IMG/VR virus record: IMGVR_UViG_3300038524_000024
Coordinates: 1 to 64,000 of that record
Reading direction: 5' to 3' (one strand)
Origin: a virus
Taxonomy: Duplodnaviria; Caudoviricetes
Length of the DNA stretch: 64,000 nt
This document shows, in pieces, positions 1-64,000 of this stretch (the first letter of the stretch is position 1; the number at the start of each line of letters is the position of its first letter). The notes beneath the pieces are model-generated. The model had not been told where the DNA came from and did no database searches. It was given only the letters and a program-made list of their open reading frames with translations. Made by a program: the position numbers and the translations under genes.

Positions 1-15
1 CCAGGATACTGCTTG

Positions 16-106
16 GTTGCAAGAATCGTGCCTGGCCAGGGCGGCGGCTTCGTTGCAAGTTCCGTGCCAGCTGTGGTATCCTGGATTCGTTGCAAGAATC
101 GTGCCA
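16..106 (-). promoter_or_regulatory. Three tandem sigma54 (-24/-12)-type motifs, 36-37 bp apart
   Basis: Minus strand reads AGGCACGATTCTTGCAAC (16-33), TGGCACGGAACTTGCAAC (52-69) and TGGCACGATTCTTGCAAC (89-106); each fits TGGCAC-N5-TTGC with exact GG-N10-GC spacing. Confidence 0.6.
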
Positions 107-149
107 GCCCCGCCAGCGGCGGCAATAAAGGTCATATTTTTTTTATTAC

Positions 150-327
150 ATATTTTAACAGAGCGCAAGTTTTGAATAATCAACAAAATAATTCTATATT
201 TTAACAGTGGCAAAATTTTTAATCACACAAAAACTACTATGCGCAACGGGTAATTTAAAACCATATTTTTCAATTCAATATTTTAACAGGACACAAATTT
301 TAAATTATTCACAACATATTTTAACAG
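150..327 (+). repeat. Four copies of ATATTTTAACAG
   Basis: Exact copies start at 150, 196, 278 and 316 in non-coding AT-rich DNA. Confidence 0.8.
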
Positions 328-1031
328 AAAAATTTATTTCAATAACTTAACAAAAATGTAAATTTATTTCATTGCAAAAATAACTTTGTAAAATTTTATA
401 AAAAACTTTCAATAATTCACAAATTTTTATTAGAAATAAAGTTTATTTCGCATAATTTCAATTTTTATAATTAAACTTTGCCAAAATCTGCAAAACTACT
501 AAAAATAGGTTCGTGTTCTGTCGGATATATCAATATTTTTATACTGTACATTATACACTATAAATTATGATAAATTTTTACAAAAATAATTTTTATACTG
601 TATAATACACACATAATGTGCACAACACTATAAAGTCTCGTAATTTCAAGTAAAAGAACCAAAAATTGTTGTTTTCACGCTTATAAATTGTATTTTATAA
701 GCATAAATGATACATTTTAACCAGAACAATTGACAAAAACGTCCATCAGGAAAATAAATTGGCATAAAATATGGCATATAAGTTATGTATGTATATTTAC
801 TTGAATTTGACACGAATCATCGTTTTTAAGCCAGTTTTTTGGCGGGTAAACAAGTTATGAACAAATCTATAAACAGAATCTGGCATATATTGACAAAAAT
901 TTTGATAAATTAACCAAATATTATTTTATAAATTTATAATAAGAAGCTCTATTTCATAAAAATATTTTATAGCATAATATGCATATAAAATCACAAAGAT
1001 ATATATCCCCAATGCCATAACTAAAAATCTA

Positions 1032-1215
1032 TAACCAAAAAAATATGTAACCAGATTTATGTGTAACCAAAAATCTATCTAACCAAAAATATATCTAACT
1101 AAAATAATTTGTAACCAAAAAATATTTCAATTCCAATTATATCTAACCAAAAATATATCCAACCAGATTTATGTACAACCAAAAATATATCTAACCAGAA
1201 TAATTTGTAACCAAA
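1032..1215 (+). repeat. 16-bp-period tandem array (YAACCA core), iteron-like
   Basis: Cores at 1032, 1048, 1064, 1080, 1096, 1112, (1128 degenerate), 1144, 1160, 1176, 1192, 1208. Confidence 0.85.
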
Positions 1216-1220
1216 TTTAA

Positions 1221-1252
1221 AAAGAAAATCCCCCATAATTATATGGGGGATT
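1221..1252 (-). terminator. Intrinsic terminator of leftward early genes
   Basis: Hairpin AATCCCCCATA/TATGGGGGATT followed by a T-rich run on the minus strand. Confidence 0.75.
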
Positions 1253-1279
1253 GTAATTTCTAACCAAAAATATTTTATA

Positions 1280-1612
1280 TTAGGCTGGCAAACTAACCTT
1301 GATTCGTGAAGATGCAGAATTATTCCAATCTACAATTAGTCCAGATTTTTTAAATTCTTCTACAACTTTATAACCCACCAGAAAATCGTCAATTTCAGTA
1401 GCGGATTTTTTGTTAGACCCATAGGCTATATACATATAACCATATTTTTTTGCACTTTCTGCATCTTGAGAATGATAAAATACATATTCTGTTTCTTTAT
1501 CGGGAATAATATTAATTGTGCAAGTCATACAGCATAATCCACGTTGCGCCCAAAACCCCTTACGGCGCAACTTAGTAAATACCTTATTAGTTTCAACAAT
1601 TAGTGATTTCAT
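1280..1612 (-). CDS. Hypothetical protein, DUF6891-like
   Basis: CCxxC and VFYHxQD motifs; RBS upstream. Confidence 0.55.
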   Translation of the reverse strand: MKSLIVETNKVFTKLRRKGFWAQRGLCCMTCTINIIPDKETEYVFYHSQDAESAKKYGYMYIAYGSNKKSATEIDDFLVGYKVVEEFKKSGLIVDWNNSASSRIKVSLPA

Positions 1613-1634
1613 ATCTGTTTTTCCTTTCTTCTAA

Positions 1635-1838
1635 TTACCAGTCAATTTCTTCGTATGTGGTTTTTACCTCGAAGATTTTAATACTCCAAGCGTACTTGTG
1701 AATTCTTTCTTGCTCATGTGCCCAACATATGGCATCTTTCTCAAATTGAAATTCTGCCGTTTCGTAATCCCCAACATTACCAGAATCATCAATTTGAATT
1801 ACTACTCTGTAATATCGTGATAAAATTTTCTGTGTCAT
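1635..1838 (-). CDS. Hypothetical protein
   Basis: AAGGAACACAAAATG start context, in operon. Confidence 0.7.
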   Translation of the reverse strand: MTQKILSRYYRVVIQIDDSGNVGDYETAEFQFEKDAICWAHEQERIHKYAWSIKIFEVKTTYEEIDW

Positions 1839-1852
1839 TTTGTGTTCCTTTC

Positions 1853-2089
1853 TTATGCAGATAAAAGTGTGTCGATTTCTGATTGTGGTACGACCATTGC
1901 CACATTGCTTTCGATATAGCCATCAATATGTTTACTGGTAGAAATGCTATAAAACTTGTCTGTTTTTATCCATCCCTTACCAAATACATAAGCACATACT
2001 GGTGTATTATAAGAAAAAAAGATTTTAGCTTTGTCCGTATAAATAACGGTTTGATTTTTGTTGATTGTTGCAAGTGATATAAACTTCAT
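1853..2089 (-). CDS. Conserved small phage protein (FSYxTPV...YSxSTSKHI)
   Basis: AAGGAG RBS; own sigma70-type promoter at 2118-2146. Confidence 0.7.
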   Translation of the reverse strand: MKFISLATINKNQTVIYTDKAKIFFSYNTPVCAYVFGKGWIKTDKFYSISTSKHIDGYIESNVAMVVPQSEIDTLLSA

Positions 2090-2117
2090 TTTGTGCTCCT
2101 TTTCTAAGTATATAAAG

Positions 2118-2146
2118 ATTATATCACACTAATATAATCTTGTCAA
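2118..2146 (-). promoter_or_regulatory. sigma70/sigmaA-type promoter
   Basis: TTGACA-N17-TATAAT with extended TG. Confidence 0.85.
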
Positions 2147-2213
2147 GGAATTGCTTAACCAGATTTAAAACAAAAATCCCCCAATTTTAGTAGGGGGATT
2201 ATAGTTTAGATGA

Positions 2214-2384
2214 TTAATCCTCGTATTCTGTAACGGCATTGAGCTCCCATTCGTCTTCATTGATTTGGTCGTATTCATATTCGGATTCTGGAACTTGTAA
2301 TCCTTTGGCTTCCGCTTCTTCTTCGGTATCGGCTTGAACCGAAACCCCTGCATACTTTACAAACGATACCCACCACGTTTTCAT
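2214..2384 (-). CDS. Small acidic protein (56 aa; not in ORF track)
   Basis: MKTWWVSFVKYAGVSVQADTEEEAEAK...; AAGGAG RBS; followed by hairpin at about 2175-2200. Confidence 0.7.
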   Translation of the reverse strand: MKTWWVSFVKYAGVSVQADTEEEAEAKGLQVPESEYEYDQINEDEWELNAVTEYED

Positions 2385-2423
2385 TTTATATCTCCTTTGT
2401 TTTTTTAGTGTAAAAAAATTATA

Positions 2424-2637
2424 TCATAGTAATGTGTTATTGTCAAGGTCAATAATCCTAAATGCAATTTCATCAATGCCGTCTACTTCCCAATCATTAT
2501 CCCAATTATATTCAATTTCAACATCATCTTCATCAAAAACACCATCTGCCATAATTTCTTTGGCTTCATCTAAACTATCAACATCAAGTTTAATATTGGC
2601 ATATTCCGTTCGTTTCAAATTAACCATTACTACCATC
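2424..2637 (-). CDS. Small acidic protein (likely start MVVMV)
   Basis: Very Asp/Glu-rich ORF in leftward operon; start position approximate. Confidence 0.6.
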
Positions 2638-2640
2638 TTA

Positions 2641-2859
2641 TTACCCTTGCTTCTGTCTGAAAAGAAATTCGGTTTTTGGTGTACGTTCAACTTCTTCACA
2701 CACCCATTCCCACGCAACGGACGTATCAAAGCAATTATTTTTTATATTATCCTGTAACTTATGATATGCATCATCTTCATCGTTGGCATAGACCAATGTA
2801 CAAAATGTCATATAGAAAGGTTGCAATGGTTTTTCTTCTGCAATAATTTTCTTACTCAT
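2641..2859 (-). CDS. Hypothetical protein
   Basis: AAGGAG RBS; contiguous operon; start approximate. Confidence 0.6.
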   Translation of the reverse strand: MSKKIIAEEKPLQPFYMTFCTLVYANDEDDAYHKLQDNIKNNCFDTSVAWEWVCEEVERTPKTEFLFRQKQG

Positions 2860-3106
2860 AGTCGTCATACTCCTTTTGTAATTCTTCATCATTATCGTAA
2901 ATATAATCTAATGTTGCTTCAACAAAGTGCCAACTAATATCATCATCAGAATTGTCGGGCTTATTTACCCCAATAAACTGATTATGAATATCCGTAAAAA
3001 ACGTGAAAATCGCATTATTGATACACTTTTCGAGAATTTGTTCGCCATATTTTTCAATGACGCTCGCTTGACGTTCTGTTGGGTCAAAATATTCTAATTT
3101 TACCAT
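2852..3106 (-). CDS. Acidic helical protein, paralog of 3286-3573
   Basis: VIEKYG...IHN...LDYIYDNDEELQ shared with paralog. Confidence 0.7.
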   Translation of the reverse strand: MVKLEYFDPTERQASVIEKYGEQILEKCINNAIFTFFTDIHNQFIGVNKPDNSDDDISWHFVEATLDYIYDNDEELQKEYDDYE

Positions 3107-3107
3107 A

Positions 3108-3284
3108 TTAATCATCATCCTGTTCTGCAAATGCAAACGTATAAACTTCTCTCCAAATAGTACCACAATCATCACAAATTAGTGTTTGCCATGCTTCACC
3201 AATACCACTTTCAAATTCTTCACCTGTAATGTGGTTACTACCACATTTAGGGCAAGCACCAGTATAATCTTTAATCGTTGCCAT
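3108..3284 (-). CDS. Zn-ribbon protein, paralog of 3752-3949 (not in ORF track)
   Basis: CPKCG...AW...CDDC...WREVY; AAGGAG RBS. Confidence 0.7.
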   Translation of the reverse strand: MATIKDYTGACPKCGSNHITGEEFESGIGEAWQTLICDDCGTIWREVYTFAFAEQDDD

Positions 3285-3285
3285 C

Positions 3286-3573
3286 TTATTCTCCTTTTAG
3301 TATATTCATATCGTGCTTATTTTGCAATTCTTCATCGTTTTGAAAAATATAGTCCAGTGCTGTTCTCACAAAAAATTCATGGTCGTCTGGTGAAGATTCA
3401 TCACTTTCGGTTTTGACAATATTATTATGAATCTTGATATAAAAATCAAACATACCATCATTAATCACTTCTTCTAACTTATCTTTGCCATATTTATCAA
3501 TTACTAACTGTTCCCAATTTGTATATGTATAACCATCTAAGTTTATCATTGTATCGTCCTTTCTTAATTCCAA
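3286..3573 (-). CDS. Acidic helical protein, paralog of 2852-3106
   Basis: VIDKYG...IHN...LDYIFQNDEELQ; true start may be at MINLDG. Confidence 0.7.
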   Translation of the reverse strand: MELRKDDTMINLDGYTYTNWEQLVIDKYGKDKLEEVINDGMFDFYIKIHNNIVKTESDESSPDDHEFFVRTALDYIFQNDEELQNKHDMNILKGE

Positions 3574-3751
3574 ACTAATTTTTTATTGCTATAATCTTTT
3601 GTAGCTTCATATGCACTCGTATAGATTTTAGTAATTTTTCCAGTGCTAAAATTTTGAAAGTAATATCCAGATTCATCTTCTGATTGAATAAGGTCAATGT
3701 CTTTATCCATATTCCAAATTCCTTTTGCAATTTTTCTCATTGCTACTCCTT

Positions 3752-3949
3752 TTAGTTTGTTTTGTCAATTGGTAATTTTTCGCCGTGCAAATTTTCGCAC
3801 CAAGAAAACAGATATACTTCATACCATTCTTCCTTGCACTCATCACATTGTCTCAATAACCACGCCGATTCTGGTTCAAAACCGCTATCGGCATTATGTA
3901 TATCTTCATTGCCACATTTAGGGCATTCCGTAATCATTTTATAAGCCAT
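3752..3949 (-). CDS. Zn-ribbon protein
   Basis: CPKCG...AW...CDEC...WYEVY. Confidence 0.7.
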   Translation of the reverse strand: MAYKMITECPKCGNEDIHNADSGFEPESAWLLRQCDECKEEWYEVYLFSWCENLHGEKLPIDKTN

Positions 3950-4002
3950 AACATCTCCTTGTATTGTTTATTTTGTCAATATAAATATTATACTACAATT
4001 CT

Positions 4003-4257
4003 TTATTCTGTCAAGGGGCTTTTATAAATTGTATAAGATTCAACAGGGTTACTTTCTTTTGCCACATGAATTTCATATCGGGTAAACAAAAATGGGGTTT
4101 CTTCCCCTGTAAAATCTTCCCAATTATATTTTGTAATTAATTGGTTGGCACGTTCCTTGACTTCTTTAAGTGTTCGTGGCTTTACTTCAACAACCCAAAG
4201 GGTTTCATTCGTTTCACAATTTTTCAATTCGTATTCAAGCCTGAATTTATCTATCAT
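4003..4257 (-). CDS. Hypothetical protein
   Basis: ORF in leftward cluster. Confidence 0.6.
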   Translation of the reverse strand: MIDKFRLEYELKNCETNETLWVVEVKPRTLKEVKERANQLITKYNWEDFTGEETPFLFTRYEIHVAKESNPVESYTIYKSPLTE

Positions 4258-4604
4258 ATTCTTTCTATTTGTATTTTTTATTTTATAATCAAGGATTACC
4301 AGTAAGTATTAAGTAGCATTTAAAATGGTGACTCTGTTTCCGATAATCCTTGATTACTTCAATAATTCTATCATATATGTTTTTATTTGTCAAGCGTTTA
4401 TTATGACAATATAAGCCTATATCCATAAAAAACGCCAGATTTTGATAAAATCTCTAAGTGGTCAATACCTTCGTTATAATCATTGGTCATAAAAATTATA
4501 GACCAGTTATTATTTTCGTCCATTACTTGAAGTAAGTATTTATACATATCTATCTCCTTTATATTTTAGTTATTTATTAAATAAAACTGTTCTTTTATTT
4601 CTAA

Positions 4605-5399
4605 TTAATCATCTTCGCAAAAAGCTGCGGTGTTTTCATTAATAAGTAAGTAGTAATGTCCATTGCCACAATTTCGATATTCTGCTGAAAACCACGCACG
4701 ATAATTACCATCAGCACCATTCGCACCACTTACTCTAATATCATATTGAGATTGCCAAGAATAATGAAAATCTTCTTTGTTGTCAATATGTTTTTTAAGA
4801 TTGGCAATACAGGCATCATATTCATAACTATGAGAAATTGGCTTATGCGATTTGATAGTTGTAGTCTTATAACCATCGTGCAATAAACTAACTCCTAATT
4901 GTTGTTCATATTTATAAAGCGCCCGCATCTCTTTACTGATAAAAGATTGATTATCATCAAGGTTATTATAAACTTCTAAATATTCATTATTATCAAAATT
5001 TTGATAACCATTTTGTAAATCTTGCCACAGATTGGGGTGGCATTTATTAGCAAATAATTTTTTGAATTTGCTAATTGTAGCAATCATTTTATCTGCTGGT
5101 GAAGAGGTATCAATTACAGGATATTCGAGACTTGTAATTTCTTTCAAATCATTCATAAATAAAACCCTGCCATTTTTGCGACTTTTTCCATCAAGTACAC
5201 CAATTGTAAAATTGTTGGCAAAAAAACGTTTTGTGTAGGTTCTATCTTGTGTATCTACGTATGTAATACGTATTGCGTGATTTTTTTCAATTTCATCAAG
5301 TAAAAAATGTCTTGCGTGGGCATAATTGCTCACATAACCATTTTCTGGTGTTCCTGCCGTTAGTGCCAAATAAAAGTTTTTTGTTATAGTTTTAGCCAT
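4605..5399 (-). CDS. Hypothetical phage protein
   Basis: 264-aa ORF; AAGGAG RBS; promoter at 5429-5457. Confidence 0.8.
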   Translation of the reverse strand: MAKTITKNFYLALTAGTPENGYVSNYAHARHFLLDEIEKNHAIRITYVDTQDRTYTKRFFANNFTIGVLDGKSRKNGRVLFMNDLKEITSLEYPVIDTSSPADKMIATISKFKKLFANKCHPNLWQDLQNGYQNFDNNEYLEVYNNLDDNQSFISKEMRALYKYEQQLGVSLLHDGYKTTTIKSHKPISHSYEYDACIANLKKHIDNKEDFHYSWQSQYDIRVSGANGADGNYRAWFSAEYRNCGNGHYYLLINENTAAFCEDD

Positions 5400-5428
5400 T
5401 TTGTGCTCCTTTTTTATTGTATACAGGG

Positions 5429-5692
5429 ATTATATCATATTGAAATAAACTTGTCAAGTGATTGGTATCCTGGACTTTTATAATTGTGCTATTGGCGCAG
5501 CGCATACATATACACACGTATTAAATAATGAAGCGCATACATATACACACGTATTAAATAATGAAGCGTATGATTATTAGAAAACCGATTACTTGACAAG
5601 GGTCAACGAATATGATATACTCAATTGTAATTGAAAAAGGTTTTACTAACTTTGACCAATTGCTTGACAAGTATGTCGAAGTGTGGTATACT
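5429..5692. promoter_or_regulatory. Divergent promoter region
   Basis: Leftward TTGACA-N17-TATAAT (5429-5457); rightward TTGACA-N17-TATACT at 5593-5621 and 5664-5692. Confidence 0.85.
5499..5568 (+). repeat. 33-bp perfect tandem duplication
   Basis: AGCGCATACATATACACACGTATTAAATAATGA twice. Confidence 0.9.
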
Positions 5693-5739
5693 TATATTAA
5701 TGTGAAAAACACATAAAAATTTGAAGGGAGCAAGACAAC

Positions 5740-6999
5740 ATGAAATTTAACATAAAAAAATTAGTAAAATTGTTGGATGCAGATACTGCAACAATTCTTG
5801 CTGACCCTAAGAAATATTGGGATTATAAAGTACAAAAAGGTAAAAATTATTTGTACATTGATAGGGGCGCTAATATCTTGGGTGTCGCACATTTGGACAC
5901 AGTGGCTGATACAGTAAAGCCAAACGATAAAAAAAATAAATTTGAGAAAACCATCGTTGAAAACGTTGGTGTAAATGATATAATAGTAACTTCAATAAAA
6001 CTTGATGATAGATTAGGTGTATTTTTATTGATGGACGTCCTACCTTATTTGGGTTTGAAGTATGACATACTTCTAACAACAGATGAGGAAATTGGAATGA
6101 GCACAGCATCGAATTTTAAAACAAAGAAAAAGTATAATTGGGTTTTCTCTATGGATAGACGAGATTATGGTACTGCCGTTTTGTATCAATATGGCACGCC
6201 AGAAATTACAAACGCTTTAAAAAGTCTTGATTATAAAATTGAAACGGGTAGTTTTTCTGATATTTCAGAATTAGACCAGTTAGGTTGTGCGGGAATTAAT
6301 TTTGGTTGTGGATACAAATATGAGCACACCAATTCCTGTATGATGAGAACATCTTGGTTGAGCGTTGTAGTAAATATGTTTGTAGATTTTTATGGTTGGT
6401 ATAATGACGTAAAATTCAATTATGTTTATAAACCAACTTCAAGATATAGTACATATTCATACGGTAAATATTCTGATTTTTCTTATTGGGGTAGCAGTGC
6501 AACAGTAAAGAGCACAAATAGTATAGCCCCTACCAAAAAATACGAAGAAACCACTGGCGAATGGAAGGAATTACTAAGTGATAAGTATGATGATGAAATT
6601 GTTGAGATGGTCAAAGAGGAATTATCAGTACAGACAATTCCTGTTGAGATTATTCCAGTAAATGATAGTGATTATACTTATCCGCCATATTATAAAAATG
6701 GTATAAAGATTACCGCATATGCGCTCGAAGCCAATGGTGACTGGACTGCAATGGGTACAGATAGTGATGGCAACTACTACACGTTAGGTGTTGAAGATAA
6801 AATTGGGCAAGATACTACTAACCCATATTTACAACCGCAATTAAGCTTTGAAAGAGAAGAAATTGATGATATAATTGATAAGCATGTGTCAACTATGCTT
6901 AAGGACGATGACGATTTTGATTACTATCTTAAGCACGATAGTAGAGCTAAGAATCCTAAGAGTTTCTTACACCCAGAAGATTTTGATGAGCCAATGTAA
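5740..6999 (+). CDS. M28/M20-family Zn peptidase-like protein with acidic C-terminal tail
   Basis: AHLDT, DDRLG, DEEIG, MDRR, SDI, YKYEHT metal-ligand motifs. Confidence 0.75.
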   Translation: MKFNIKKLVKLLDADTATILADPKKYWDYKVQKGKNYLYIDRGANILGVAHLDTVADTVKPNDKKNKFEKTIVENVGVNDIIVTSIKLDDRLGVFLLMDVLPYLGLKYDILLTTDEEIGMSTASNFKTKKKYNWVFSMDRRDYGTAVLYQYGTPEITNALKSLDYKIETGSFSDISELDQLGCAGINFGCGYKYEHTNSCMMRTSWLSVVVNMFVDFYGWYNDVKFNYVYKPTSRYSTYSYGKYSDFSYWGSSATVKSTNSIAPTKKYEETTGEWKELLSDKYDDEIVEMVKEELSVQTIPVEIIPVNDSDYTYPPYYKNGIKITAYALEANGDWTAMGTDSDGNYYTLGVEDKIGQDTTNPYLQPQLSFEREEIDDIIDKHVSTMLKDDDDFDYYLKHDSRAKNPKSFLHPEDFDEPM

Positions 7000-7070
7000 A
7001 AATTGGCTCTTGACAACATAAAAATACTGTGATAAAATAAAAGAAAAATTAAACAAGGAGAAAAAATAAT

Positions 7071-8087
7071 ATGCCACCGAATGTTTTTGGAAATCGTTTT
7101 TATGGACATCGTGACCCTGCGTGGCACGGTTTAGGATATGTAACTGACGATGATATGAATGCCAATGAAGTTTTAGAAGTTGTTGGCAATTACGAATTTG
7201 TAAAACGTCCATTCTATGTACAAATGAATGGCAAATTAGAGGAAAGTAGAGAATTTGCTATTGTGCGTACCGCAACAAGTGACGACCCTATTGAGCGGTC
7301 ATTTGGTACTGTAACACAATGGTATAATATTATTCAACCGTCAACCATTGCTAATCTTTTTGATGACAATGTTGGGCAACCAGTAGAAACTATGGGAATG
7401 CTTGGTAAAGGCGAAAAATTGTTTCTAACGTGGAAACTACCTACTATTGATATTCATGGTGATGAAGTCAAGATGTACGGGCTGGTTGTATGTGGGTATG
7501 ATGGCAAGTATGGTGCTAATTTGCACTTGACCACTATTCGTACCGTCTGCCAAAACACTCTCAATATTGCGGTTGCGGAGAATAATAGTACTGCTGGCAC
7601 TGGTCGTGTTTGGTCAGGACGACATAATAGCAAGCAGGTTGAAAATCACTTGGGTCTTTGGATGGAACATATTCAAGCACAAGCAGAGGCGCAAGCAGAA
7701 ATAACTAAAAATCTTTTTATCAATCTCGACTCTGTAAAAATTCCAGATGAGAGTGTTGCCAAAGGTTTGTTTGCGAATGTGTACCCTATGCCAATAGCCC
7801 CTTCTGATAATATGCCAAAACAACTGTTTGACATAAAACTACAGAAGTTTGAAGAAGACGTTATGCAAGTTGAAAAGCATCGGTCTTTGGCATATGACTT
7901 GTTTGCTGGTGCTGGCACTGAAATTAAAGATACTGCATTTGGCTTACTGAACGCAGTTACTGAATACGAAAATTGGGCTGGCACTATCAAAAAGCCTATC
8001 AATTATTCTGTAATGTTTGGAAATAGGTCTAACAATATGTTGCGGGCTTTGAATGTAGTGCGTGACTATGCAATGGTTGAAAAATAA
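7071..8087 (+). CDS. DUF932-family phage/plasmid protein
   Basis: PAWHGLG, TTIRTVCQNTL, GRH, LLNAVTEY motifs; promoter at 7010-7038. Confidence 0.85.
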   Translation: MPPNVFGNRFYGHRDPAWHGLGYVTDDDMNANEVLEVVGNYEFVKRPFYVQMNGKLEESREFAIVRTATSDDPIERSFGTVTQWYNIIQPSTIANLFDDNVGQPVETMGMLGKGEKLFLTWKLPTIDIHGDEVKMYGLVVCGYDGKYGANLHLTTIRTVCQNTLNIAVAENNSTAGTGRVWSGRHNSKQVENHLGLWMEHIQAQAEAQAEITKNLFINLDSVKIPDESVAKGLFANVYPMPIAPSDNMPKQLFDIKLQKFEEDVMQVEKHRSLAYDLFAGAGTEIKDTAFGLLNAVTEYENWAGTIKKPINYSVMFGNRSNNMLRALNVVRDYAMVEK

Positions 8088-8146
8088 TGTAGGGGGCTTG
8101 CCCCCTACTAATACTAAAATAATTTTTAAACACAAGGAAGGATAAT

Positions 8147-9523
8147 ATGTCAGAAATTGAATATGAAGTTAATACATATAAGAAATTTACTATCAAGGCT
8201 GGTGATATTGTTAGGATTCGCCAAAAAGAAGATATTTATAATGATTATCGCAAGGGGCTGATAGATTGTGGTTGGAATGATTATATGTATGATTTGTGTG
8301 GCAACCAATATATTGTCACAGAACAAATTGCCGAAAGAGCCAATCAAGGTATTGATGATATTTTTCATATTGTTATGCCACAAAAAACCGTAGGAATTAG
8401 TTTATCAATGTTGGAATTAGTAACTGAAAACGATAAAGATGTTGAGGAAATTAAGCCTATTACTTTGGTTAACGCAGAACAGGACAATGCTATCATTGAA
8501 GAAATGATAAAGAAAGTAGATGTTATGCGTTTTAGGAAACTGTTAAGCATTGCTGGGGCAAGTAGTGAAACACGTCCAGATAAAATTACCGATAAAGTTA
8601 TTATGAAATATTTGACCAATTGGGCAAAAGCAAAGTATGATATTTATTTGTTATTTGACCACAATTTAAGTATTAATAAGCAAGTGGATATCGAGATGGA
8701 CGATGAAGATATGTATACTAAAATGAAAGATTTAGCACGTGCTTATCCCCAATATGCCAACATGATTTATTCCTTTAACAGCAAGGAGTTTTTGAACAAC
8801 GAAAGTTTAGACTATAACAGAACACTTCAAGAGGTTTATCCAGACTATAAAAAAGGTACAAAACTAAGCAAGGTAATAGCAAATCTTGTAACCGATAGGG
8901 GATTTAGCGATGCTGTTGCCAACATGATGGAGGACAGAAAAATTAAGAGCAATATTGCCCTGTCAATTGACCCATATGATTACTTTACTATGTCTGTCAA
9001 TAACTATGGGTGGGAAAGTTGTCAGAAGATTGGAAGTGGTGACCATGGATTTGCTACTGGTGCTGGGTCTATTATGTTGGACGATGTAACAATTATTGCA
9101 TATCGACATAGTGGTAAAAACGAAGAGTATACTATGTCAAATATTAAGTTTTCTGGCAACTCAAAATCTTGGAGGCAATGCATTTATATTGACAAAGAAC
9201 ATTGCAGTTTTATTGCAGGAAGGGAATATCCGTCAGAAAAGAATTTGTTGGCAAAAGAAGTAAGGCTTACTCTTGAACACAAAATTGGTGATTATCTAAA
9301 CGTTAATAATGATTGGATTGTTACCAAAAACGGCGAAAGAGACTATGTAAAAGGGTCTGAAAATCTATATCATGATGTTAGTAGCGGATATAATTATCGC
9401 ACAGCCTATCTACGGGATAGAGAACGAGTCATCAGTGTAAGGGTTGGGCGCAATACATTCTGTGTAATTTGTGGCAAGGTTATTACTGGCAACCATTCAC
9501 GATATATTTGTCAACATTGCTAA
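8147..9523 (+). CDS. Conserved hypothetical phage protein with C-terminal Zn finger
   Basis: 458-aa ORF; SIDPYDYFTMS...WESC; CVICG...CQHC. Confidence 0.75.
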   Translation: MSEIEYEVNTYKKFTIKAGDIVRIRQKEDIYNDYRKGLIDCGWNDYMYDLCGNQYIVTEQIAERANQGIDDIFHIVMPQKTVGISLSMLELVTENDKDVEEIKPITLVNAEQDNAIIEEMIKKVDVMRFRKLLSIAGASSETRPDKITDKVIMKYLTNWAKAKYDIYLLFDHNLSINKQVDIEMDDEDMYTKMKDLARAYPQYANMIYSFNSKEFLNNESLDYNRTLQEVYPDYKKGTKLSKVIANLVTDRGFSDAVANMMEDRKIKSNIALSIDPYDYFTMSVNNYGWESCQKIGSGDHGFATGAGSIMLDDVTIIAYRHSGKNEEYTMSNIKFSGNSKSWRQCIYIDKEHCSFIAGREYPSEKNLLAKEVRLTLEHKIGDYLNVNNDWIVTKNGERDYVKGSENLYHDVSSGYNYRTAYLRDRERVISVRVGRNTFCVICGKVITGNHSRYICQHC

Positions 9524-9693
9524 ATTAAAATAGCATACAGTATTGCACAACATGCAGTACTGTATGCAAACTAAAAGGTAATGAAGAGAATAAAAACAAT
9601 AAATAACAAGGCGATATATAATAATATAACAACATATATATATTATATATAACCAAAAATATTTGTATCGTATATAAAATAAATAGGAGAACC

Positions 9694-9966
9694 ATGGTTG
9701 AAACTTTATCTAAAATGGATTGGAAAATTATTACAATTGCTTTGCTTTCTTGGGCTTTGGCGTTGGAAATTATTGCCAATATTAGTAACAGGAGAGCACT
9801 AAAAACATTTATTGAGCAATTATTTATTACAAGGGGCGTTTTAGGGATGTATCGAGAAATATTTGGTTTTCCAACAGATGAACAAATTCAAAATGCCATG
9901 TTGAAAATCGAAGCAGTCAAAAACCAAACCCAAAACAAGGTAGACAATGACGATACGCCTAAATAA
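9694..9966 (+). CDS. Small membrane-anchored protein
   Basis: N-terminal hydrophobic helix; AGGAG RBS. Confidence 0.6.
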   Translation: MVETLSKMDWKIITIALLSWALALEIIANISNRRALKTFIEQLFITRGVLGMYREIFGFPTDEQIQNAMLKIEAVKNQTQNKVDNDDTPK

Positions 9967-10623
9967 TTCAAATAACATGGACATTTTTTTTGAGAAAGAA
10001 GCAGATGTAATCTATGCTGATTACATGTATCAAGATAAAGATTTTACGTGGATAGACAAGTTTTGGTATTGGTTGAAGCCAAATTCTGGTATATTTATTG
10101 CTCAAACGGATGATAGCACAATAGCAGAAGTGAAACTAAAATTAGACTCAATGAAAAATGCAAACAAAATTAATATCTGCATTTATAAACAGGAGTGGGG
10201 AGGAAAGCCAAAAAAGGGTTTTCCTAATAAACATGATTATATCATTATATATTCAAACGGTTCAGATTGGAAGTGGTATGCAGACCGTATTCAAATACCT
10301 AAAAAACTCTTACAACCAAATTTAATCCTTCTGGAAGAACAACTAAGACGCCATGTTCTGTGTGGGATGATTTAGGTAACTTTTCTACAATGAGTAAGGA
10401 ACGTGTAAAATTTGCTAATGGAAAAAATTTGCCATATCAAAAACCATTTAAAATGTTTGATAGACTGTTATTGCCATTTACAGATGAGGGTGATTTTGTG
10501 CTTGATTTATTTGCCGGAAGTGGAAGCGTTGGTGCTTGGTGCAAGAATAATAATAGAGATTACTTAGGAATAGAATATAATACTGAAATATATAATATTG
10601 CTAAAGAAAGGTTGGGGTTATAA
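9947..10623 (+). pseudogene. Beta-class N6/N4 DNA methyltransferase split by a frameshift at an A6 tract (10301-10306)
   Basis: N-part has YADYMY (variant of DPPY); C-part has QKP and VLDLFAGSGS; one extra A gives the continuous PKKTLTTKFNPSG...SVWDD. Confidence 0.75.
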
Positions 10624-10943
10624 TGGTACACGATATAACTAAATCTACTACTGTGGTAAATATCAAGGGAAAGCTTAAGGATATGGATTATGATGTATAT
10701 ATTGGTCGTGGTTCAATCTGGGGCAATCCTTTTATTATCGGAATTGATGGTGATAGAGAAGAAGTTATTGAAAAATATCATCAATATTTTTTGCATCAAC
10801 CAAAATTAATTGCTCAGGTATCTAAATTAAAGGGACAAAGATTGGGCTGTTTTTGCAAACCAGAAGCATGTCATGGTGATATTCTTGCATATTATGCAGA
10901 TTATGGGCTTGACAAAGGTTTATATATGAGTTATAATCATTGA
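10623..10943 (+). CDS. DUF4326-family protein
   Basis: YIGRGSIWGNPF...LGCFCKPEACHGDIL. Confidence 0.85.
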   Translation: MVHDITKSTTVVNIKGKLKDMDYDVYIGRGSIWGNPFIIGIDGDREEVIEKYHQYFLHQPKLIAQVSKLKGQRLGCFCKPEACHGDILAYYADYGLDKGLYMSYNH

Positions 10944-10950
10944 AAAGATT

Positions 10951-11022
10951 GCTTCGGTAGCTCAATGGCAGAGTAACGGTCTTATATGCCGCACGTTGAA
11001 GGTTCAACTCCTTCCCGAAGCA
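10951..11022 (+). tRNA. tRNA-Ile(UAU)
   Basis: Acceptor GCTTCGG/CCGAAGC; anticodon loop CTTATAT; T arm GAAGG-TTCAACT-CCTTC; promoter at 10909-10937. Confidence 0.8.
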
Positions 11023-11024
11023 CT

Positions 11025-11100
11025 AAAATCTATATAACAGAAATGCTTTTATAGACAACGAAAATCTGTATAACAGAAATGCTTTTATAAACAACGAAAA
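11025..11100 (+). repeat. 36-bp imperfect tandem duplication
   Basis: AAAATCTRTATAACAGAAATGCTTTTATARACAACG twice. Confidence 0.85.
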
Positions 11101-11108
11101 GGAGAAAA

Positions 11109-11951
11109 ATGACACATTTTACATTATTAGTAACAAAAGTAAATAAGGTAAGTATTGGAAAGCAATTAGAGCCATTTGCTGAGTATTTGGAGGTTGAGGA
11201 ATATATGATGGAAACAAAATCTCAACTGCTTGAGAATGCAAAAAAAAGAATTAATGAAGATAGAAAGGTATATGAAGAATATTTCAAAGACCCAATTGAA
11301 TATGCTAAAAAAGCAAGTAAACATATGCTAAACTATATTGAAAACGAATTTCCAAAAAAACTTATGTGGACAGATGAAGAAATTTATCAAGACCGCATTA
11401 AATATTATGGAACAGATAAAAAAGAAGGTATATGGCTTGATGCCAATGGTAACCTGTGGACATCATATAATCCAGACTCTAAATATGATTGGTATGTTGT
11501 GGGTGGAAGGTGGAGTGGATATTTTGCTACAAAAGTTCCTAATAATGAATTACAACTAGGGGTTCCCGGAGTATTTGATAATGAGCCACGAGATGGTTAT
11601 GTTGACATTATTAAAGTAAAAGATATTGATTGGGAGCGTATGCAATTAGACGAAATTGAAGAGAGAAGTATCTATTTTGATGAACAACTTTCTTTGCCAG
11701 AAAAAGATAGGTTTGTATTCAATCCTTATTATAAGGTGGGCATGACAAAAGAAGAGTATGTTAATCGTCCATTTTCTAAGGCAACATTTGCGGTGTTACA
11801 TGACGGACAATGGCATGAGCGCGGAGAAATGGGTTGGTTTGCGCATGTTGCCAATGAAAAAGATGAAGACGCTTGGGAAAAAGAATTTGATATGTTAATT
11901 AAATCTCTCAACCAAAATGATGAGATTGCATTGGTTGACTGCCATATATAA
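11109..11951 (+). CDS. Conserved hypothetical phage protein
   Basis: YNPDSKYDWYVVGGRW and C-terminal VDCHI. Confidence 0.8.
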   Translation: MTHFTLLVTKVNKVSIGKQLEPFAEYLEVEEYMMETKSQLLENAKKRINEDRKVYEEYFKDPIEYAKKASKHMLNYIENEFPKKLMWTDEEIYQDRIKYYGTDKKEGIWLDANGNLWTSYNPDSKYDWYVVGGRWSGYFATKVPNNELQLGVPGVFDNEPRDGYVDIIKVKDIDWERMQLDEIEERSIYFDEQLSLPEKDRFVFNPYYKVGMTKEEYVNRPFSKATFAVLHDGQWHERGEMGWFAHVANEKDEDAWEKEFDMLIKSLNQNDEIALVDCHI

Positions 11952-12129
11952 CCAGAATTGCGTATAACCAAAAATTATACGCAATTATATTATAAATTAT
12001 AAGTAGGAATAAAAATGAAATTAGGTAAAGCACAAAGGAGAGACAAAAAAATATACAAAAACAAAATAAAAACTATATCTAAAAAAAATAAAAATACAAA
12101 AATTATTGAACCGGAGGATAGATTTAGAA

Positions 12130-12564
12130 ATGAGTAAACAAATGAATACATATGAAGACTTTAGATTAAGCAATTGGTTTACACAAACGCAACCAAGCAC
12201 ATGTCCAAAACGTACCATCAGTTATAAGTTTGATACTACTAATGACTATAGTTTTAGTGTTATTTATGACAGTATGCAACCAAAACCAAAACCAAAACTT
12301 GTCAAACTTGTAAATAACAACCCATATACCATTGCTTTTTGGAGTGACAATACACAAACACGAGCCACTTGCTTGCCAGAAGATATTTACTCACCACAAA
12401 AAGGGCTTTTTATTTGTAGGATGAAGAAAAAGTATGGTTCTTGGACTGCATACCAAGAAGCTAAAAAAAATAAACAAGCGGATAAAGAAGTTCGCAAATT
12501 ATTGAGAAAGATAGCACGTAAGATAGAACTAGAAAATGCTCTAGTTATTAATGTAAATAAGTAG
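12130..12564 (+). CDS. Hypothetical phage protein
   Basis: NNPYTIAFWSDNTQT; GGAGG RBS before ATG at 12130. Confidence 0.65.
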   Translation: MSKQMNTYEDFRLSNWFTQTQPSTCPKRTISYKFDTTNDYSFSVIYDSMQPKPKPKLVKLVNNNPYTIAFWSDNTQTRATCLPEDIYSPQKGLFICRMKKKYGSWTAYQEAKKNKQADKEVRKLLRKIARKIELENALVINVNK

Positions 12565-12637
12565 CCTATATTATAACGAATATTGCCCTTGACAGATTTA
12601 TTATAGCGTGTTATACTTTATATTAAGGAGATAAAAC

Positions 12638-13525
12638 ATGGAAAAAAGATATAATATAACCGAATTGAATGACTATCTTGATAGTTTAAGGGACAAGTCA
12701 ATTCACACAATTAGAATGTACAGAACCGCTATTGATAAATTTGTTATTGGCACAAATATTAAAACGTTTGATGATATCAAAAATATTACCGTCAGAGATG
12801 CCGATAAATATCAAAGATTTTTGCAAGAAACGTTGAGCGCATCGTCGGTAAATTCAAATATACGACCTGTCAATGCAATGTATAACTGGCTTATTGCAAG
12901 AGAATATTTAGACCGCAATCCATTTTCAAGAATAAAATCCATAAAAGAAAATGAAAAAGTACAGGCATTTTTAAGTAATCAAGAAATGATTTCTATGGTC
13001 AGCCACGCACAGGACACAGAAGAAAAGTTAATGCTACTAATGTTATTACAATTGGGTTTGAGACGGTCAGAATTGACCGGAATTAGTGTTGATGATGTTG
13101 CCACAAGAACGCATATCGTTATTAACGGCAAAGGTGGAAAACAACGTCTTTTAGCCCTTCATAGTGACATTGTAGGCGTATTGAATAGGTGGATTGCTAT
13201 TCGTAACCAAAGATTTCCAGCAACTAATTTGAAGTGGCTTTTTATTTCTAGGGTTGGTGGAAGATATTCTGGTGATACCATCAGAAGGCGTATTAAAGCT
13301 ATTATGACACGTGCTGGATTTTCAGAGACAAGGATTAATGAAATTCATACTCATAGTCTTAGGCATACCTTTACGGCAAACCTATTTGAGGGAGGTGCTG
13401 ACATTTATGTTGCACAACAATTGCTTGGTCATAGTGATATTAATACAACAAGACGTTATGCTCACCTACGAGACAACGTAAGAGATAACGCAGTTTTACA
13501 ACAAAAAAGTATTTTAGGGAAATAA
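12638..13525 (+). CDS. Tyrosine recombinase, XerC/D-like
   Basis: GLRRSEL, GKGGKQR, HSLRH, LLGHS, TRRY; promoter at 12589-12617. Confidence 0.93.
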   Translation: MEKRYNITELNDYLDSLRDKSIHTIRMYRTAIDKFVIGTNIKTFDDIKNITVRDADKYQRFLQETLSASSVNSNIRPVNAMYNWLIAREYLDRNPFSRIKSIKENEKVQAFLSNQEMISMVSHAQDTEEKLMLLMLLQLGLRRSELTGISVDDVATRTHIVINGKGGKQRLLALHSDIVGVLNRWIAIRNQRFPATNLKWLFISRVGGRYSGDTIRRRIKAIMTRAGFSETRINEIHTHSLRHTFTANLFEGGADIYVAQQLLGHSDINTTRRYAHLRDNVRDNAVLQQKSILGK

Positions 13526-13575
13526 TGTCTTGTGGCAATTAAAATAGATTCTTACACGAATCTTATAATTGCTAC

Positions 13576-13604
13576 TTGACAAACTAAAAATAATGTGCTA
13601 TCAT
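13576..13604 (+). promoter_or_regulatory. sigma70-type promoter for the ACAGCAA-RNA/DUF2828 unit
   Basis: TTGACA-N17-TATCAT with extended TG; predicted start near 13611, the first base of RNA copy 1. Confidence 0.8.
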
Positions 13605-13610
13605 TGAACT

Positions 13611-13658
13611 ATGATACAAACAGCAACCAAAATGACATGGAATTGTAATCGTATCGTG
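13611..13658 (+). ncRNA. ACAGCAA stem-loop RNA, copy 1
   Basis: ATGATAC-AA-ACAGCAA...GTATCGT-G. Confidence 0.65.
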
Positions 13659-13660
13659 TG

Positions 13661-13718
13661 AAGACTCGTACAGCAATTAAAAAACCTTATTCTGCTAAAA
13701 TAATGAGTTTGAGTCTTG
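13661..13718 (+). ncRNA. ACAGCAA stem-loop RNA, copy 2, with anticodon-like hairpin
   Basis: AAGACTC-GT-ACAGCAA...TTATT-CTGCTAA-AATAA...GAGTCTT-G. Confidence 0.7.
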
Positions 13719-13739
13719 TAAAATAAAAAGGAGAATACA

Positions 13740-15236
13740 ATGAAGTTTACTGAAGCTATAGAAAAATCACTAGAAAAAGATAGTAAATTTACCAAAACCG
13801 AAAACAACGGTAAACAATTTGCAACTACCAATAGTGCATTGGTAGATTTATTTGCGACCATTGGAGCATTACGCAACAAATCCAATGATGAGATTGAAAG
13901 TGCATTTGCAGAAGCCTATGTAGAAAGCCCATTGCTGGCTACAAGAATGGCTTTTTATGCGCGTGATATTCGGCACGGTGGATTGGGGGAACGAAGGATT
14001 TTTCGTACTATTATTAGTCTTTTAGGTCAATATGACCCAGCCACCATTGCACTCAACATAGACTTAATTCCATATTTTGGGCGTTTCGATGATTTATTTT
14101 CTTTAGTTGGAACAAAGTCCGAAAGTGAAATGTGGGAATATATTAGTTCAACATTAGTAAATGACCTGCTTGATATGCACAATGGATATTCAATTACTCA
14201 GTTGGCTAAATGGATGCCAAGTATCAACACCTCATCCAAAGCAACACGTAGCCTTGCTAAACTATGCGCAAAGCATTTATCTATGACCGATAGGACATAT
14301 CGTAAGACATTGAGTGAGCTAAGAAGTTATATTGATATCGTAGAACGCAAAATGAGTAATAACAGATGGGATGAAATCAATTACCCAACAGTCCCATCTA
14401 AGGCTATGATGACATATCAACGTGCTTTTGCAAAACATAGCCCAGAAAGATTTGTAGAATATATTACAAAAGTAACCAATGGAACAGAAAAAATTAACGC
14501 CACAACCTTATATCCATATGATATAGTAAGAGACTATGGATTTAGATTTGATACAGATGCTAGGTTTCAATATCATACTGCTACCGATGCTTTTGATGCA
14601 GTGCTTGAAGAACAATGGAAAGCATTGCCAAATTATGTATCTGGTAACCATAATGTTTTAGTAATGGCTGATACCTCTGGTTCGATGGGTGGATTACCTC
14701 TTCAAATTGCAATTGGACTAGCGGTGTATTTCGCAGAACGTAATACTGGTGAATATAAAGACTTATTTCTAACGTTTTCTAATCAACCAGAGTACGTAAA
14801 ACTATCTGGAAAAACGCTCAAGGACAAATTGTCTGGTATCAAATCAATTGTTGCGAATACCAACATTGAAAAAGCATTTGATTTGATTCTGCAAACTGCT
14901 CTTGACAATGACGTTCCACAATTGGAAATGCCAAAAAGTCTGGTTGTTATTACTGACATGGAATTTGATGAATCCACTGATGGCAACCGTTCATATAAAA
15001 CAGCAAAGAAAAAATTCCAAAACGCTGGATATGAATTACCGACCGTAATATTTTGGAACGTCGCACAAAGAACTACTGGTTTTCAAGTACGTGCAGATAC
15101 AGACAACGTACTTTTGGTTAGTGGTAGTTCTGCTGGAACATTCAAGAACATACTAAACAACATTGGAACAACACCGTATGAATTTATGATTGAAACATTG
15201 AATAGTGAGCCATATAACCAAATTAATTTAGCATAG
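13740..15236 (+). CDS. DUF2828-family protein (TROVE/Ro60-like helical domain + vWA)
   Basis: TENNG, LVDLF, RDIRHGGLGERRIF, AKWMPS, INATTLYPYDIV; MIDAS residues DTSGSM, NTN, ITDMEFD; IFWNV. Confidence 0.85.
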   Translation: MKFTEAIEKSLEKDSKFTKTENNGKQFATTNSALVDLFATIGALRNKSNDEIESAFAEAYVESPLLATRMAFYARDIRHGGLGERRIFRTIISLLGQYDPATIALNIDLIPYFGRFDDLFSLVGTKSESEMWEYISSTLVNDLLDMHNGYSITQLAKWMPSINTSSKATRSLAKLCAKHLSMTDRTYRKTLSELRSYIDIVERKMSNNRWDEINYPTVPSKAMMTYQRAFAKHSPERFVEYITKVTNGTEKINATTLYPYDIVRDYGFRFDTDARFQYHTATDAFDAVLEEQWKALPNYVSGNHNVLVMADTSGSMGGLPLQIAIGLAVYFAERNTGEYKDLFLTFSNQPEYVKLSGKTLKDKLSGIKSIVANTNIEKAFDLILQTALDNDVPQLEMPKSLVVITDMEFDESTDGNRSYKTAKKKFQNAGYELPTVIFWNVAQRTTGFQVRADTDNVLLVSGSSAGTFKNILNNIGTTPYEFMIETLNSEPYNQINLA

Positions 15237-15266
15237 TACATTAATAATAGAATATAACTAAGTTTA

Positions 15267-15341
15267 ACGACACTCACAGCAATTCAATTCTTAACTCCAA
15301 AGCATAATATAATGCTTAATTTCAAGAAATTTAGTGTCGTG
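15267..15341 (+). ncRNA. ACAGCAA stem-loop RNA, copy 3
   Basis: ACGACAC-TC-ACAGCAA...GTGTCGT-G, directly before tRNA-Met. Confidence 0.7.
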
Positions 15342-15349
15342 TATAATAC

Positions 15350-15420
15350 TGCGGGTGGTAGGTCGGTATCTTGAGATGCTCATAACCTCTTAAAAACAGA
15401 TTCAACTTCTGTACCCGCTA
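15350..15420 (+). tRNA. tRNA-Met(CAU), initiator-like but divergent
   Basis: TGCGGGT/ACCCGCT with 1:72 mismatch; loop CTCATAA; T arm ACAGA-TTCAACT-TCTGT; lacks the three consecutive G-C anticodon-stem pairs. Confidence 0.7.
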
Positions 15421-15600
15421 ACTTGAATTTTTGAACTATGTCAAAAATTCTTGATTTTCATGTGAGGGGGAAAGTTCTCCTTTCTGTTGGGCATAGCTTA
15501 GGGTTTGTTGCTTCTGAGGGGGTGGTTTCCCCGAATAAATATCAGATAAAACCCAAAGAATATGTTGATAAGATAATAATATGTATAAAATTGGAGAAAA

Positions 15601-15981
15601 ATGAAAAAGTTTTTTATTGCAATAATTGTTTTTATGTTTTTGATTGCAGGGTGCGCAACACAGGCAGATGTGGCTTCACAAAATTTATCTAGGTCTGCCG
15701 ATAGTTTTGAAATCACTAGGCGAATCGTGTTTTATAATGGTATCAATGGCGATTACATCCTTCAAATCGAAGGATTATGTTCTCTTGGAAATTATGACGC
15801 GTCGGGCGAATTATCTGTGACTTGTAAGACCAGTCCAACAGAATTTAAGAAGCATTATCTTGGGTTATCTGACAATGTAACCTATTTCGCAGAGCAAATC
15901 GACTCGGCTTCTGTTAGTACTTATCATTATCGAGTTATTTTTAAGCCATCTACTATTATACCAGACATTGATTTACAGTAA
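15601..15981 (+). CDS. Phage lipoprotein
   Basis: Signal peptide with lipobox IAGC; SADSFEITRRIVFYNGI motif. Confidence 0.85.
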   Translation: MKKFFIAIIVFMFLIAGCATQADVASQNLSRSADSFEITRRIVFYNGINGDYILQIEGLCSLGNYDASGELSVTCKTSPTEFKKHYLGLSDNVTYFAEQIDSASVSTYHYRVIFKPSTIIPDIDLQ

Positions 15982-16034
15982 GAAATTTGTAAATCAAATT
16001 TGGAAATAATGGTAGCAACTAGATTGGAAGTCTT

Positions 16035-16205
16035 ATGTTAGTAGAACTACTTATTATTTTATTGGTTTTGGCAATTGTGTTTTATATCTTTACAAAATAT
16101 ATGTCACCTCCCATTCCCGCCCCTTGGGGTAATTGGGCAACTGTAATTTTAGCAATTATTGTAATTGTCTTTTTGTTAAACCTTTTTCTTGGATTAGGTC
16201 TTTAA
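16035..16205 (+). CDS. Small two-TM membrane protein (not in ORF track)
   Basis: MLVELLIILLVLAIVFY...PIPAPW...LLNLFLGLGL. Confidence 0.6.
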   Translation: MLVELLIILLVLAIVFYIFTKYMSPPIPAPWGNWATVILAIIVIVFLLNLFLGLGL

Positions 16206-16218
16206 TATATCAATAGAT

Positions 16219-16292
16219 AGGTAGATAGCTCAGTTGGTTAGAGCGCATCTTTTACACAGATGAGGTCGCAGGTTCGAGCCCTGTTCTGCCTA
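16219..16292 (+). tRNA. tRNA-Val(UAC)
   Basis: Canonical cloverleaf; CATCT-TTTACAC-AGATG; GGTTCGAGCCC. Confidence 0.93.
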
Positions 16293-16385
16293 ATTGATAA
16301 GTAGAAGTTTTTGTGTACATTAACAACGCCCGAATAACATAGTTGCCACTTGACAAATTTATAAAAGTGTGGTATAATTCTAATA

Positions 16386-16470
16386 TAGAAAGAGATAGGT
16401 TTCTCTCGCGAAGAAAGCCGACAAGTGGCTCTGCACTTCTCTTTCTAAAATAATCAGAGAGCAGAGGAGA
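16386..16470 (+). promoter_or_regulatory. Structured 5' leader of HNH endonuclease gene
   Basis: Stem TAGAAAGAG/CTCTTTCTA enclosing ATAGG...CGAAGA and a hairpin with CTCTGC complementary to GCAGAG at the RBS; promoter at 16350-16378. Confidence 0.55.
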
Positions 16471-16473
16471 AAT

Positions 16474-17217
16474 ATGGAGACAAGAAAAGAAAAGATTTTA
16501 TCATTAGGTAAAAAACACTTTAACAACGTAATAGCGCAGTCTGCGAGTATAAAAGATGTTTTTAATATGTATGGATTTAATCTAAACGGGCATGGAAGAG
16601 GTAAAATTATTCATGATATAGCAGAAGAATGGGGTATCTCGATAGATTATGGAAAAAATAGAAGCACATCAAAAATATTTAATTGCACAAAATGTGGAAA
16701 AGAAATTAAAGTAACACAAGCAAGATTGAAAAATAGTAAAAGCGGACTATTTTTTTGTAGTAGAAAATGTAAAGATTCGGAAAGCATCTGCGGAGGAAAA
16801 ATTGCCCTTAATTTTTACGGAGACGCTATACAAAAAAATTGTTTATATTGTGGGAAAAAAATAGAGACAAGAGTAAAAGAAAGAGTTTTTTGTAGCAAAA
16901 GTTGTTATATGTTGCATAAGAAAGAAAAGGAGGAGGAGGCAAGATTAAAGATTATTGACGATTGGAAAAGAGGAATTCATAAACCAGAATTGCTTCATCC
17001 AGCAATAAGAAACTATCTCATTGATATTCGTAATAATAAATGTGATGTATGTGGGAATAACGAATGGAACGGAAAACAAATTCCTTTGGAAATACATCAC
17101 ATAGATGGAAATGCCACTAATCAATCTAAAGATAATTTGCAGGTATTGTGCTTAAATTGCCACGGGCAAACAAAGAATTATAAAAGTAAAAATGAAAAAA
17201 GAATAAGAAGAATTTAG
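16474..17217 (+). CDS. Free-standing HNH homing endonuclease with Zn-binding repeats
   Basis: CxxC..FCSxxC repeats; LEIHHIDGN...NLQVLCLNCH. Confidence 0.9.
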   Translation: METRKEKILSLGKKHFNNVIAQSASIKDVFNMYGFNLNGHGRGKIIHDIAEEWGISIDYGKNRSTSKIFNCTKCGKEIKVTQARLKNSKSGLFFCSRKCKDSESICGGKIALNFYGDAIQKNCLYCGKKIETRVKERVFCSKSCYMLHKKEKEEEARLKIIDDWKRGIHKPELLHPAIRNYLIDIRNNKCDVCGNNEWNGKQIPLEIHHIDGNATNQSKDNLQVLCLNCHGQTKNYKSKNEKRIRRI

Positions 17218-17229
17218 TACTTTGACATC

Positions 17230-17302
17230 GCCAAAGTAACACAATTAGATAGTGTGCTCGCCTTGTAAGCGAGAGATTTCGAGGCAGATTCGAACTTTGG
17301 CT
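17230..17302 (+). tRNA. tRNA-Thr(UGU) with atypical T loop
   Basis: GCCAAAG/CTTTGGC; CTCGC-CTTGTAA-GCGAG; T loop GGCAGAT. Confidence 0.75.
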
Positions 17303-17306
17303 CAAT

Positions 17307-17515
17307 AGGAGTAGCTCTCCTAGAAATGGTTAGAGTGTGCGTAATCGAGAGATGAGATGTCCGGATGCAGTGGTAAACTAACCTCCACGATAGTGTCCCC
17401 TCCTCGCCTGCTACGTTGTCCGTCATCGTGAGTTCTCTGTAAGCATATGGATGTTGTATGAGCTAGGTATCATAAGCAGTCGAATTACAGGAAGTAATGC
17501 AGGTTGCGCACACAC
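17307..17515 (+). ncRNA. Putative structured ncRNA of about 200 nt
   Basis: 12-bp closing stem GTGTGCGTAATC/GGTTGCGCACAC, internal hairpins, GGTTAG/CTAACC possible pseudoknot. Confidence 0.45.
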
Positions 17516-17537
17516 AACAAATAATTTCTGGAGGAAT

Positions 17538-17735
17538 ATGGGCAGAAGATTTGTTAATGAAAGAATGAGGAAAACACATGTTCCGGGCTACTGCTTTATG
17601 TGGGTATCTGCTCATAATGGAAAATATTGGAAACGAAAAATGCACAAAGCAAGACGCAGGGCTTGGAAACAATATGGTATAGAAGGTATGCCAGACAACG
17701 TATACGAGTCGTATTGTAATTGGAAAGGTTGGTAA
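17538..17735 (+). CDS. Small basic protein
   Basis: GGAGG RBS; MGRRF...KRKMHKARRR. Confidence 0.6.
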   Translation: MGRRFVNERMRKTHVPGYCFMWVSAHNGKYWKRKMHKARRRAWKQYGIEGMPDNVYESYCNWKGW

Positions 17736-17736
17736 C

Positions 17737-17811
17737 GGGGCTGACGAGGGTCGCCACTTGCGTCACCTAAACGCCGCAGGTGTAATCCGGATGCAACTTC
17801 CGGCAGCTCCA
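17737..17811 (+). ncRNA. Mini RNA resembling the tRNA-like domain of tmRNA
   Basis: GGGGCTG/CAGCTCC-A with G3.U70; no D stem; 8-bp stem with 12-nt loop; T arm CCGGA-TGCAACT-TCCGG. Confidence 0.65.
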
Positions 17812-17814
17812 CAA

Positions 17815-17897
17815 GGGTGTAATGGTATCTGGGATAATACCGCCTGACTGTAAATCAGGTGCCAACGGCTTTGGTGGTTCGAATCCATCTGCACTCA
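17815..17897 (+). tRNA. tRNA-Tyr(GUA)
   Basis: CCTGA-CTGTAAA-TCAGG; long variable arm; GGTTCGAATCC. Confidence 0.9.
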
Positions 17898-17899
17898 CT

Positions 17900-18187
17900 G
17901 GGGAAGTCACGCCCCCATTACCCGCGCGAGTGGTACGAAGAGGCGCAGTAGCCGACGGGCTGCGTGACGGCATAGGTGCTTTGTATTCGTGCGCGGTTTT
18001 GGTTGCTACTCGATATGCAACTAAAAGAAGGTCGAGCTCAAAAGTCCCGCCCGAGAGCCGAGCGATTGGAGGTAGGGCGGGCAAAATATGTCAGATTTTA
18101 TGGCTGACAAGTTTACTGGAACAGAAAACCAGTCCGTTAATTTGTGATAGGTCACAATAACCTGCCGGCGGGTGAAATACACCGGAA
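17900..18187 (+). ncRNA. Putative GC-rich multi-hairpin ncRNA
   Basis: Stems CCGCGCGAGT/ATTCGTGCGCGG, GTTGC/GCAAC, CCCGCCC/GGGCGGG, TGTCAG/CTGACA, ACTGG/CCAGT; lies between two tRNAs. Confidence 0.5.
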
Positions 18188-18192
18188 AGAAT

Positions 18193-18265
18193 ATGTCAGT
18201 AGCTCAATTGGTAGAGTGTTGGTCTCCAAAACCAAAGGTTGCAGGTTCGAGTCCTGCCTGATATG
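18193..18265 (+). tRNA. tRNA-Trp(CCA)
   Basis: TTGGT-CTCCAAA-ACCAA; canonical D and T arms. Confidence 0.93.
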
Positions 18266-18266
18266 T

Positions 18267-18499
18267 GGAGAACAGTTCTCTTCAAAGTCTTGACGCATGA
18301 CAGTCTCACGATGAGGGAGGGGTGGTGCATGGCAGGGAACGCCGGATGCAAATCGTGATAAAGGCTGACCGTAGCAACGAGACTGCCCCGAATAGTTTGC
18401 GACGAATAAGGGGCAAACATCTTGGCGAGAGCGTAACAGGCGTATATTTGATGGAAAGCCATCAACAGTCCAATTGGTGAAAATCCATACCTCGCTCCA
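18267..18499 (+). ncRNA. Putative structured ncRNA
   Basis: CAGTCTC/GAGACTG, TCACGAT/ATCGTGA, TGCCCC/GGGGCA, TTGATGG/CCATCAA; ends in TGG-TGAAAAT-CCA...CTCCA. Confidence 0.45.
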
Positions 18500-18753
18500 A
18501 AAACGATAAAATGTTATATGGGTATAAAAATTAGATTTATATTCATATAATAGTTAATATAAGTAAAAACATCTACTTTGTTCACATTTTTAACCTAACG
18601 ATACACAAAATTAATTTTTTGTGTACTAATAAACACCAACAAGTGAGACACAAATAATTTTATGTCTCAAAGGTGAGACACAAATAATTGCCACTTGACA
18701 TTTTCAAATCAATATGCTATAATAACCTTAATAAAAAATACTATGGAGACAAT

Positions 18754-18951
18754 ATGAAATTTTTATTTTTTGCAATTTTTATGACCACTTTAGTTCTGAC
18801 ATATCTGAACTATCAACATATTTCTAATATCAGGAATGTACAACTAAATCAACTTGAAATTTATTTAATGAGAATCAATGTAGTTACATTATGTTTATTA
18901 AATGTAGGGTCGCTGGCATTGCTAATCTATTTTGTTTTTTCTAGTATATAA
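18754..18951 (+). CDS. Small two-TM membrane protein
   Basis: GGAG RBS; promoter at 18695-18723. Confidence 0.55.
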   Translation: MKFLFFAIFMTTLVLTYLNYQHISNIRNVQLNQLEIYLMRINVVTLCLLNVGSLALLIYFVFSSI

Positions 18952-18978
18952 ATAAAATAACATTTATAGGAGATAACA

Positions 18979-19815
18979 GTGATTAATAATAAGATGTTGG
19001 GATATAAAGATATAGTTATCAATCCAATAGTTTCAAACATGGTTTCAACTGAACTTGTTGATATATCATTTCGTCTACCAGATGAAACTAAATCATTGTC
19101 TTTACCATTACTGACACGTGTGGGTGGAAGCAATAGCATAGATATATGCAGTGCATTATCTGATTTGGGTATTCTTGGAATTATAGATAAAATTGATAAT
19201 ATCCATGAAAAATATAGTGCAAACAGCGAACTTCTTTCTGGGCTTGGTTTATGGGGTACTTCTGTAAATATAGAAGATAATCCAAAGGAAACTATAAAAG
19301 TTTTGGAATTAAATCCAACCATTGTAGACATACGTTCTGGTAGCGGATATTCATTAGAAACCTTAAAGTTTACAGAAGAAATCAAGGAATATTGTGTGCA
19401 TCAAGGATTGAATTCATTAGTTTCTTCCGGTAATGTAATCACGCTTGATGGAACAAATGCTTTGCTTTCTGCGGGGGCAGACTTGGTTAGAGTTGGAAAT
19501 CCGGGTGGTGCGTATTTTTATGAAGAACTCGTACACATACCACAAGTTACTGCTATCCAAGATTGTTGGAACGCAGACGTAATGATTATTGCAGATGAAG
19601 ACCAACTTAGCCTTGGGGATTTCATTAAAGCCTTGGCAATCGGTGCAGACCTATGCATGGTGCAACGAATTGTGCCAGATGATTATGATAACTATCGTGT
19701 TCATTTAAGGATGCTTGTTGATGCTTATATTAGCGACGTATGTATGTTCTGTATGTCAATGAATGCAAATACCATAGACGCTATGCGTAATAATAGTGAA
19801 ATTATAGTTAAATAA
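18979..19815 (+). CDS. IMPDH/GMP reductase-like TIM barrel lacking the catalytic Cys loop
   Basis: GNVIT..G...L..AGADLVRVG, PQVTAI, IIAD, GD..KALAIGAD; GPGSICTT loop absent. Confidence 0.75.
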   Translation: MINNKMLGYKDIVINPIVSNMVSTELVDISFRLPDETKSLSLPLLTRVGGSNSIDICSALSDLGILGIIDKIDNIHEKYSANSELLSGLGLWGTSVNIEDNPKETIKVLELNPTIVDIRSGSGYSLETLKFTEEIKEYCVHQGLNSLVSSGNVITLDGTNALLSAGADLVRVGNPGGAYFYEELVHIPQVTAIQDCWNADVMIIADEDQLSLGDFIKALAIGADLCMVQRIVPDDYDNYRVHLRMLVDAYISDVCMFCMSMNANTIDAMRNNSEIIVK

Positions 19816-19825
19816 GGAGAAAAAT

Positions 19826-20086
19826 ATGTACGTGACACCAAAGTATAATTATTTTGATATTAAATCGAAAGCGCAAGAGGTTTCTTTATCTTGTTTTACT
19901 GATGACCACAAGGACATTACATCTCAATGTGAATTCAAATTGCATAATGTCAATCCAGATATCACAATATCTAATAATAGCATAAAAATTGGTAAGAAAC
20001 CAGTAAAAAGCACAAATAAAATCATCGTTTTATATGAAAAAAGTGGCGTAATTGAACAAGATTTTGCTATGGCTTATATTGAGTAA
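19826..20086 (+). CDS. Hypothetical protein
   Basis: AAGGAG RBS. Confidence 0.6.
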   Translation: MYVTPKYNYFDIKSKAQEVSLSCFTDDHKDITSQCEFKLHNVNPDITISNNSIKIGKKPVKSTNKIIVLYEKSGVIEQDFAMAYIE

Positions 20087-20216
20087 TAATTTATTGACAT
20101 AAATAGCAAACTATGATACAATTGTTCATATAGAAGCACTAATATGTAATCAGTAAAATTATTGATTCTATATATGAGAACATTCGAAAAATAATAAATA
20201 ATATAGAAGGGAAAAC

Positions 20217-20432
20217 ATGAAAGAATTTAATGAATTGCTATTTATGCTTGAAACACGTTGTAGGGTATACAGAGAAATGAGTCAAATGGATTCTCATTTA
20301 GAAATGGAAAATATTATAGAACAAATTCATTCTGAACTAGAGAAACTTACCCAATACAAAGTTGGATTTTCTTCTACTAAAAAACTGCCAGATAGACCAT
20401 GGTATCCACTTCCAGAAAAGAGTCTAACTTAA
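20217..20432 (+). CDS. Hypothetical protein
   Basis: Follows promoter at 20094-20122. Confidence 0.55.
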   Translation: MKEFNELLFMLETRCRVYREMSQMDSHLEMENIIEQIHSELEKLTQYKVGFSSTKKLPDRPWYPLPEKSLT

Positions 20433-21025
20433 TGATACAGACAGATAAAACACACCACTGGACATACAGGGCGCTTGGAGCCAGTAATCACGACCCTGAA
20501 CTTAGGGCAGACTATGATTACTATGCAACTGACCCACATGCTATTGATGACTTATTTGTGGTCGAAGATTTTGATGAAAACATTTGGGAATGTGCTTCAG
20601 GGGAAAATCATTTGGCGTATAGACTTGAGGAATGTAATAAAATTGTTTTGAAAACAGATATTATATCTAGAAAAAGCGATATCTTTAGTTTGGATTTTTT
20701 ATCTGATGAAGCACTTGTTTTAAGTGGTGAATATGACATTATTACCAATCCGCCGTATAAATATGCATTAGATTTTTGTGAACAAGCAATTAAATTAATG
20801 AAAAATAAAACTGCCATGTTATTAAATTTAAGATTTTTAGAAGGACAGAAAAGATATAATTTTTTTGCGAAGTATCCAATGAAAAAAGTATGGATATATT
20901 CTCGCAGACTACAATGTGCTCGAAATGGTGATTTTAGTTTGGCAAAAGGTGGGGTTACAGCATTTGCATGGTTTGTTTGGGAACGAAACTTTCATAGTGA
21001 ACCAAAAATAGGATGGATAAAATAA
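20432..21025 (+). CDS. Phage amino-(N6A/N4C) DNA methyltransferase
   Basis: DYYAT, IWECASG, DIITNPPY, FAWFVW; start MIQT overlaps the upstream stop. Confidence 0.85.
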   Translation: MIQTDKTHHWTYRALGASNHDPELRADYDYYATDPHAIDDLFVVEDFDENIWECASGENHLAYRLEECNKIVLKTDIISRKSDIFSLDFLSDEALVLSGEYDIITNPPYKYALDFCEQAIKLMKNKTAMLLNLRFLEGQKRYNFFAKYPMKKVWIYSRRLQCARNGDFSLAKGGVTAFAWFVWERNFHSEPKIGWIK

Positions 21026-21026
21026 G

Positions 21027-21254
21027 GTGAATGACAAAAAACTTATCATACATATTCAAGATGATACCCCATATGATGTTGCATTAGGATGTGTCAATGG
21101 CGTTATTCAAATGGGTAGGGTTTCTAATTTTGGAAAGTCATACTGCTTTATAAGCACATTTGAAAGCGGAACCATAGTTTATGCTATTAGAAATAAAAAT
21201 TCTGATACTTTTTATGTTATGAAAGAATCACTAGCTAAAAAAGAGACATTGTAA
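21027..21254 (+). CDS. Hypothetical protein
   Basis: ORF in operon. Confidence 0.6.
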   Translation: MNDKKLIIHIQDDTPYDVALGCVNGVIQMGRVSNFGKSYCFISTFESGTIVYAIRNKNSDTFYVMKESLAKKETL

Positions 21255-21286
21255 ATGAAGTGGTGATATAACAATATAGACATTAA

Positions 21287-21359
21287 ACTCTGATAGCCCA
21301 ATGGATAAGGCGACAGACTTCTAATCTGTAGATTGAAGGTTCGAATCCTTTTCAGAGTA
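21287..21359 (+). tRNA. tRNA-Arg(UCU)
   Basis: ACAGA-CTTCTAA-TCTGT; GGTTCGAATCC; ACTCTGA/TCAGAGT. Confidence 0.93.
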
Positions 21360-21384
21360 CAAGAAATATAATAAGGAGAAATCA

Positions 21385-21642
21385 ATGGACGAATATGATG
21401 GTATTGAAATAATTTGTGAGTGTGCAGGACGTTGTGGAATTCTAAATTTTGAAAAATTTGATGACGATGAAGAAATGATTGCAATACAGTATTTTCTACC
21501 TGCCCATTATCATACTACTATTAGTTGGAAAGAATCTTTGAAAATTATATGGGCTTTACTTCGTGGTAAGCAATATTATTTTTACGATATTATTTTAAAC
21601 AAACAACAAATTGAAAAACTGCGTAGATATTTAGATAAATAA
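21385..21642 (+). CDS. Hypothetical protein
   Basis: AAGGAG RBS. Confidence 0.6.
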   Translation: MDEYDGIEIICECAGRCGILNFEKFDDDEEMIAIQYFLPAHYHTTISWKESLKIIWALLRGKQYYFYDIILNKQQIEKLRRYLDK

Positions 21643-21646
21643 CATT

Positions 21647-21886
21647 ATGATAATATATAAAAACAAACAAAAAACTATAAAAGAACCTTTTCTGATTGAG
21701 TGTGACATATGTGGCATAAAATATGAAACAAATGAAGATATTTTTGAACACCAAGAGTTTCTAAAGATTGATTTTATTGGGGGATACAATTCTGTATTTG
21801 GTGATATGAGTCATGTTAGATGCGATATATGTCAAAAATGTTTATATAATATAATAAGCCCATATATGAAAATAGAGAGAGGATAA
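21647..21886 (+). CDS. Zn-binding hypothetical protein
   Basis: CDIC...GGYNSVFGD...DICQKC. Confidence 0.7.
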   Translation: MIIYKNKQKTIKEPFLIECDICGIKYETNEDIFEHQEFLKIDFIGGYNSVFGDMSHVRCDICQKCLYNIISPYMKIERG

Positions 21887-21892
21887 TAATAT

Positions 21893-22126
21893 ATGCAATA
21901 TTTTAGTTATATATTATCTTTCTTTTCTGTTTTGAGTCTTTGGTTAATGGGCAACAAAAGCATATATGGTATGGTAATAGGTCTATTTAGTCAAGTTTTA
22001 TGGGTTATATATGTCATATGGCTTGGACAATATGGTTTATTGATAGGCGTTTTCGCATATACATTCGTACACATTCGTAATCTTATAAAGTGGACAAAAG
22101 AAAATAAAAGTAGCATTGTGGCATAA
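21893..22126 (+). CDS. Short PnuC-like membrane protein
   Basis: Three TM segments; WLMGNK, QVLWVIY, GQYGLL. Confidence 0.6.
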   Translation: MQYFSYILSFFSVLSLWLMGNKSIYGMVIGLFSQVLWVIYVIWLGQYGLLIGVFAYTFVHIRNLIKWTKENKSSIVA

Positions 22127-22132
22127 TTTATC

Positions 22133-23119
22133 ATGAACATTCTTTTAATAGATGCAGACTCTACAATACCAAATCTAGCCTTAATGAAGCTATCCACATA
22201 TCATAAGAATAAAGGTGACAATGTACAAATAAGGCAATTACATTTACCATATTCACCACATAGAAAAAAACAAATGTTTTTTATTGATACTGATGAATAT
22301 GATAAAACATATTGTTCTATTATATTTGATACTAACATTGGTTTCGTAGTTGGAAATAATATTGTGTTTGGTGGCACCGGAATTTCTCTTGAGATATCTC
22401 TTCCTGATTATGTGGAAATATGTGAACCAGATTATTCTCTCTATCCTGATAATGATATTTCATATGGATTTATGACAAGGGGTTGCATAAGAAATTGTTA
22501 TTTCTGCAAGGTGCCAGCAAAAGAAGGGCAAATACGTTTAGCGCATGAGCCCGAGGATATTATAAGGCATAAAAAGGTTAAATTTTTAGATAATAATATC
22601 TTTGCTTATAAAGACCACGTAAGATTGTTTCACAAATTACTAGAAATTAATCCATTAGTACAATTTAATCAAGGCTTAGATATAAGATTACTCAATGAGG
22701 AAAATTCAATTCTTTTGAGCAAACTAAGATATATTGATAATCGACAATTTGCTTTTGATGATATTAAATACATGGACTTAATTGAACGTAAATTAAATAT
22801 AATGCCGTGGAGAAAAGATTTTCGGACTAGTTTTTACGTATATGTAAATCCAAATATGCCTCTATCAGATACAGTTAAACGCATAGAATGGCTCAGAAAC
22901 CATAAGTGCCTACCATATATTATGCGAGACACAACATGCTGGGGCACACAATATTCTAACTTTTATATTGATTTAGCAGGTTGGTGCAATCAACCAAACT
23001 TTCTTATAAGTATGAATTTTGATGAATACCTTTATAAGAGGCATGTTGAGAGATATCCCGTGCATCCAAATCAAGAAAGACTTGATAACCATTGGAAGCT
23101 TTATGTTGAGAATATGTAA
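22133..23119 (+). CDS. Radical SAM protein
   Basis: PNLALMKLS, GGTG, TRGCIRNCYFC, LDNN, FNQGLDIRL. Confidence 0.9.
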   Translation: MNILLIDADSTIPNLALMKLSTYHKNKGDNVQIRQLHLPYSPHRKKQMFFIDTDEYDKTYCSIIFDTNIGFVVGNNIVFGGTGISLEISLPDYVEICEPDYSLYPDNDISYGFMTRGCIRNCYFCKVPAKEGQIRLAHEPEDIIRHKKVKFLDNNIFAYKDHVRLFHKLLEINPLVQFNQGLDIRLLNEENSILLSKLRYIDNRQFAFDDIKYMDLIERKLNIMPWRKDFRTSFYVYVNPNMPLSDTVKRIEWLRNHKCLPYIMRDTTCWGTQYSNFYIDLAGWCNQPNFLISMNFDEYLYKRHVERYPVHPNQERLDNHWKLYVENM

Positions 23120-23321
23120 AACTGTAGTTTTATCTTGACATAAGAGCATTCGTATGATATACTTATAAACACAAGGAGACAAATGATAGATACAACTTTT
23201 ATTTTCGCAGGATTAGCACTTGTTGGCATTATTATTATTTGTAATGGCATAAAGTGCTTTATTAATAAACATATATTCAAAGATGATACAGATGATAATG
23301 ACAAAATTGGGAGTTGGGATA

Positions 23322-23615
23322 ATGACATCTGGATTTAAAATTCTTCAATGGTATTATAATTGGAAAGAAGCCCATGATAACAAACTTCAAAATAAAATAA
23401 AGAAACATAATGATGAGATATTAGAGGAATACCACAGACAATATTTATGGGCTTACACAGAACCAATGAGATACGGAATTCAAGAAATGTGGACTTATAA
23501 ATGCGCATATTGTGGCACAACAATAATGGGTACTGGATTATTTTTGAGTCAAAAATGTTTAAGATGTGGTGCCGGCCTTGTAGACAAGGAAAAAAATAAT
23601 GACACTATTATATGA
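23322..23615 (+). CDS. Zn-ribbon hypothetical protein
   Basis: CAYCG...CLRCG; start uncertain. Confidence 0.5.
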   Translation: MTSGFKILQWYYNWKEAHDNKLQNKIKKHNDEILEEYHRQYLWAYTEPMRYGIQEMWTYKCAYCGTTIMGTGLFLSQKCLRCGAGLVDKEKNNDTII

Positions 23616-23859
23616 CTGGCAAAAAGAAGACGTGTTAAATTATAAAAAAGAACTTGAGCTTAACGACAGCACGCGTGGCTTGTTAGAAAACCTATTGTTA
23701 TATTGCGAAAATTTTAATGAGAATTATGATTCCGCCTTGACAAAAGAAATGATTGGTGCTACAATTCAAATACTTAAACGGGTTGTTGAATTAGAAGTAA
23801 AAGTTTACGAACTTGAAAGTTTTAAGGAAGATAAGATAAAAGACTATGGTGATTACTAA
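23599..23859 (+). CDS. Hypothetical protein
   Basis: AAGGA RBS. Confidence 0.55.
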   Translation: MTLLYDWQKEDVLNYKKELELNDSTRGLLENLLLYCENFNENYDSALTKEMIGATIQILKRVVELEVKVYELESFKEDKIKDYGDY

Positions 23860-23875
23860 AATACAAGGAGACACG

Positions 23876-24055
23876 ATGATGAAATTTAAAAGCTTCAAAA
23901 AGATGATAAAAAGTCTTTTGAAAAAAAGACCATCAAGATTATATGTTGTGATAGATAAAGATACCTGCCCTGTTTGCTATGGCGATGGGTGGATTCAATA
24001 CTATTCTCATAGAAAAAGTTGTCCAAAATGCAACGGAACTGGAAGGTCTGAATAA
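23876..24055 (+). CDS. Small DnaJ-type Zn-finger protein
   Basis: CPVCYGDG...CPKCNGTG. Confidence 0.6.
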   Translation: MMKFKSFKKMIKSLLKKRPSRLYVVIDKDTCPVCYGDGWIQYYSHRKSCPKCNGTGRSE

Positions 24056-24056
24056 A

Positions 24057-24488
24057 ATGGAATATGTTGAAACACTTGTTTTTGGAATTATGCTTGGAAT
24101 GGCTTTAAGTGTAATTTTAGCAGTATTAGCATATTCGTTTCTTACTATGAATGGTAAAAAGAAAAAAAATGAAAATGTTCCTAGCCAAGAATTTGAAAAT
24201 GAAGCCATTCCTGAAGTAATATTTTTATTTGAACAAAAAGTATCTACTGTAATCTCTATTGATAGATATATAAATAGAGAAGAATGGGATAAGGCAGTAA
24301 TTGACTTAGAAAAATATTTTATTAGTATTGTCAAAAGAGCAGAATATGCAGAGGGTATGATTGAGTATATGATTGCCGTTGCCAACCCACTATGGATTGC
24401 TTTATTAGCAATAAATGATAAGCCAGTTGATAAAGAAAATGTTAAGACTTGGCTTGCATTGGTCGAAGAGTGGAAAAATAATGCCTAG
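24057..24488 (+). CDS. Membrane-anchored hypothetical protein
   Basis: N-terminal TM helix (start MEYVE). Confidence 0.6.
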   Translation: MEYVETLVFGIMLGMALSVILAVLAYSFLTMNGKKKKNENVPSQEFENEAIPEVIFLFEQKVSTVISIDRYINREEWDKAVIDLEKYFISIVKRAEYAEGMIEYMIAVANPLWIALLAINDKPVDKENVKTWLALVEEWKNNA

Positions 24489-25275
24489 AAAACGATTAAT
24501 TCAACCCACTATGAAAGTGTTGTCGCTTGGGTGGGGCATTCAATCGTTTACGCTTGCTAGTATGGTTGCCATAGGCGAACTAGAACCAATAGATGTGGCA
24601 ATTCATTCTGATACTGGATACGAAAGCAAACTTACTTATGAATTTGCGGAACGCTGGACAGAATGGCTTGAAAGTCATGGGGTACATGTTGAAACAGTAC
24701 ACGGAACAGATGGAACAACAGACCAAATTTTTAATACTTCTAAAAGTGGATATAGGTTCTTAAAAATTCCAGCTTTTTATACTCAAGATGGAAAACGTTC
24801 TATAATGCGTCGTCAATGTACTACACATTGGAAAATTAGACCAGTAAGACATTGGATAACTAAAAATAGGAGTAAGCGAAAAGTTGAACAATGGATTGGC
24901 ATTAGTTTGGACGAAAGAGAACGCATGAGAATTTCAGACGTTAAATTTTTAACGAATCGTTTTCCGCTTGTTGAAAAAAGAATGACACGAGATATGTGTA
25001 TAGCATGGCTTGAAAATCATGGACTTGAAGTTCCACCAAAATCCGCCTGTATATTTTGTCCTTATCATAGTGAAGCACAATGGGCAAAAACAAAGTCTGT
25101 TACAGATGATTGGAAACGCGCTATTGAAGTTGATGAGCTTGTTCGTAATTTTGAACTAGATAAAGAAATATATTTAAATAGTCAACTTAAGCCATTAGCA
25201 GAACTTGACCTTGATTTACAAAATGAAAATGATAGAATGGAATTTTTCGATTGCTCTGGAAATTGCTGGTTATAA
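24481..25275 (+). CDS. PAPS-reductase-like (PP-loop/HUP) protein
   Basis: VLSLGWGIQS, SDTGYE, RQCTTHWKIRP, WIGISLDE, KSACIFCPY, C-terminal CSGNC. Confidence 0.8.
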   Translation: MPRKRLIQPTMKVLSLGWGIQSFTLASMVAIGELEPIDVAIHSDTGYESKLTYEFAERWTEWLESHGVHVETVHGTDGTTDQIFNTSKSGYRFLKIPAFYTQDGKRSIMRRQCTTHWKIRPVRHWITKNRSKRKVEQWIGISLDERERMRISDVKFLTNRFPLVEKRMTRDMCIAWLENHGLEVPPKSACIFCPYHSEAQWAKTKSVTDDWKRAIEVDELVRNFELDKEIYLNSQLKPLAELDLDLQNENDRMEFFDCSGNCWL

Positions 25276-25296
25276 TAATGAATAATGTGATAATAT

Positions 25297-26199
25297 ATGA
25301 TTAAATATTTTGATGCTTTTGCAGGCATTGGTGGGTTTGCACTTGGAATACAGCAAGCTAATACAGAAACATATTGCGTAGGATTTTCAGAAATTGATAG
25401 ATACGCAAGTTCAGTTTATCAACGACACTTTGGAGGACATAAGCCATATGGCGACATTACAAGAATCAACACAGATGATATACCCGACTTTGACATCCTT
25501 GTCGGAGGATTCCCTTGTCAAACATTCAGCATTGCCGGAAGAAGAGAGGGATTTGAAGACACAAAAGGTACTCTCTTTTTTGAACTTGCCAAAATCCTCA
25601 AAGATAAGCAACCTAGTTATTTCTGTTTTGAAAATGTCAAAGGATTACTTTCTCACGACAACGGAAGAACTTTTAAAGTCATCGTCACAACGCTTGATGA
25701 ATTGGGGTATGACTTACAATGGCAAGTGCTTAACAGCAAATATTTCGGTGTTCCACAAAACAGAGAAAGAATATTCATTATTGGAAATCTTAGAGACAGA
25801 CCCCGACCCGAAGTATTTCCTATCGGAAACCGAAACACAGACATTCATAGACCAGAAATAGAAACTAAATCAGTTCTGGTTATAGGAATGTTAAATGACA
25901 CAAAGTGGGAAAGATTTCATGAATCAAGTAGAAGAATATATGACGCAGAAGGAATTTCACCAACATTACCAACCGGTGCTGGGGGTGGACACATCCCCAA
26001 GCTGAAAGCTAAGATGGAGATACGCCGACTGACACCAATTGAATATGAACGACTTCAATCATTTCCTGATAACTGGACACAGTTTGGTAAAAACAACGAG
26101 ACTATCAGCAATACACAACGTTATAAGATGTGTGGAAACGCAGTTACGGTAAATGTTGTCAAAGCAATATTTGAGAAATTACTAAGGACAATAAATTGA
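25297..26199 (+). CDS. dcm: C5 cytosine DNA methyltransferase
   Basis: FAGIGG, GFPCQ, ENV, QNRER, RRLTP.E.ERLQ, GNAV. Confidence 0.95.
   Translation: MIKYFDAFAGIGGFALGIQQANTETYCVGFSEIDRYASSVYQRHFGGHKPYGDITRINTDDIPDFDILVGGFPCQTFSIAGRREGFEDTKGTLFFELAKILKDKQPSYFCFENVKGLLSHDNGRTFKVIVTTLDELGYDLQWQVLNSKYFGVPQNRERIFIIGNLRDRPRPEVFPIGNRNTDIHRPEIETKSVLVIGMLNDTKWERFHESSRRIYDAEGISPTLPTGAGGGHIPKLKAKMEIRRLTPIEYERLQSFPDNWTQFGKNNETISNTQRYKMCGNAVTVNVVKAIFEKLLRTIN
25394..25861 (+). CDS. Overprinted alternative-frame ORF inside dcm
   Basis: Homologous to 42604-43002 (LMN.GM...ILE....KYFLSE); start uncertain. Confidence 0.5.
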   Translation: MIDTQVQFINDTLEDISHMATLQESTQMIYPTLTSLSEDSLVKHSALPEEERDLKTQKVLSFLNLPKSSKISNLVISVLKMSKDYFLTTTEELLKSSSQRLMNWGMTYNGKCLTANISVFHKTEKEYSLLEILETDPDPKYFLSETETQTFIDQK

Positions 26200-26978
26200 A
26201 ATCACCACTTAGATATGCTGGTGGAAAATCAAGGGCACGAAAATATATTGTACCGTTGATACCAGAAAATGAGCCTACTCTGCTCTCACCGTTTTTTGGT
26301 GGTGGTTCAGTTGAAATTGCTCTGGCTGAACGAGGTATGAATATTATCGGTTATGATATTTTTGAGCCACTAGTTAATTTTTGGAAAGTTGCTCTTATTG
26401 ATTCACAATCAATTGCAGAAATAGCAAAGAGTTATTTTCCATTAAAAAAAGAAGTCTTTGCTTGGCTAAAACAACAAACATCTGGTTCTGATATAGAAAG
26501 GGCAACTAGGTTTTATGTTATCAACAGGGCATCTTTTAGTGGCACAACTTATAGCGGTGGTATGTCGCCCTCTAATGACAGTAGATTTAATCTATCTGCT
26601 ATTGAGTATTTATCATCTTTCAAGATTGAGAACATTTCAGTTGAATATGGTGACTTTCATAATACATTATTAGAAAATAAAGATACAATGGTATATGCCG
26701 ACCCACCATATATGATAAGCAGTGGTATATATGGCATTAGGGGCAGTACACATACAAATTTTGACCACGATGGATTGTATAGCCTATTATCTAAAAGAGA
26801 CAAGTGGATTTTAACATATAATAATTGTGATGCGATTAAAGAAATGTATTCTAATTATCATATGTTATCACCGCAATGGGAATATGGTATGCGCAATGGT
26901 GCTACGTCTAATGAATTGATTATTCTTAGTCCATATATATATGACTATTATAAAAGCAAAACGAAAGAAGAACTATGA
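26196..26978 (+). CDS. dam: Dam-like (D12 class) N6-adenine methyltransferase
   Basis: SPLRYAGGKS, PFFGGGSV, YADPPY. Confidence 0.92.
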   Translation: MKSPLRYAGGKSRARKYIVPLIPENEPTLLSPFFGGGSVEIALAERGMNIIGYDIFEPLVNFWKVALIDSQSIAEIAKSYFPLKKEVFAWLKQQTSGSDIERATRFYVINRASFSGTTYSGGMSPSNDSRFNLSAIEYLSSFKIENISVEYGDFHNTLLENKDTMVYADPPYMISSGIYGIRGSTHTNFDHDGLYSLLSKRDKWILTYNNCDAIKEMYSNYHMLSPQWEYGMRNGATSNELIILSPYIYDYYKSKTKEEL

Positions 26979-27275
26979 AAATAGAAAGAGAATATGATTT
27001 TGATGATGTTAAACAAAGCAGTGAAAGTCAATGGGGCTACCCAGATAGCATTAACCTTTTTAGACCATTATGATAGTGATTGTACAAATGTAAAAGAATA
27101 TAAGAATCTTACAATTAAGTGTCGTAAGTTTATTGACGACGTAGAGCGCAAAACCAATGTTCCAGTAACATTGCTTAATACTGGTAAGGCATATAATTGT
27201 CTAATTGATTTAATGAGTGGACACAATATAGCAGATTGGAATTACATTAATAAGGTTGTTCAAACAAGAATCTAA
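26974..27275 (+). pseudogene. C-terminal remnant of an adenylosuccinate synthetase (PurA/PurZ)-like gene
   Basis: AVKVNGATQIALTFLD...KFIDDVE...VPVTLLNTG; N-terminal catalytic part absent. Confidence 0.65.
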
Positions 27276-27412
27276 TGTTGGCATATATTTTTGCTTGACA
27301 ACATTGTTGTTATGTGATATACTTGTATGGATAAAGAATACGAAATGGAGGCATTATAAGGCAATCTTTATACTTTTTTCTCTCTAAATAAACTAAAAAA
27401 TCGAAGGATGAT

Positions 27413-27895
27413 ATGACAAATAAAACAAACAAAGCGATTATCTTTTTACAAGGTGATAGTGAGAGTAAAAACACTTTCAACAGTCTAATCAAAGAAAAAG
27501 GCTATTGGACTTGGAATGTCAACAATAAGAATTATTTATCTTTTATATCCAGACAATATCTTGGTTGGAATGGAAAAAGAACAAGTAAGTTCTACGAGTT
27601 TCTTGATGAATTTAAAACACTTGTTGACAAATATTGGGATTACGAAACTGTATACACACAAGACTTGATGTATAAGTTTATCAAAGACGCAAAGACAAAC
27701 GTTTTAGTTTTTCATAATGTTAGTGATAACGTTTTCAAAACACTTTCTACAGGGGAACCAGAACAGTTTGTGAAGCTCACTTTATCGAAAACGCTACCAA
27801 CTAACCTAGACGACGACATTGATAATATTGTGAATGTAGAAGAAGAGGATTGGGAGACGGCAATACTAGACTTTATGAAAAAATACATTAAATAA
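27413..27895 (+). CDS. Hypothetical protein, possibly a degenerate NMP-kinase fold
   Basis: Follows promoter at 27295-27323; YLGWNGKR resembles YFGWDGKK of 38740-39267. Confidence 0.6.
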   Translation: MTNKTNKAIIFLQGDSESKNTFNSLIKEKGYWTWNVNNKNYLSFISRQYLGWNGKRTSKFYEFLDEFKTLVDKYWDYETVYTQDLMYKFIKDAKTNVLVFHNVSDNVFKTLSTGEPEQFVKLTLSKTLPTNLDDDIDNIVNVEEEDWETAILDFMKKYIK

Positions 27896-27903
27896 GGAGT
27901 ATT

Positions 27904-28887
27904 ATGGATTTTAAAATTGCACAAGCAAAAAGAGAGAATATTTGGGCAAAGGTTGCGCTGATGGGCGCAAGTGGTAGTGGTAAAACATATTCTGCGTTGA
28001 GAGTTGCCACAGGTATGTTGGAAGAATTGAAGAAACGCGGGCTTGAAAAAAATGGACGTATTGCTTTTGTTAATACTGAAGGTGCTCGTGGTAGATACTA
28101 TGCAAATGAATTTGACTACGATATTGCAGACATGGAACCCCCATATAATCCAGAGAAGTATGTGGAATATATTAATGAAATCGTCAAGGCAAATTATCCC
28201 ATCTTAATTATTGATAGTACCTCTCATGAATGGGAAGGCAAAGGTGGTGCGCTCGAATTGCAACAACTCGCCGGTGGCAGATATCAGGATTGGGGTAAAA
28301 TTACTCCACGCCATGATAGATTTATCTTGTCTATTGCGGATTCCCCAATTCACATTATAGCAACTATGCGTGGCAAAGACCAATATACCCTAGAACAAGA
28401 TGGTAATAAATCTGTTGTCAAAAAGTTAGGCGTTGGCGCAAAGCAACGAGATGGTTTTGAATATGAATTTACTGCTAGCTTTTTAATTGACCAACTTAAT
28501 AACCTTGCTATTACGCAAAAAGATAACACACATTTATTTGAAACTCGTGGTTATATAAAATTGTCTGAGAGTGATGGTAAAGAAATTATTGAATGGGCTA
28601 ATAGTGGTGATGCAGAATATGTTGCCCCAAAGCGTTACGAAGAGGCTATTGCCGAAATCAAAGCCGAGCAAGAGGTGGGAGAAGAAGAGGAAGCGCTTGA
28701 TGAATTACGTGAGATTATTATTAATTTAGCAAAGACGATTGGTGGTCAAAAGGATAAAGACCTGATGACGGTAATGCGTAAATATACACCAACGGGTAAC
28801 CCAAATAAGATTACAGACTTAGCGGTTGCACAAAAGTTGTATGATGAGATGGCACTACTTTGGGAATCTAAACAAGAAAGTAAATAA
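27904..28887 (+). CDS. AAA_24/Sak4-like ATPase (recombination)
   Basis: GASGSGKT, NTE, IIDSTSHEW, ATMR. Confidence 0.85.
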   Translation: MDFKIAQAKRENIWAKVALMGASGSGKTYSALRVATGMLEELKKRGLEKNGRIAFVNTEGARGRYYANEFDYDIADMEPPYNPEKYVEYINEIVKANYPILIIDSTSHEWEGKGGALELQQLAGGRYQDWGKITPRHDRFILSIADSPIHIIATMRGKDQYTLEQDGNKSVVKKLGVGAKQRDGFEYEFTASFLIDQLNNLAITQKDNTHLFETRGYIKLSESDGKEIIEWANSGDAEYVAPKRYEEAIAEIKAEQEVGEEEEALDELREIIINLAKTIGGQKDKDLMTVMRKYTPTGNPNKITDLAVAQKLYDEMALLWESKQESK

Positions 28888-28896
28888 GGAGATATT

Positions 28897-29280
28897 ATGA
28901 TTTTTTTTGAACAATATGCTACTATCTGGGAAATTTTAGAAGATAAGGGCAAATATGCACGTGTAAAGTTTTCAACGTCTCGTAAAGACAAAAACAATGA
29001 AGGGGTTTACCATACATCATATTGGTTTGCTAATTTTATTGGTCGGGCATATGAGAAGGTAAGAGATTTAGATGTTGGTACCCGTGTGCAAGTAAAGGGA
29101 ACACTTGACAATGAACCATTTGTCGATGCGTCTGGAGAGAAAGTGTATCGCAAACAACCGGCTATGGCTGTATATGACATTGAGTTGCAACTTGATAAAC
29201 AGCCGGTTGGTAAACGTATGGATACACCACCAAAGCAAGTTAAAACTGGTCGTGTTACCGAAGAAGACTTGCCATTCTAA
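28897..29280 (+). CDS. ssb: Single-stranded DNA-binding protein
   Basis: OB-fold pattern; acidic EEDLPF tail. Confidence 0.85.
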   Translation: MIFFEQYATIWEILEDKGKYARVKFSTSRKDKNNEGVYHTSYWFANFIGRAYEKVRDLDVGTRVQVKGTLDNEPFVDASGEKVYRKQPAMAVYDIELQLDKQPVGKRMDTPPKQVKTGRVTEEDLPF

Positions 29281-29290
29281 TTCTAATCAT

Positions 29291-29328
29291 CAGGGTGGGG
29301 TATAAAAGCCCCACCCTAAATAAAAAAA
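29291..29328. terminator. GC-rich hairpin between ssb and primase
   Basis: AGGGTGGGG/CCCCACCCT followed by A-run. Confidence 0.55.
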
Positions 29329-29347
29329 TAATACTGGAGGATTACCT

Positions 29348-32227
29348 TTGATTATTCCAAGAGAACTGATTGAAGAAGCTAAAAACAAACTTGGAGAAAA
29401 AGGTGCTTTTATTATTGCAAAAGACCTTCACTTAGAACAATTTGATGAAAAAAATCTTAAAGCAATATGCAAGTGGCATCATGAAGAAACACCAAGTCTT
29501 ATTTGGAACCCAAAAGAAAATTCATATAAGTGCTTTGGCTGTGGTAAGGTATATGGAATTATTGACCACTATATGTCGTTCGATGGGCTTACTTTTCTTG
29601 AAAGTGCACAAAAACTATTTGGCTTAGTAGATACAAATTATAAGTTCGGTCAAAAAGGTGTAAAAACAAGAGAATATTTATATCCAGAATATACGGTAGA
29701 TTCCAATAGAGATTTAGTCGATGCTTATTTCGCAAAAAGAAAAATATCAAGAGAAACGTTAGATTATTTTGACATCAAACAGCATAAAGGAAATGTGGTT
29801 TTTAATTTTTATGATGAGAATGATGTTCTTACAACTGTTAAATTAAGACCATCACATAAGCCAAGTGAAAGCGAACAAAAGGAATGGTTCTTACCTAAGT
29901 ATGACAACAAACCAATCTTATTTGGAATGAATAAGGTAGACCCAACAAAACCACTTTTGATAACTGAGGGTCAATGTTTAACTGGCGATGCTGAAGTTTT
30001 AACACCTTTGGGATGGGTTCGGCTTGATGAGTATAGTGGACAACAAGTTCTTCAAGTCGATAAGGATATGTCTGCAAATTTTACAATACCTATTGCATAT
30101 ATAAAAAAACAATATGATGATAATTTATTTGTGGCACAAGGCGTAAAAACAAGTTACTATAGCGCAGTTACAAAAGACCACAACCTCGTATATTTTGACT
30201 ATAAAAATAGACTTATAAAACGAAGAGTGGATGAACTACCATTAAATATGGGTGATGCTAAAATCCCTACGGCAGTTTTTGTTAATGGTGGCGGTATTCC
30301 ACTTACCAATGACCAAATTGCGTTATACCTTGCCATTAGTGCCGATGCAACAATAGATGCCCGTAAAGATGGAACACGACATAGCAGATTTGGAGTTAAA
30401 AAAGATAGAAAATATATAAGGCTAAAGGGAATTTTAGATAGACTTAATATAACTTATTTTGATAACCCAATTAGTAACGGCACAGGCATTCACAATATTG
30501 GAAAATATAAATATTTAGGCTTTAAAACACCAGATTGGATACAAAGCAAAGAATTGCCAATAGAGTGGGTGCAATTAGCGACTATAGAACAAAAACGCTT
30601 TATTATTGATGAAATGGTTTTCTGGGATGGAAACAAAGTAAAAGGAAGAACATTTACTGAGTTCTCAACAACCTCAGAAAACAATGCAGATTTCATGCAG
30701 ATTATGGCAAGCACATCTGGAATCATGTCTAGTAAACGTATAAAATGTTTGCCCACCAAAGAACATAAAACTAGGTATAATGTAAAGATTTTACATCAAA
30801 AATCACACATATCTATGCAACATAATTTGTTTGTTGAAGAAAAGTATTCTGGATTAGTATATTGTGTTACAGTACCAACCGGCATGTTTTTAGTTAGACA
30901 AAAAGATAAGATTTCAGTTACTGGAAATTGTGATACTATGTCGGTATTTGAATCAGGGTATTCAAACGTAGTATCAATTCCTAGTGGAACAGAAAATAAG
31001 AAGTTTATTGAAGAGTGTTGGGATTGGTTAGAACAATTTGACAAGATTATATTGTGGTATGATAATGATGCACCGGGAATAAAAGCAAGAAAAGAAGTTG
31101 CTAATAGGCTAGGCACATGGCGTACTCTATATGTTGACATGCCACAAACCATGATAAGAGATGACGGAAAAATAATTTCCTGTAAAGATGCAAATGAAGT
31201 GTTATATTTCTTTGGCAAAAATAAAGTTATAAACTTGATTGAAAGCGCAGAAGAGATACCGGTAAGTGGAGTAACTAATTTATCTACTGTACCCGATTTC
31301 AATATCTCTGAAGCAGATGGTCTATACACTAAACTAAAACCACTTGACGATATTATTTATAAATTCCTTATGGGAAGCGTCGTAGTTGTTACTGGAAGAA
31401 GGGGAGGTGGAAAGAGTTCTTGGGCTAATCAAACATTTGTTTGTGAACCATTGAATCAGGGCTATGATGTTTTTTATTATTCTGGTGAGTTAGATGCTAG
31501 GGTATTAAAAAGTTGGATTGATATAAATCTAGCGGGTGAAGAAAAAGTCAGAGAAGAAGACGGTGGCGCAGTAAAAATAATTGACCAAACCGCACGAGAA
31601 CAAATGACAGAGTGGTACAATGGTCGTGTTTGGATTTATGATAACCATTCGCATAAGGCAAAGGATATTTTAGACACAGGTATCAACGTAACTCGCAAAT
31701 ATGGGGCAAGAGTTTGGGTTTTAGATAACCTTATGATGATGGATTTGGAGAACGAAGGAGACTTGACCAGCGTTTTACAAAAACAAAAAGAATTTATTGC
31801 CAGTATTGTACGCCTTGCTCAAACATATGGCGTTCTAATTGCCTTGGTTATTCATCCAAGAAAAGCTAGTGGTGGTCAGAGTGAACTAGTTGCTGACGAT
31901 GTAAGTGGTTCTGGTGACCTAACCAATATGTCACAATATGTTGTCAGCGTACATAGGTTTAGTGAAAAGGAAAAGCAAGGAATTCCAGACGGAAAAGGTG
32001 GATACAAAAAAGGGGGCGAGCCCGTAGAACATGATGTGGCTATTGAAGTACTAAAGAATCGCTATACTGGAAAAAATGGTATAGCCCTACTTAATTTCAA
32101 CTATACGGATTATCGGTTTTACTCTAACGAAAACGAGCTATATAAAAGGTACAAATGGAACAAGGATACTATGCCATATAGGAAAAAGAAGAAAGAACAA
32201 CTTGCTAATGATTTCTTTATGGATTGA
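29348..32227 (+). CDS. Primase-helicase (Zn finger, TOPRIM, SF4 helicase) with intein
   Basis: CKWH..CFGC; ITEG; YDND; KDANE; TGRRGGGKS; LDNL; VIHPRK; KNR. Confidence 0.92.
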   Translation: MIIPRELIEEAKNKLGEKGAFIIAKDLHLEQFDEKNLKAICKWHHEETPSLIWNPKENSYKCFGCGKVYGIIDHYMSFDGLTFLESAQKLFGLVDTNYKFGQKGVKTREYLYPEYTVDSNRDLVDAYFAKRKISRETLDYFDIKQHKGNVVFNFYDENDVLTTVKLRPSHKPSESEQKEWFLPKYDNKPILFGMNKVDPTKPLLITEGQCLTGDAEVLTPLGWVRLDEYSGQQVLQVDKDMSANFTIPIAYIKKQYDDNLFVAQGVKTSYYSAVTKDHNLVYFDYKNRLIKRRVDELPLNMGDAKIPTAVFVNGGGIPLTNDQIALYLAISADATIDARKDGTRHSRFGVKKDRKYIRLKGILDRLNITYFDNPISNGTGIHNIGKYKYLGFKTPDWIQSKELPIEWVQLATIEQKRFIIDEMVFWDGNKVKGRTFTEFSTTSENNADFMQIMASTSGIMSSKRIKCLPTKEHKTRYNVKILHQKSHISMQHNLFVEEKYSGLVYCVTVPTGMFLVRQKDKISVTGNCDTMSVFESGYSNVVSIPSGTENKKFIEECWDWLEQFDKIILWYDNDAPGIKARKEVANRLGTWRTLYVDMPQTMIRDDGKIISCKDANEVLYFFGKNKVINLIESAEEIPVSGVTNLSTVPDFNISEADGLYTKLKPLDDIIYKFLMGSVVVVTGRRGGGKSSWANQTFVCEPLNQGYDVFYYSGELDARVLKSWIDINLAGEEKVREEDGGAVKIIDQTAREQMTEWYNGRVWIYDNHSHKAKDILDTGINVTRKYGARVWVLDNLMMMDLENEGDLTSVLQKQKEFIASIVRLAQTYGVLIALVIHPRKASGGQSELVADDVSGSGDLTNMSQYVVSVHRFSEKEKQGIPDGKGGYKKGGEPVEHDVAIEVLKNRYTGKNGIALLNFNYTDYRFYSNENELYKRYKWNKDTMPYRKKKKEQLANDFFMD
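29975..30928 (+). mobile_element. Intein in TOPRIM domain, LAGLIDADG-like endonuclease
   Basis: ITEGQ|CLTGD...TKDH...VYCVTVPTG..VTGN|C. Confidence 0.9.
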
Positions 32228-33027
32228 GGATAAAAGTGAGTGAATATGATTTTTTATTAAAAAACATGGTTTATAGTTATAGTAGTATAAGTTCATTTGA
32301 ACAATGTCCATATGCATTTAAACTATCATATATCAAAAATGTTCCAAGAAGAAATAATGCTTTTGCACAATTTGGCAACTTAATGCATGACATATTAGAA
32401 AAATATTTTTCTGAAGAACTTATGATATGGGACTTAGTTGACTATTACAAGGACAACTATAGCAAGAAAGTAAAAATAGTATATCCACCCAATCAGTATG
32501 TTGATTTATCTCAATCATATTATGAATTTGGCGTGAATTTTTTTGATAATTTTGATTTTCCACTCGAAGATTACGATGTATTCTCAATAGAAAAAACAAT
32601 AAAGTTTTCTCTTGGAGAATATAAACTAAGCGCCAGACCGGACTTGATATTGACAAATAAAACAGATGGTGGTAAAATACTATTTGATTACAAAACGGAA
32701 AAGTTGAAGACAACAAAGCCACAAAAGGCAAAACAATTAGAAAAAATTATGCGCCAGATGGAACTTTATTCTTATGCAATCTGGGCACAGGATAATATCG
32801 AAGTAGATGAAATGAAAGTTTGGTTTGTAAGAGATAATGTTTTTCAAAGCAAAAAGGTTGACCCATCAGAGGTTGCTCTTACCACTGCGTGGGCTTCAGA
32901 AACAATTGAAAAAATACAAGATGAAACAATTTGGCAACCAACTAACACTAAAGAAAACGAATTTTTTTGTAGATATCTATGTGGTGTAAGAGGTTCTTGC
33001 AAATACATTGATAATCCATCACCATAA
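32224..33027 (+). CDS. PD-(D/E)XK Cas4/AddB-like exonuclease
   Basis: YSYS..QCP, GNLMH, ARPDL, DYKT, Q..LY, C..LC....C. Confidence 0.88.
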   Translation: MRIKVSEYDFLLKNMVYSYSSISSFEQCPYAFKLSYIKNVPRRNNAFAQFGNLMHDILEKYFSEELMIWDLVDYYKDNYSKKVKIVYPPNQYVDLSQSYYEFGVNFFDNFDFPLEDYDVFSIEKTIKFSLGEYKLSARPDLILTNKTDGGKILFDYKTEKLKTTKPQKAKQLEKIMRQMELYSYAIWAQDNIEVDEMKVWFVRDNVFQSKKVDPSEVALTTAWASETIEKIQDETIWQPTNTKENEFFCRYLCGVRGSCKYIDNPSP

Positions 33028-33044
33028 CATTAGAAGGGAGTGAT

Positions 33045-33722
33045 GTGGGCAGAAAAACTATAAACATTCCAATGGGAACTAGGTTTGGTAAATTGGTCGC
33101 AATAGAAGAAATTGGAACAATCAAAACACATAGTTATATAAAATGTAAATGTGATTGCGGTAATACATATGATGTTATCAAGTCGCATCTTATAAGTGGA
33201 CACACCACCTCTTGTGGACATCCACAAGACGGGGCACAGCAATGGAAAATGGTTGACGCTATAGGAACGGTTTCATTTAGTATTTCTGGTGAAATATTTT
33301 TGCTTGATGGCGATGATTTTTATAAATATAAAAATTGCCCAGCACACATAAAAAAATATAATAACGGTGACAAATATTTGAGAATAAAATATAATGGAAA
33401 GTGGGATGTTTTTCATAGGTTGATTATGAATGCAAAAGCTAGTCAACTCGTAGACCATATAAACAATGACACTATGGATAATAGAAAATCAAACCTAAGA
33501 TTTGTCACTAGGCAACAAAATGCCTTTAACCATAAGGTATTTATAAATAATACGTCGGGCGTCTCTGGTATTTGTTTCGATAAAAAAAATAACAGATGGT
33601 ACGCGCAAATTATGCACTCGTATCATAATAATTTTCTTGGTTACTTTGATACGAAAGACCAAGCGATAATAGCAAGAAAACAAGCAGAAGAACAATACTT
33701 TGGTGAGTATAGATATGAATAA
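33045..33722 (+). CDS. HNH-AP2 homing endonuclease
   Basis: CKCDCG, HRLIM, VDHIN..DNRKSNLR, NNTSGVSG, AP2-like tail. Confidence 0.9.
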   Translation: MGRKTINIPMGTRFGKLVAIEEIGTIKTHSYIKCKCDCGNTYDVIKSHLISGHTTSCGHPQDGAQQWKMVDAIGTVSFSISGEIFLLDGDDFYKYKNCPAHIKKYNNGDKYLRIKYNGKWDVFHRLIMNAKASQLVDHINNDTMDNRKSNLRFVTRQQNAFNHKVFINNTSGVSGICFDKKNNRWYAQIMHSYHNNFLGYFDTKDQAIIARKQAEEQYFGEYRYE

Positions 33723-36700
33723 ATATGTAAACTACCATAAACATGACCACTATTCTAATATCATTACACCCGATAGTGCGGTAACACCACTAGACTACCT
33801 AAACAGAAGCCTAGAGTTGAGTCATACAGTATTGTCATCGGTGAATCATGGTACTGTTGGAAGATATATAGAATATTATGATTTAGCCAAAAAGAACGGA
33901 ATGAAATTCTTATTTGGAGTAGAAGCATATATTGTTAATGACCGCATTGCCGAGATTGACGGTAAGAGGGACGCTACTAATGCTCACATTGTTCTCTTAG
34001 CTAAAAATGAAAATGGTCGGAAAAACATAAATCGTATCATTTCGCAAGCAAATATAGATGGCTTCTATTATCGTCCACGTATTGATATGGGATTGTTATT
34101 GTCGTTACCAAAAGACGATGTGTGGGTAACAACCGCATGTCTTGCTGGCATCTGGAGATTAGACAGTACTAACGAAACTATATTAAAAATATTTGAGCAT
34201 TTTGGTATGAATTTTTTCTTAGAAGTGCAATCGCACCATGTTAAAGAACAAGCTATTATTAACAAAAGAATCATTAATCTTAGCAACCAGTATGGCATTC
34301 CTATTATTGCAGGTATAGACAGTCACTACATATATTCTAATCAAGCAAAAGACAGAGATGACTTCTTACTTTCACGTGGTGTTAAATATGAAGACGAAGA
34401 TAACTGGTTTATGGATTTTCCAAGCTACGATGAGGTATATGAAAGATTTATAAAACAAGGTGTATTAAGCACCCCGCAAATAAAAGAGGCACTTAACAAT
34501 ACGCTTATCTTTGAAATGGTCGAAGAATATGATAGTCCAATTTTTAATATGGACGTAAAGTTGCCGACGCTATATCCTACCAAAACACAACAAGAAAAAA
34601 ATGTTATTTTTGAAAATTTAGTAAATGATAGATGGCAAGAAGAAAAGAAGAATATTCCTGTCGATAAAATTAGTCTATACGAACAAGAAATTGCCAAAGA
34701 AGTTGAGACGATTATTGATACCAATATGGCTGATTACTTTTTGCTAGATTATGAAATAGTAAAGCGCGGTGTTGAGATGGGTGGGCATATAACACTTACA
34801 GGTCGTGGTTCTGCGCCTAGTTATTATTTATCTAAACTACTTGGGATTACAACCATTGACCGTATTTCTGCTGAAGTAAAGTTATTTCCTGAAAGATTTA
34901 TTACAAAAGAACGTATTTTAGAAGCAGGAACCTTACCCGATATTGACTTAAATCTTGGTAACCCTGATATTTTTTATCAGGCACAAAAAAAGATATTGGG
35001 TGAGAATAATTCTTTTCCAATGTTGGCATATGGTACGGCTAAACCAAAAGCAGCGTGGAAGATATATGCGAGAGCACAAGGGTTGGATTTTCCAACCGCA
35101 AACGCTGTTTCTGACGACATAGATAGGTATGAAATGTCATTGAAACACGCAGAAACGGAAGAAGATAGGCAAGACGTAGACATATTAGAATATATCAGTC
35201 CAAAATATATTGATATGTATCAAAATAGTGTTAAGTATCAAGGCACTGTTAGTGATGCGAAAGTCGCCCCATGCGGATTTCTTATTTATAATGGCAACAT
35301 TCCAGAGGAAATAGGGGTTATAAAATTAAAGGATAATTTATGTACTGTGATGGATGGCGCATGGGCAGAACATTATAATTTCCTTAAGAATGACCTATTG
35401 AAAGTTTCAGTTGTTGAGTTGATTTATCGTATTTATAATAAATTGAACATCAAACCACACACTCTACAAGAAATTATTACTCTTAGTGAGGGTAATAATA
35501 AAGTTTGGGATGTTTATAAAAACGCATGGACTGCTGGTATCAATCAATTGGAGCAAGGCTCTACAAGAGGGCGCGTTGCTAGATATGCGCCCACTAATAT
35601 TTCTGAATTATCTGCTTTTGTTGCAGCGATACGTCCGGGATTTAAATCATATTATAAAAGATTTGAATCAAGAGAGCCTTTCTCGTTTGGAGTTTCATCA
35701 TTAGATAAGCTAATTCAAACCGAACGTTTTCCATTCTCATATATGCTTTATCAGGAAAACGCTATGAATGTATTGCAATATGCTGGAATTCCCACATCTC
35801 AAACATATGAAGTTGTGAAGAACATAGCTAAAAAAAGGGCAGAAAAAGTATATAAATATAAAGAATCCTTCACTGAAGGAATGACGAAAAGGCTGGTTGA
35901 AGACGAAAACATTACAACCAAAAGAGCAAAAGAAATTGCCCATGATACTTGGCAAGTAATTGAAGATAGCTCGAATTATAGTTTTAATGCCTGCTTGTCT
36001 AGAAAAACAAAAATACAAAAAGCGGGAACTAAAATTAATAGTTTTAATCCAACTATTGAAGAAATGTTTCTGATTAAAAATAATAGGCAGTATGCAGTCG
36101 AAACTAAGCATTTAGCCCTACATTCAAAATACAAAACATATGGTTATGGCAATGCTTTGTCAATGGATGACGATGGCAGAATACGAAAAAATAAAATAAT
36201 AGATATTAGATATGCTGGTTATAAACAAACGTATAAGGTTATAACAAATAGCGGTGCGCATGTAATATGTACCGACAATCATAAATTTCCAACAAACAAT
36301 GGTATAAAACAATTGAAACAATTGAGTGTAGGAGATAGTCTTTATGTTGCTGGTCAATATGAAAAATATAATAATAATGAAGCTCGACGTTTAACTAATG
36401 GAAATTTTGAAAGTAATTTACCTAAAAACGGTGAAAAAGGATTTCAAGAGCGCCCAGATGGTGCGTCAAGAAAATTTAATGATTTTCGCAACAGTAGGAA
36501 ACATTCCTGCATATCTTGTGAAAGTTGCGGCGCGGCATATTCAAATGATAATAGATTTGAAGTGCATCATAAAGACTTTGACCATAAGAATAACAGCGCA
36601 GAGAATCTAATGTGGCTATGTACATCTTGTCATAAAACAAAACACTACGAAAATGGAAGAAAAAAAGCATATGAAAAAGGCATACCAACTCATTTAGAGA

Positions 36701-37743
36701 AAATAATTGCTATTAACCTTGACGAAGAACTTGATGTGTATGATGTTGAAATGGGTGCGCCCTCGCATACTATTATTGCCGAATCCGGTTTGGTTGTCTC
36801 TAATTCGCATTCATATTCTGTTGCTGGGGATAGTATGTATGGCGCCTACTTAAAATCTCATTATCCGCTTGAATTTTATGAGGTTTTATTAAATCTTTGT
36901 GAAGAAGATGGCGATAAAGAAAGACTAGCCATGACAAAAGATGAAGCAAAAAAAGCGTATAAAATAAAGTTTCCACCATTCAGGTTCGGACAGGACAATA
37001 GAGCAATTGTATCAAATAAAGAAAAATGGGAAATCACATCTAGTTTACAAAGCATAAAGGGTTTTGGTAAGAAAGTTGGAGAAGATATGTTTGCTCTTGC
37101 AAATAATAAGTTTAATAATTTTCTCGATTTACTTATTTTTGCAGAAGACAAAGGTATGTTGTATTCGTATTTTGAGAAGTTGATACAAATTCAATATTTT
37201 GATGAATTTGGTGGTAATCTCAAATTACATAAACTTTATAAAGAATTCATAGAAGGGAAGAACAGATATGTAAAAACCCATACGGAAAAAACTAAAGCTA
37301 AGAGAATACAAGAACTGAGAACATATTGGAAAACATTGCCAGATGAAAGTTACAATCTTGTTAGTCAGATAGAAATGGAATTGTCAATTCTTGGTTCGAT
37401 TCACGCACAATATAATATACCAAGAGAATACTTATATGTTATGTCTGTTGATACACAATATGCCCCTAGAATTGAAACATATTGCCTAGCAACTGGCACT
37501 GTAAATTCATTAAAAATAAGAAAAAAAATATATGAAAATAATATATTTTATGGTGGCGATATTATCAAATTAGATATGGCATCGCGTAGTGATGGCTCGC
37601 TTATGTTTTTTACTAAGGAGCCACGTAGAAAGTTTGAAAATGGAATATTTGTAGATTCTGATGATGAATTTGATTGGTGGTCTGCAAGATATGAGGTTGT
37701 CCAAGTGGATAGCTTTACAAAAATTGTTGAAAATTCATATTGA
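33715..37743 (+). CDS. dnaE: DNA polymerase III alpha (family C) with intein
   Basis: PHP motifs HKH, GVEAY, DSHY; GRGSA; PDID; YQE; YSFN|SH. Confidence 0.95.
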   Translation: MNKYVNYHKHDHYSNIITPDSAVTPLDYLNRSLELSHTVLSSVNHGTVGRYIEYYDLAKKNGMKFLFGVEAYIVNDRIAEIDGKRDATNAHIVLLAKNENGRKNINRIISQANIDGFYYRPRIDMGLLLSLPKDDVWVTTACLAGIWRLDSTNETILKIFEHFGMNFFLEVQSHHVKEQAIINKRIINLSNQYGIPIIAGIDSHYIYSNQAKDRDDFLLSRGVKYEDEDNWFMDFPSYDEVYERFIKQGVLSTPQIKEALNNTLIFEMVEEYDSPIFNMDVKLPTLYPTKTQQEKNVIFENLVNDRWQEEKKNIPVDKISLYEQEIAKEVETIIDTNMADYFLLDYEIVKRGVEMGGHITLTGRGSAPSYYLSKLLGITTIDRISAEVKLFPERFITKERILEAGTLPDIDLNLGNPDIFYQAQKKILGENNSFPMLAYGTAKPKAAWKIYARAQGLDFPTANAVSDDIDRYEMSLKHAETEEDRQDVDILEYISPKYIDMYQNSVKYQGTVSDAKVAPCGFLIYNGNIPEEIGVIKLKDNLCTVMDGAWAEHYNFLKNDLLKVSVVELIYRIYNKLNIKPHTLQEIITLSEGNNKVWDVYKNAWTAGINQLEQGSTRGRVARYAPTNISELSAFVAAIRPGFKSYYKRFESREPFSFGVSSLDKLIQTERFPFSYMLYQENAMNVLQYAGIPTSQTYEVVKNIAKKRAEKVYKYKESFTEGMTKRLVEDENITTKRAKEIAHDTWQVIEDSSNYSFNACLSRKTKIQKAGTKINSFNPTIEEMFLIKNNRQYAVETKHLALHSKYKTYGYGNALSMDDDGRIRKNKIIDIRYAGYKQTYKVITNSGAHVICTDNHKFPTNNGIKQLKQLSVGDSLYVAGQYEKYNNNEARRLTNGNFESNLPKNGEKGFQERPDGASRKFNDFRNSRKHSCISCESCGAAYSNDNRFEVHHKDFDHKNNSAENLMWLCTSCHKTKHYENGRKKAYEKGIPTHLEKIIAINLDEELDVYDVEMGAPSHTIIAESGLVVSNSHSYSVAGDSMYGAYLKSHYPLEFYEVLLNLCEEDGDKERLAMTKDEAKKAYKIKFPPFRFGQDNRAIVSNKEKWEITSSLQSIKGFGKKVGEDMFALANNKFNNFLDLLIFAEDKGMLYSYFEKLIQIQYFDEFGGNLKLHKLYKEFIEGKNRYVKTHTEKTKAKRIQELRTYWKTLPDESYNLVSQIEMELSILGSIHAQYNIPREYLYVMSVDTQYAPRIETYCLATGTVNSLKIRKKIYENNIFYGGDIIKLDMASRSDGSLMFFTKEPRRKFENGIFVDSDDEFDWWSARYEVVQVDSFTKIVENSY
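35992..36804 (+). mobile_element. Intein with HNH endonuclease in dnaE
   Basis: FNA|CLSRKT...TDNHKF...HHKD..NN...LCTSCH...VYDVEM..VVSN|S. Confidence 0.9.
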
Positions 37744-37794
37744 CAAATTCAATAGTTTGATGTATAATTATATAAACATAACAAAGGAGTTATA

Positions 37795-38217
37795 ATGGCT
37801 AGGAAATCAACGAAAAAGGTAAATAAGGATATCAGTATAGAGGAATTAGAGACAGCAAATGCTTTGACTTCGTTTACTGATGAGCAAGTCAAAACAATCG
37901 CAGAAGTCAATACTGAAATAAATGACAGCATGGATATCGTTTCTCCAGAAAACGAGGAAATGATTTTAGTTCAAAAACCATTCGAACTCAATCTAACACA
38001 AACTGTTGGTGTGTCTGGTACGGTAGCCCATATAGATACAAAAGATTTTAGTCAGATTATATTGCTCAGAAAAGTTGCCGGTCTAAAAAGTGGAACAATT
38101 ATAGATATTATTGACACCGATAGACATGGTGGTGTTCATTTTAAAATTGGTGAAACAGAAGCATATTTAAGTACTTATGAAAAAGATAAGTTATGGAAGT
38201 TTTACGGTGAGAAATAA
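37795..38217 (+). CDS. Hypothetical protein
   Basis: Promoter at 37740-37768; AAGGAG RBS. Confidence 0.7.
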   Translation: MARKSTKKVNKDISIEELETANALTSFTDEQVKTIAEVNTEINDSMDIVSPENEEMILVQKPFELNLTQTVGVSGTVAHIDTKDFSQIILLRKVAGLKSGTIIDIIDTDRHGGVHFKIGETEAYLSTYEKDKLWKFYGEK

Positions 38218-38740
38218 TATAATACTTGTTGATGTCGATGATGTGATAGCCAACCTTGTTGATGGTTGGCTATCAAAATATAATTATTTATCTGGTGACA
38301 ACTTGAAGTCCACAGATATAACCGAATGGGATATATCAAAATTTGTGAAACCAGATTGGAAAGTTTGGATATATGAACTATTAGAAAACCCAAAGTTATA
38401 TGATAGTATAAAGCCGATTGATGGAGCTCTAGATGGAATCAACAGGCTCGTAGCAAAAGGCTATCGTATCGTATATGTAACTTCTCCAGTTATAGAAACC
38501 GCAGGGACAAAATTTCGTTGGCTAACAGAACATAGGTTTCCGATACGGCTAGAAAATTATGTTGAAGCAAGAGACAAGTCATTAATTTTTGGGCATTTTA
38601 TGATAGACGACGGAATACATAATATTCAAACAACACTTGCAGGAGATGCACTGTTGTTTTCTAAACCTTGGAATGAAGGTTATGATAATTATACAAGAGT
38701 CAACAACTGGCAAGATATTACAGAGTGGTTTGGAGTATAA
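38207..38740 (+). CDS. 5'(3')-deoxyribonucleotidase (HAD family)
   Basis: DVDDV, VTSP, K..WL, MIDDG, PWN; GTG start likely. Confidence 0.9.
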   Translation: MRNNIILVDVDDVIANLVDGWLSKYNYLSGDNLKSTDITEWDISKFVKPDWKVWIYELLENPKLYDSIKPIDGALDGINRLVAKGYRIVYVTSPVIETAGTKFRWLTEHRFPIRLENYVEARDKSLIFGHFMIDDGIHNIQTTLAGDALLFSKPWNEGYDNYTRVNNWQDITEWFGV

Positions 38741-39267
38741 TGAAAGTAATCACAATAAGCGGATATGCAAAAGCAGGTAAGGACTTATCAGCGACTATAT
38801 TGAAAGAAAAGTTAGAATTTGCTGGAAAAAAAGTATTGATTGTTCATTATGCAGATTATTTAAAATTCATTGCTCAACAATATTTTGGTTGGGATGGAAA
38901 AAAAGATGAGAAAGGTCGCTCATTATTACAATGGCTTGGAACAGATAAGGTTAGAAAAACTATGCCAGATTTTTGGGTGGACATCGTAGTGCAACTTATT
39001 CGTGTGTTTAGTAATGATTTTGATTATTTTATTGTCCCAGATACCCGTTTTGACAACGAGGTTACATCTATGAAAGAAAATTTTGATACATTGTCAGTCC
39101 ATGTTACTAGATTGAATTTTGATAACGGGCTTACACAAGTACAAAAAAATCACCCATCAGAAATTGCTCTCGACGGGTGGAAATTTGATTGGTATATTAC
39201 TTCTGAAACAGGTAAGGATAACCTATCATATGAAATAAAGAAATTAATTGAATGGTATGAACTATAA
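38740..39267 (+). CDS. Deoxynucleoside monophosphate kinase
   Basis: SGYAKAGKD, RSLLQWLGT, DTRFDNE, HPSE. Confidence 0.9.
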   Translation: MKVITISGYAKAGKDLSATILKEKLEFAGKKVLIVHYADYLKFIAQQYFGWDGKKDEKGRSLLQWLGTDKVRKTMPDFWVDIVVQLIRVFSNDFDYFIVPDTRFDNEVTSMKENFDTLSVHVTRLNFDNGLTQVQKNHPSEIALDGWKFDWYITSETGKDNLSYEIKKLIEWYEL

Positions 39268-39290
39268 ATCAACAACGAATTGAGGTAAAA

Positions 39291-42200
39291 TTGGCACTAT
39301 ACGAGCTACAACAGCAAGACATTAGACCATTTAGGTTATCGGAAGAATTTTTAGACCCATATAAAACACGTAAACCAGATTTTGGTTTCAATGGTTTGGG
39401 CGAACTTACCTATAGACGAACTTATTCTCGCATCATGCCAGATGGCAAAAAAGAAGAATGGTGGCAAACCATTAGGCGTGTAATTGAGGGTGTTTATACC
39501 ATGCAAAAGAAATGGATTGTTACTAATAATCTTGGTTGGGATAATATCAAAGCTCAAAAATCAGCAAAAGAAATGTATGAGCGAATGTTCGTAATGAAAT
39601 TTCTTCCTGCGGGTAGAGGTTTATGGGCGTGGGGAAGCCCTATTACAGAAGAAAAAGGTCTATATTTAGCACTAAATTCATGTGCTATGGTAACAACAGA
39701 AACAATAAAAGAAAAATTAGCGGAACCATTCTGTTTTCTTATGGACGCTTCAATGCTAGGGGTTGGCGTTGGCTTCGACACTAAAGGGGCTGACAAGATT
39801 ATTATCAACGAACCATCTATTGAGACTGACACTTACCAAATCTCTGATGACCGTGAAGGATGGGTTATTAGTGTTGAAAAGCTTATCAATTCTTATTTTT
39901 TGCCTAATCAAAAAACAATTCAATTTGACTACTCTCTTATTAGACCAGCAGGTGAGTTGATAAAAGGTTTTGGTGGAGTTGCCAGTGGTTCTGAAGCTTT
40001 GGCTCGTTTACATAACGATATGCGTATGCTATTGAATAAAAGAATTGGTCAAAGAATTACGTCGCGCGATATAGTTGATATTATGAACATGATTGGTAAA
40101 TGTGTTATTGCCGGAAATGTTCGACGTACAGCTGAGATAGCATTTGGTGAAGTAGATGACGACGAATTTTTAAATCTAAAAAATTATGAATTGAATCCTG
40201 AACGTATGGATTATGGTTGGACTTCTAATAATTCTATTTTTGCTCAAGTTGGTATGGATTATAATAATATTGCCGATAGAATTAAAGACAATGGTGAACC
40301 AGGATTAGAATGGTTAGAAAATGCTAGAGCATATTCAAGAATGGGAGATGCGCCGGACTATAAAGATAGGAAGGTTGTTGGTGCAAACCCATCATTGAGA
40401 ATTGGTACAAAAATCATTACTGACAATGGAATTTTCCCTATCGAAAAACTCGAAGGGCAAAAGTTTAAAGTAATTAATCTCGATGGGCAATGGTCTAACG
40501 CAGAATGCTTTTTATCTGGGGAAAACAAACCTTTATATAGGGTTATACTATCCGGCAATGTAGAATATTTTGCAACAGATGAACATAAGTGGGCTATAAC
40601 CACTGGTAAACATAATGAACCTTTTAGTAAAAAGAAAACGTCTGAACTAGTAAAGGGTGATAAACTACCAATCAATACTGTTTCTAAAGAGCATTTTGGC
40701 AATTTAGGAACTTATTCAGATGGGTTTTTATGTGGATGGATTTATGGTGACGGATGGATTACAAAGCGTGGAGACAGTGGACAAACACAAATTGGCATGG
40801 TTATTTCTAAAAAAGACGGAATATACGGCGGTATAAAACCCATTATCGAAGAGAAATTAAAAGAAATTGGCATACATACATCATTGCCGTTCAGAGAAAG
40901 AAAAGGAATTCAAGGATGGTATGAATTTAGCACTCAAAATAAAACATTAGAGGGCTTTTTATCTAACTTTGGATGCAGTAATAAAAGAAACGGTCTGCCA
41001 AGTGAAATATGGAATGGTGTTACCAAAGAATTTACATATGGATTTCTAGATGGGCTATTATCGTCAGATGGAAATGTCGAAAAGGGTAAAAGAGTCTCGC
41101 TTAGCAGTGCGCACGAAAATTTAGCAAAAGATGTTCTTGATTTACTTGGTTGCTTGGGCATACCTGCAAATATGCATAAAAGAACGACTAGGTTAAAAGG
41201 TTATGATAAAAGTTATATAAGTTATGTTATTCGTTTTCAAGGTCATTATCTTGATAATAAGTTTAGTTTAAGTAATAAATTTAAACAAGACAGGTTGAAC
41301 GAAATGTCGGAAGGGATAATTCATAAAAGTCCTTTGAGACATGTCGTATCTGTTACTAAAACACACCTTAGTGAAAACGTTTGGGATATTACAGTATATG
41401 ACGATACACATTGCTTCTCTCTACCAAATGTCATTACTGGAAATTGTAATGAGCAAAGTTTGGAATCAATGGAGACGTGTTTACTTGTAGAATCGTTCCC
41501 AAATAGAAATGAAAACCTAGAAGATTATAAACGAACATTAAAATTCGCATATCTATACGCAAAAACAGTTACTCTTGCCAAAACTCATTGGGCAGAAACT
41601 AATCGTGTCATGCTGCGTAATCGCAGAATAGGTTTGTCTATGTCTGGAATCGCACAATTTATTACGGACAGAGGACTCAATGAATTAAAACAGTGGTGCG
41701 AAGAGGGATATAAGACGATTAGATATTATGACAATGTATATTCCGATTGGCTTGCTATTCCCAAAAGCATAAAAGTAACTTCTGTAAAACCATCTGGAAG
41801 TGTTAGTCTACTTGCCGGTGCAACTGCTGGTATACACTATCCAGAAAGTAATTTTTATATTCGTAGAATTAGATTGTCCAAATTCTCAGACCTTATTGAG
41901 CCTTTACAAAACGCAGGATATAAGGTTGAGTTGGCTGTTGGGCAAGAGGATAGTACGGTGGTAGTTGAATTTCCAGTATCGCTAGGCAAGAAGATGAGAA
42001 CCATCAAAGATTTGTCCATGTGGGAACAATTATCTCTCGGTGCTTTTATGCAAAGATATTGGTCTGATAATCAAGTATCACAGACCGTTACATTCAATCC
42101 AGAACTAGAAGGCAAAGATATTGCACATGCCTTAGAATACTTCCAATATCAATTAAAGGGGGTTAGCTTTCTTCCAACTTTGGAATATGGTGCTTATCCA

Positions 42201-42335
42201 CAAATGCCATATGAAGCTATTACCGAAGACGAATATAATGATATGATGAGTAAAATCACTGTAGCCGATTTTTCAAGTAATGTAGAAGATGCTATTGATG
42301 AAAAGTTTTGTAATAATGATGTTTGTACTATATAA
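39291..42335 (+). CDS. nrdJ: Class II (B12-dependent) ribonucleotide reductase with intein
   Basis: RTYSR, PAGRGLW, GNVRR, NP|CNEQ, VKPSGSVS, C-terminal CNNDVC. Confidence 0.95.
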   Translation: MALYELQQQDIRPFRLSEEFLDPYKTRKPDFGFNGLGELTYRRTYSRIMPDGKKEEWWQTIRRVIEGVYTMQKKWIVTNNLGWDNIKAQKSAKEMYERMFVMKFLPAGRGLWAWGSPITEEKGLYLALNSCAMVTTETIKEKLAEPFCFLMDASMLGVGVGFDTKGADKIIINEPSIETDTYQISDDREGWVISVEKLINSYFLPNQKTIQFDYSLIRPAGELIKGFGGVASGSEALARLHNDMRMLLNKRIGQRITSRDIVDIMNMIGKCVIAGNVRRTAEIAFGEVDDDEFLNLKNYELNPERMDYGWTSNNSIFAQVGMDYNNIADRIKDNGEPGLEWLENARAYSRMGDAPDYKDRKVVGANPSLRIGTKIITDNGIFPIEKLEGQKFKVINLDGQWSNAECFLSGENKPLYRVILSGNVEYFATDEHKWAITTGKHNEPFSKKKTSELVKGDKLPINTVSKEHFGNLGTYSDGFLCGWIYGDGWITKRGDSGQTQIGMVISKKDGIYGGIKPIIEEKLKEIGIHTSLPFRERKGIQGWYEFSTQNKTLEGFLSNFGCSNKRNGLPSEIWNGVTKEFTYGFLDGLLSSDGNVEKGKRVSLSSAHENLAKDVLDLLGCLGIPANMHKRTTRLKGYDKSYISYVIRFQGHYLDNKFSLSNKFKQDRLNEMSEGIIHKSPLRHVVSVTKTHLSENVWDITVYDDTHCFSLPNVITGNCNEQSLESMETCLLVESFPNRNENLEDYKRTLKFAYLYAKTVTLAKTHWAETNRVMLRNRRIGLSMSGIAQFITDRGLNELKQWCEEGYKTIRYYDNVYSDWLAIPKSIKVTSVKPSGSVSLLAGATAGIHYPESNFYIRRIRLSKFSDLIEPLQNAGYKVELAVGQEDSTVVVEFPVSLGKKMRTIKDLSMWEQLSLGAFMQRYWSDNQVSQTVTFNPELEGKDIAHALEYFQYQLKGVSFLPTLEYGAYPQMPYEAITEDEYNDMMSKITVADFSSNVEDAIDEKFCNNDVCTI
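40392..41444 (+). mobile_element. Ser-initiated LAGLIDADG intein at the RNR catalytic Cys
   Basis: ANP|SLRIGT...TDEHKW...GWIYGDG...GLLSSDG...VWDITV..ITGN|C. Confidence 0.9.
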
Positions 42336-42341
42336 ACCGTT

Positions 42342-43391
42342 GTGGATAATGTTATGAAATTTGGAAGTTTATTTACTGGAATTGGCGGTTTTGATTTAGG
42401 GCTTTCAAATTCTGGAATGGAATGTGTTTGGCAGGTTGAGAACGATATAACCTGCCAGCACATACTAAGAAAACATTTTAATGGCGTTAAATTATATGAT
42501 AGTGTAAAAAAAGTAGGCAAAGACAACTTGGAAAAAATTGACCTTATCTGCGGTGGGTTTCCTTGCCAAGAGATATCTAAAGCCGGAAATCGTAAAGGAT
42601 TAAATGGAAGACGTAGTGGTTTGTGGTTTGAATATAAAAGAATTATTAGCGAATTACTTCCCAGATGGGTTATTATCGAAAACGTTCCGGGTTTGCTCAC
42701 ATCTGGAAATGGAGAAGACTTCAAAGAAGTTATCGGGTCGATTGATGAATTCGGGTATGGTGTTTCGTGGAGAATCTTGGATAGCAAATATTTCGGAGTC
42801 CCACAACGGCGCCGTAGACTCTTTATTGTCGGAAGTCTTGGAAACAACAGTTCATCCAAAGTACTTTTTGAGCGAAAGAGCCTGTCGGGGGATATTGAGG
42901 AGACTAATAACAAAAAAATCAAAAATCAAGAACCAAGAAGCAATTCTAATGGCTCTAAATCTTCGTATAACCCCACCATCTGGTGGAATGGAAGTCAAAT
43001 AAGCCAGACATTAGATAGGACACTATATAAAAGACAGGCAATGCCAGAAAAAGGAAGATTTCCTGCTGTTTTAACACCCATTTGGAGCAAATGCGAACTA
43101 TGTGAGAACTATTGGTGTAATATTCATGGAATGCATGTTGCTGATTGTGATTGCCCACCGGTAGAAGATTTTACAGAATGCTCTACGTATCCATACGATG
43201 CTTCATTATTACGCTATCTAACCCCATTAGAATGTGAAAGGCTACAAGGATTTCCAGACAATTGGACTGTTTGTAATATAGATGATATAGAAATATCTGA
43301 TATGCAAAGATATAAAAAAATTGGCAATGCGGTTACTGTGAATGTAGCAGAATGGATTGGAAAGCGAATTATGGAAGTAGATAAACTTTAG
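42342..43391 (+). CDS. dcm: Second C5 cytosine DNA methyltransferase with Cys-rich insert
   Basis: FTGIGG, GFPCQ, ENVPG, QRRRR, LTPLECERLQGFPD, GNAV; start probably MKFGS. Confidence 0.95.
   Translation: MDNVMKFGSLFTGIGGFDLGLSNSGMECVWQVENDITCQHILRKHFNGVKLYDSVKKVGKDNLEKIDLICGGFPCQEISKAGNRKGLNGRRSGLWFEYKRIISELLPRWVIIENVPGLLTSGNGEDFKEVIGSIDEFGYGVSWRILDSKYFGVPQRRRRLFIVGSLGNNSSSKVLFERKSLSGDIEETNNKKIKNQEPRSNSNGSKSSYNPTIWWNGSQISQTLDRTLYKRQAMPEKGRFPAVLTPIWSKCELCENYWCNIHGMHVADCDCPPVEDFTECSTYPYDASLLRYLTPLECERLQGFPDNWTVCNIDDIEISDMQRYKKIGNAVTVNVAEWIGKRIMEVDKL
42604..43002 (+). CDS. Overprinted alternative-frame ORF inside second dcm
   Basis: ATG start; SEVLETTVHPKYFLSERACRGILRR. Confidence 0.55.
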   Translation: MEDVVVCGLNIKELLANYFPDGLLSKTFRVCSHLEMEKTSKKLSGRLMNSGMVFRGESWIANISESHNGAVDSLLSEVLETTVHPKYFLSERACRGILRRLITKKSKIKNQEAILMALNLRITPPSGGMEVK

Positions 43392-43401
43392 GAGATTCAA
43401 T

Positions 43402-45081
43402 ATGAAAATAGATGTTCTTGATAAAGGATTTGTTGAATTACTTGAAAGTATGGGAAATGATAGTACCATTGCGGAATCTGCTAGAATTTCTCATTTAGGT
43501 AAATATAAATCTGATGAAGCAGATGCAAAACTTATTCGTAATCTAATTACTAGTGGACACACTTCACCACTAGAACAGGTTGAATTTCGATTTCTTGTAA
43601 AAGCACCCATATATGTCGCAAGACAATGGATGAGACATCGTACATGGTGTTTAAGCGGGGATACAGAAATAACATTCAACAGACCAGATAGGTGGAATCG
43701 AGGAATGCATACAAAGCAATCTCCATTTTTTGAAGACGGATTTACAATAAAAGAATTGTATAGGAAATGGAAGAAGTCTGAGCATTCAAAAAATATTATT
43801 TCATCTATGCTGCTACGTGTTTATGATGAAAAAGAAAAAAAATTCACTATTTCTAATATAAAAAATATTCTATATAGTGGTAAAAAAGAAGTATATAAAG
43901 TATCAACCCAATCTGGAAAAAATATTAAATGTTCAAAAGACCATCTGTTTTTAACTGGGGAAGGGTGGATGACACTAGAAAAAGCTCTCGGATTAGGGTT
44001 GACTAATAGCAATTTAGCGTATATGACTGATAATAGCGCTTTTTTTCTAACTAATGGAGAGCAATTATATCAAAACAAAGAGTGGCTATCAAACCAAAAA
44101 ACTTTAGGAAAATCTGTACAGGATATGGCAGATGAAGCTGGATGTGGATATTATACAATAAGAAAATATTTAAAGCGATATAACTTACAGTTTGACCCTC
44201 TCCAAAATTTAGCAGGGGTCAACGGGAAACCAGTTTGGAACAAGGGTGTTTATGGATATAAATTAAATACTATTTTTTCAGAAGAAGCTAAAGAGAATAT
44301 AAGAAAAGCTAGGGCGGGAGAAAAATCTAACTTTTGGAAAGGAGGAGTTACCTCTGATAGAGCACGCATAGCAGGGTGGGCCAACAGTGTTGCAAAAAGT
44401 GTGCATGCCAAGAATAATTATACATGCCAGCGTTGTAATAAGGTTGGAGGAAAGTTGCATGCCCATCATATTATGCCAGTAGTGGATTATCCAGAAAAAG
44501 CATATGATATAAAAAATTTAACAACGCTATGTGAAAATTGCCACAAAGAGATTCATAATAATAAAGAAAACAATAGAAGCAAAAACGGAACTCCTTTACT
44601 GGCTAAATTAGAACAGATAGTTTCTATTGAGTATATTGGTATTGAAGATACATATGATATAGAAGTCGAAGGAGAACATCACAACTTTGTAGCAAACGGG
44701 TTTGTTGTTCATAACTCATACTCCGAGGTTTCCCGTAGATACACATCAAAAGATATGGATTTTTATGTACCACAATTTGACAGTGAGGATGCAAAACACG
44801 CCTATGAACAATCTGTTTTCATATCGCTCAACGCATACAATAAGCTTATAGAAGAGTCGGTCAGAAAAGAACAGGCAAGAGGTGTTCTACCAACTTGTTT
44901 GTACACAACATTCTATGCTAAAACGGACTTGCACAATCTCTTTCATTTTCTAGAGTTAAGACTAGGCAAAGGTGCTCAATATGAAATAGTAGAATATGCT
45001 AATGCAATTTGTAAATTGATTGAGCCAATAGCACCAATAACAATGCAGATTTGGCTAGAAAAATATAATGTGGTAAAATAA
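43402..45081 (+). CDS. thyX: Flavin-dependent thymidylate synthase with intein
   Basis: GHTSPLE, ARQWMRHRTW|SYSEVSRRY, ARGVLP, LRL..AQYEI. Confidence 0.95.
   Translation: MKIDVLDKGFVELLESMGNDSTIAESARISHLGKYKSDEADAKLIRNLITSGHTSPLEQVEFRFLVKAPIYVARQWMRHRTWCLSGDTEITFNRPDRWNRGMHTKQSPFFEDGFTIKELYRKWKKSEHSKNIISSMLLRVYDEKEKKFTISNIKNILYSGKKEVYKVSTQSGKNIKCSKDHLFLTGEGWMTLEKALGLGLTNSNLAYMTDNSAFFLTNGEQLYQNKEWLSNQKTLGKSVQDMADEAGCGYYTIRKYLKRYNLQFDPLQNLAGVNGKPVWNKGVYGYKLNTIFSEEAKENIRKARAGEKSNFWKGGVTSDRARIAGWANSVAKSVHAKNNYTCQRCNKVGGKLHAHHIMPVVDYPEKAYDIKNLTTLCENCHKEIHNNKENNRSKNGTPLLAKLEQIVSIEYIGIEDTYDIEVEGEHHNFVANGFVVHNSYSEVSRRYTSKDMDFYVPQFDSEDAKHAYEQSVFISLNAYNKLIEESVRKEQARGVLPTCLYTTFYAKTDLHNLFHFLELRLGKGAQYEIVEYANAICKLIEPIAPITMQIWLEKYNVVK
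43648..44715 (+). mobile_element. Intein with HNH endonuclease in thyX
   Basis: W|CLSGDT...SKDH...HAHH..NLTTLCENCH...TYDIEV..VVHN|S. Confidence 0.92.
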
Positions 45082-45082
45082 A

Positions 45083-45952
45083 ATGTCTATCTTAATCTCT
45101 AATGAAAACGAATTGACTCCAGTAGATAAAATAGATGATTTTTTATTTGTTAAAAGAGATGATTTATTTTCTCCTTCTGATGCATCCGGTATCAATGGAG
45201 GAAAATTGAGACAATGTATTTTTTTATTCAAGTCAATTGAGCATAAATACAATGGAGTTATAACAGGTTGTGGAATATATTCACCCCAATCGTCTATTGT
45301 ATCTTATGTTGCAAATAAGCAAGAAATTCCTTCTTATGTTTGTGTGGGTGGAACTACGGAAAATAATATAAACCAAAACAAATATTTATCTTTATCTAAA
45401 AAATATGGTGGTCAAATAATTAATTTAAAAAGTGGAAGACACACCGTGCTATATAAATACGCAAGAGAAAGAGCATTAAAAGATAATTTGTTTTTAGTAA
45501 ATTATGGTATCAACCTAGACGATAACATGCAATCCCTTATTTTTTCTACTGCTAATCAAGTAGAAAATATACCGGACTATTTAGACAATTTATTTATTAC
45601 TTGTGGTAGCGGAATCACGTCCATTGGAATATTAGTTGGAATAAAAAAGTTTGGCAAAAAGATAAGAAATATTACATTGATAGGAAACGCACCAAATAGA
45701 ACTTTAAAAATAAAAAAAACATTAGCACTAATAGAAAATTATGATAATCAATACAAAGGTGTTTTAGACATTGATTTTAATTTTATAGACAGATATTCAG
45801 ATATAAATTTCAAATATGAAAGAAAAGAAACTGGATTTCTAAATGATATATTGCTGCACCCAAACTATGAAGCAAAAGCTTGGAATTATATAGTTCAAGA
45901 AAAACTACTATCTGGAAAAAATTTATTTTGGATAGTGGGTGCTTCTTTATAA
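45083..45952 (+). CDS. PLP-dependent fold-type II enzyme (ACC deaminase/D-Cys desulfhydrase-like)
   Basis: LTPV, VKRDDL, GGKLRQ, SPQ, TCGSGIT, YEAKA, FWIVG. Confidence 0.85.
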   Translation: MSILISNENELTPVDKIDDFLFVKRDDLFSPSDASGINGGKLRQCIFLFKSIEHKYNGVITGCGIYSPQSSIVSYVANKQEIPSYVCVGGTTENNINQNKYLSLSKKYGGQIINLKSGRHTVLYKYARERALKDNLFLVNYGINLDDNMQSLIFSTANQVENIPDYLDNLFITCGSGITSIGILVGIKKFGKKIRNITLIGNAPNRTLKIKKTLALIENYDNQYKGVLDIDFNFIDRYSDINFKYERKETGFLNDILLHPNYEAKAWNYIVQEKLLSGKNLFWIVGASL

Positions 45953-45963
45953 GAAAGGAAATT

Positions 45964-47043
45964 ATGACATACAAATATCCAATTCAACTAACTCAACAGT
46001 TTCGTTTTTGTGGAAATGCTTTTAGAATAGACCTATATCGGGGCTGTGATTTTGGTTGTAATTATTGTTTTGCTAACAATCGTGGGGGAGGCATTAAAAG
46101 AGGTTACGATAGCGCAGAGTTTGAACAAATTGAAAATTTATTTACAAAAGCTTTTGAATCTGATAAGGAATATAAAGATGTAACAGTTGAACTTATAAAG
46201 AGAAAAGTTCCCTTGCATTTGGGTGGCATGTCAGACCCTTTTCAAGAAAGAGAATTTGAACAAGAGTTGTCTTATAAATTGTTGGAATTGACTAAAAAAT
46301 ATAATTATCCAATGATTATATCTACAAAGCAAGCTTTTTTACCTGAAAAATATTGGCAAGTTATGGATAATAAAATTCATGCTTTTCAAATTAGTTTAAT
46401 GGGATATGATGATAGTTTCCTTACTCAATACGAGGGAAATACCCCAAGCGTAACAGAAAGAATTGCATTTATGCAAAAATTACATGACAATGGTTTTTGG
46501 GTATCTCTACGTTTGCAACCACTAATTGATTTAGAACAAGCAAAGAAAGTTATTGTGGCTGTTGAAGATATTGTCAACTATATTACTATAGAACATTTGA
46601 AAATTCCTAATGATAATGTGGAAATTAAAAATTTATTTGCGCCACTCATAAAAAAGGAGGATTATTATTATCCTAGTTCTATGCGTAACATGGAACTTAA
46701 AAAAGAAATAAAAGAATATAATTTTAATGAAATTAAAAAAATTACTAAAATTAAATTAGGTGCTGGTGATAATGATTTACATTATTTGTCAGATAGCCGA
46801 AATTGCTGTGGTATTGATACGATTGGAAAAGAATTTGATAACTGGTTAAAATATAATTATACATATTTTGTGACAGGTGATAAAAGTGAAAATTTTGACG
46901 AGCTATGGTGTCCTGTCGGAAATGTAAATAGTTTTTTAAATCCTGATACTCGCATAAAGGGATTTAATAGTTACAAACAATATACAGATGCATATACAGA
47001 AAAATTTGGTAAGAAAATGAAAAGGTTAGAAAAAAATGAATAA
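45964..47043 (+). CDS. Radical SAM protein, SplB-like
   Basis: DLYRGCDFGCNYC, GGMSDPFQ, STK, RLQP, NCCG; start MTYKY. Confidence 0.88.
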   Translation: MTYKYPIQLTQQFRFCGNAFRIDLYRGCDFGCNYCFANNRGGGIKRGYDSAEFEQIENLFTKAFESDKEYKDVTVELIKRKVPLHLGGMSDPFQEREFEQELSYKLLELTKKYNYPMIISTKQAFLPEKYWQVMDNKIHAFQISLMGYDDSFLTQYEGNTPSVTERIAFMQKLHDNGFWVSLRLQPLIDLEQAKKVIVAVEDIVNYITIEHLKIPNDNVEIKNLFAPLIKKEDYYYPSSMRNMELKKEIKEYNFNEIKKITKIKLGAGDNDLHYLSDSRNCCGIDTIGKEFDNWLKYNYTYFVTGDKSENFDELWCPVGNVNSFLNPDTRIKGFNSYKQYTDAYTEKFGKKMKRLEKNE

Positions 47044-47094
47044 ACTAGATTAAAATAAAATATAACTTTCATTTGAAACAATAAGGAGATTCTT

Positions 47095-47283
47095 GTGCGT
47101 GAAATAGACCGTATAGACCGTATCTTAAATATCATTTCAAAACTCTGGCATTTAATGCCAGATTTGAGATTGGGGCAACTTCTATATAATTTCGCTGGCT
47201 TTGGAGATAAAGAGTATTATATAGAGGACGATATCACTGAAGAGAAATTGTTAGCATCACTGCGTAAGTGGAATATTGAATGA
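47095..47283 (+). CDS. Conserved small phage protein
   Basis: RIDRIL...W...PDLRLGQLL. Confidence 0.7.
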   Translation: MREIDRIDRILNIISKLWHLMPDLRLGQLLYNFAGFGDKEYYIEDDITEEKLLASLRKWNIE

Positions 47284-47501
47284 TAATCGTAACTCATATA
47301 TATTTATGTGAAGTTTGTGGTAAAATTGTATCAGAAACGGAAGAGGGTGACCGCTATGGTGATGACCTTATAGATTATCCTAAAGGTTGGATAGATGTTT
47401 GGAAAGATGATAACCACAATGTTGGATATTGCCCAGAATGTGCAGAGAAGCATAAGGATGAATATTATTTAGATAAAAATAGTTTTTATTGGTACAAATA
47501 A
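47280..47501 (+). CDS. Zn-binding hypothetical protein
   Basis: CEVCG...CPEC. Confidence 0.55.
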   Translation: MIIVTHIYLCEVCGKIVSETEEGDRYGDDLIDYPKGWIDVWKDDNHNVGYCPECAEKHKDEYYLDKNSFYWYK

Positions 47502-47516
47502 AAGGAATCTATACAT

Positions 47517-47816
47517 ATGAGAAACGAACGTCAAGAAATATACTGTCACGAGTGTAATAATTATGTCCAATTTGTCATTGACCTTGAACTGAACGGAAAT
47601 CATGTTCTCAAATGTCCAAAATGTGGACACGAACATTGTCGAGTTGTTAGGAACGGAATTATCACCGATGACAGATGGGATAGTAGAAATGGAGCAGCGA
47701 TATATGTATCAAGATATACAATCACTTATAGCACAAATTCATATGCTACAACTTCAAGTTTTGGTACAGCCACAAACGCTTTCATCTTTGCCTCTGCCGG
47801 CACCTCGGTAGCATAA
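47517..47816 (+). CDS. Zn-ribbon hypothetical protein
   Basis: CHEC...CPKCGHEHCR. Confidence 0.65.
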   Translation: MRNERQEIYCHECNNYVQFVIDLELNGNHVLKCPKCGHEHCRVVRNGIITDDRWDSRNGAAIYVSRYTITYSTNSYATTSSFGTATNAFIFASAGTSVA

Positions 47817-47827
47817 AGGGAGATTCT

Positions 47828-48039
47828 ATGGGATGCGTAGAAAATGTAGATTACAATAAGTTTCCAAAACAAAGTAACTGGCTTAATAAAAGAACAAGGG
47901 TTTGTTTTTTTATGGAGAAAAGACTCTTAAGGGTACAATCGTTAGAGAAGATATGGAAGACCCTTTTAGAACAATAATTCGCCTTGATGATGGTAGATAT
48001 ATATTGTCTGGTGAATGTCAATATGCACCAGAAAATTAA
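47828..48039 (+). pseudogene. Small phage gene frameshifted at a T7 tract (47905-47911)
   Basis: MGCVENVDYNKFPKQ...VCF | GTIVREDMEDPFRTIIRLDDGRYILSGECQY lie in two frames. Confidence 0.6.
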
Positions 48040-48077
48040 TAAAATAAATGTTTATGACAACACTAAAGAAAGGTTTT

Positions 48078-48275
48078 ATGAAAATTAATATAGAAGATAT
48101 TCAAAAGAATCTCGACCAAAGAAAAGAGTGGAACCTTTTTCCACTTGATAAAATTGAATTCTATGAAAATGGTATAAAATTAGAGATACCCAAAGATGTG
48201 ATTATTCAATTTGAAAAAATTGGATTGAATAATGTTGATTTCATTACTAGTGGATATTATAAAAGGAAATTTTAA
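48078..48275 (+). CDS. Hypothetical protein
   Basis: ORF upstream of dut. Confidence 0.5.
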   Translation: MKINIEDIQKNLDQRKEWNLFPLDKIEFYENGIKLEIPKDVIIQFEKIGLNNVDFITSGYYKRKF

Positions 48276-48276
48276 A

Positions 48277-48726
48277 ATGAATTCTGAATATGGAGATTTC
48301 AAACTGAATTCTGAACTTGGTACTTATACGACAGAAAACTTTGAATTAACAAAGAAGCATGAATTTGATGCAGGACTTGATATTTGCTCAAATGAAAATA
48401 TCGAAGTACCAGCAAGAGGAAGACAACTTGTGATGACCGGAATACGGTTGAAAATTCCAGATGGCATGGCAGGACTAGTCTGGTCTAGAAGCGGACTTTC
48501 TGTGGCACATGGTATAGAGGTGGGGGCAGGACTCATTGATTCCACATACAGAGGCGAGTTGGGTGTTTTACTATATAACCACTCTGACGAACCATTTGAG
48601 ATAAAGAAAGGCAATAGAATTGCCCAATTAGTTACTGTTCCAATTATGCTTGATACATATCTAAAAGTTGAAACATTAGATGAAACGCCTCGTGGTGAAG
48701 GTGGATTTGGTAGTACAGGAATATAA
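48277..48726 (+). CDS. dut: Trimeric dUTPase
   Basis: AGLD, SRSG, GLIDSTYRGE, RIAQL, RGEGGFGSTG. Confidence 0.95.
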   Translation: MNSEYGDFKLNSELGTYTTENFELTKKHEFDAGLDICSNENIEVPARGRQLVMTGIRLKIPDGMAGLVWSRSGLSVAHGIEVGAGLIDSTYRGELGVLLYNHSDEPFEIKKGNRIAQLVTVPIMLDTYLKVETLDETPRGEGGFGSTGI

Positions 48727-48735
48727 TAAAAAGGT

Positions 48736-48770
48736 AAAAAATACCCCCTCGAATGAGGGGGTATTTTTTT
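48736..48770. terminator. Bidirectional terminator between convergent modules
   Basis: AAAAAATACCCCCTC-GAAT-GAGGGGGTATTTTTT. Confidence 0.9.
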
Positions 48771-49293
48771 ATTTCGTAGTTCTACGTGCATATTTGCGTT
48801 TTGGTGCTTCTAATGGTATCAAGTTAGCATTCTTCATTTGAACAATAAGTTCAGAATTATATTGCTGTGCTACCCCTAAATCAAATTTTAACTCGTTGAT
48901 AACTTCATCTTGTTCACACATTTTTATTTCTTGTTCGTTGAGTCGAATATTATTGTTATCGATTACTATAGCCTGTTCTTTAATAGTTAGGTCTTGAGCC
49001 ACTACTTTACTATTAAGCTCATCATGTGCGAACTTAAGCATATTATAATCATTTTCAAGTCGTAAAAGCTTAGTCTGCAAATTAACCGCTTGTTCTGCAG
49101 CTTTGTTGGCAATATCATTAAACTGGTCAGCTACAGACGCTTCTTTTCCCAGGTTGTCTAAATCCATACCCTTTGCTTCTTTAGGCATCATTTTTGCGGC
49201 TCTTATCCATGTAAATACAGCACCTATTATAGCTATAATACTCGATATTAAAACGCCTGTTACTAAATTAATTAGTTCTTGAGTAAGTTCCAT
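48769..49293 (-). CDS. Membrane-anchored coiled-coil protein, possibly lysis-associated
   Basis: N-terminal TM followed by long coiled coil. Confidence 0.6.
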   Translation of the reverse strand: MELTQELINLVTGVLISSIIAIIGAVFTWIRAAKMMPKEAKGMDLDNLGKEASVADQFNDIANKAAEQAVNLQTKLLRLENDYNMLKFAHDELNSKVVAQDLTIKEQAIVIDNNNIRLNEQEIKMCEQDEVINELKFDLGVAQQYNSELIVQMKNANLIPLEAPKRKYARRTTK

Positions 49294-49625
49294 TGGTCGC
49301 TCCTTCCGCTTTTTTCAAACTTATATCTTATGCGCGTCCATACGGAAATAACAGATGAAGATAATAAGATAACAGGTCTGATAAATAAACTTCCAAATGA
49401 ATACGGCACTATTGGGGCAACTTCAATAAAAGACTCTTCTAATATATAACCAAATATTATTGACCACACAAAGCAAATTAAAGTTTGGACTAATACAATC
49501 CAATCAAACTGCCTTTTAAGTTTTGTCAGTAATAGATATCCTACTCCGAACCGTACTCCTATAACTGAGAATACAACAATAAGTACTGCTAAAAAGTTGA
49601 CAACTATATCATATATAGTTTTCAT
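49272..49625 (-). CDS. Three-TM protein, holin candidate
   Basis: Hydrophobic; FGSLFIRP resembles FGAVVIRP of neighbour. Confidence 0.55.
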   Translation of the reverse strand: MKTIYDIVVNFLAVLIVVFSVIGVRFGVGYLLLTKLKRQFDWIVLVQTLICFVWSIIFGYILEESFIEVAPIVPYSFGSLFIRPVILLSSSVISVWTRIRYKFEKSGRSDQWNLLKN

Positions 49626-49975
49626 AGGTATTTACTTCCCTTCCTTCGATATTTTTCTTTTTCACTTATTGCTGTACCAACAGCTTCCAGTACAATTAGC
49701 GGGCGTATAACTACCGCTCCGAAAGAACTATTATCTATTATGTGTCCTTTTATAGCTGTTGCAACAATGATATAGCTAAATGCAACTACAAATAGAAAAC
49801 TAACAATTAAATTAAAATATGTGGTAAAAAATACTTTACCTGTAGTTTGTTTATAAAGTAAAATCCTTTTTATGTTATAGTATATTGCCCATGAAAACCA
49901 AAAGATGATATTTGCGGATAAAACTATTGCTATAACATCTAGCGCCGAATTTACTGTTTGTGCTCCTTCTATCAT
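49622..49975 (-). CDS. Three-TM protein, paralog of 49272-49625
   Basis: Same length (117 aa) and shared FG...IRP motif. Confidence 0.55.
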   Translation of the reverse strand: MIEGAQTVNSALDVIAIVLSANIIFWFSWAIYYNIKRILLYKQTTGKVFFTTYFNLIVSFLFVVAFSYIIVATAIKGHIIDNSSFGAVVIRPLIVLEAVGTAISEKEKYRRKGSKYL

Positions 49976-50061
49976 TTCAAATCCTTTCTTTTTTGTCTAT
50001 ATCACTCTTTTTCATAAGCAAAATGAAAAGCCCTACTCAAATATATCTTTCGGGCTTATAT

Positions 50062-50397
50062 CTATTCAACAATTGGTGTTGCTACATATAATGTATCACA
50101 AACTGTAAACCTAACTTTTTCAGTAAAAAACTTTCCTAAACTGGTTTCCACATAGCCTTGAACAGACCATACACCCGGTTTATCTATATCCCCGGCAATA
50201 GTTATGTATTGTAATATTCCATCAGCTCCATTCGTTAAGAATGAAGCTGATTTTTGCACCTTTGTTCCAGATGGATTCTGGAAATAAATATATTTTACAT
50301 CAGCGGTATCAAGGTCAATTGGTACGCCGTTTTCATCGGTGACAATTAGCCTAAATATAGTACCAACGTCCCCTTTATGAATAAATGTTGACTTCAT
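50062..50397 (-). CDS. BppU-like baseplate domain protein
   Basis: GDVGT..., PSG, DGILQY...GDID.PG.W.VQGYV. Confidence 0.6.
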   Translation of the reverse strand: MKSTFIHKGDVGTIFRLIVTDENGVPIDLDTADVKYIYFQNPSGTKVQKSASFLTNGADGILQYITIAGDIDKPGVWSVQGYVETSLGKFFTEKVRFTVCDTLYVATPIVE

Positions 50398-51647
50398 GTA
50401 ACCTCCGATAATTCTTTATATGCTGGCATCTCTATTCTTGTTATTATTTTTACGGTTTCAATAACTTGCATATTCATAATAACAAAGAATTCAGCAATTT
50501 CAGCGTATTGGATATCTACCAGAATGTGTCCATCTAATTGTATAGCGGACGTATTTATAATAACAACTTCTCCTTCGTGTGTTACATGAGTAACATCTCC
50601 AGATACTTCAAAACTAGATGCACAAGCAATATCGGACAATCCATTATGGATAGCATGTAATATACTTCCAATCACATTTAGTTCTGAAATTATAATAGTA
50701 TTTGATTCGCCTTCTAGTTCGCTAGCACTTAATCCACTGACACCTAGTAATGATGTTATTGTAATATTGGTTGAACCATCAATAACCATATGGTCAACAC
50801 TACCAATAACCTCTAATGTGGAGTTAGATATAATACTAGAAATTCCTTCTCGTATGCTAAAAATGCTAGCTTCAATCAGCATTGTAGAATCATTAACAAT
50901 AGTTACTGAACCCTCATGTACAGGGTGGACAATCGTAGCAGATATTACTAGCGTAGAATTTTGCTCAACACCAGCAACGCCTTCAAGTAAACTACCTACT
51001 TCGGGGAAAGCCAACAGATTAGATGTAACATCAATAGTAGTAGCGCCCTCGTGAATGGGATGTAAGACAGTCGCAGATACTTCTAATGTAGAAGTTCCTG
51101 AAACAATCGAAGCGCCCTCCTGCGTTCCCGCTTTCCAAGACGATGCTAAAAGTTCTGATGTGACATTAATTGTAGCTAAACCTTCATGAGTAGCATGTGT
51201 GACACTTCCCACCAAATCCATAGTGGATTGAGTGGTAATATCATTTGAGCCTTCCAAAATTGCATGTGTGATTGTATCTTCTGTCAATAACTGAGAAGTT
51301 ACAACAATTGCGGTTGCTCCTTCCAAAGTTTGATGTAATACTGTATCAACAGCGACTAAACTAGAAGTCGTATCAATCGCAGCACTAGCCTCAATGGTTT
51401 CGGCGCTTACTCCAACAGCTAATAATTCACTTGTGATGACAATAGCTGTTTCCCCTTCGAATACCGCATGAGTAACCGTTCCAACTAAGTCAGTATAGAG
51501 TTCACCAGATGTATTTAATGAGGAAGTGCCGCTAATTGAGGCACTTCCTTCATGGTAAACTCCAGTAACAGGGAAATAGTTGAGTGCCCAATAGTATTGT
51601 CCAAAATAACTATCTGATAAAATATAGGTTTCTTTCGCCATAGACAC
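50394..51647 (-). CDS. Repetitive beta-rich virion protein
   Basis: About 25-aa repeats of type H...EG...I...S.L. Confidence 0.65.
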   Translation of the reverse strand: MSMAKETYILSDSYFGQYYWALNYFPVTGVYHEGSASISGTSSLNTSGELYTDLVGTVTHAVFEGETAIVITSELLAVGVSAETIEASAAIDTTSSLVAVDTVLHQTLEGATAIVVTSQLLTEDTITHAILEGSNDITTQSTMDLVGSVTHATHEGLATINVTSELLASSWKAGTQEGASIVSGTSTLEVSATVLHPIHEGATTIDVTSNLLAFPEVGSLLEGVAGVEQNSTLVISATIVHPVHEGSVTIVNDSTMLIEASIFSIREGISSIISNSTLEVIGSVDHMVIDGSTNITITSLLGVSGLSASELEGESNTIIISELNVIGSILHAIHNGLSDIACASSFEVSGDVTHVTHEGEVVIINTSAIQLDGHILVDIQYAEIAEFFVIMNMQVIETVKIITRIEMPAYKELSEVT

Positions 51648-51662
51648 TCCTTTCTAACAGGT

Positions 51663-52367
51663 TTATACTGTTAAGGTTATTTTTGACCTGTTTCCATTTG
51701 TATCTACTGCTGCCACAATTACATTTGATGTATCGTCAACACCACGGAAAGTTATAGTTGAAGTTTCTGCTCCGGACACTTTTCCAGCTAATGCTGATGC
51801 GAGTATTTTAAGAATTTGGCGCATGGTGTAAGTACCAACAACAAGTTCATCTAAAATAGAATCTACTGCTTCGGATGTTAATTTTACCCCGTCCGTGCCA
51901 GTGTCGGCGAGGATGTCCGTGACCGCCTTGCTGAATGAGCCAGCGGAAGTGTGTCCGCTTGTGGCTTCATCCAGAACAGCATCAGCAATGCCAGCCGCAG
52001 TAACGCCAGCCAACTCGTACCAGCGCGTAGTCCAGTCAGGCGTTGAAGTGTCGCCAGCCAAGCCGTCAACGTAAACCGTCAGCACGTCCCCATTCCTGAC
52101 CGTAATCCAGCCGGATTGCCCTGAGATTGCGGTCAAGCCCGAAGCCGCCGCCATCGTGGTTTGTGGCAGGATGCGGTAAGCCGAGCCAGAGCCGCCGATT
52201 TGCCGAGTAACGTACATAACGTAATCGCCGTTGCCAGCCACCGCGTCTATTGATACATCGCACATGACGAGCTTATCGCCTGTTGACGTGTAAGCCCCGA
52301 CTGCGGTTGCCGCGCTGATGTCTACATTCGTTCCTGTATCCGTTTCTAAGTGCGTAAATACTGCCAT
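51663..52367 (-). CDS. Virion structural protein, compositionally chimeric
   Basis: IADAVLDE motif; GC-rich 5' part switches to AT-rich near 51890. Confidence 0.65.
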   Translation of the reverse strand: MAVFTHLETDTGTNVDISAATAVGAYTSTGDKLVMCDVSIDAVAGNGDYVMYVTRQIGGSGSAYRILPQTTMAAASGLTAISGQSGWITVRNGDVLTVYVDGLAGDTSTPDWTTRWYELAGVTAAGIADAVLDEATSGHTSAGSFSKAVTDILADTGTDGVKLTSEAVDSILDELVVGTYTMRQILKILASALAGKVSGAETSTITFRGVDDTSNVIVAAVDTNGNRSKITLTV

Positions 52368-52379
52368 ATAAGCCTCCGA

Positions 52380-52655
52380 TTAGCCGCAACGTGATAAGAG
52401 TTGCGCGATGAATGCCGCCGATTGAAGTTCCGCGTTTGCCGAGCCCCACAGGTTGTAGATTGCCTCCGCCTGTTCCGCGTTCACGCCCAAATAACCTGAT
52501 AACGCGGTGAAGTCCGAGCCGAGTGCCACTTGGTCAAGCACGAGCTTGAGATTGTTCCAGTCATCCTTGACCCGTCGAAGCGAGTCAATCGCCGAGCGTG
52601 CCTGTGACGAAATGCGGCTTGCTGATGTTGAGATGTCGATGTATGCTGATGCCAT
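52380..52655 (-). CDS. Hypothetical protein in GC-rich block
   Basis: GGAGG RBS. Confidence 0.65.
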   Translation of the reverse strand: MASAYIDISTSASRISSQARSAIDSLRRVKDDWNNLKLVLDQVALGSDFTALSGYLGVNAEQAEAIYNLWGSANAELQSAAFIAQLLSRCG

Positions 52656-52678
52656 AATAGTTCCTCCGATTAGATTGA

Positions 52679-53383
52679 TTAAAGTGCCGCTATTGCGGTG
52701 TGTAAGTTCCCCATTTGTGTATCAGTCAAGCCTGTGCTATAAAAGGCAATGGCGTAGATGTAGCCGCCAAAATATCTGCTTGGTGCGGCATAACGATTGC
52801 CAATAACAAGCCCATCTGAGTTTATTGCGGCAGTCTTAGCTATGTTTCCGACATCCGTGCCGTTAAAATAGGTATCAACTCGTGTCCCTGCGACCAAATT
52901 CATACCTACGGTGTGGTCTACTTTTATGTTGCCGCCAAAGTAGTTAGATAATAGCGTTCCGTCCCAGTCATAGTTTATGCTATTGCCTACATAGTTGGAG
53001 TTGATTTGGATTAGTGCAGTATAGGCATGGTTAAGGTTAAAGTAGTTTCCATAATCCCCTCCGCCCGCACCAGCCGCTTTTGCAAATACAATTACAGCAC
53101 CGATATTGCCAGTGTACGGCACAAGCAGTTGCGCGTCACCCGAAAAGTCCCATCCAGTTTCGCTTGCCCAACTTGGCGATGTGCCTTCTGCTGCGTTGTT
53201 GCCATTTCCCGACAAATCCACCAGCGAAGCCGCATAACTCGCCGCCCCCTTCGGTTGGTACGCTGCCACGCAACTGGTTATCGTGCCGCTCAAATCCCAC
53301 CAGCCGCCGCCAGCAACCGCCGCCTGACTTGACGGTTGGAATGTAGGCGAGAACGTGCGCCCGAATACTGAACCGAATGTCAT
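52679..53383 (-). CDS. LamG/ConA-like domain tail protein
   Basis: AAYQPKGA..DLSGNGN...IGNR...FGGYIYAIAFY; ATGA overlap supports start at 53383. Confidence 0.65.
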   Translation of the reverse strand: MTFGSVFGRTFSPTFQPSSQAAVAGGGWWDLSGTITSCVAAYQPKGAASYAASLVDLSGNGNNAAEGTSPSWASETGWDFSGDAQLLVPYTGNIGAVIVFAKAAGAGGGDYGNYFNLNHAYTALIQINSNYVGNSINYDWDGTLLSNYFGGNIKVDHTVGMNLVAGTRVDTYFNGTDVGNIAKTAAINSDGLVIGNRYAAPSRYFGGYIYAIAFYSTGLTDTQMGNLHTAIAAL

Positions 53384-53526
53384 GCTTGCCTCCTGTACGA
53401 AACGATGCGATACACGAACCTCTTCGCGTCCTTGTACCTGCTCTTGAAACTGCCAACGTGCCCATCCCACGGGTCAATCATCACGTAATCCTCATCCGCC
53501 AGCTTGCCGATAGAATAATTACTCAT
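53380..53526 (-). pseudogene. C-terminal remnant of a C39-like peptidase fused to a new AT-rich start
   Basis: MSNYS|IGKLADEDYVMIDPWDG...; composition switch near 53512. Confidence 0.5.
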
Positions 53527-53595
53527 ATTTCACCTCTACTTTACCATATAAAAGTTTCATTTTAAGACTGAGCACAATCGCTTGCGCCCCACTCT

Positions 53596-53626
53596 TAAAA
53601 CGGGGTGGTTTTACCCACCCCATTTC
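53596..53626 (-). terminator. Terminator after GIY-YIG gene
   Basis: GGGGTGG/CCACCCC hairpin with T-run on minus strand. Confidence 0.65.
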
Positions 53627-53639
53627 TAGTTGTTTATTA

Positions 53640-54338
53640 CTAAGACTCTTTTTCTCTTAGACACCTGCGTTTTGCAGATTCTCTCATTTTAGCTTTTGTC
53701 TCATCTGAATGTTTACAGCCTAGGCTATTTGTATTTCCGATTCTAGATTTAGACATCTTCTCTTTTGATTCCTCTGAATGTTTGTATCCTAGTGTGCGAG
53801 TATTTCCAAGTAAAGCATTACTCATTTTGGTTCTTGCTTCATCAGATGGGGTATGTCCTAAAGCATATTTATTCCCAACTAGAGACTCGGATATTTTTGC
53901 TTTATGGTCATCAGAAAGTTTTCTTCCCAATGTATTTTTGTTTCCTATGCCGTTTTTGTTTCCTAATGCGGCTTTACTCATTTTTTCCTTTGTCTCATCG
54001 GAATGCTTTAAGCCTTTCCTTGATATAAAAGCGTCTGTCGCTATATTATATTCGGGTTTAAGCCCATCTAGGCACGATTGCTCATATATGAACGTATTGT
54101 CAGCATCACAAAATAATAGTACGCCAAATTCAAAATTGTCTTCGCCATATTTATTCCATGCGTTTTGCAAGTGTGCGTTATCATGTTTGTTTTTTCGTAA
54201 ATCAATTAAGTGACGACCCCATCTTGTCCAAATATTAATAGAGCTTCCAATATATTTATGCCCGTTTAAATTGTTTACAATTTGGTAAACTCCCGGAATA
54301 GTGAGGGACTCTTTTCCAAAGTTTTTTGCAATGTTCAC
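53640..54338 (-). CDS. GIY-YIG homing endonuclease with NUMOD3 repeats
   Basis: GVYQI...YIGSS...R...EQ..PEYN; repeated HSDETKxKMS. Confidence 0.92.
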   Translation of the reverse strand: MNIAKNFGKESLTIPGVYQIVNNLNGHKYIGSSINIWTRWGRHLIDLRKNKHDNAHLQNAWNKYGEDNFEFGVLLFCDADNTFIYEQSCLDGLKPEYNIATDAFISRKGLKHSDETKEKMSKAALGNKNGIGNKNTLGRKLSDDHKAKISESLVGNKYALGHTPSDEARTKMSNALLGNTRTLGYKHSEESKEKMSKSRIGNTNSLGCKHSDETKAKMRESAKRRCLREKES

Positions 54339-54414
54339 AGAACCTCACTTTCTTTTAGGTAGAATAGAAATGCTTTTGACACTTCTATTCTACCAATAAA
54401 TTATGTTTAATATC

Positions 54415-55218
54415 CTAAGATAAGGTGATATCTATAGCCCCGCTGGAAAACCTGAAGGTATCTCCGGAGTACACTGTTTTACTGGCAGTTAGCGTCTTAA
54501 AAAAGTACATATCTCCGGCGGCGTTGGCTGACCTTATCGACATGCCTACCACTGTTCCCCAATTTGCGCTAGCAACAGGGAATGTTTCAGTTGCGGTATT
54601 AGCAGTAAAACCGCCAGTCGCATTAGGGGCATCCCATTTTGCAGCGCCATGGCAAGTCACACGTGCGTATGAACCACCTGACACTTCAACACCACCAACA
54701 TCGGCAGCGTTTGGCATTGTAGTATACAATGTTAGCCATGCAGCAGTCGGTTGGGTGAAAGTAGCTCCATCGAGAATATGGTCAAGCATTTCATTGGCAA
54801 GGAATGTAGAAATATCCCCACCTAACGAAATATCCAGTGCTCCCGCGGCAATTGACAGAGTATCCCCTGTATCAACCTGCAAAGATGAACTGAATGAACC
54901 ATAGAACAAGAGGTTGCCACCTGTTGGGGCATCAAAAATACCAACACTAGTAATCAATCCCCAAACGCCAGTAGCTGTCGGAAATGTGATAGTAGCAGTA
55001 TTAGAGGTTGCGCCAGCAGAAGCTGCGTCAAAAGCACCCGTTAGTTGTTTACGTGCATAGGCGTTGGCTGAAGCTACTTCTGTGCCACCGCCCGCATCAG
55101 AGGGGGTAGCAGTAAATAAAGCAAGATAAACACTTGCTGGTGAAGCAAACGTTCCACTTCGTAGAACGTAGTCAATAAATTTTCCTTCAAGATAGTCGGA
55201 CATAATATTAACACTCAT
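54415..55218 (-). CDS. Virion protein with two tandem copies of the domain in 58883-59287
   Basis: YLALFT.P...GTEV...YAR...ITFPTAT..WG.I repeated. Confidence 0.75.
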   Translation of the reverse strand: MSVNIMSDYLEGKFIDYVLRSGTFASPASVYLALFTATPSDAGGGTEVASANAYARKQLTGAFDAASAGATSNTATITFPTATGVWGLITSVGIFDAPTGGNLLFYGSFSSSLQVDTGDTLSIAAGALDISLGGDISTFLANEMLDHILDGATFTQPTAAWLTLYTTMPNAADVGGVEVSGGSYARVTCHGAAKWDAPNATGGFTANTATETFPVASANWGTVVGMSIRSANAAGDMYFFKTLTASKTVYSGDTFRFSSGAIDITLS

Positions 55219-55898
55219 TATAACTCCATTTCTTTTTGACTTTCATCAAAAATTTGTAATTTTTTTAATTTGTTTTTTCTTCCTCGTTCAACAGAAGCCA
55301 AACCTATTTTTGTTTTTGCTTCTTCCGTATGCTTTCTTCCAGTTGCAGCTTTACGAAATTTTTCTGTTGTTTCTTCAGAAAAAGGATTTTTAATCCCTTT
55401 GTTCCAAGGAACATTGCCTTTTTTAAAAGTGCCAACCGGATGTTTCCCTTTATTGCCCTCTGATATTTTTCGCTTATGCTCTTCAGACAAAGCTATACCA
55501 ACATGGAATTGTCTCAAAAACTCTTTTTGCTCATCAGACATTTTGTGTTTACTATTGGTTTCACCAATTTTCCTTTTGTGCTCGTCTGATAATTTCATTC
55601 CTTTATTTGGGCATAGAGCATCTATGGCAATATTATACTCTGGTTTATAATAATCTAAATAAATCTGTTCATAAAGTGTTGTATTTTCTCTATCACATAT
55701 TAAAAGTATTGAGAAGCTAAACGATTCTTCTCCATACTTTTCCCATGCTCTTTGAAACGCAACATTATGACTTTTATGTAAATTTAGATACCACCTATGT
55801 GTAATCCATCTTTCGTGTATATCAACAGAGCTACCAATATAAGAATGCCCGTTTACTTTATTTGTAATTTTATAAACGCCAGATATAATGTCTCTCAT
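55218..55898 (-). CDS. GIY-YIG homing endonuclease with NUMOD3 repeats
   Basis: GVYKI...YIGSS; SDEHKRKI repeats; paralog of 53640-54338. Confidence 0.92.
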   Translation of the reverse strand: MRDIISGVYKITNKVNGHSYIGSSVDIHERWITHRWYLNLHKSHNVAFQRAWEKYGEESFSFSILLICDRENTTLYEQIYLDYYKPEYNIAIDALCPNKGMKLSDEHKRKIGETNSKHKMSDEQKEFLRQFHVGIALSEEHKRKISEGNKGKHPVGTFKKGNVPWNKGIKNPFSEETTEKFRKAATGRKHTEEAKTKIGLASVERGRKNKLKKLQIFDESQKEMEL

Positions 55899-55989
55899 AT
55901 TACCTCCTACAGTAACATCCTAATTTAAGTAGTGAGCGAAAGGCGTTTAGGATTACGCTCTTCGGGCTCGAGACCCTATTCGCTCACTT
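55899..55989 (-). promoter_or_regulatory. Structured 5' leader of GIY-YIG gene
   Basis: AGTGAGCGA/TCGCTCACT stem enclosing ATAGG..CGAAGA and GCGT-AATCCTAA-ACGC; loop complementary to TTAGGAT before the RBS. Confidence 0.55.
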
Positions 55990-55992
55990 ATC

Positions 55993-56151
55993 TTATTTTT
56001 TATTTTGTGTTTTTATTTTGTTTAGCATTCGACGGTCAACCGGAATGCCCAGAGCAGTGAGCCGCGCGAACGTAGCTCCGGTAGAGATTGCGCGTTGCCA
56101 GTCCATGCGCTTCTGGTATGAGCTTACGTCAATGCCAAAGGGGTAGGTCAT
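55993..56151 (-). pseudogene. N-terminal remnant of a GH25 muramidase (endolysin)
   Basis: MTYPFGIDVSSYQKRMDW...GATFA then runs into AT-rich sequence. Confidence 0.7.
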
Positions 56152-56188
56152 GCTTGCTCCTGCCATTGGCTTAGGTCGAGGATAGTGG

Positions 56189-56530
56189 TCATGCTTCGTC
56201 CGGCATGTCTGACCAGATTTCGTCACGCATCGCAATCAGCATCCGCGCCATTAACTTGAGCACGGTTTTCGCGCTGGCGATGTTGGTGACGTTGGCTTCG
56301 ATGTAATTCACCGCCTCTGCTGGCGTGATTGTTTTGAGCGCGGTTGCCTTCGCCGCTTCGTCTTTCGCCAGCCTGCGCCTTAGTCGTGCAGGATAGACAA
56401 TCTGCTCGTAAATCTCCCATTCTTCAGGTGTGAGCGTGCGGCTAAACTCGGCGTGATAGTTGCCAAGTCTTGTTTCAACAAGTGATGTTATCGGTATTCC
56501 TGCGTTTTGAAGTAGTGTTAGTTTATCCAT
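56189..56530 (-). CDS. Tail-fibre-associated protein (GC-rich)
   Basis: Directly downstream of the fibre gene. Confidence 0.6.
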   Translation of the reverse strand: MDKLTLLQNAGIPITSLVETRLGNYHAEFSRTLTPEEWEIYEQIVYPARLRRRLAKDEAAKATALKTITPAEAVNYIEANVTNIASAKTVLKLMARMLIAMRDEIWSDMPDEA

Positions 56531-56531
56531 G

Positions 56532-58328
56532 TTATGCCGCCTCGTATGTGAATGTGAAAGAGACAGATCTGTCTACGTTGTTCTGCTCTGCGCCAGTCAG
56601 GAAGTCCCAATCAAGTTCTGTAATTACGAATTTAGACGCACTGGCAACTAAATATATTCCGCCCATTGACCAAGTGGAACCGTTATTATAGCCAGCCGAG
56701 CCGGCATGCACATCATCATTATTCTTGGGCGGAACTGGTAAGGTTATTAATATCGGCTCCGCTCCTGCCCCAGCAGTTCCACCTTCGACGTTCCCCCACT
56801 GCCCTGTGACAGTGACAAGTTTACCAACTTGACAATAGCGGTTGATAAAGCAGCGGGTGTACGTTGGCGCCGTGCCGCCTGATACTGATAGCGTTGGCGT
56901 GTAGTTGAACCACTGGGGAAAGCCAACGGGCGATGTCTGATGACTGTAGAATGGCTGCGTCCACGTCTCATTAGCAAGCACGTGGTCGGTGTTCACGGCA
57001 ACAGTCAGCACGGTGTCGGCGATGCTGACAACCGTGCCGTATCGCTGCGTTGAGCCGGTATTGGTTATCCATTTTAGCCGGTCACCTACCGAGTAGACCG
57101 CTGCCGCGCCGCTCGAAACGTTGATGGTAGAGGCTGTTTTCCAAGAGAACGTGCCGGTAACAGGTATCCATCCGTTCTGATAAGAAACGGGCATGAAATA
57201 GGTGGAGTCTAAGTTGTCAAGTTTGTCAGAATCAGCCGCTTTTCCGGTTGCTGCCAAATAATAGCTTGCTGATTGACCGTTCAGTTTATCACTATCCACT
57301 GCTTGTGCGGCAACACCAAGATAGGTTGAGTCATGATTATGCGTAGACGTTGCAAAATAGTCGGTATTAAACCCATCAAATAAAATGCTATCCACTGCTT
57401 TTGCGGCAACACCAAGATAGGTTGAGTCATGATTATGCGTAGACGTTGCAAATGCTAAACTATCGAGTCCATCCAACAAATCGCTATCAACAGCCTTACT
57501 TGTCGCAGGTAAATAATAAGATGGTAAATTGCCACCTAATTTTTCAGAATCGGGTGCGTAACTTGCCCATGACAATATTCCATCGCTAGCCCTAAAAACA
57601 AAATTTCCGGTAGCTAAAGGATTTGGAGTCGTTATACCAGAAACTCTACCATATGCGTCGATTGTTACACCGATATATGTGCCGGGCGTCAAACTCATTG
57701 TTGGCAGTATAAGATTATGACTACCATCAACGCCTAACATAGAACCTATATTAATGCCCTCACTAGCAATTTTACCATTATATAATGAAACTCCAGACTC
57801 ATCAATAGTTTTATCATTGCTTACCATCAATAAATTACCGGCAGTGCTGTCACTAACAACGACCTGATTTGAAGTAACACCGCCCATCATAATCCATACT
57901 CCATTTTGATATTCAAAAGTATAAATTTTATTTGCGATTAAATCACCAACAGTTAAATTAGTTGCCACGCCAAGAGGAGATAACTTTTGCAATGTTTTAT
58001 TTCCACCAGAGTTTATATTCAATACGGCAGAATTTGTGTTAGATATATCCACGGAAAGTTGAATCTGTATTCCATTTGCCAACGTGCCTATATCGGAGCT
58101 TGTAGCTACATAGTTATTTTCCGTTGAGAAAGAACCATATATTCTAAAAAGCGTTCTAGCTAACTCCAAATCATCAATGCGAGAATCTGTTGATATGGCA
58201 TATGCATCAATTTTGCTAAAAGCAGAAGAAACCGCATTTTTATTTATTGTATCTCTCCAAGTTTTTACGGTAGGGTCATCAAAGTCATCATATACGTCTA
58301 GTTCCAACCTTGTTGTAATTGCACTCAT
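56532..58328 (-). CDS. Tail fibre/receptor-binding protein
   Basis: VTIDAYGRV; repeated A.DSD.LDG..S and THNHDSTY; GC-rich C-terminal domain. Confidence 0.8.
   Translation of the reverse strand: MSAITTRLELDVYDDFDDPTVKTWRDTINKNAVSSAFSKIDAYAISTDSRIDDLELARTLFRIYGSFSTENNYVATSSDIGTLANGIQIQLSVDISNTNSAVLNINSGGNKTLQKLSPLGVATNLTVGDLIANKIYTFEYQNGVWIMMGGVTSNQVVVSDSTAGNLLMVSNDKTIDESGVSLYNGKIASEGINIGSMLGVDGSHNLILPTMSLTPGTYIGVTIDAYGRVSGITTPNPLATGNFVFRASDGILSWASYAPDSEKLGGNLPSYYLPATSKAVDSDLLDGLDSLAFATSTHNHDSTYLGVAAKAVDSILFDGFNTDYFATSTHNHDSTYLGVAAQAVDSDKLNGQSASYYLAATGKAADSDKLDNLDSTYFMPVSYQNGWIPVTGTFSWKTASTINVSSGAAAVYSVGDRLKWITNTGSTQRYGTVVSIADTVLTVAVNTDHVLANETWTQPFYSHQTSPVGFPQWFNYTPTLSVSGGTAPTYTRCFINRYCQVGKLVTVTGQWGNVEGGTAGAGAEPILITLPVPPKNNDDVHAGSAGYNNGSTWSMGGIYLVASASKFVITELDWDFLTGAEQNNVDRSVSFTFTYEAA
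57306..57452. repeat. 51-bp exact repeat, 96-bp period, within fibre gene
   Basis: 57306-57356 equals 57402-57452. Confidence 0.85.
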
Positions 58329-58870
58329 AAGTATTCCTCACTTTCTTTAAAGTCCAAATCGCTTAATAATTTTGTATTCCAATAAGAGATTGGAAATGGT
58401 ATTGGAACGGTACTATCATCATAATCCCAAGTTGATAAAACCCTCCAAAATCCAGCAGTAGCTTCCGCCCAAATACTAATAGTTCCGATTTTGCTAATAA
58501 AATTCGCCAATAGTTGTTCATAAAATTGAGCAAAGATACTTGGTGGTAATACTCCCATTGATAAGGACAATGCTTCTTGAGAGGTCAAAGTTGCTATTAT
58601 CTGAAAATTTTCCGCTAAAGGAAAAGGTAAATCAGAAAATTGCTCTAAAATGCCAGACATGGTTTCATCTATATAAAAAGCAAATCCCAATGGCACTGTA
58701 CTTCTAAGCATCTCGTCTATTGTACGAACTAAAGTGTCGTCTACATCATATGTAAAGGGTATAGATATTCTAGCAAAAGCGCTGTCAACCTTTGGAAATC
58801 CATCAATCAAAACATCAAAATTTTTTATAAGCGAAAGGATAACATCAAAATTTTTTTTAGATGTATCCAT
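58325..58870 (-). CDS. Hypothetical tail-module protein
   Basis: Operon position. Confidence 0.65.
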   Translation of the reverse strand: MDTSKKNFDVILSLIKNFDVLIDGFPKVDSAFARISIPFTYDVDDTLVRTIDEMLRSTVPLGFAFYIDETMSGILEQFSDLPFPLAENFQIIATLTSQEALSLSMGVLPPSIFAQFYEQLLANFISKIGTISIWAEATAGFWRVLSTWDYDDSTVPIPFPISYWNTKLLSDLDFKESEEYL

Positions 58871-58882
58871 ATTATAACTCCA

Positions 58883-59287
58883 TTAAACATTTGTCATTTT
58901 GAACTTTAAAGCACTTGCAAGAAATACAAGAGTTGCACCAGATTGAACAATTCTTGTTGTTTGAAGCGCATCAAAATACCAAATATTTCCTCCGGTTGCT
59001 AAGTCTGATAGGAAAACATGGCTTATTGTACCCCAACTTCCAGTTGCTACCGGAAATGTTATAGAAGATAAATTTGATAATTCCCCGTTGGCAGCACTTG
59101 AAAAATATGCCTTTGTATTTAGAACTGCCACCCTCGCATAACTATTACCAACTGGTTCCGTTGCGCCAGTTCCAGTTGATGAAATGGTAGTGGTTGATAA
59201 ACCAACATAATAATTTGATGGTAGCGTAATACCAGTTGCTCCAAATAAATTATCCAAAATCTTGTTAGAAGCATATACAGTAATCAT
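58883..59287 (-). CDS. Virion protein
   Basis: YVGLST...EP...YARV...ITFPVATGSWGTI. Confidence 0.75.
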   Translation of the reverse strand: MITVYASNKILDNLFGATGITLPSNYYVGLSTTTISSTGTGATEPVGNSYARVAVLNTKAYFSSAANGELSNLSSITFPVATGSWGTISHVFLSDLATGGNIWYFDALQTTRIVQSGATLVFLASALKFKMTNV

Positions 59288-59305
59288 ATAAAATCAATCC
59301 TTTCT

Positions 59306-59710
59306 TTATTCTGGCAAATATAAGTCATAAGACTCTGAAGTGCCATAAAACATTTGAAAAATGGTCATTGTTCCCTGAAAAGGAATGAAATATCCACTTT
59401 GATAACCCTCTAGGACAAGTTGATATATAAATTTGCCATATAAACTTTGTGTGTCTTCCGCATTCATAGTTACGGCGATAACATTATAAGGCTCTTCAGC
59501 AATTAATTGTCCTTCGATGTTTAATACTAATTTATCTAAATGCCCATAATGAGAGAGCTTAAAATTTGTAGACGTAGCACCAATCATTGATACTGGTGTA
59601 ATCATATCTAATTCATAAAAATGAAAATGATATTCTTGTTTTGACCCTCCCACAATCGCTAACGATGGTGCAGAACGCATTCCAACACTAACAAAATCGC
59701 AATTATCCAT
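59306..59710 (-). CDS. BppU-like protein, paralog of 59722-60093
   Basis: VGGS.QEY.FHFYE.D.ITPVS...LYGKF.YQ. Confidence 0.7.
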   Translation of the reverse strand: MDNCDFVSVGMRSAPSLAIVGGSKQEYHFHFYELDMITPVSMIGATSTNFKLSHYGHLDKLVLNIEGQLIAEEPYNVIAVTMNAEDTQSLYGKFIYQLVLEGYQSGYFIPFQGTMTIFQMFYGTSESYDLYLPE

Positions 59711-59721
59711 GGGTTACCTCA

Positions 59722-60093
59722 TTATGTTGAAGAGATTTGCTTATGAATATTAAGCAAACCCTGTATTGGTATAATAGTACCATAACTACCAAAGAGAGAT
59801 ATTTGGTAAACAAACTTACCATAGAGTCCTAAAGTATCTTCGTCTAATAGCAATATTCGAATAGAATTGTATGGTGATTCATTTACTTTTTGCCCATTGA
59901 CACTGAGTAAAACATTGTTTGGCTCTCCAAATTTTGTTATACTAAATATTATCGAAGTTGCCCAATCAATAGAAACCGGAGTAATCAAATCAGATTCATA
60001 GAAATGAAAAATGTATTCTTGTTGTGACCCACCTACAAAAGATATTTCTGGAATGTTATAAATATTATATTCACTAAATTCACAATCATCCAT
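59722..60093 (-). CDS. BppU-like protein, paralog of 59306-59710
   Basis: Same shared motifs. Confidence 0.7.
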   Translation of the reverse strand: MDDCEFSEYNIYNIPEISFVGGSQQEYIFHFYESDLITPVSIDWATSIIFSITKFGEPNNVLLSVNGQKVNESPYNSIRILLLDEDTLGLYGKFVYQISLFGSYGTIIPIQGLLNIHKQISST

Positions 60094-60292
60094 CGGCTAC
60101 CTCATTCAAGTTTTTTTGCTCGTCATCCTGTTCTTTGTTGTCTTCGGCAATTTGTTTCATAACGGAATCAAGTGTTAGTCCAGCATGGTATAAATAAGAT
60201 ACACTCTTACCTTTTACTTCTAATTCGGAAATATAATTACCAATGTTACTCAATTGTTGCAAACATGTTTCATTGATTTTATAAAATTTCAT
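60086..60292 (-). CDS. Hypothetical protein
   Basis: Operon position. Confidence 0.6.
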   Translation of the reverse strand: MKFYKINETCLQQLSNIGNYISELEVKGKSVSYLYHAGLTLDSVMKQIAEDNKEQDDEQKNLNEVADG

Positions 60293-60312
60293 TTTAATTC
60301 AATCCTTTTAAA

Positions 60313-63300
60313 TTAACTAAGCGCGGTAATAATACCATCTACAACCGACATATTTATTTGACCACCAGCATAACTTCTAAAACTTCTATTCGCAGTTACA
60401 CTACTATGATAATGATAATAACTAGCATATGTGCTTCCGTGACTATGACTGGTAGGGGCATATCTTGTATCGTTTTGTGCTATGCTCCATATTTGATTTG
60501 AGGCGTCAGTACCATCTTTCCAAAGACCTCCTGTTATCAGTGTTCCGGTTCCTGTATTTATTCTAAGATAGTTTGCAGTCAAGAATGTTGTTCCGACAGA
60601 GCCTAATGATAAAGTGGTAGCAGATGTAACATTTCCTTCTCCTGAAAACCACAATCCGATACCAAGTCCGCTACCTGCCTCCCCAATACTCCCCCCGGGG
60701 AATACAAATCTTCCACCGGAAACACGATACCCACTTAAACTTCCTGCGGTAAATCCACCTAAACTATACCCAGTACCAGTATTGATTCTATCAACGGGAA
60801 CAGGCGCATTAGTAATTTGGCTCCAATCAACCGCACCCAAAAGTCTTGTAGCACTTATTGTTCCGGTTGTACTAGTAATATCCCCGGTAAATGTTCCAGT
60901 CGCAGCAGATAATGACCCGCTGAATACACCACTTCCTTTAATGGTCAAAACACCATTCTCCCATTTTAGATAACTTGTATCGGTGGCACTACCAAGATAA
61001 AAATTGCCAGCATTGTCCATATATGTTTTCCACGATGCTATGCCAGTCGTTGGATTTTTATATACATATCCTAACTTTTCATAATCAATATGCAAACCTG
61101 TTTCGGTATTTCCAGCTTGAACATATCTTGGTTTGCTAGCAACACTGTCCCAAGCATATCCTGTAGACTGAGAAATATCGCCCGTGAATATTCCACTACC
61201 TTTAATTTTTAAAGTGCTAGTCGCAGAAGTCCACGATAAATAGTTAGCATTGTTTTCAGCACCAAGATAAAAGTTACCAGCATTATCCATATATGTTTTC
61301 CAACCAACTGGAGCTTCATAATATCCTAAGCGGTCAGACGATATGTGTAATCCTTTCGTTGGAGCATCTTCATCTATAACATACAATGGCTTTCCTGCTA
61401 AGGTATCCCAAGTTTCTGGCGGTGGTATTACGGGATATGGTGGCAAATCATAAATAGATGTGTGAGATATTCTTATGTTTCCATCCGAACCTATACTAAG
61501 TACTTCCGCCCCACCAGTCTTTTTGATTACAATACCAACTTCTGGATTTATATCAATTACATTTTTAGCATTAGATAATTCTAGGTTCATATTTTTTGCT
61601 TTTAAACCAGAGGCATCTACTAAAAATGTTGCCAATTCAGAATTAACATTGTTTTGAATTACTAGGCTATTACCAGCAATCATTCTTCCAACCAGCGCTT
61701 CGGCAACTACCCCATATAGATTTTGACCACCAAAATTTATTTCTCCCAGAGCCATTTTCACACTCTGCCAATTATTATTGGTAAAAGCTATTTGGTTGCT
61801 AGTGAGCCAAATTTGATTTGGTTCATATCCAGTTACTGTCTTTTGCCTTCCAATAAGCCCATTTGGTGTCAACGAAATTTCCTGGTCTTTGGTCGCCATT
61901 AGCGTTGTCAACGAAGCGTTTAACGCTTCGTCTATATACTGATTTACTGCTTGTTGACCACTTTCTACCCAATCGCTCCAGTCCCCAGCGCTATATTTTA
62001 CCTGCGAAATTGTTCTATCGGCATCTGAATTGATATCTCCTAATTCAATTTCCGAATTAGCTAATCTCAGCCTATTACTCAATAAGAATTTGAAGTCAGT
62101 TGGTACATCATAATTATAGTCAAATCCCAAAATTATGGGAACAAACAACGTATCGTTATTTCCATCTTCAAGTTGCACATATAAAGAGCTTCCAAGTGCT
62201 AACTGGTCAATAAAAGGTTGGAAATATTTTATAAATATAAAATTATGCAAATCAAGAGAAAATTCATATGATGGTTGTGATACCTTATTAGAAATAATCA
62301 CCCCTTGTGCATATAAATCTAAGGCCATTTGTTGTACTTGCTGTAACGTCATCATGTCTGTTTGCAAGAAGTTGCGATTATCATACGCACCAGCAAAAAT
62401 AAAATTATTTAATTGAGCCAATTGCGCTATTGTAAAATTCGCCTCTATTTTGCAAGTGTTATTGATTACAACAAGTTCATTTTGCTTAGTGCCTATTTGC
62501 AGTTGTTTAGCCTCTATCTCGGCTTGTTTATTGTCTACGGCAAGTTGCGCAGCAATAACCGCATTTTGTTCAACCGACGTGTTAGTTTTACCAGAATCTA
62601 TAGCTAACTTCAAAGTATTTTGTTTTATAAGCAACTGCGTTTGTAGATATTCAAGCCCTGTCGTTGTATTGGTACGCAAATCATATATTTCTCGCTGATA
62701 TGTCATTAGTTGTGTTAATTTAGTGGCATATGATGATTGATAACCTGCTATTTTTGTTTTCCAAGCATCAATAGCCGTAATTAGGTCGCTAGACATCCAC
62801 TCAAGATTTTTATAGTAATCAAAATTATAAATAATGTCATCCCCGGTTGGATTTACCTGATTGATGGTTAAATCATCTTTACCATATACACTTAATGCAG
62901 TTATAATATTATCGGAATTTTCATCAATACTAACATTTTCTAGCAAATTTTCATAAGATAAATAAATATCAGTTTTTGTTATGGCATTTGTCAATGCTTG
63001 TGCGTTGATTTTTTTGTTGAATGTATCAAATGTAAAAACACATTGATATGCTTGTTCCATTTCTTTCATTAAGAAAGTATAGACAGTCGTATCTTTTTCG
63101 TCAAAAGTTCTATATAGGTTATATAATGATGAATCAAGTGTTCCAAGAGACCATCCCGGCATATAAATAAGCAACTTATGCATCAAACTGTTTGCTTGAT
63201 TGGACGCATCATAAAATTTCCAAGTGCCTTTTATGTTTAATATTTTACGAAATGATAGTTCAAATTCTAATGATTTAGCTTCAACGTCTTTGTAAATCTT

Positions 63301-63576
63301 TGCTCCATCAGATTTTTCTATTACCTTAGTAATAATAAACATGCCAATATCTGGAATCTGTATTCTGCGCTTGCCAACAAGATATGAATAATATGGCATA
63401 GCAGTACCATTAATAGTTTTTGGAGCAGAAAATTTAATAGTAGAAACCGCATTATATCTTAAACTTACTTGTCTATCGTAAATGCCACCTATATTGAAAA
63501 GTTTAGTCCCGTCTGGATTGCATAATATATAATCTGGCACCTCATATTGTGAAAAAGAATCGAATTTTTGTATCAT
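60313..63576 (-). CDS. Baseplate hub/tail tip (Tal-like) protein
   Basis: Follows Dit; prophage-tail-like N-terminus, coiled coil, duplicated WKTYMDNAGNFYLG unit. Confidence 0.75.
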   Translation of the reverse strand: MIQKFDSFSQYEVPDYILCNPDGTKLFNIGGIYDRQVSLRYNAVSTIKFSAPKTINGTAMPYYSYLVGKRRIQIPDIGMFIITKVIEKSDGAKIYKDVEAKSLEFELSFRKILNIKGTWKFYDASNQANSLMHKLLIYMPGWSLGTLDSSLYNLYRTFDEKDTTVYTFLMKEMEQAYQCVFTFDTFNKKINAQALTNAITKTDIYLSYENLLENVSIDENSDNIITALSVYGKDDLTINQVNPTGDDIIYNFDYYKNLEWMSSDLITAIDAWKTKIAGYQSSYATKLTQLMTYQREIYDLRTNTTTGLEYLQTQLLIKQNTLKLAIDSGKTNTSVEQNAVIAAQLAVDNKQAEIEAKQLQIGTKQNELVVINNTCKIEANFTIAQLAQLNNFIFAGAYDNRNFLQTDMMTLQQVQQMALDLYAQGVIISNKVSQPSYEFSLDLHNFIFIKYFQPFIDQLALGSSLYVQLEDGNNDTLFVPIILGFDYNYDVPTDFKFLLSNRLRLANSEIELGDINSDADRTISQVKYSAGDWSDWVESGQQAVNQYIDEALNASLTTLMATKDQEISLTPNGLIGRQKTVTGYEPNQIWLTSNQIAFTNNNWQSVKMALGEINFGGQNLYGVVAEALVGRMIAGNSLVIQNNVNSELATFLVDASGLKAKNMNLELSNAKNVIDINPEVGIVIKKTGGAEVLSIGSDGNIRISHTSIYDLPPYPVIPPPETWDTLAGKPLYVIDEDAPTKGLHISSDRLGYYEAPVGWKTYMDNAGNFYLGAENNANYLSWTSATSTLKIKGSGIFTGDISQSTGYAWDSVASKPRYVQAGNTETGLHIDYEKLGYVYKNPTTGIASWKTYMDNAGNFYLGSATDTSYLKWENGVLTIKGSGVFSGSLSAATGTFTGDITSTTGTISATRLLGAVDWSQITNAPVPVDRINTGTGYSLGGFTAGSLSGYRVSGGRFVFPGGSIGEAGSGLGIGLWFSGEGNVTSATTLSLGSVGTTFLTANYLRINTGTGTLITGGLWKDGTDASNQIWSIAQNDTRYAPTSHSHGSTYASYYHYHSSVTANRSFRSYAGGQINMSVVDGIITALS

Positions 63577-63583
63577 CTTATTA

Positions 63584-64000
63584 CTATGCTCCTATTTTTC
63601 GTGAGAACTGATATACCATTATAAAGTCTTGAAATCTACCATAAAGATTTATGATGTTCTCACCCGGCAATAGTCTTAACCAATTGCTACTAAAATATTG
63701 CATTAACTTTCGGTTTTGGTTTGACGTAATTATTTTGTTAATATTGTCTATTGTAACAACCTCATCAACCAATAGTCCTCCAGTAAAGGAAAGCAAACGA
63801 CTTGGCTCTGCTAAATTTTTTATCACTAAGCCCGTTGAACTTTTTGATTTAAATCGTACTACCGGGTATACATACCCGTCTTCAGCACTATCATTATAAA
63901 TTGCCGGTAGGTTTACATTAACAGTGTTGGACAAATGACCAACATGCGTAGCATATTTTGGCAAGCTCCATCCAAATCCAGAATCACAATGAGCAGTGTA
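63584..64000 (-). CDS. Distal tail (Dit)-like protein, 5' part probably outside window
   Basis: YPVVRF...VTIDN..IITS...WLRLLPGENII. Confidence 0.75.
   Translation of the reverse strand, partial: YTAHCDSGFGWSLPKYATHVGHLSNTVNVNLPAIYNDSAEDGYVYPVVRFKSKSSTGLVIKNLAEPSRLLSFTGGLLVDEVVTIDNINKIITSNQNRKLMQYFSSNWLRLLPGENIINLYGRFQDFIMVYQFSRKIGA

What the first reader, a model, noticed from the sequence alone, without database searches (positions are those of the whole stretch)
13687..13703. ACAGCAA RNA copy 2 displays a perfect anticodon stem-loop mimic (Ser GCU)
Seen: TTATT-CTGCTAA-AATAA is a 5-bp stem with a 7-nt loop C-U-GCU-A-A, the canonical anticodon-arm geometry. Weaker echoes exist: copy 1 has ACA-TGGAAT-TGT (U-GGA-A, only a 6-nt loop), and copy 3 contains CTCCAAA (15295-15301), identical to this phage's tRNA-Trp loop but not in its own stem. 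Established: several anti-phage effectors (PrrC, RloC, AriB of PARIS) cleave tRNA anticodon arms. Inference: these RNAs could be protein-scaffolded decoys for anticodon nucleases or tRNA-modifying enzymes. Only one clear example is present, and an AT-only stem could be chance.
Basis: partly seen in the sequence, partly recalled or inferred. Interest (0 to 1): 0.8.

Follow-up and report, generated by a model that had tools for sequence, protein, structure and literature searches.

The report
Anticodon-arm mimic on phage Y-like RNA
A small RNA next to a phage gene for a Ro60-like ring protein carries a look-alike of a serine tRNA anticodon arm; the same design, with many different anticodons, recurs in related phages, so it is a selected feature of an apparently undescribed Y-RNA-like particle that may act in the phage-host contest over tRNAs.

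Summary
The hairpin is at 13687-13703 as described: a 5-bp A/T stem and the 7-nt loop C-U-GCU-A-A. It is not chance. It lies inside the second of three "handle" RNAs (a 7-8-bp covarying helix, 1-2 nt, then ACAGCAA) that flank a DUF2828+vWA gene. I predict this protein folds like Ro60.

In 86 related phage loci, handle units lie almost only on the gene strand (245 versus 7). Among 143 distinct units, 47 carry a 5-bp/7-nt Y-U-NNN-R hairpin, against 2.3±1.5 in shuffles. C-U-NNN-A-A heptamers in the unit interiors have five flanking pairs in 34 of 83 cases, against 1 of 624 in the adjacent coding sequence. An independent set of 80 MAG loci gave the same result.

The hairpin starts 9-12 nt after the motif (10 nt here). 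Stems covary while loops keep tRNA form, and anticodons vary (GUU, GCU, UUU, GCA, UGA, CAU and others). Other units carry T arms or whole tRNA bodies.

The closest known system is Ro60 with YrlA tRNA-mimic Y RNAs, but the protein family, binding motif and anticodon-arm cargo all differ. The decoy function is plausible but untested.

This scan has already noted the same RNA-protein system in at least 111 other genomes. I found no paper or Rfam family for it.

The parts
13576..13604 (+). Sigma-70-like promoter (TTGACA, 17 nt, TG-TATCAT). It would start transcription at about the first base of copy 1.
   Evidence: 11 of 12 consensus matches with an extended -10 TG. This is a consensus match only; the number of sites in the region did not exceed shuffles.
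13611..13657 (+). Handle RNA copy 1: 7-bp helix, AA, ACAGCAA, 24-nt interior without an anticodon-like hairpin, closing strand.
   Evidence: sequence; model R1, 16.7 bits; scanner.
13661..13717 (+). Handle RNA copy 2. Helix 13661-13668 with 13710-13717; ACAGCAA 13670-13676; 10-nt spacer; anticodon-arm mimic 13687-13703; 6-nt spacer.
   Evidence: 15.2 bits. The handle keeps the near-invariant G3 and C7 of the family helix.
13687..13703 (+). The finding itself: 5-bp stem and 7-nt loop C-U-GCU-A-A (serine GCU type anticodon-arm mimic).
   Evidence: Its offset of 10 nt from the motif is the family mode. The same loop sits on three other, different stems in L012, L016 and L034.
13740..15236 (+). 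DUF2828 + DUF7788/vWA protein (498 aa), a predicted Ro60-like ring and the presumed partner of the handle RNAs.
   Evidence: Pfam; PHROG 850, 'RNA-binding protein'; AlphaFold2, mean pLDDT 88.5; top Foldseek hits are Ro60, Rsr and Thermus phage phiLo Ro60, aligned over the full length.
15267..15340 (+). Handle RNA copy 3: 7-8-bp helix, C, ACAGCAA, 51-nt interior with its own hairpin. CTCCAAA is present but not in a 5-bp stem.
   Evidence: z = -2.95; 23.5 bits.
15351..15419 (+). Aberrant tRNA-like RNA (ARAGORN calls it Met, CAU) 10 nt after copy 3. It may belong to the same transcript or RNA set.
   Evidence: ARAGORN; absent from the Rfam tRNA matches at E<=1; stable fold, z = -3.07.

Best explanation
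Copy 2 belongs to a widespread family of phage small RNAs with two modules. Module 1 is a constant 'handle': a 7-9-bp helix with conserved G3 and C7, then 0-2 nt, then single-stranded ACAGCAA. It most likely binds the adjacent DUF2828/vWA protein, a predicted Ro60-like ring, as Y RNAs bind Ro60. Module 2 is exchangeable cargo. In copy 2, and in about a third of family members, the cargo is an anticodon stem-loop mimic placed about 10 nt after the motif. In other members it is a T arm, a circularly permuted YrlA-like tRNA body, or a whole tRNA body with the handle inserted. The particle would therefore present a free anticodon arm (here Ser-GCU type) to proteins that recognise tRNA anticodon arms. 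My preferred mechanism is competitive binding: a decoy or inhibitor for host tRNA-targeting nucleases or other anticodon-arm binders during infection. Shown: the motif, its covariation, its strand and gene association, the hairpin excess, and the predicted protein fold. Inferred: protein-RNA binding, expression as discrete RNAs, and the decoy role.
For: Handle family: units lie on the gene strand 245 versus 7 times in 86 phage loci, and 81 of 86 loci have at least one. The count is 104 versus 6 in 80 independent MAG loci. All 92 covariance-model hits are on the gene strand. The handle helix is 98.8% paired and all 7 pairs covary. Units occur in Listeria A511, Staphylococcus, Enterococcus, Bacillus, Fusobacterium, Campylobacter, Mycobacterium and Felixounavirus phages. 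Anticodon-arm module: 47 of 143 units versus 2.3±1.5 in shuffles, maximum 8. 34 of 83 C-U-NNN-A-A heptamers have five flanking pairs versus 1 of 624 in coding sequence, and there are 20 distinct hairpins in 6.9 kb versus 0 in 109 kb. The replication gave 16 of 56 versus 1 of 297. Offsets peak at 9-12 nt. The hairpin helix is 98.1% paired and all 5 pairs show compensatory changes. C-U-NNN-A-A is also the commonest loop form of real tRNAs in these loci, 74 of 162. Other tRNA modules attached to the same handle appear. Protein: the Ro60-like fold. Biology: Bas63 gp130 is a homologue reported to counter the ppl defence system. Hughes et al. [quoted passage not shown]
Against: There is no expression, processing or binding data for any member. 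The A/T-only stem has no predicted stability alone, and RNAfold prefers pairing of loop UGCU with handle AGCA. The closest relative (L091, 64% identical protein, same integrase synteny) has one handle unit on each side of the gene and no anticodon hairpin, so this cargo is dispensable or turns over fast. Two thirds of units carry other cargo. Bas63's handle units lack a canonical anticodon hairpin, and ppl is not known to cut tRNA. The sequences are phylogenetically clumped, so the counts overstate the number of independent events. The A5 alignment was fitted to the model structure.
Confidence: 0.5

Rival explanations
1. Tether rather than decoy. As Y RNA tethers Ro60 to PNPase, the anticodon arm recruits a tRNA-binding enzyme to the ring (a modification enzyme such as the t6A or i6A machinery or Tgt, an aminoacyl-tRNA synthetase anticodon-binding domain, an RNA ligase or an RNase). 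Alternatively it gates the ring for quality control or repair of phage and host tRNAs.
For: The Ro60-like fold. Precedents exist: Y RNA tethers Rsr to PNPase, and phiLo Ro60 with its Yrl RNAs binds host PNPase. YrlA is modified by tRNA enzymes. The gene nearly always lies within tRNA clusters. Most mimic anticodons end in U or A followed by A37, the classes that receive t6A or i6A (the modification rule is from my own knowledge).
Against: No RNA repair or modification gene was found near the locus in this window. The position-36 bias is not significant against neighbouring real tRNAs (p = 0.07). Variants lacking U33 would be poor substrates for enzymes that need a U-turn.
Confidence: 0.3
2. 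Cis-regulatory element. Copies 1 and 2 lie in the 5' leader of the DUF2828 mRNA and act as operators where the protein, or a seryl-tRNA synthetase-like factor, binds to control translation. This would resemble the thrS operator, which mimics the tRNA-Thr anticodon arm.
For: Copies 1 and 2 lie between a strong promoter-like site and the ribosome-binding site. The unit ends about 10 nt before the Shine-Dalgarno sequence. An earlier scan note (e1-5482621) also read one such element as a leader.
Against: Units also lie downstream of the gene (copy 3; Staphylococcus and Mycobacterium phages), hundreds of bases away among tRNAs (Bas63), in arrays, and inserted into tRNA bodies. The anticodon identity varies between phages while the gene stays the same.
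Confidence: 0.1
3. Evolutionary relic. The hairpin is a decaying leftover of a tRNA gene from which the unit arose, with no function of its own.
For: There is a continuum from full tRNA bodies carrying the handle down to minimal units. Cargo turns over fast, and L091 lacks it. The stem is weak and A/T-only.
Against: Stems covary while loops keep C32, A37 and A38. The spacing from the motif is fixed, and many independent stem sequences carry the same loop class. The mimic anticodon set differs from that of neighbouring real tRNAs (G34 56% versus 20%).
Confidence: 0.07
4. Chance A/T-rich inverted repeat, or part of a weak promoter (TTAAAA, 16 nt, AATAAT at 13677-13704).
For: The DNA is A/T-rich, the isolated hairpin folds at 0 kcal/mol, and a 9-of-12 promoter-like match overlaps it.
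Against: Shuffles of copy 2 give 0.1-0.3%. The family-wide excess and the fixed position are described. Promoter-like sites in the region do not exceed shuffles.
Confidence: 0.03

Closest known systems
Bacterial and mycobacteriophage YrlA Y RNAs with Ro60/Rsr (Chen et al. 2014, PMC4201824; Rfam RF02553)
   Same: A small RNA is encoded beside a Ro60-fold ring protein. A basal helix plus a short conserved single-stranded motif on its 5' side serves as the protein-binding module, and a tRNA-mimicking effector module is attached. One handle-bearing unit of mycobacteriophage Silverleaf matches RF02553 end to end (39.8 bits, E = 6.5e-6), and Bas63 has a unit with the same permuted T arm, acceptor hairpin and D arm order.
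   Different: The protein belongs to Pfam DUF2828/DUF7788, not TROVE. The motif is ACAGCAA rather than GNCGAAN0-1G. The window's copies do not match RF02553 even at E<=1, and the Silverleaf hit is below the gathering score of 69. YrlA mimics the D arm, T arm and acceptor stem and lacks an anticodon arm. Copy 2 is the reverse: an anticodon arm only.
Thermus phage phiLo Ro60 with Yrl1/Yrl2 (Hu et al. 2025, PMC12135203)
   Same: A phage-encoded Ro60-fold protein with Y-like RNAs encoded just upstream of its gene. Binding was shown by EMSA, and the complex engages a host enzyme (PNPase). The phiLo structure is among the top fold matches (9kop and 9l5y).
   Different: The Yrl RNAs were defined by a CGAA motif in a bulge and have no reported tRNA or anticodon mimicry. 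Sequence identity is 17%.
Bas63 gp130 (Felixounavirus), reported counter of the ppl defence system (PhageMaP preprint, PMC11482910)
   Same: gp130 (bas63_0130) is a homologue of the window protein: 32% identity over 95% of its length (H51). It was described as Ro60-like, and its authors guessed that nearby 'tRNA genes' might be Y RNAs.
   Different: The preprint did not identify the RNAs. Here, handle units lie between the annotated tRNAs, and none of them has a canonical anticodon hairpin.
Anticodon-arm mimicry in the E. coli thrS mRNA operator, and anticodon stem-loop minihelices used as tRNA surrogates (my own knowledge)
   Same: A 5-bp/7-nt hairpin with a tRNA-like loop is enough for recognition by an anticodon-binding protein.
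   Different: Those are cis-acting operators or laboratory constructs. They are not a gene-linked family of RNAs with a protein handle and interchangeable anticodons.

Membership tests
ACAGCAA 'handle' RNA family (undescribed; defined here and in earlier notes of this scan) | A 7-9-bp covarying helix with conserved G at position 3 and C at position 7, then 0-2 nt, then ACAGCAA, then an interior and the closing strand | tested here: met
   Copy 2 has AAGACTC(G)/(T)GAGTCTT with G3 and C7, then T, then the motif. R1 scores it 15.2 bits, E = 0.003 in the 2.2-kb region. It was missed by the default filters in the large search.
ACAGCAA 'handle' RNA family | Lies within about 1.5 kb of a DUF2828-type gene, on the same strand | tested here: met
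   The unit ends 22 nt before the start codon on the + strand. The family-wide strand bias is 245:7 and 104:6.
tRNA anticodon stem-loop (as a structural mimic) | 5-bp stem and 7-nt loop with pyrimidine 32, U33 and purine 37 | tested here: met
   The loop C-U-NNN-A-A is the commonest class among 162 real tRNAs of the related loci.
tRNA anticodon stem-loop (as a structural mimic) | The hairpin actually forms, shown by thermodynamics or covariation | tested here: inconclusive
   Thermodynamics argue against it for this copy: 0 kcal/mol alone, and an alternative minimum-energy fold. Covariation across the family argues for it: the same GCU-type loop sits on four different stems, and all 5 pairs covary. 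No probing data exist.
Genuine tRNA | Cloverleaf with acceptor stem, D arm and T arm, detected by ARAGORN or the Rfam tRNA model | tested here: not met
   Neither tool calls a tRNA at 13611-13717. The unit has no T arm or D arm.
YrlA (Rfam RF02553) | Score at or above the gathering threshold of 69 bits; GNCGAAN0-1G motif; permuted T arm, acceptor stem and D arm domain | tested here: not met
   There is no RF02553 match in 9000-23000 at E<=1. The motif differs, and copy 2 has no T or D arm.
Ro60/TROVE protein family (for the partner protein) | HEAT-repeat ring plus a C-terminal vWA domain | tested here: met
   AlphaFold2 model with mean pLDDT 88.5. The Foldseek top 13 hits are Ro60, Rsr and phiLo Ro60, with 520-580 aligned columns and TM about 0.55. 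The vWA domain is seen by Pfam.
Ro60/TROVE protein family (for the partner protein) | Sequence membership in the Pfam TROVE domain | tested here: not met
   Pfam gives DUF2828 and DUF7788/vWA only. Sequence searches of PDB find no Ro60. The relationship is visible only at fold level, at 12-17% identity.
Decoy or inhibitor of anticodon nucleases | Binds or is cleaved by a tRNA-targeting nuclease and protects the phage | not testable with these tools
   Only indirect evidence exists: the gp130 phenotype and a literature suggestion for YrlA.

The most novel reading that the evidence does not exclude
Phages carry a modular, exchangeable panel of anticodon arms mounted on a Ro60-like ring through a universal handle. 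Each arm would be matched to a tRNA species that the host's defence nucleases or toxins attack, so the particle acts as a programmable competitive inhibitor or sensor. Variants lacking U33 (C-A/G/C-GUU-A-A) would bind but not be cleaved.
Probability: 0.3. Interest if true: 0.9.

Novelty: new variant of a known kind. Interest (0 to 1): 0.8.

Why it matters
tRNA anticodon arms have emerged as a main target in phage-bacterium conflict (PrrC, PARIS AriB, P2 OLD, retron and Schlafen effectors). The known phage answers are replacement tRNAs and RNA repair. A gene-linked family of RNAs that mount isolated anticodon arms on a Ro60-like scaffold would be a third kind of answer. It would also give the long-unexplained Ro60/Y-RNA architecture a concrete, testable function.

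The partner gene occurs in at least 704 sequenced phages, including the laboratory phages Felix O1-like Bas63, Listeria A511 and cluster L mycobacteriophages. The idea can therefore be tested directly. The handle motif also gives a simple rule for finding these RNAs, which current tRNA and Rfam annotation misses or mislabels as long or pseudo-tRNAs.

Tried and rejected
- Rfam 15 at permissive E-values over 9000-23000 found only tRNAs. Twenty related loci at gathering score gave the same result.
- Megablast of the locus against phage records found no match.
- The search for related loci with the single protein found nothing. It worked with protein alignments.
- Paper searches for DUF2828, for Ro60 + phage + anticodon, and for the motif found no description of these RNAs.
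- MAFFT alignments of whole units misplaced the covarying 3' strand. I therefore seeded the model with four closely related units. The resulting R1 is narrow and scores copy 2 through a local skip of the interior.
- No further copies turned up in the 105-kb virus record.
- I rejected a chance hairpin and the promoter reading (see the rival explanations).
- I rejected codon-anticodon pairing between the loop and the handle as the reason for motif conservation. The motif is invariant in units with UUU, CAU or no anticodon hairpin.
- I rejected the idea that mimic anticodons simply copy neighbouring tRNAs.
- No RNA ligase, kinase or repair gene was found near the locus in this window.

Full report
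**The observation.** Positions 13687-13703 read TTATT CTGCTAA AATAA. This is a perfect 5-bp stem and a 7-nt loop with C32, U33, the triplet GCU, A37 and A38. Copy 1 has a 3-bp stem around a 6-nt loop at 13635-13646. Copy 3 contains CTCCAAA at 15295-15301, the same heptamer as the anticodon loop of the phage tRNA-Trp at 18193-18265, but with no flanking stem. On its own the 17-mer has no predicted stability (0 kcal/mol). The minimum-energy fold of the whole unit pairs AGCA of the conserved motif with UGCU of the loop. Thermodynamics therefore do not support the hairpin, and the case rests on comparison with relatives.

**Surroundings.** The window is the first 64 kb of a 105-kb uncultured virus record. 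The hairpin lies in the second of three units with one design:
- a 7-8-bp helix;
- 1-2 nt;
- ACAGCAA;
- a variable interior of 24, 33 or 51 nt;
- the closing strand.

Two units (13611-13657 and 13661-13717) lie between a strong promoter-like site (13576-13604) and the start of a 498-aa gene (13740-15236). The third (15267-15340) lies just after that gene and is followed by an aberrant tRNA-like RNA.

The gene encodes Pfam DUF2828 plus DUF7788/vWA and matches PHROG 850, 'RNA-binding protein'. An AlphaFold2 model built on 38 homologues has mean pLDDT 88.5. Its best PDB matches over the full length are Xenopus and human Ro60, Deinococcus Rsr and the Ro60 of Thermus phage phiLo, with TM about 0.55 and 12-17% identity. 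Sequence searches of PDB do not find Ro60, so the relationship is visible only at the level of fold. A tyrosine integrase gene lies upstream, and several tRNA genes lie nearby, mostly downstream.

**The handle RNA family is real.** tblastn finds the protein in 704 phage records. All of the first six loci I read, from phages of very different hosts (an uncultured gut phage fragment and phages of Bacillus, Enterococcus, Listeria, Staphylococcus and Fusobacterium), carry one to five such units beside the gene. So do Campylobacter phage F356, mycobacteriophage Silverleaf and Felixounavirus Bas63.

In 86 loci, a mechanical scan for stem + motif + stem finds 245 units on the gene strand and 7 on the other. 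81 of the 86 loci have at least one. A covariance model seeded with four units finds 92 matches in 354 kb, all on the gene strand. On that alignment the handle helix is 98.8% paired, all seven pairs show compensatory changes, and G3 and C7 are nearly invariant. This alignment was fitted to the model, so the pairing figures lean towards the structure.

No Rfam 15 family matches the window's units. Related loci yield only tRNA matches.

Among 143 distinct units, 47 contain a 5-bp/7-nt hairpin with a Y-U-NNN-R loop. Five hundred dinucleotide shuffles give 2.3±1.5, with a maximum of 8. About a dozen of the 47 are T-loop hairpins.

A test that selects on the loop only is cleaner. Of 83 C-U-NNN-A-A heptamers in unit interiors, 34 have five consecutive flanking pairs, against 1 of 624 in the adjacent coding sequence. 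That is 20 distinct hairpins in 6.9 kb against none in 109 kb. Outside real tRNAs and handle units such hairpins are rare: 36 in 736 kb counting both strands, and several of those are unannotated tRNAs.

The hairpin starts 9-12 nt after the motif in most cases, with a mode of 10, which is the value in the window. It ends 6-13 nt before the closing strand. The five stem pairs are 98% paired, with compensatory changes at every position.

Triplets vary: GUU, GCU, GCA, UUU, UGA, GAU, CAU, GGU, GUA and others. The GCU-type loop of the window sits on three other, different stems in L012, L016 and its relatives, and L034.

An independent set of 80 loci from MAG contigs, mostly Lachnospiraceae and Erysipelotrichaceae, reproduced everything. 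There were 104 versus 6 units by strand, 16 of 56 versus 1 of 297 paired heptamers, and further anticodons. For copy 2 alone, shuffles of its interior give such a hairpin in 0.28% of trials, and in 0.1% at the right distance.

**What the units are.** The handle is attached to several kinds of tRNA-like cargo:
- Some units add a T arm to the anticodon hairpin, for example the GCA and CAU types.
- Some have the permuted order T arm, acceptor hairpin, D arm that defines YrlA. Silverleaf 3026-3134 matches Rfam YrlA end to end at 39.8 bits, below the gathering score of 69. Bas63 has a similar unit.
- In 113-127-nt RNAs that Rfam calls tRNA, the same helix is closed by a loop and, with ACAGCAA, is inserted between the D arm and the rest of the tRNA body.

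The same helix-plus-motif junction thus appears in two topologies. That is what one expects of a protein-binding module moved between RNA bodies. Real tRNAs of the same loci most often have the C-U-NNN-A-A loop form (74 of 162), so the mimics copy the standard tRNA loop. Their anticodon set differs from that of neighbouring tRNAs, however: G34 in 56% versus 20%. Most minimal units also allow a 3-bp extension outside the hairpin (20 of 27 versus 11.3±1.9 with shuffled spacers).

**How it most likely works.** By analogy with Ro60 and Y RNAs, the DUF2828 ring binds the handle and the cargo faces outward (inference). In known cases the cargo engages another protein. Deinococcus Y RNA tethers PNPase. 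The phiLo Yrl RNAs bind phage Ro60 and host PNPase. YrlA is recognised by tRNA enzymes.

An exposed anticodon arm would engage proteins that read anticodon arms. I favour competitive binding of host tRNA-targeting nucleases, for three reasons:
- Such nucleases are common anti-phage effectors.
- The Bas63 homologue gp130 was reported to counter a defence system.
- Hughes et al. raised the same idea for YrlA.

Variants without U33 (C-A/G/C-GUU-A-A) would fit ligands that bind but do not behave as tRNA. Recruitment of a modification or repair enzyme fits the data almost as well.

Against any essential role for this particular cargo, the closest relative (L091, 64% identical protein, same integrase synteny) has one unit on each side of the gene and no anticodon hairpin. 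Two thirds of units carry other cargo. I put the structural reading (a selected anticodon-arm mimic on a Y-like handle RNA) at about 0.9 and the decoy mechanism at about 0.35.

**Comparison with what is known.** The system works like Ro60 with YrlA. It is not a member of YrlA (no Rfam match, a different motif, different cargo), not a tRNA, and the protein is not a Pfam TROVE member. I found no paper describing these RNAs. The PhageMaP preprint only guessed that some Bas63 'tRNAs' might be Y RNAs.

Earlier notes of this scan describe the same handle RNA and DUF2828 pairing in at least 111 other genomes and on this window. These are unchecked AI notes, and I used them only as leads. The pointer to RF02553 came from them, and I tested it. 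I rate the finding as a new variant of a known kind: a Y-RNA-like particle whose RNA displays an anticodon arm.

Noticed in passing
window 15351-15419 (+): ARAGORN calls a 69-nt tRNA-Met (CAU) 10 nt after handle copy 3, but the Rfam tRNA model does not match it even at E<=1. It folds stably (z = -3.07) with a good acceptor stem and T arm and a doubtful D and anticodon region. It may be another tRNA-like cargo RNA rather than a decoding tRNA.
   Followed up: partly
window 17230-17302 (+): Rfam finds a tRNA here (48.9 bits, loop C-U-UGU-A-A, Thr type) that ARAGORN misses. The phage thus has at least seven tRNA-like genes, and none is Ser-GCU.
   Followed up: partly
L016:1205-1324, L017:1115-1232, L043:3084-3199, L068:966-1090, L001:117-236 and others: Rfam scores these 113-127-nt RNAs as full-length tRNAs. 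Between the D arm and the rest they carry a closed hairpin (often GTCATG...TGAC) followed by ACAGCAA. This is the handle in a circularly permuted topology. Annotation pipelines would call them pseudo-tRNAs or intron-bearing tRNAs.
   Followed up: partly
L055:3828-3889, L057:1350-1408, L069:3108-3173, L009:1258-1313, L034:1345-1406: These anticodon-arm mimics keep C32, the triplet, A37 and A38 but replace the universally conserved U33 with A, G or C. This would be unexpected for anything that must work on the ribosome.
   Followed up: no
window 13670-13697; family-wide: G34 is over-represented among the mimics (56% versus 20% in neighbouring tRNAs). The commonest loops (CUGUU, CUGCU) are complementary over 4 nt to ACAG or AGCA of the handle motif. 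RNAfold uses this pairing in copy 2 and L012. It could be a switch, a pseudoknot or a coincidence; the sample is phylogenetically clumped.
   Followed up: partly
L087 (Bas63, MZ501086) 4215-4281, 4382-4439, 4837-4904, 4924-5049: Four handle units lie between the annotated tRNA genes downstream of gp130. Two have variant motifs (GCAGCAA, TCAGCAA), and one has a YrlA-like body (T arm, acceptor hairpin, D arm). Two of them (4837-4904 and 4924-5049) overlap small annotated minus-strand ORFs (bas63_0137 and bas63_0138).
   Followed up: partly
window 12638-13525 and L091:~1100-1345: A tyrosine integrase/recombinase gene lies directly upstream of the handle RNAs and the DUF2828 gene, both here and in the closest relative. 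The synteny is conserved, but its meaning is unknown in what looks like a large virulent-type phage.
   Followed up: no
L003 (Enterococcus phage EF1) 3468 onward: The GenBank record annotates a 'tRNA-Pseudo-GCT' just downstream of the DUF2828 locus. This may be another handle-tagged or degenerate Ser-GCU-type RNA.
   Followed up: no
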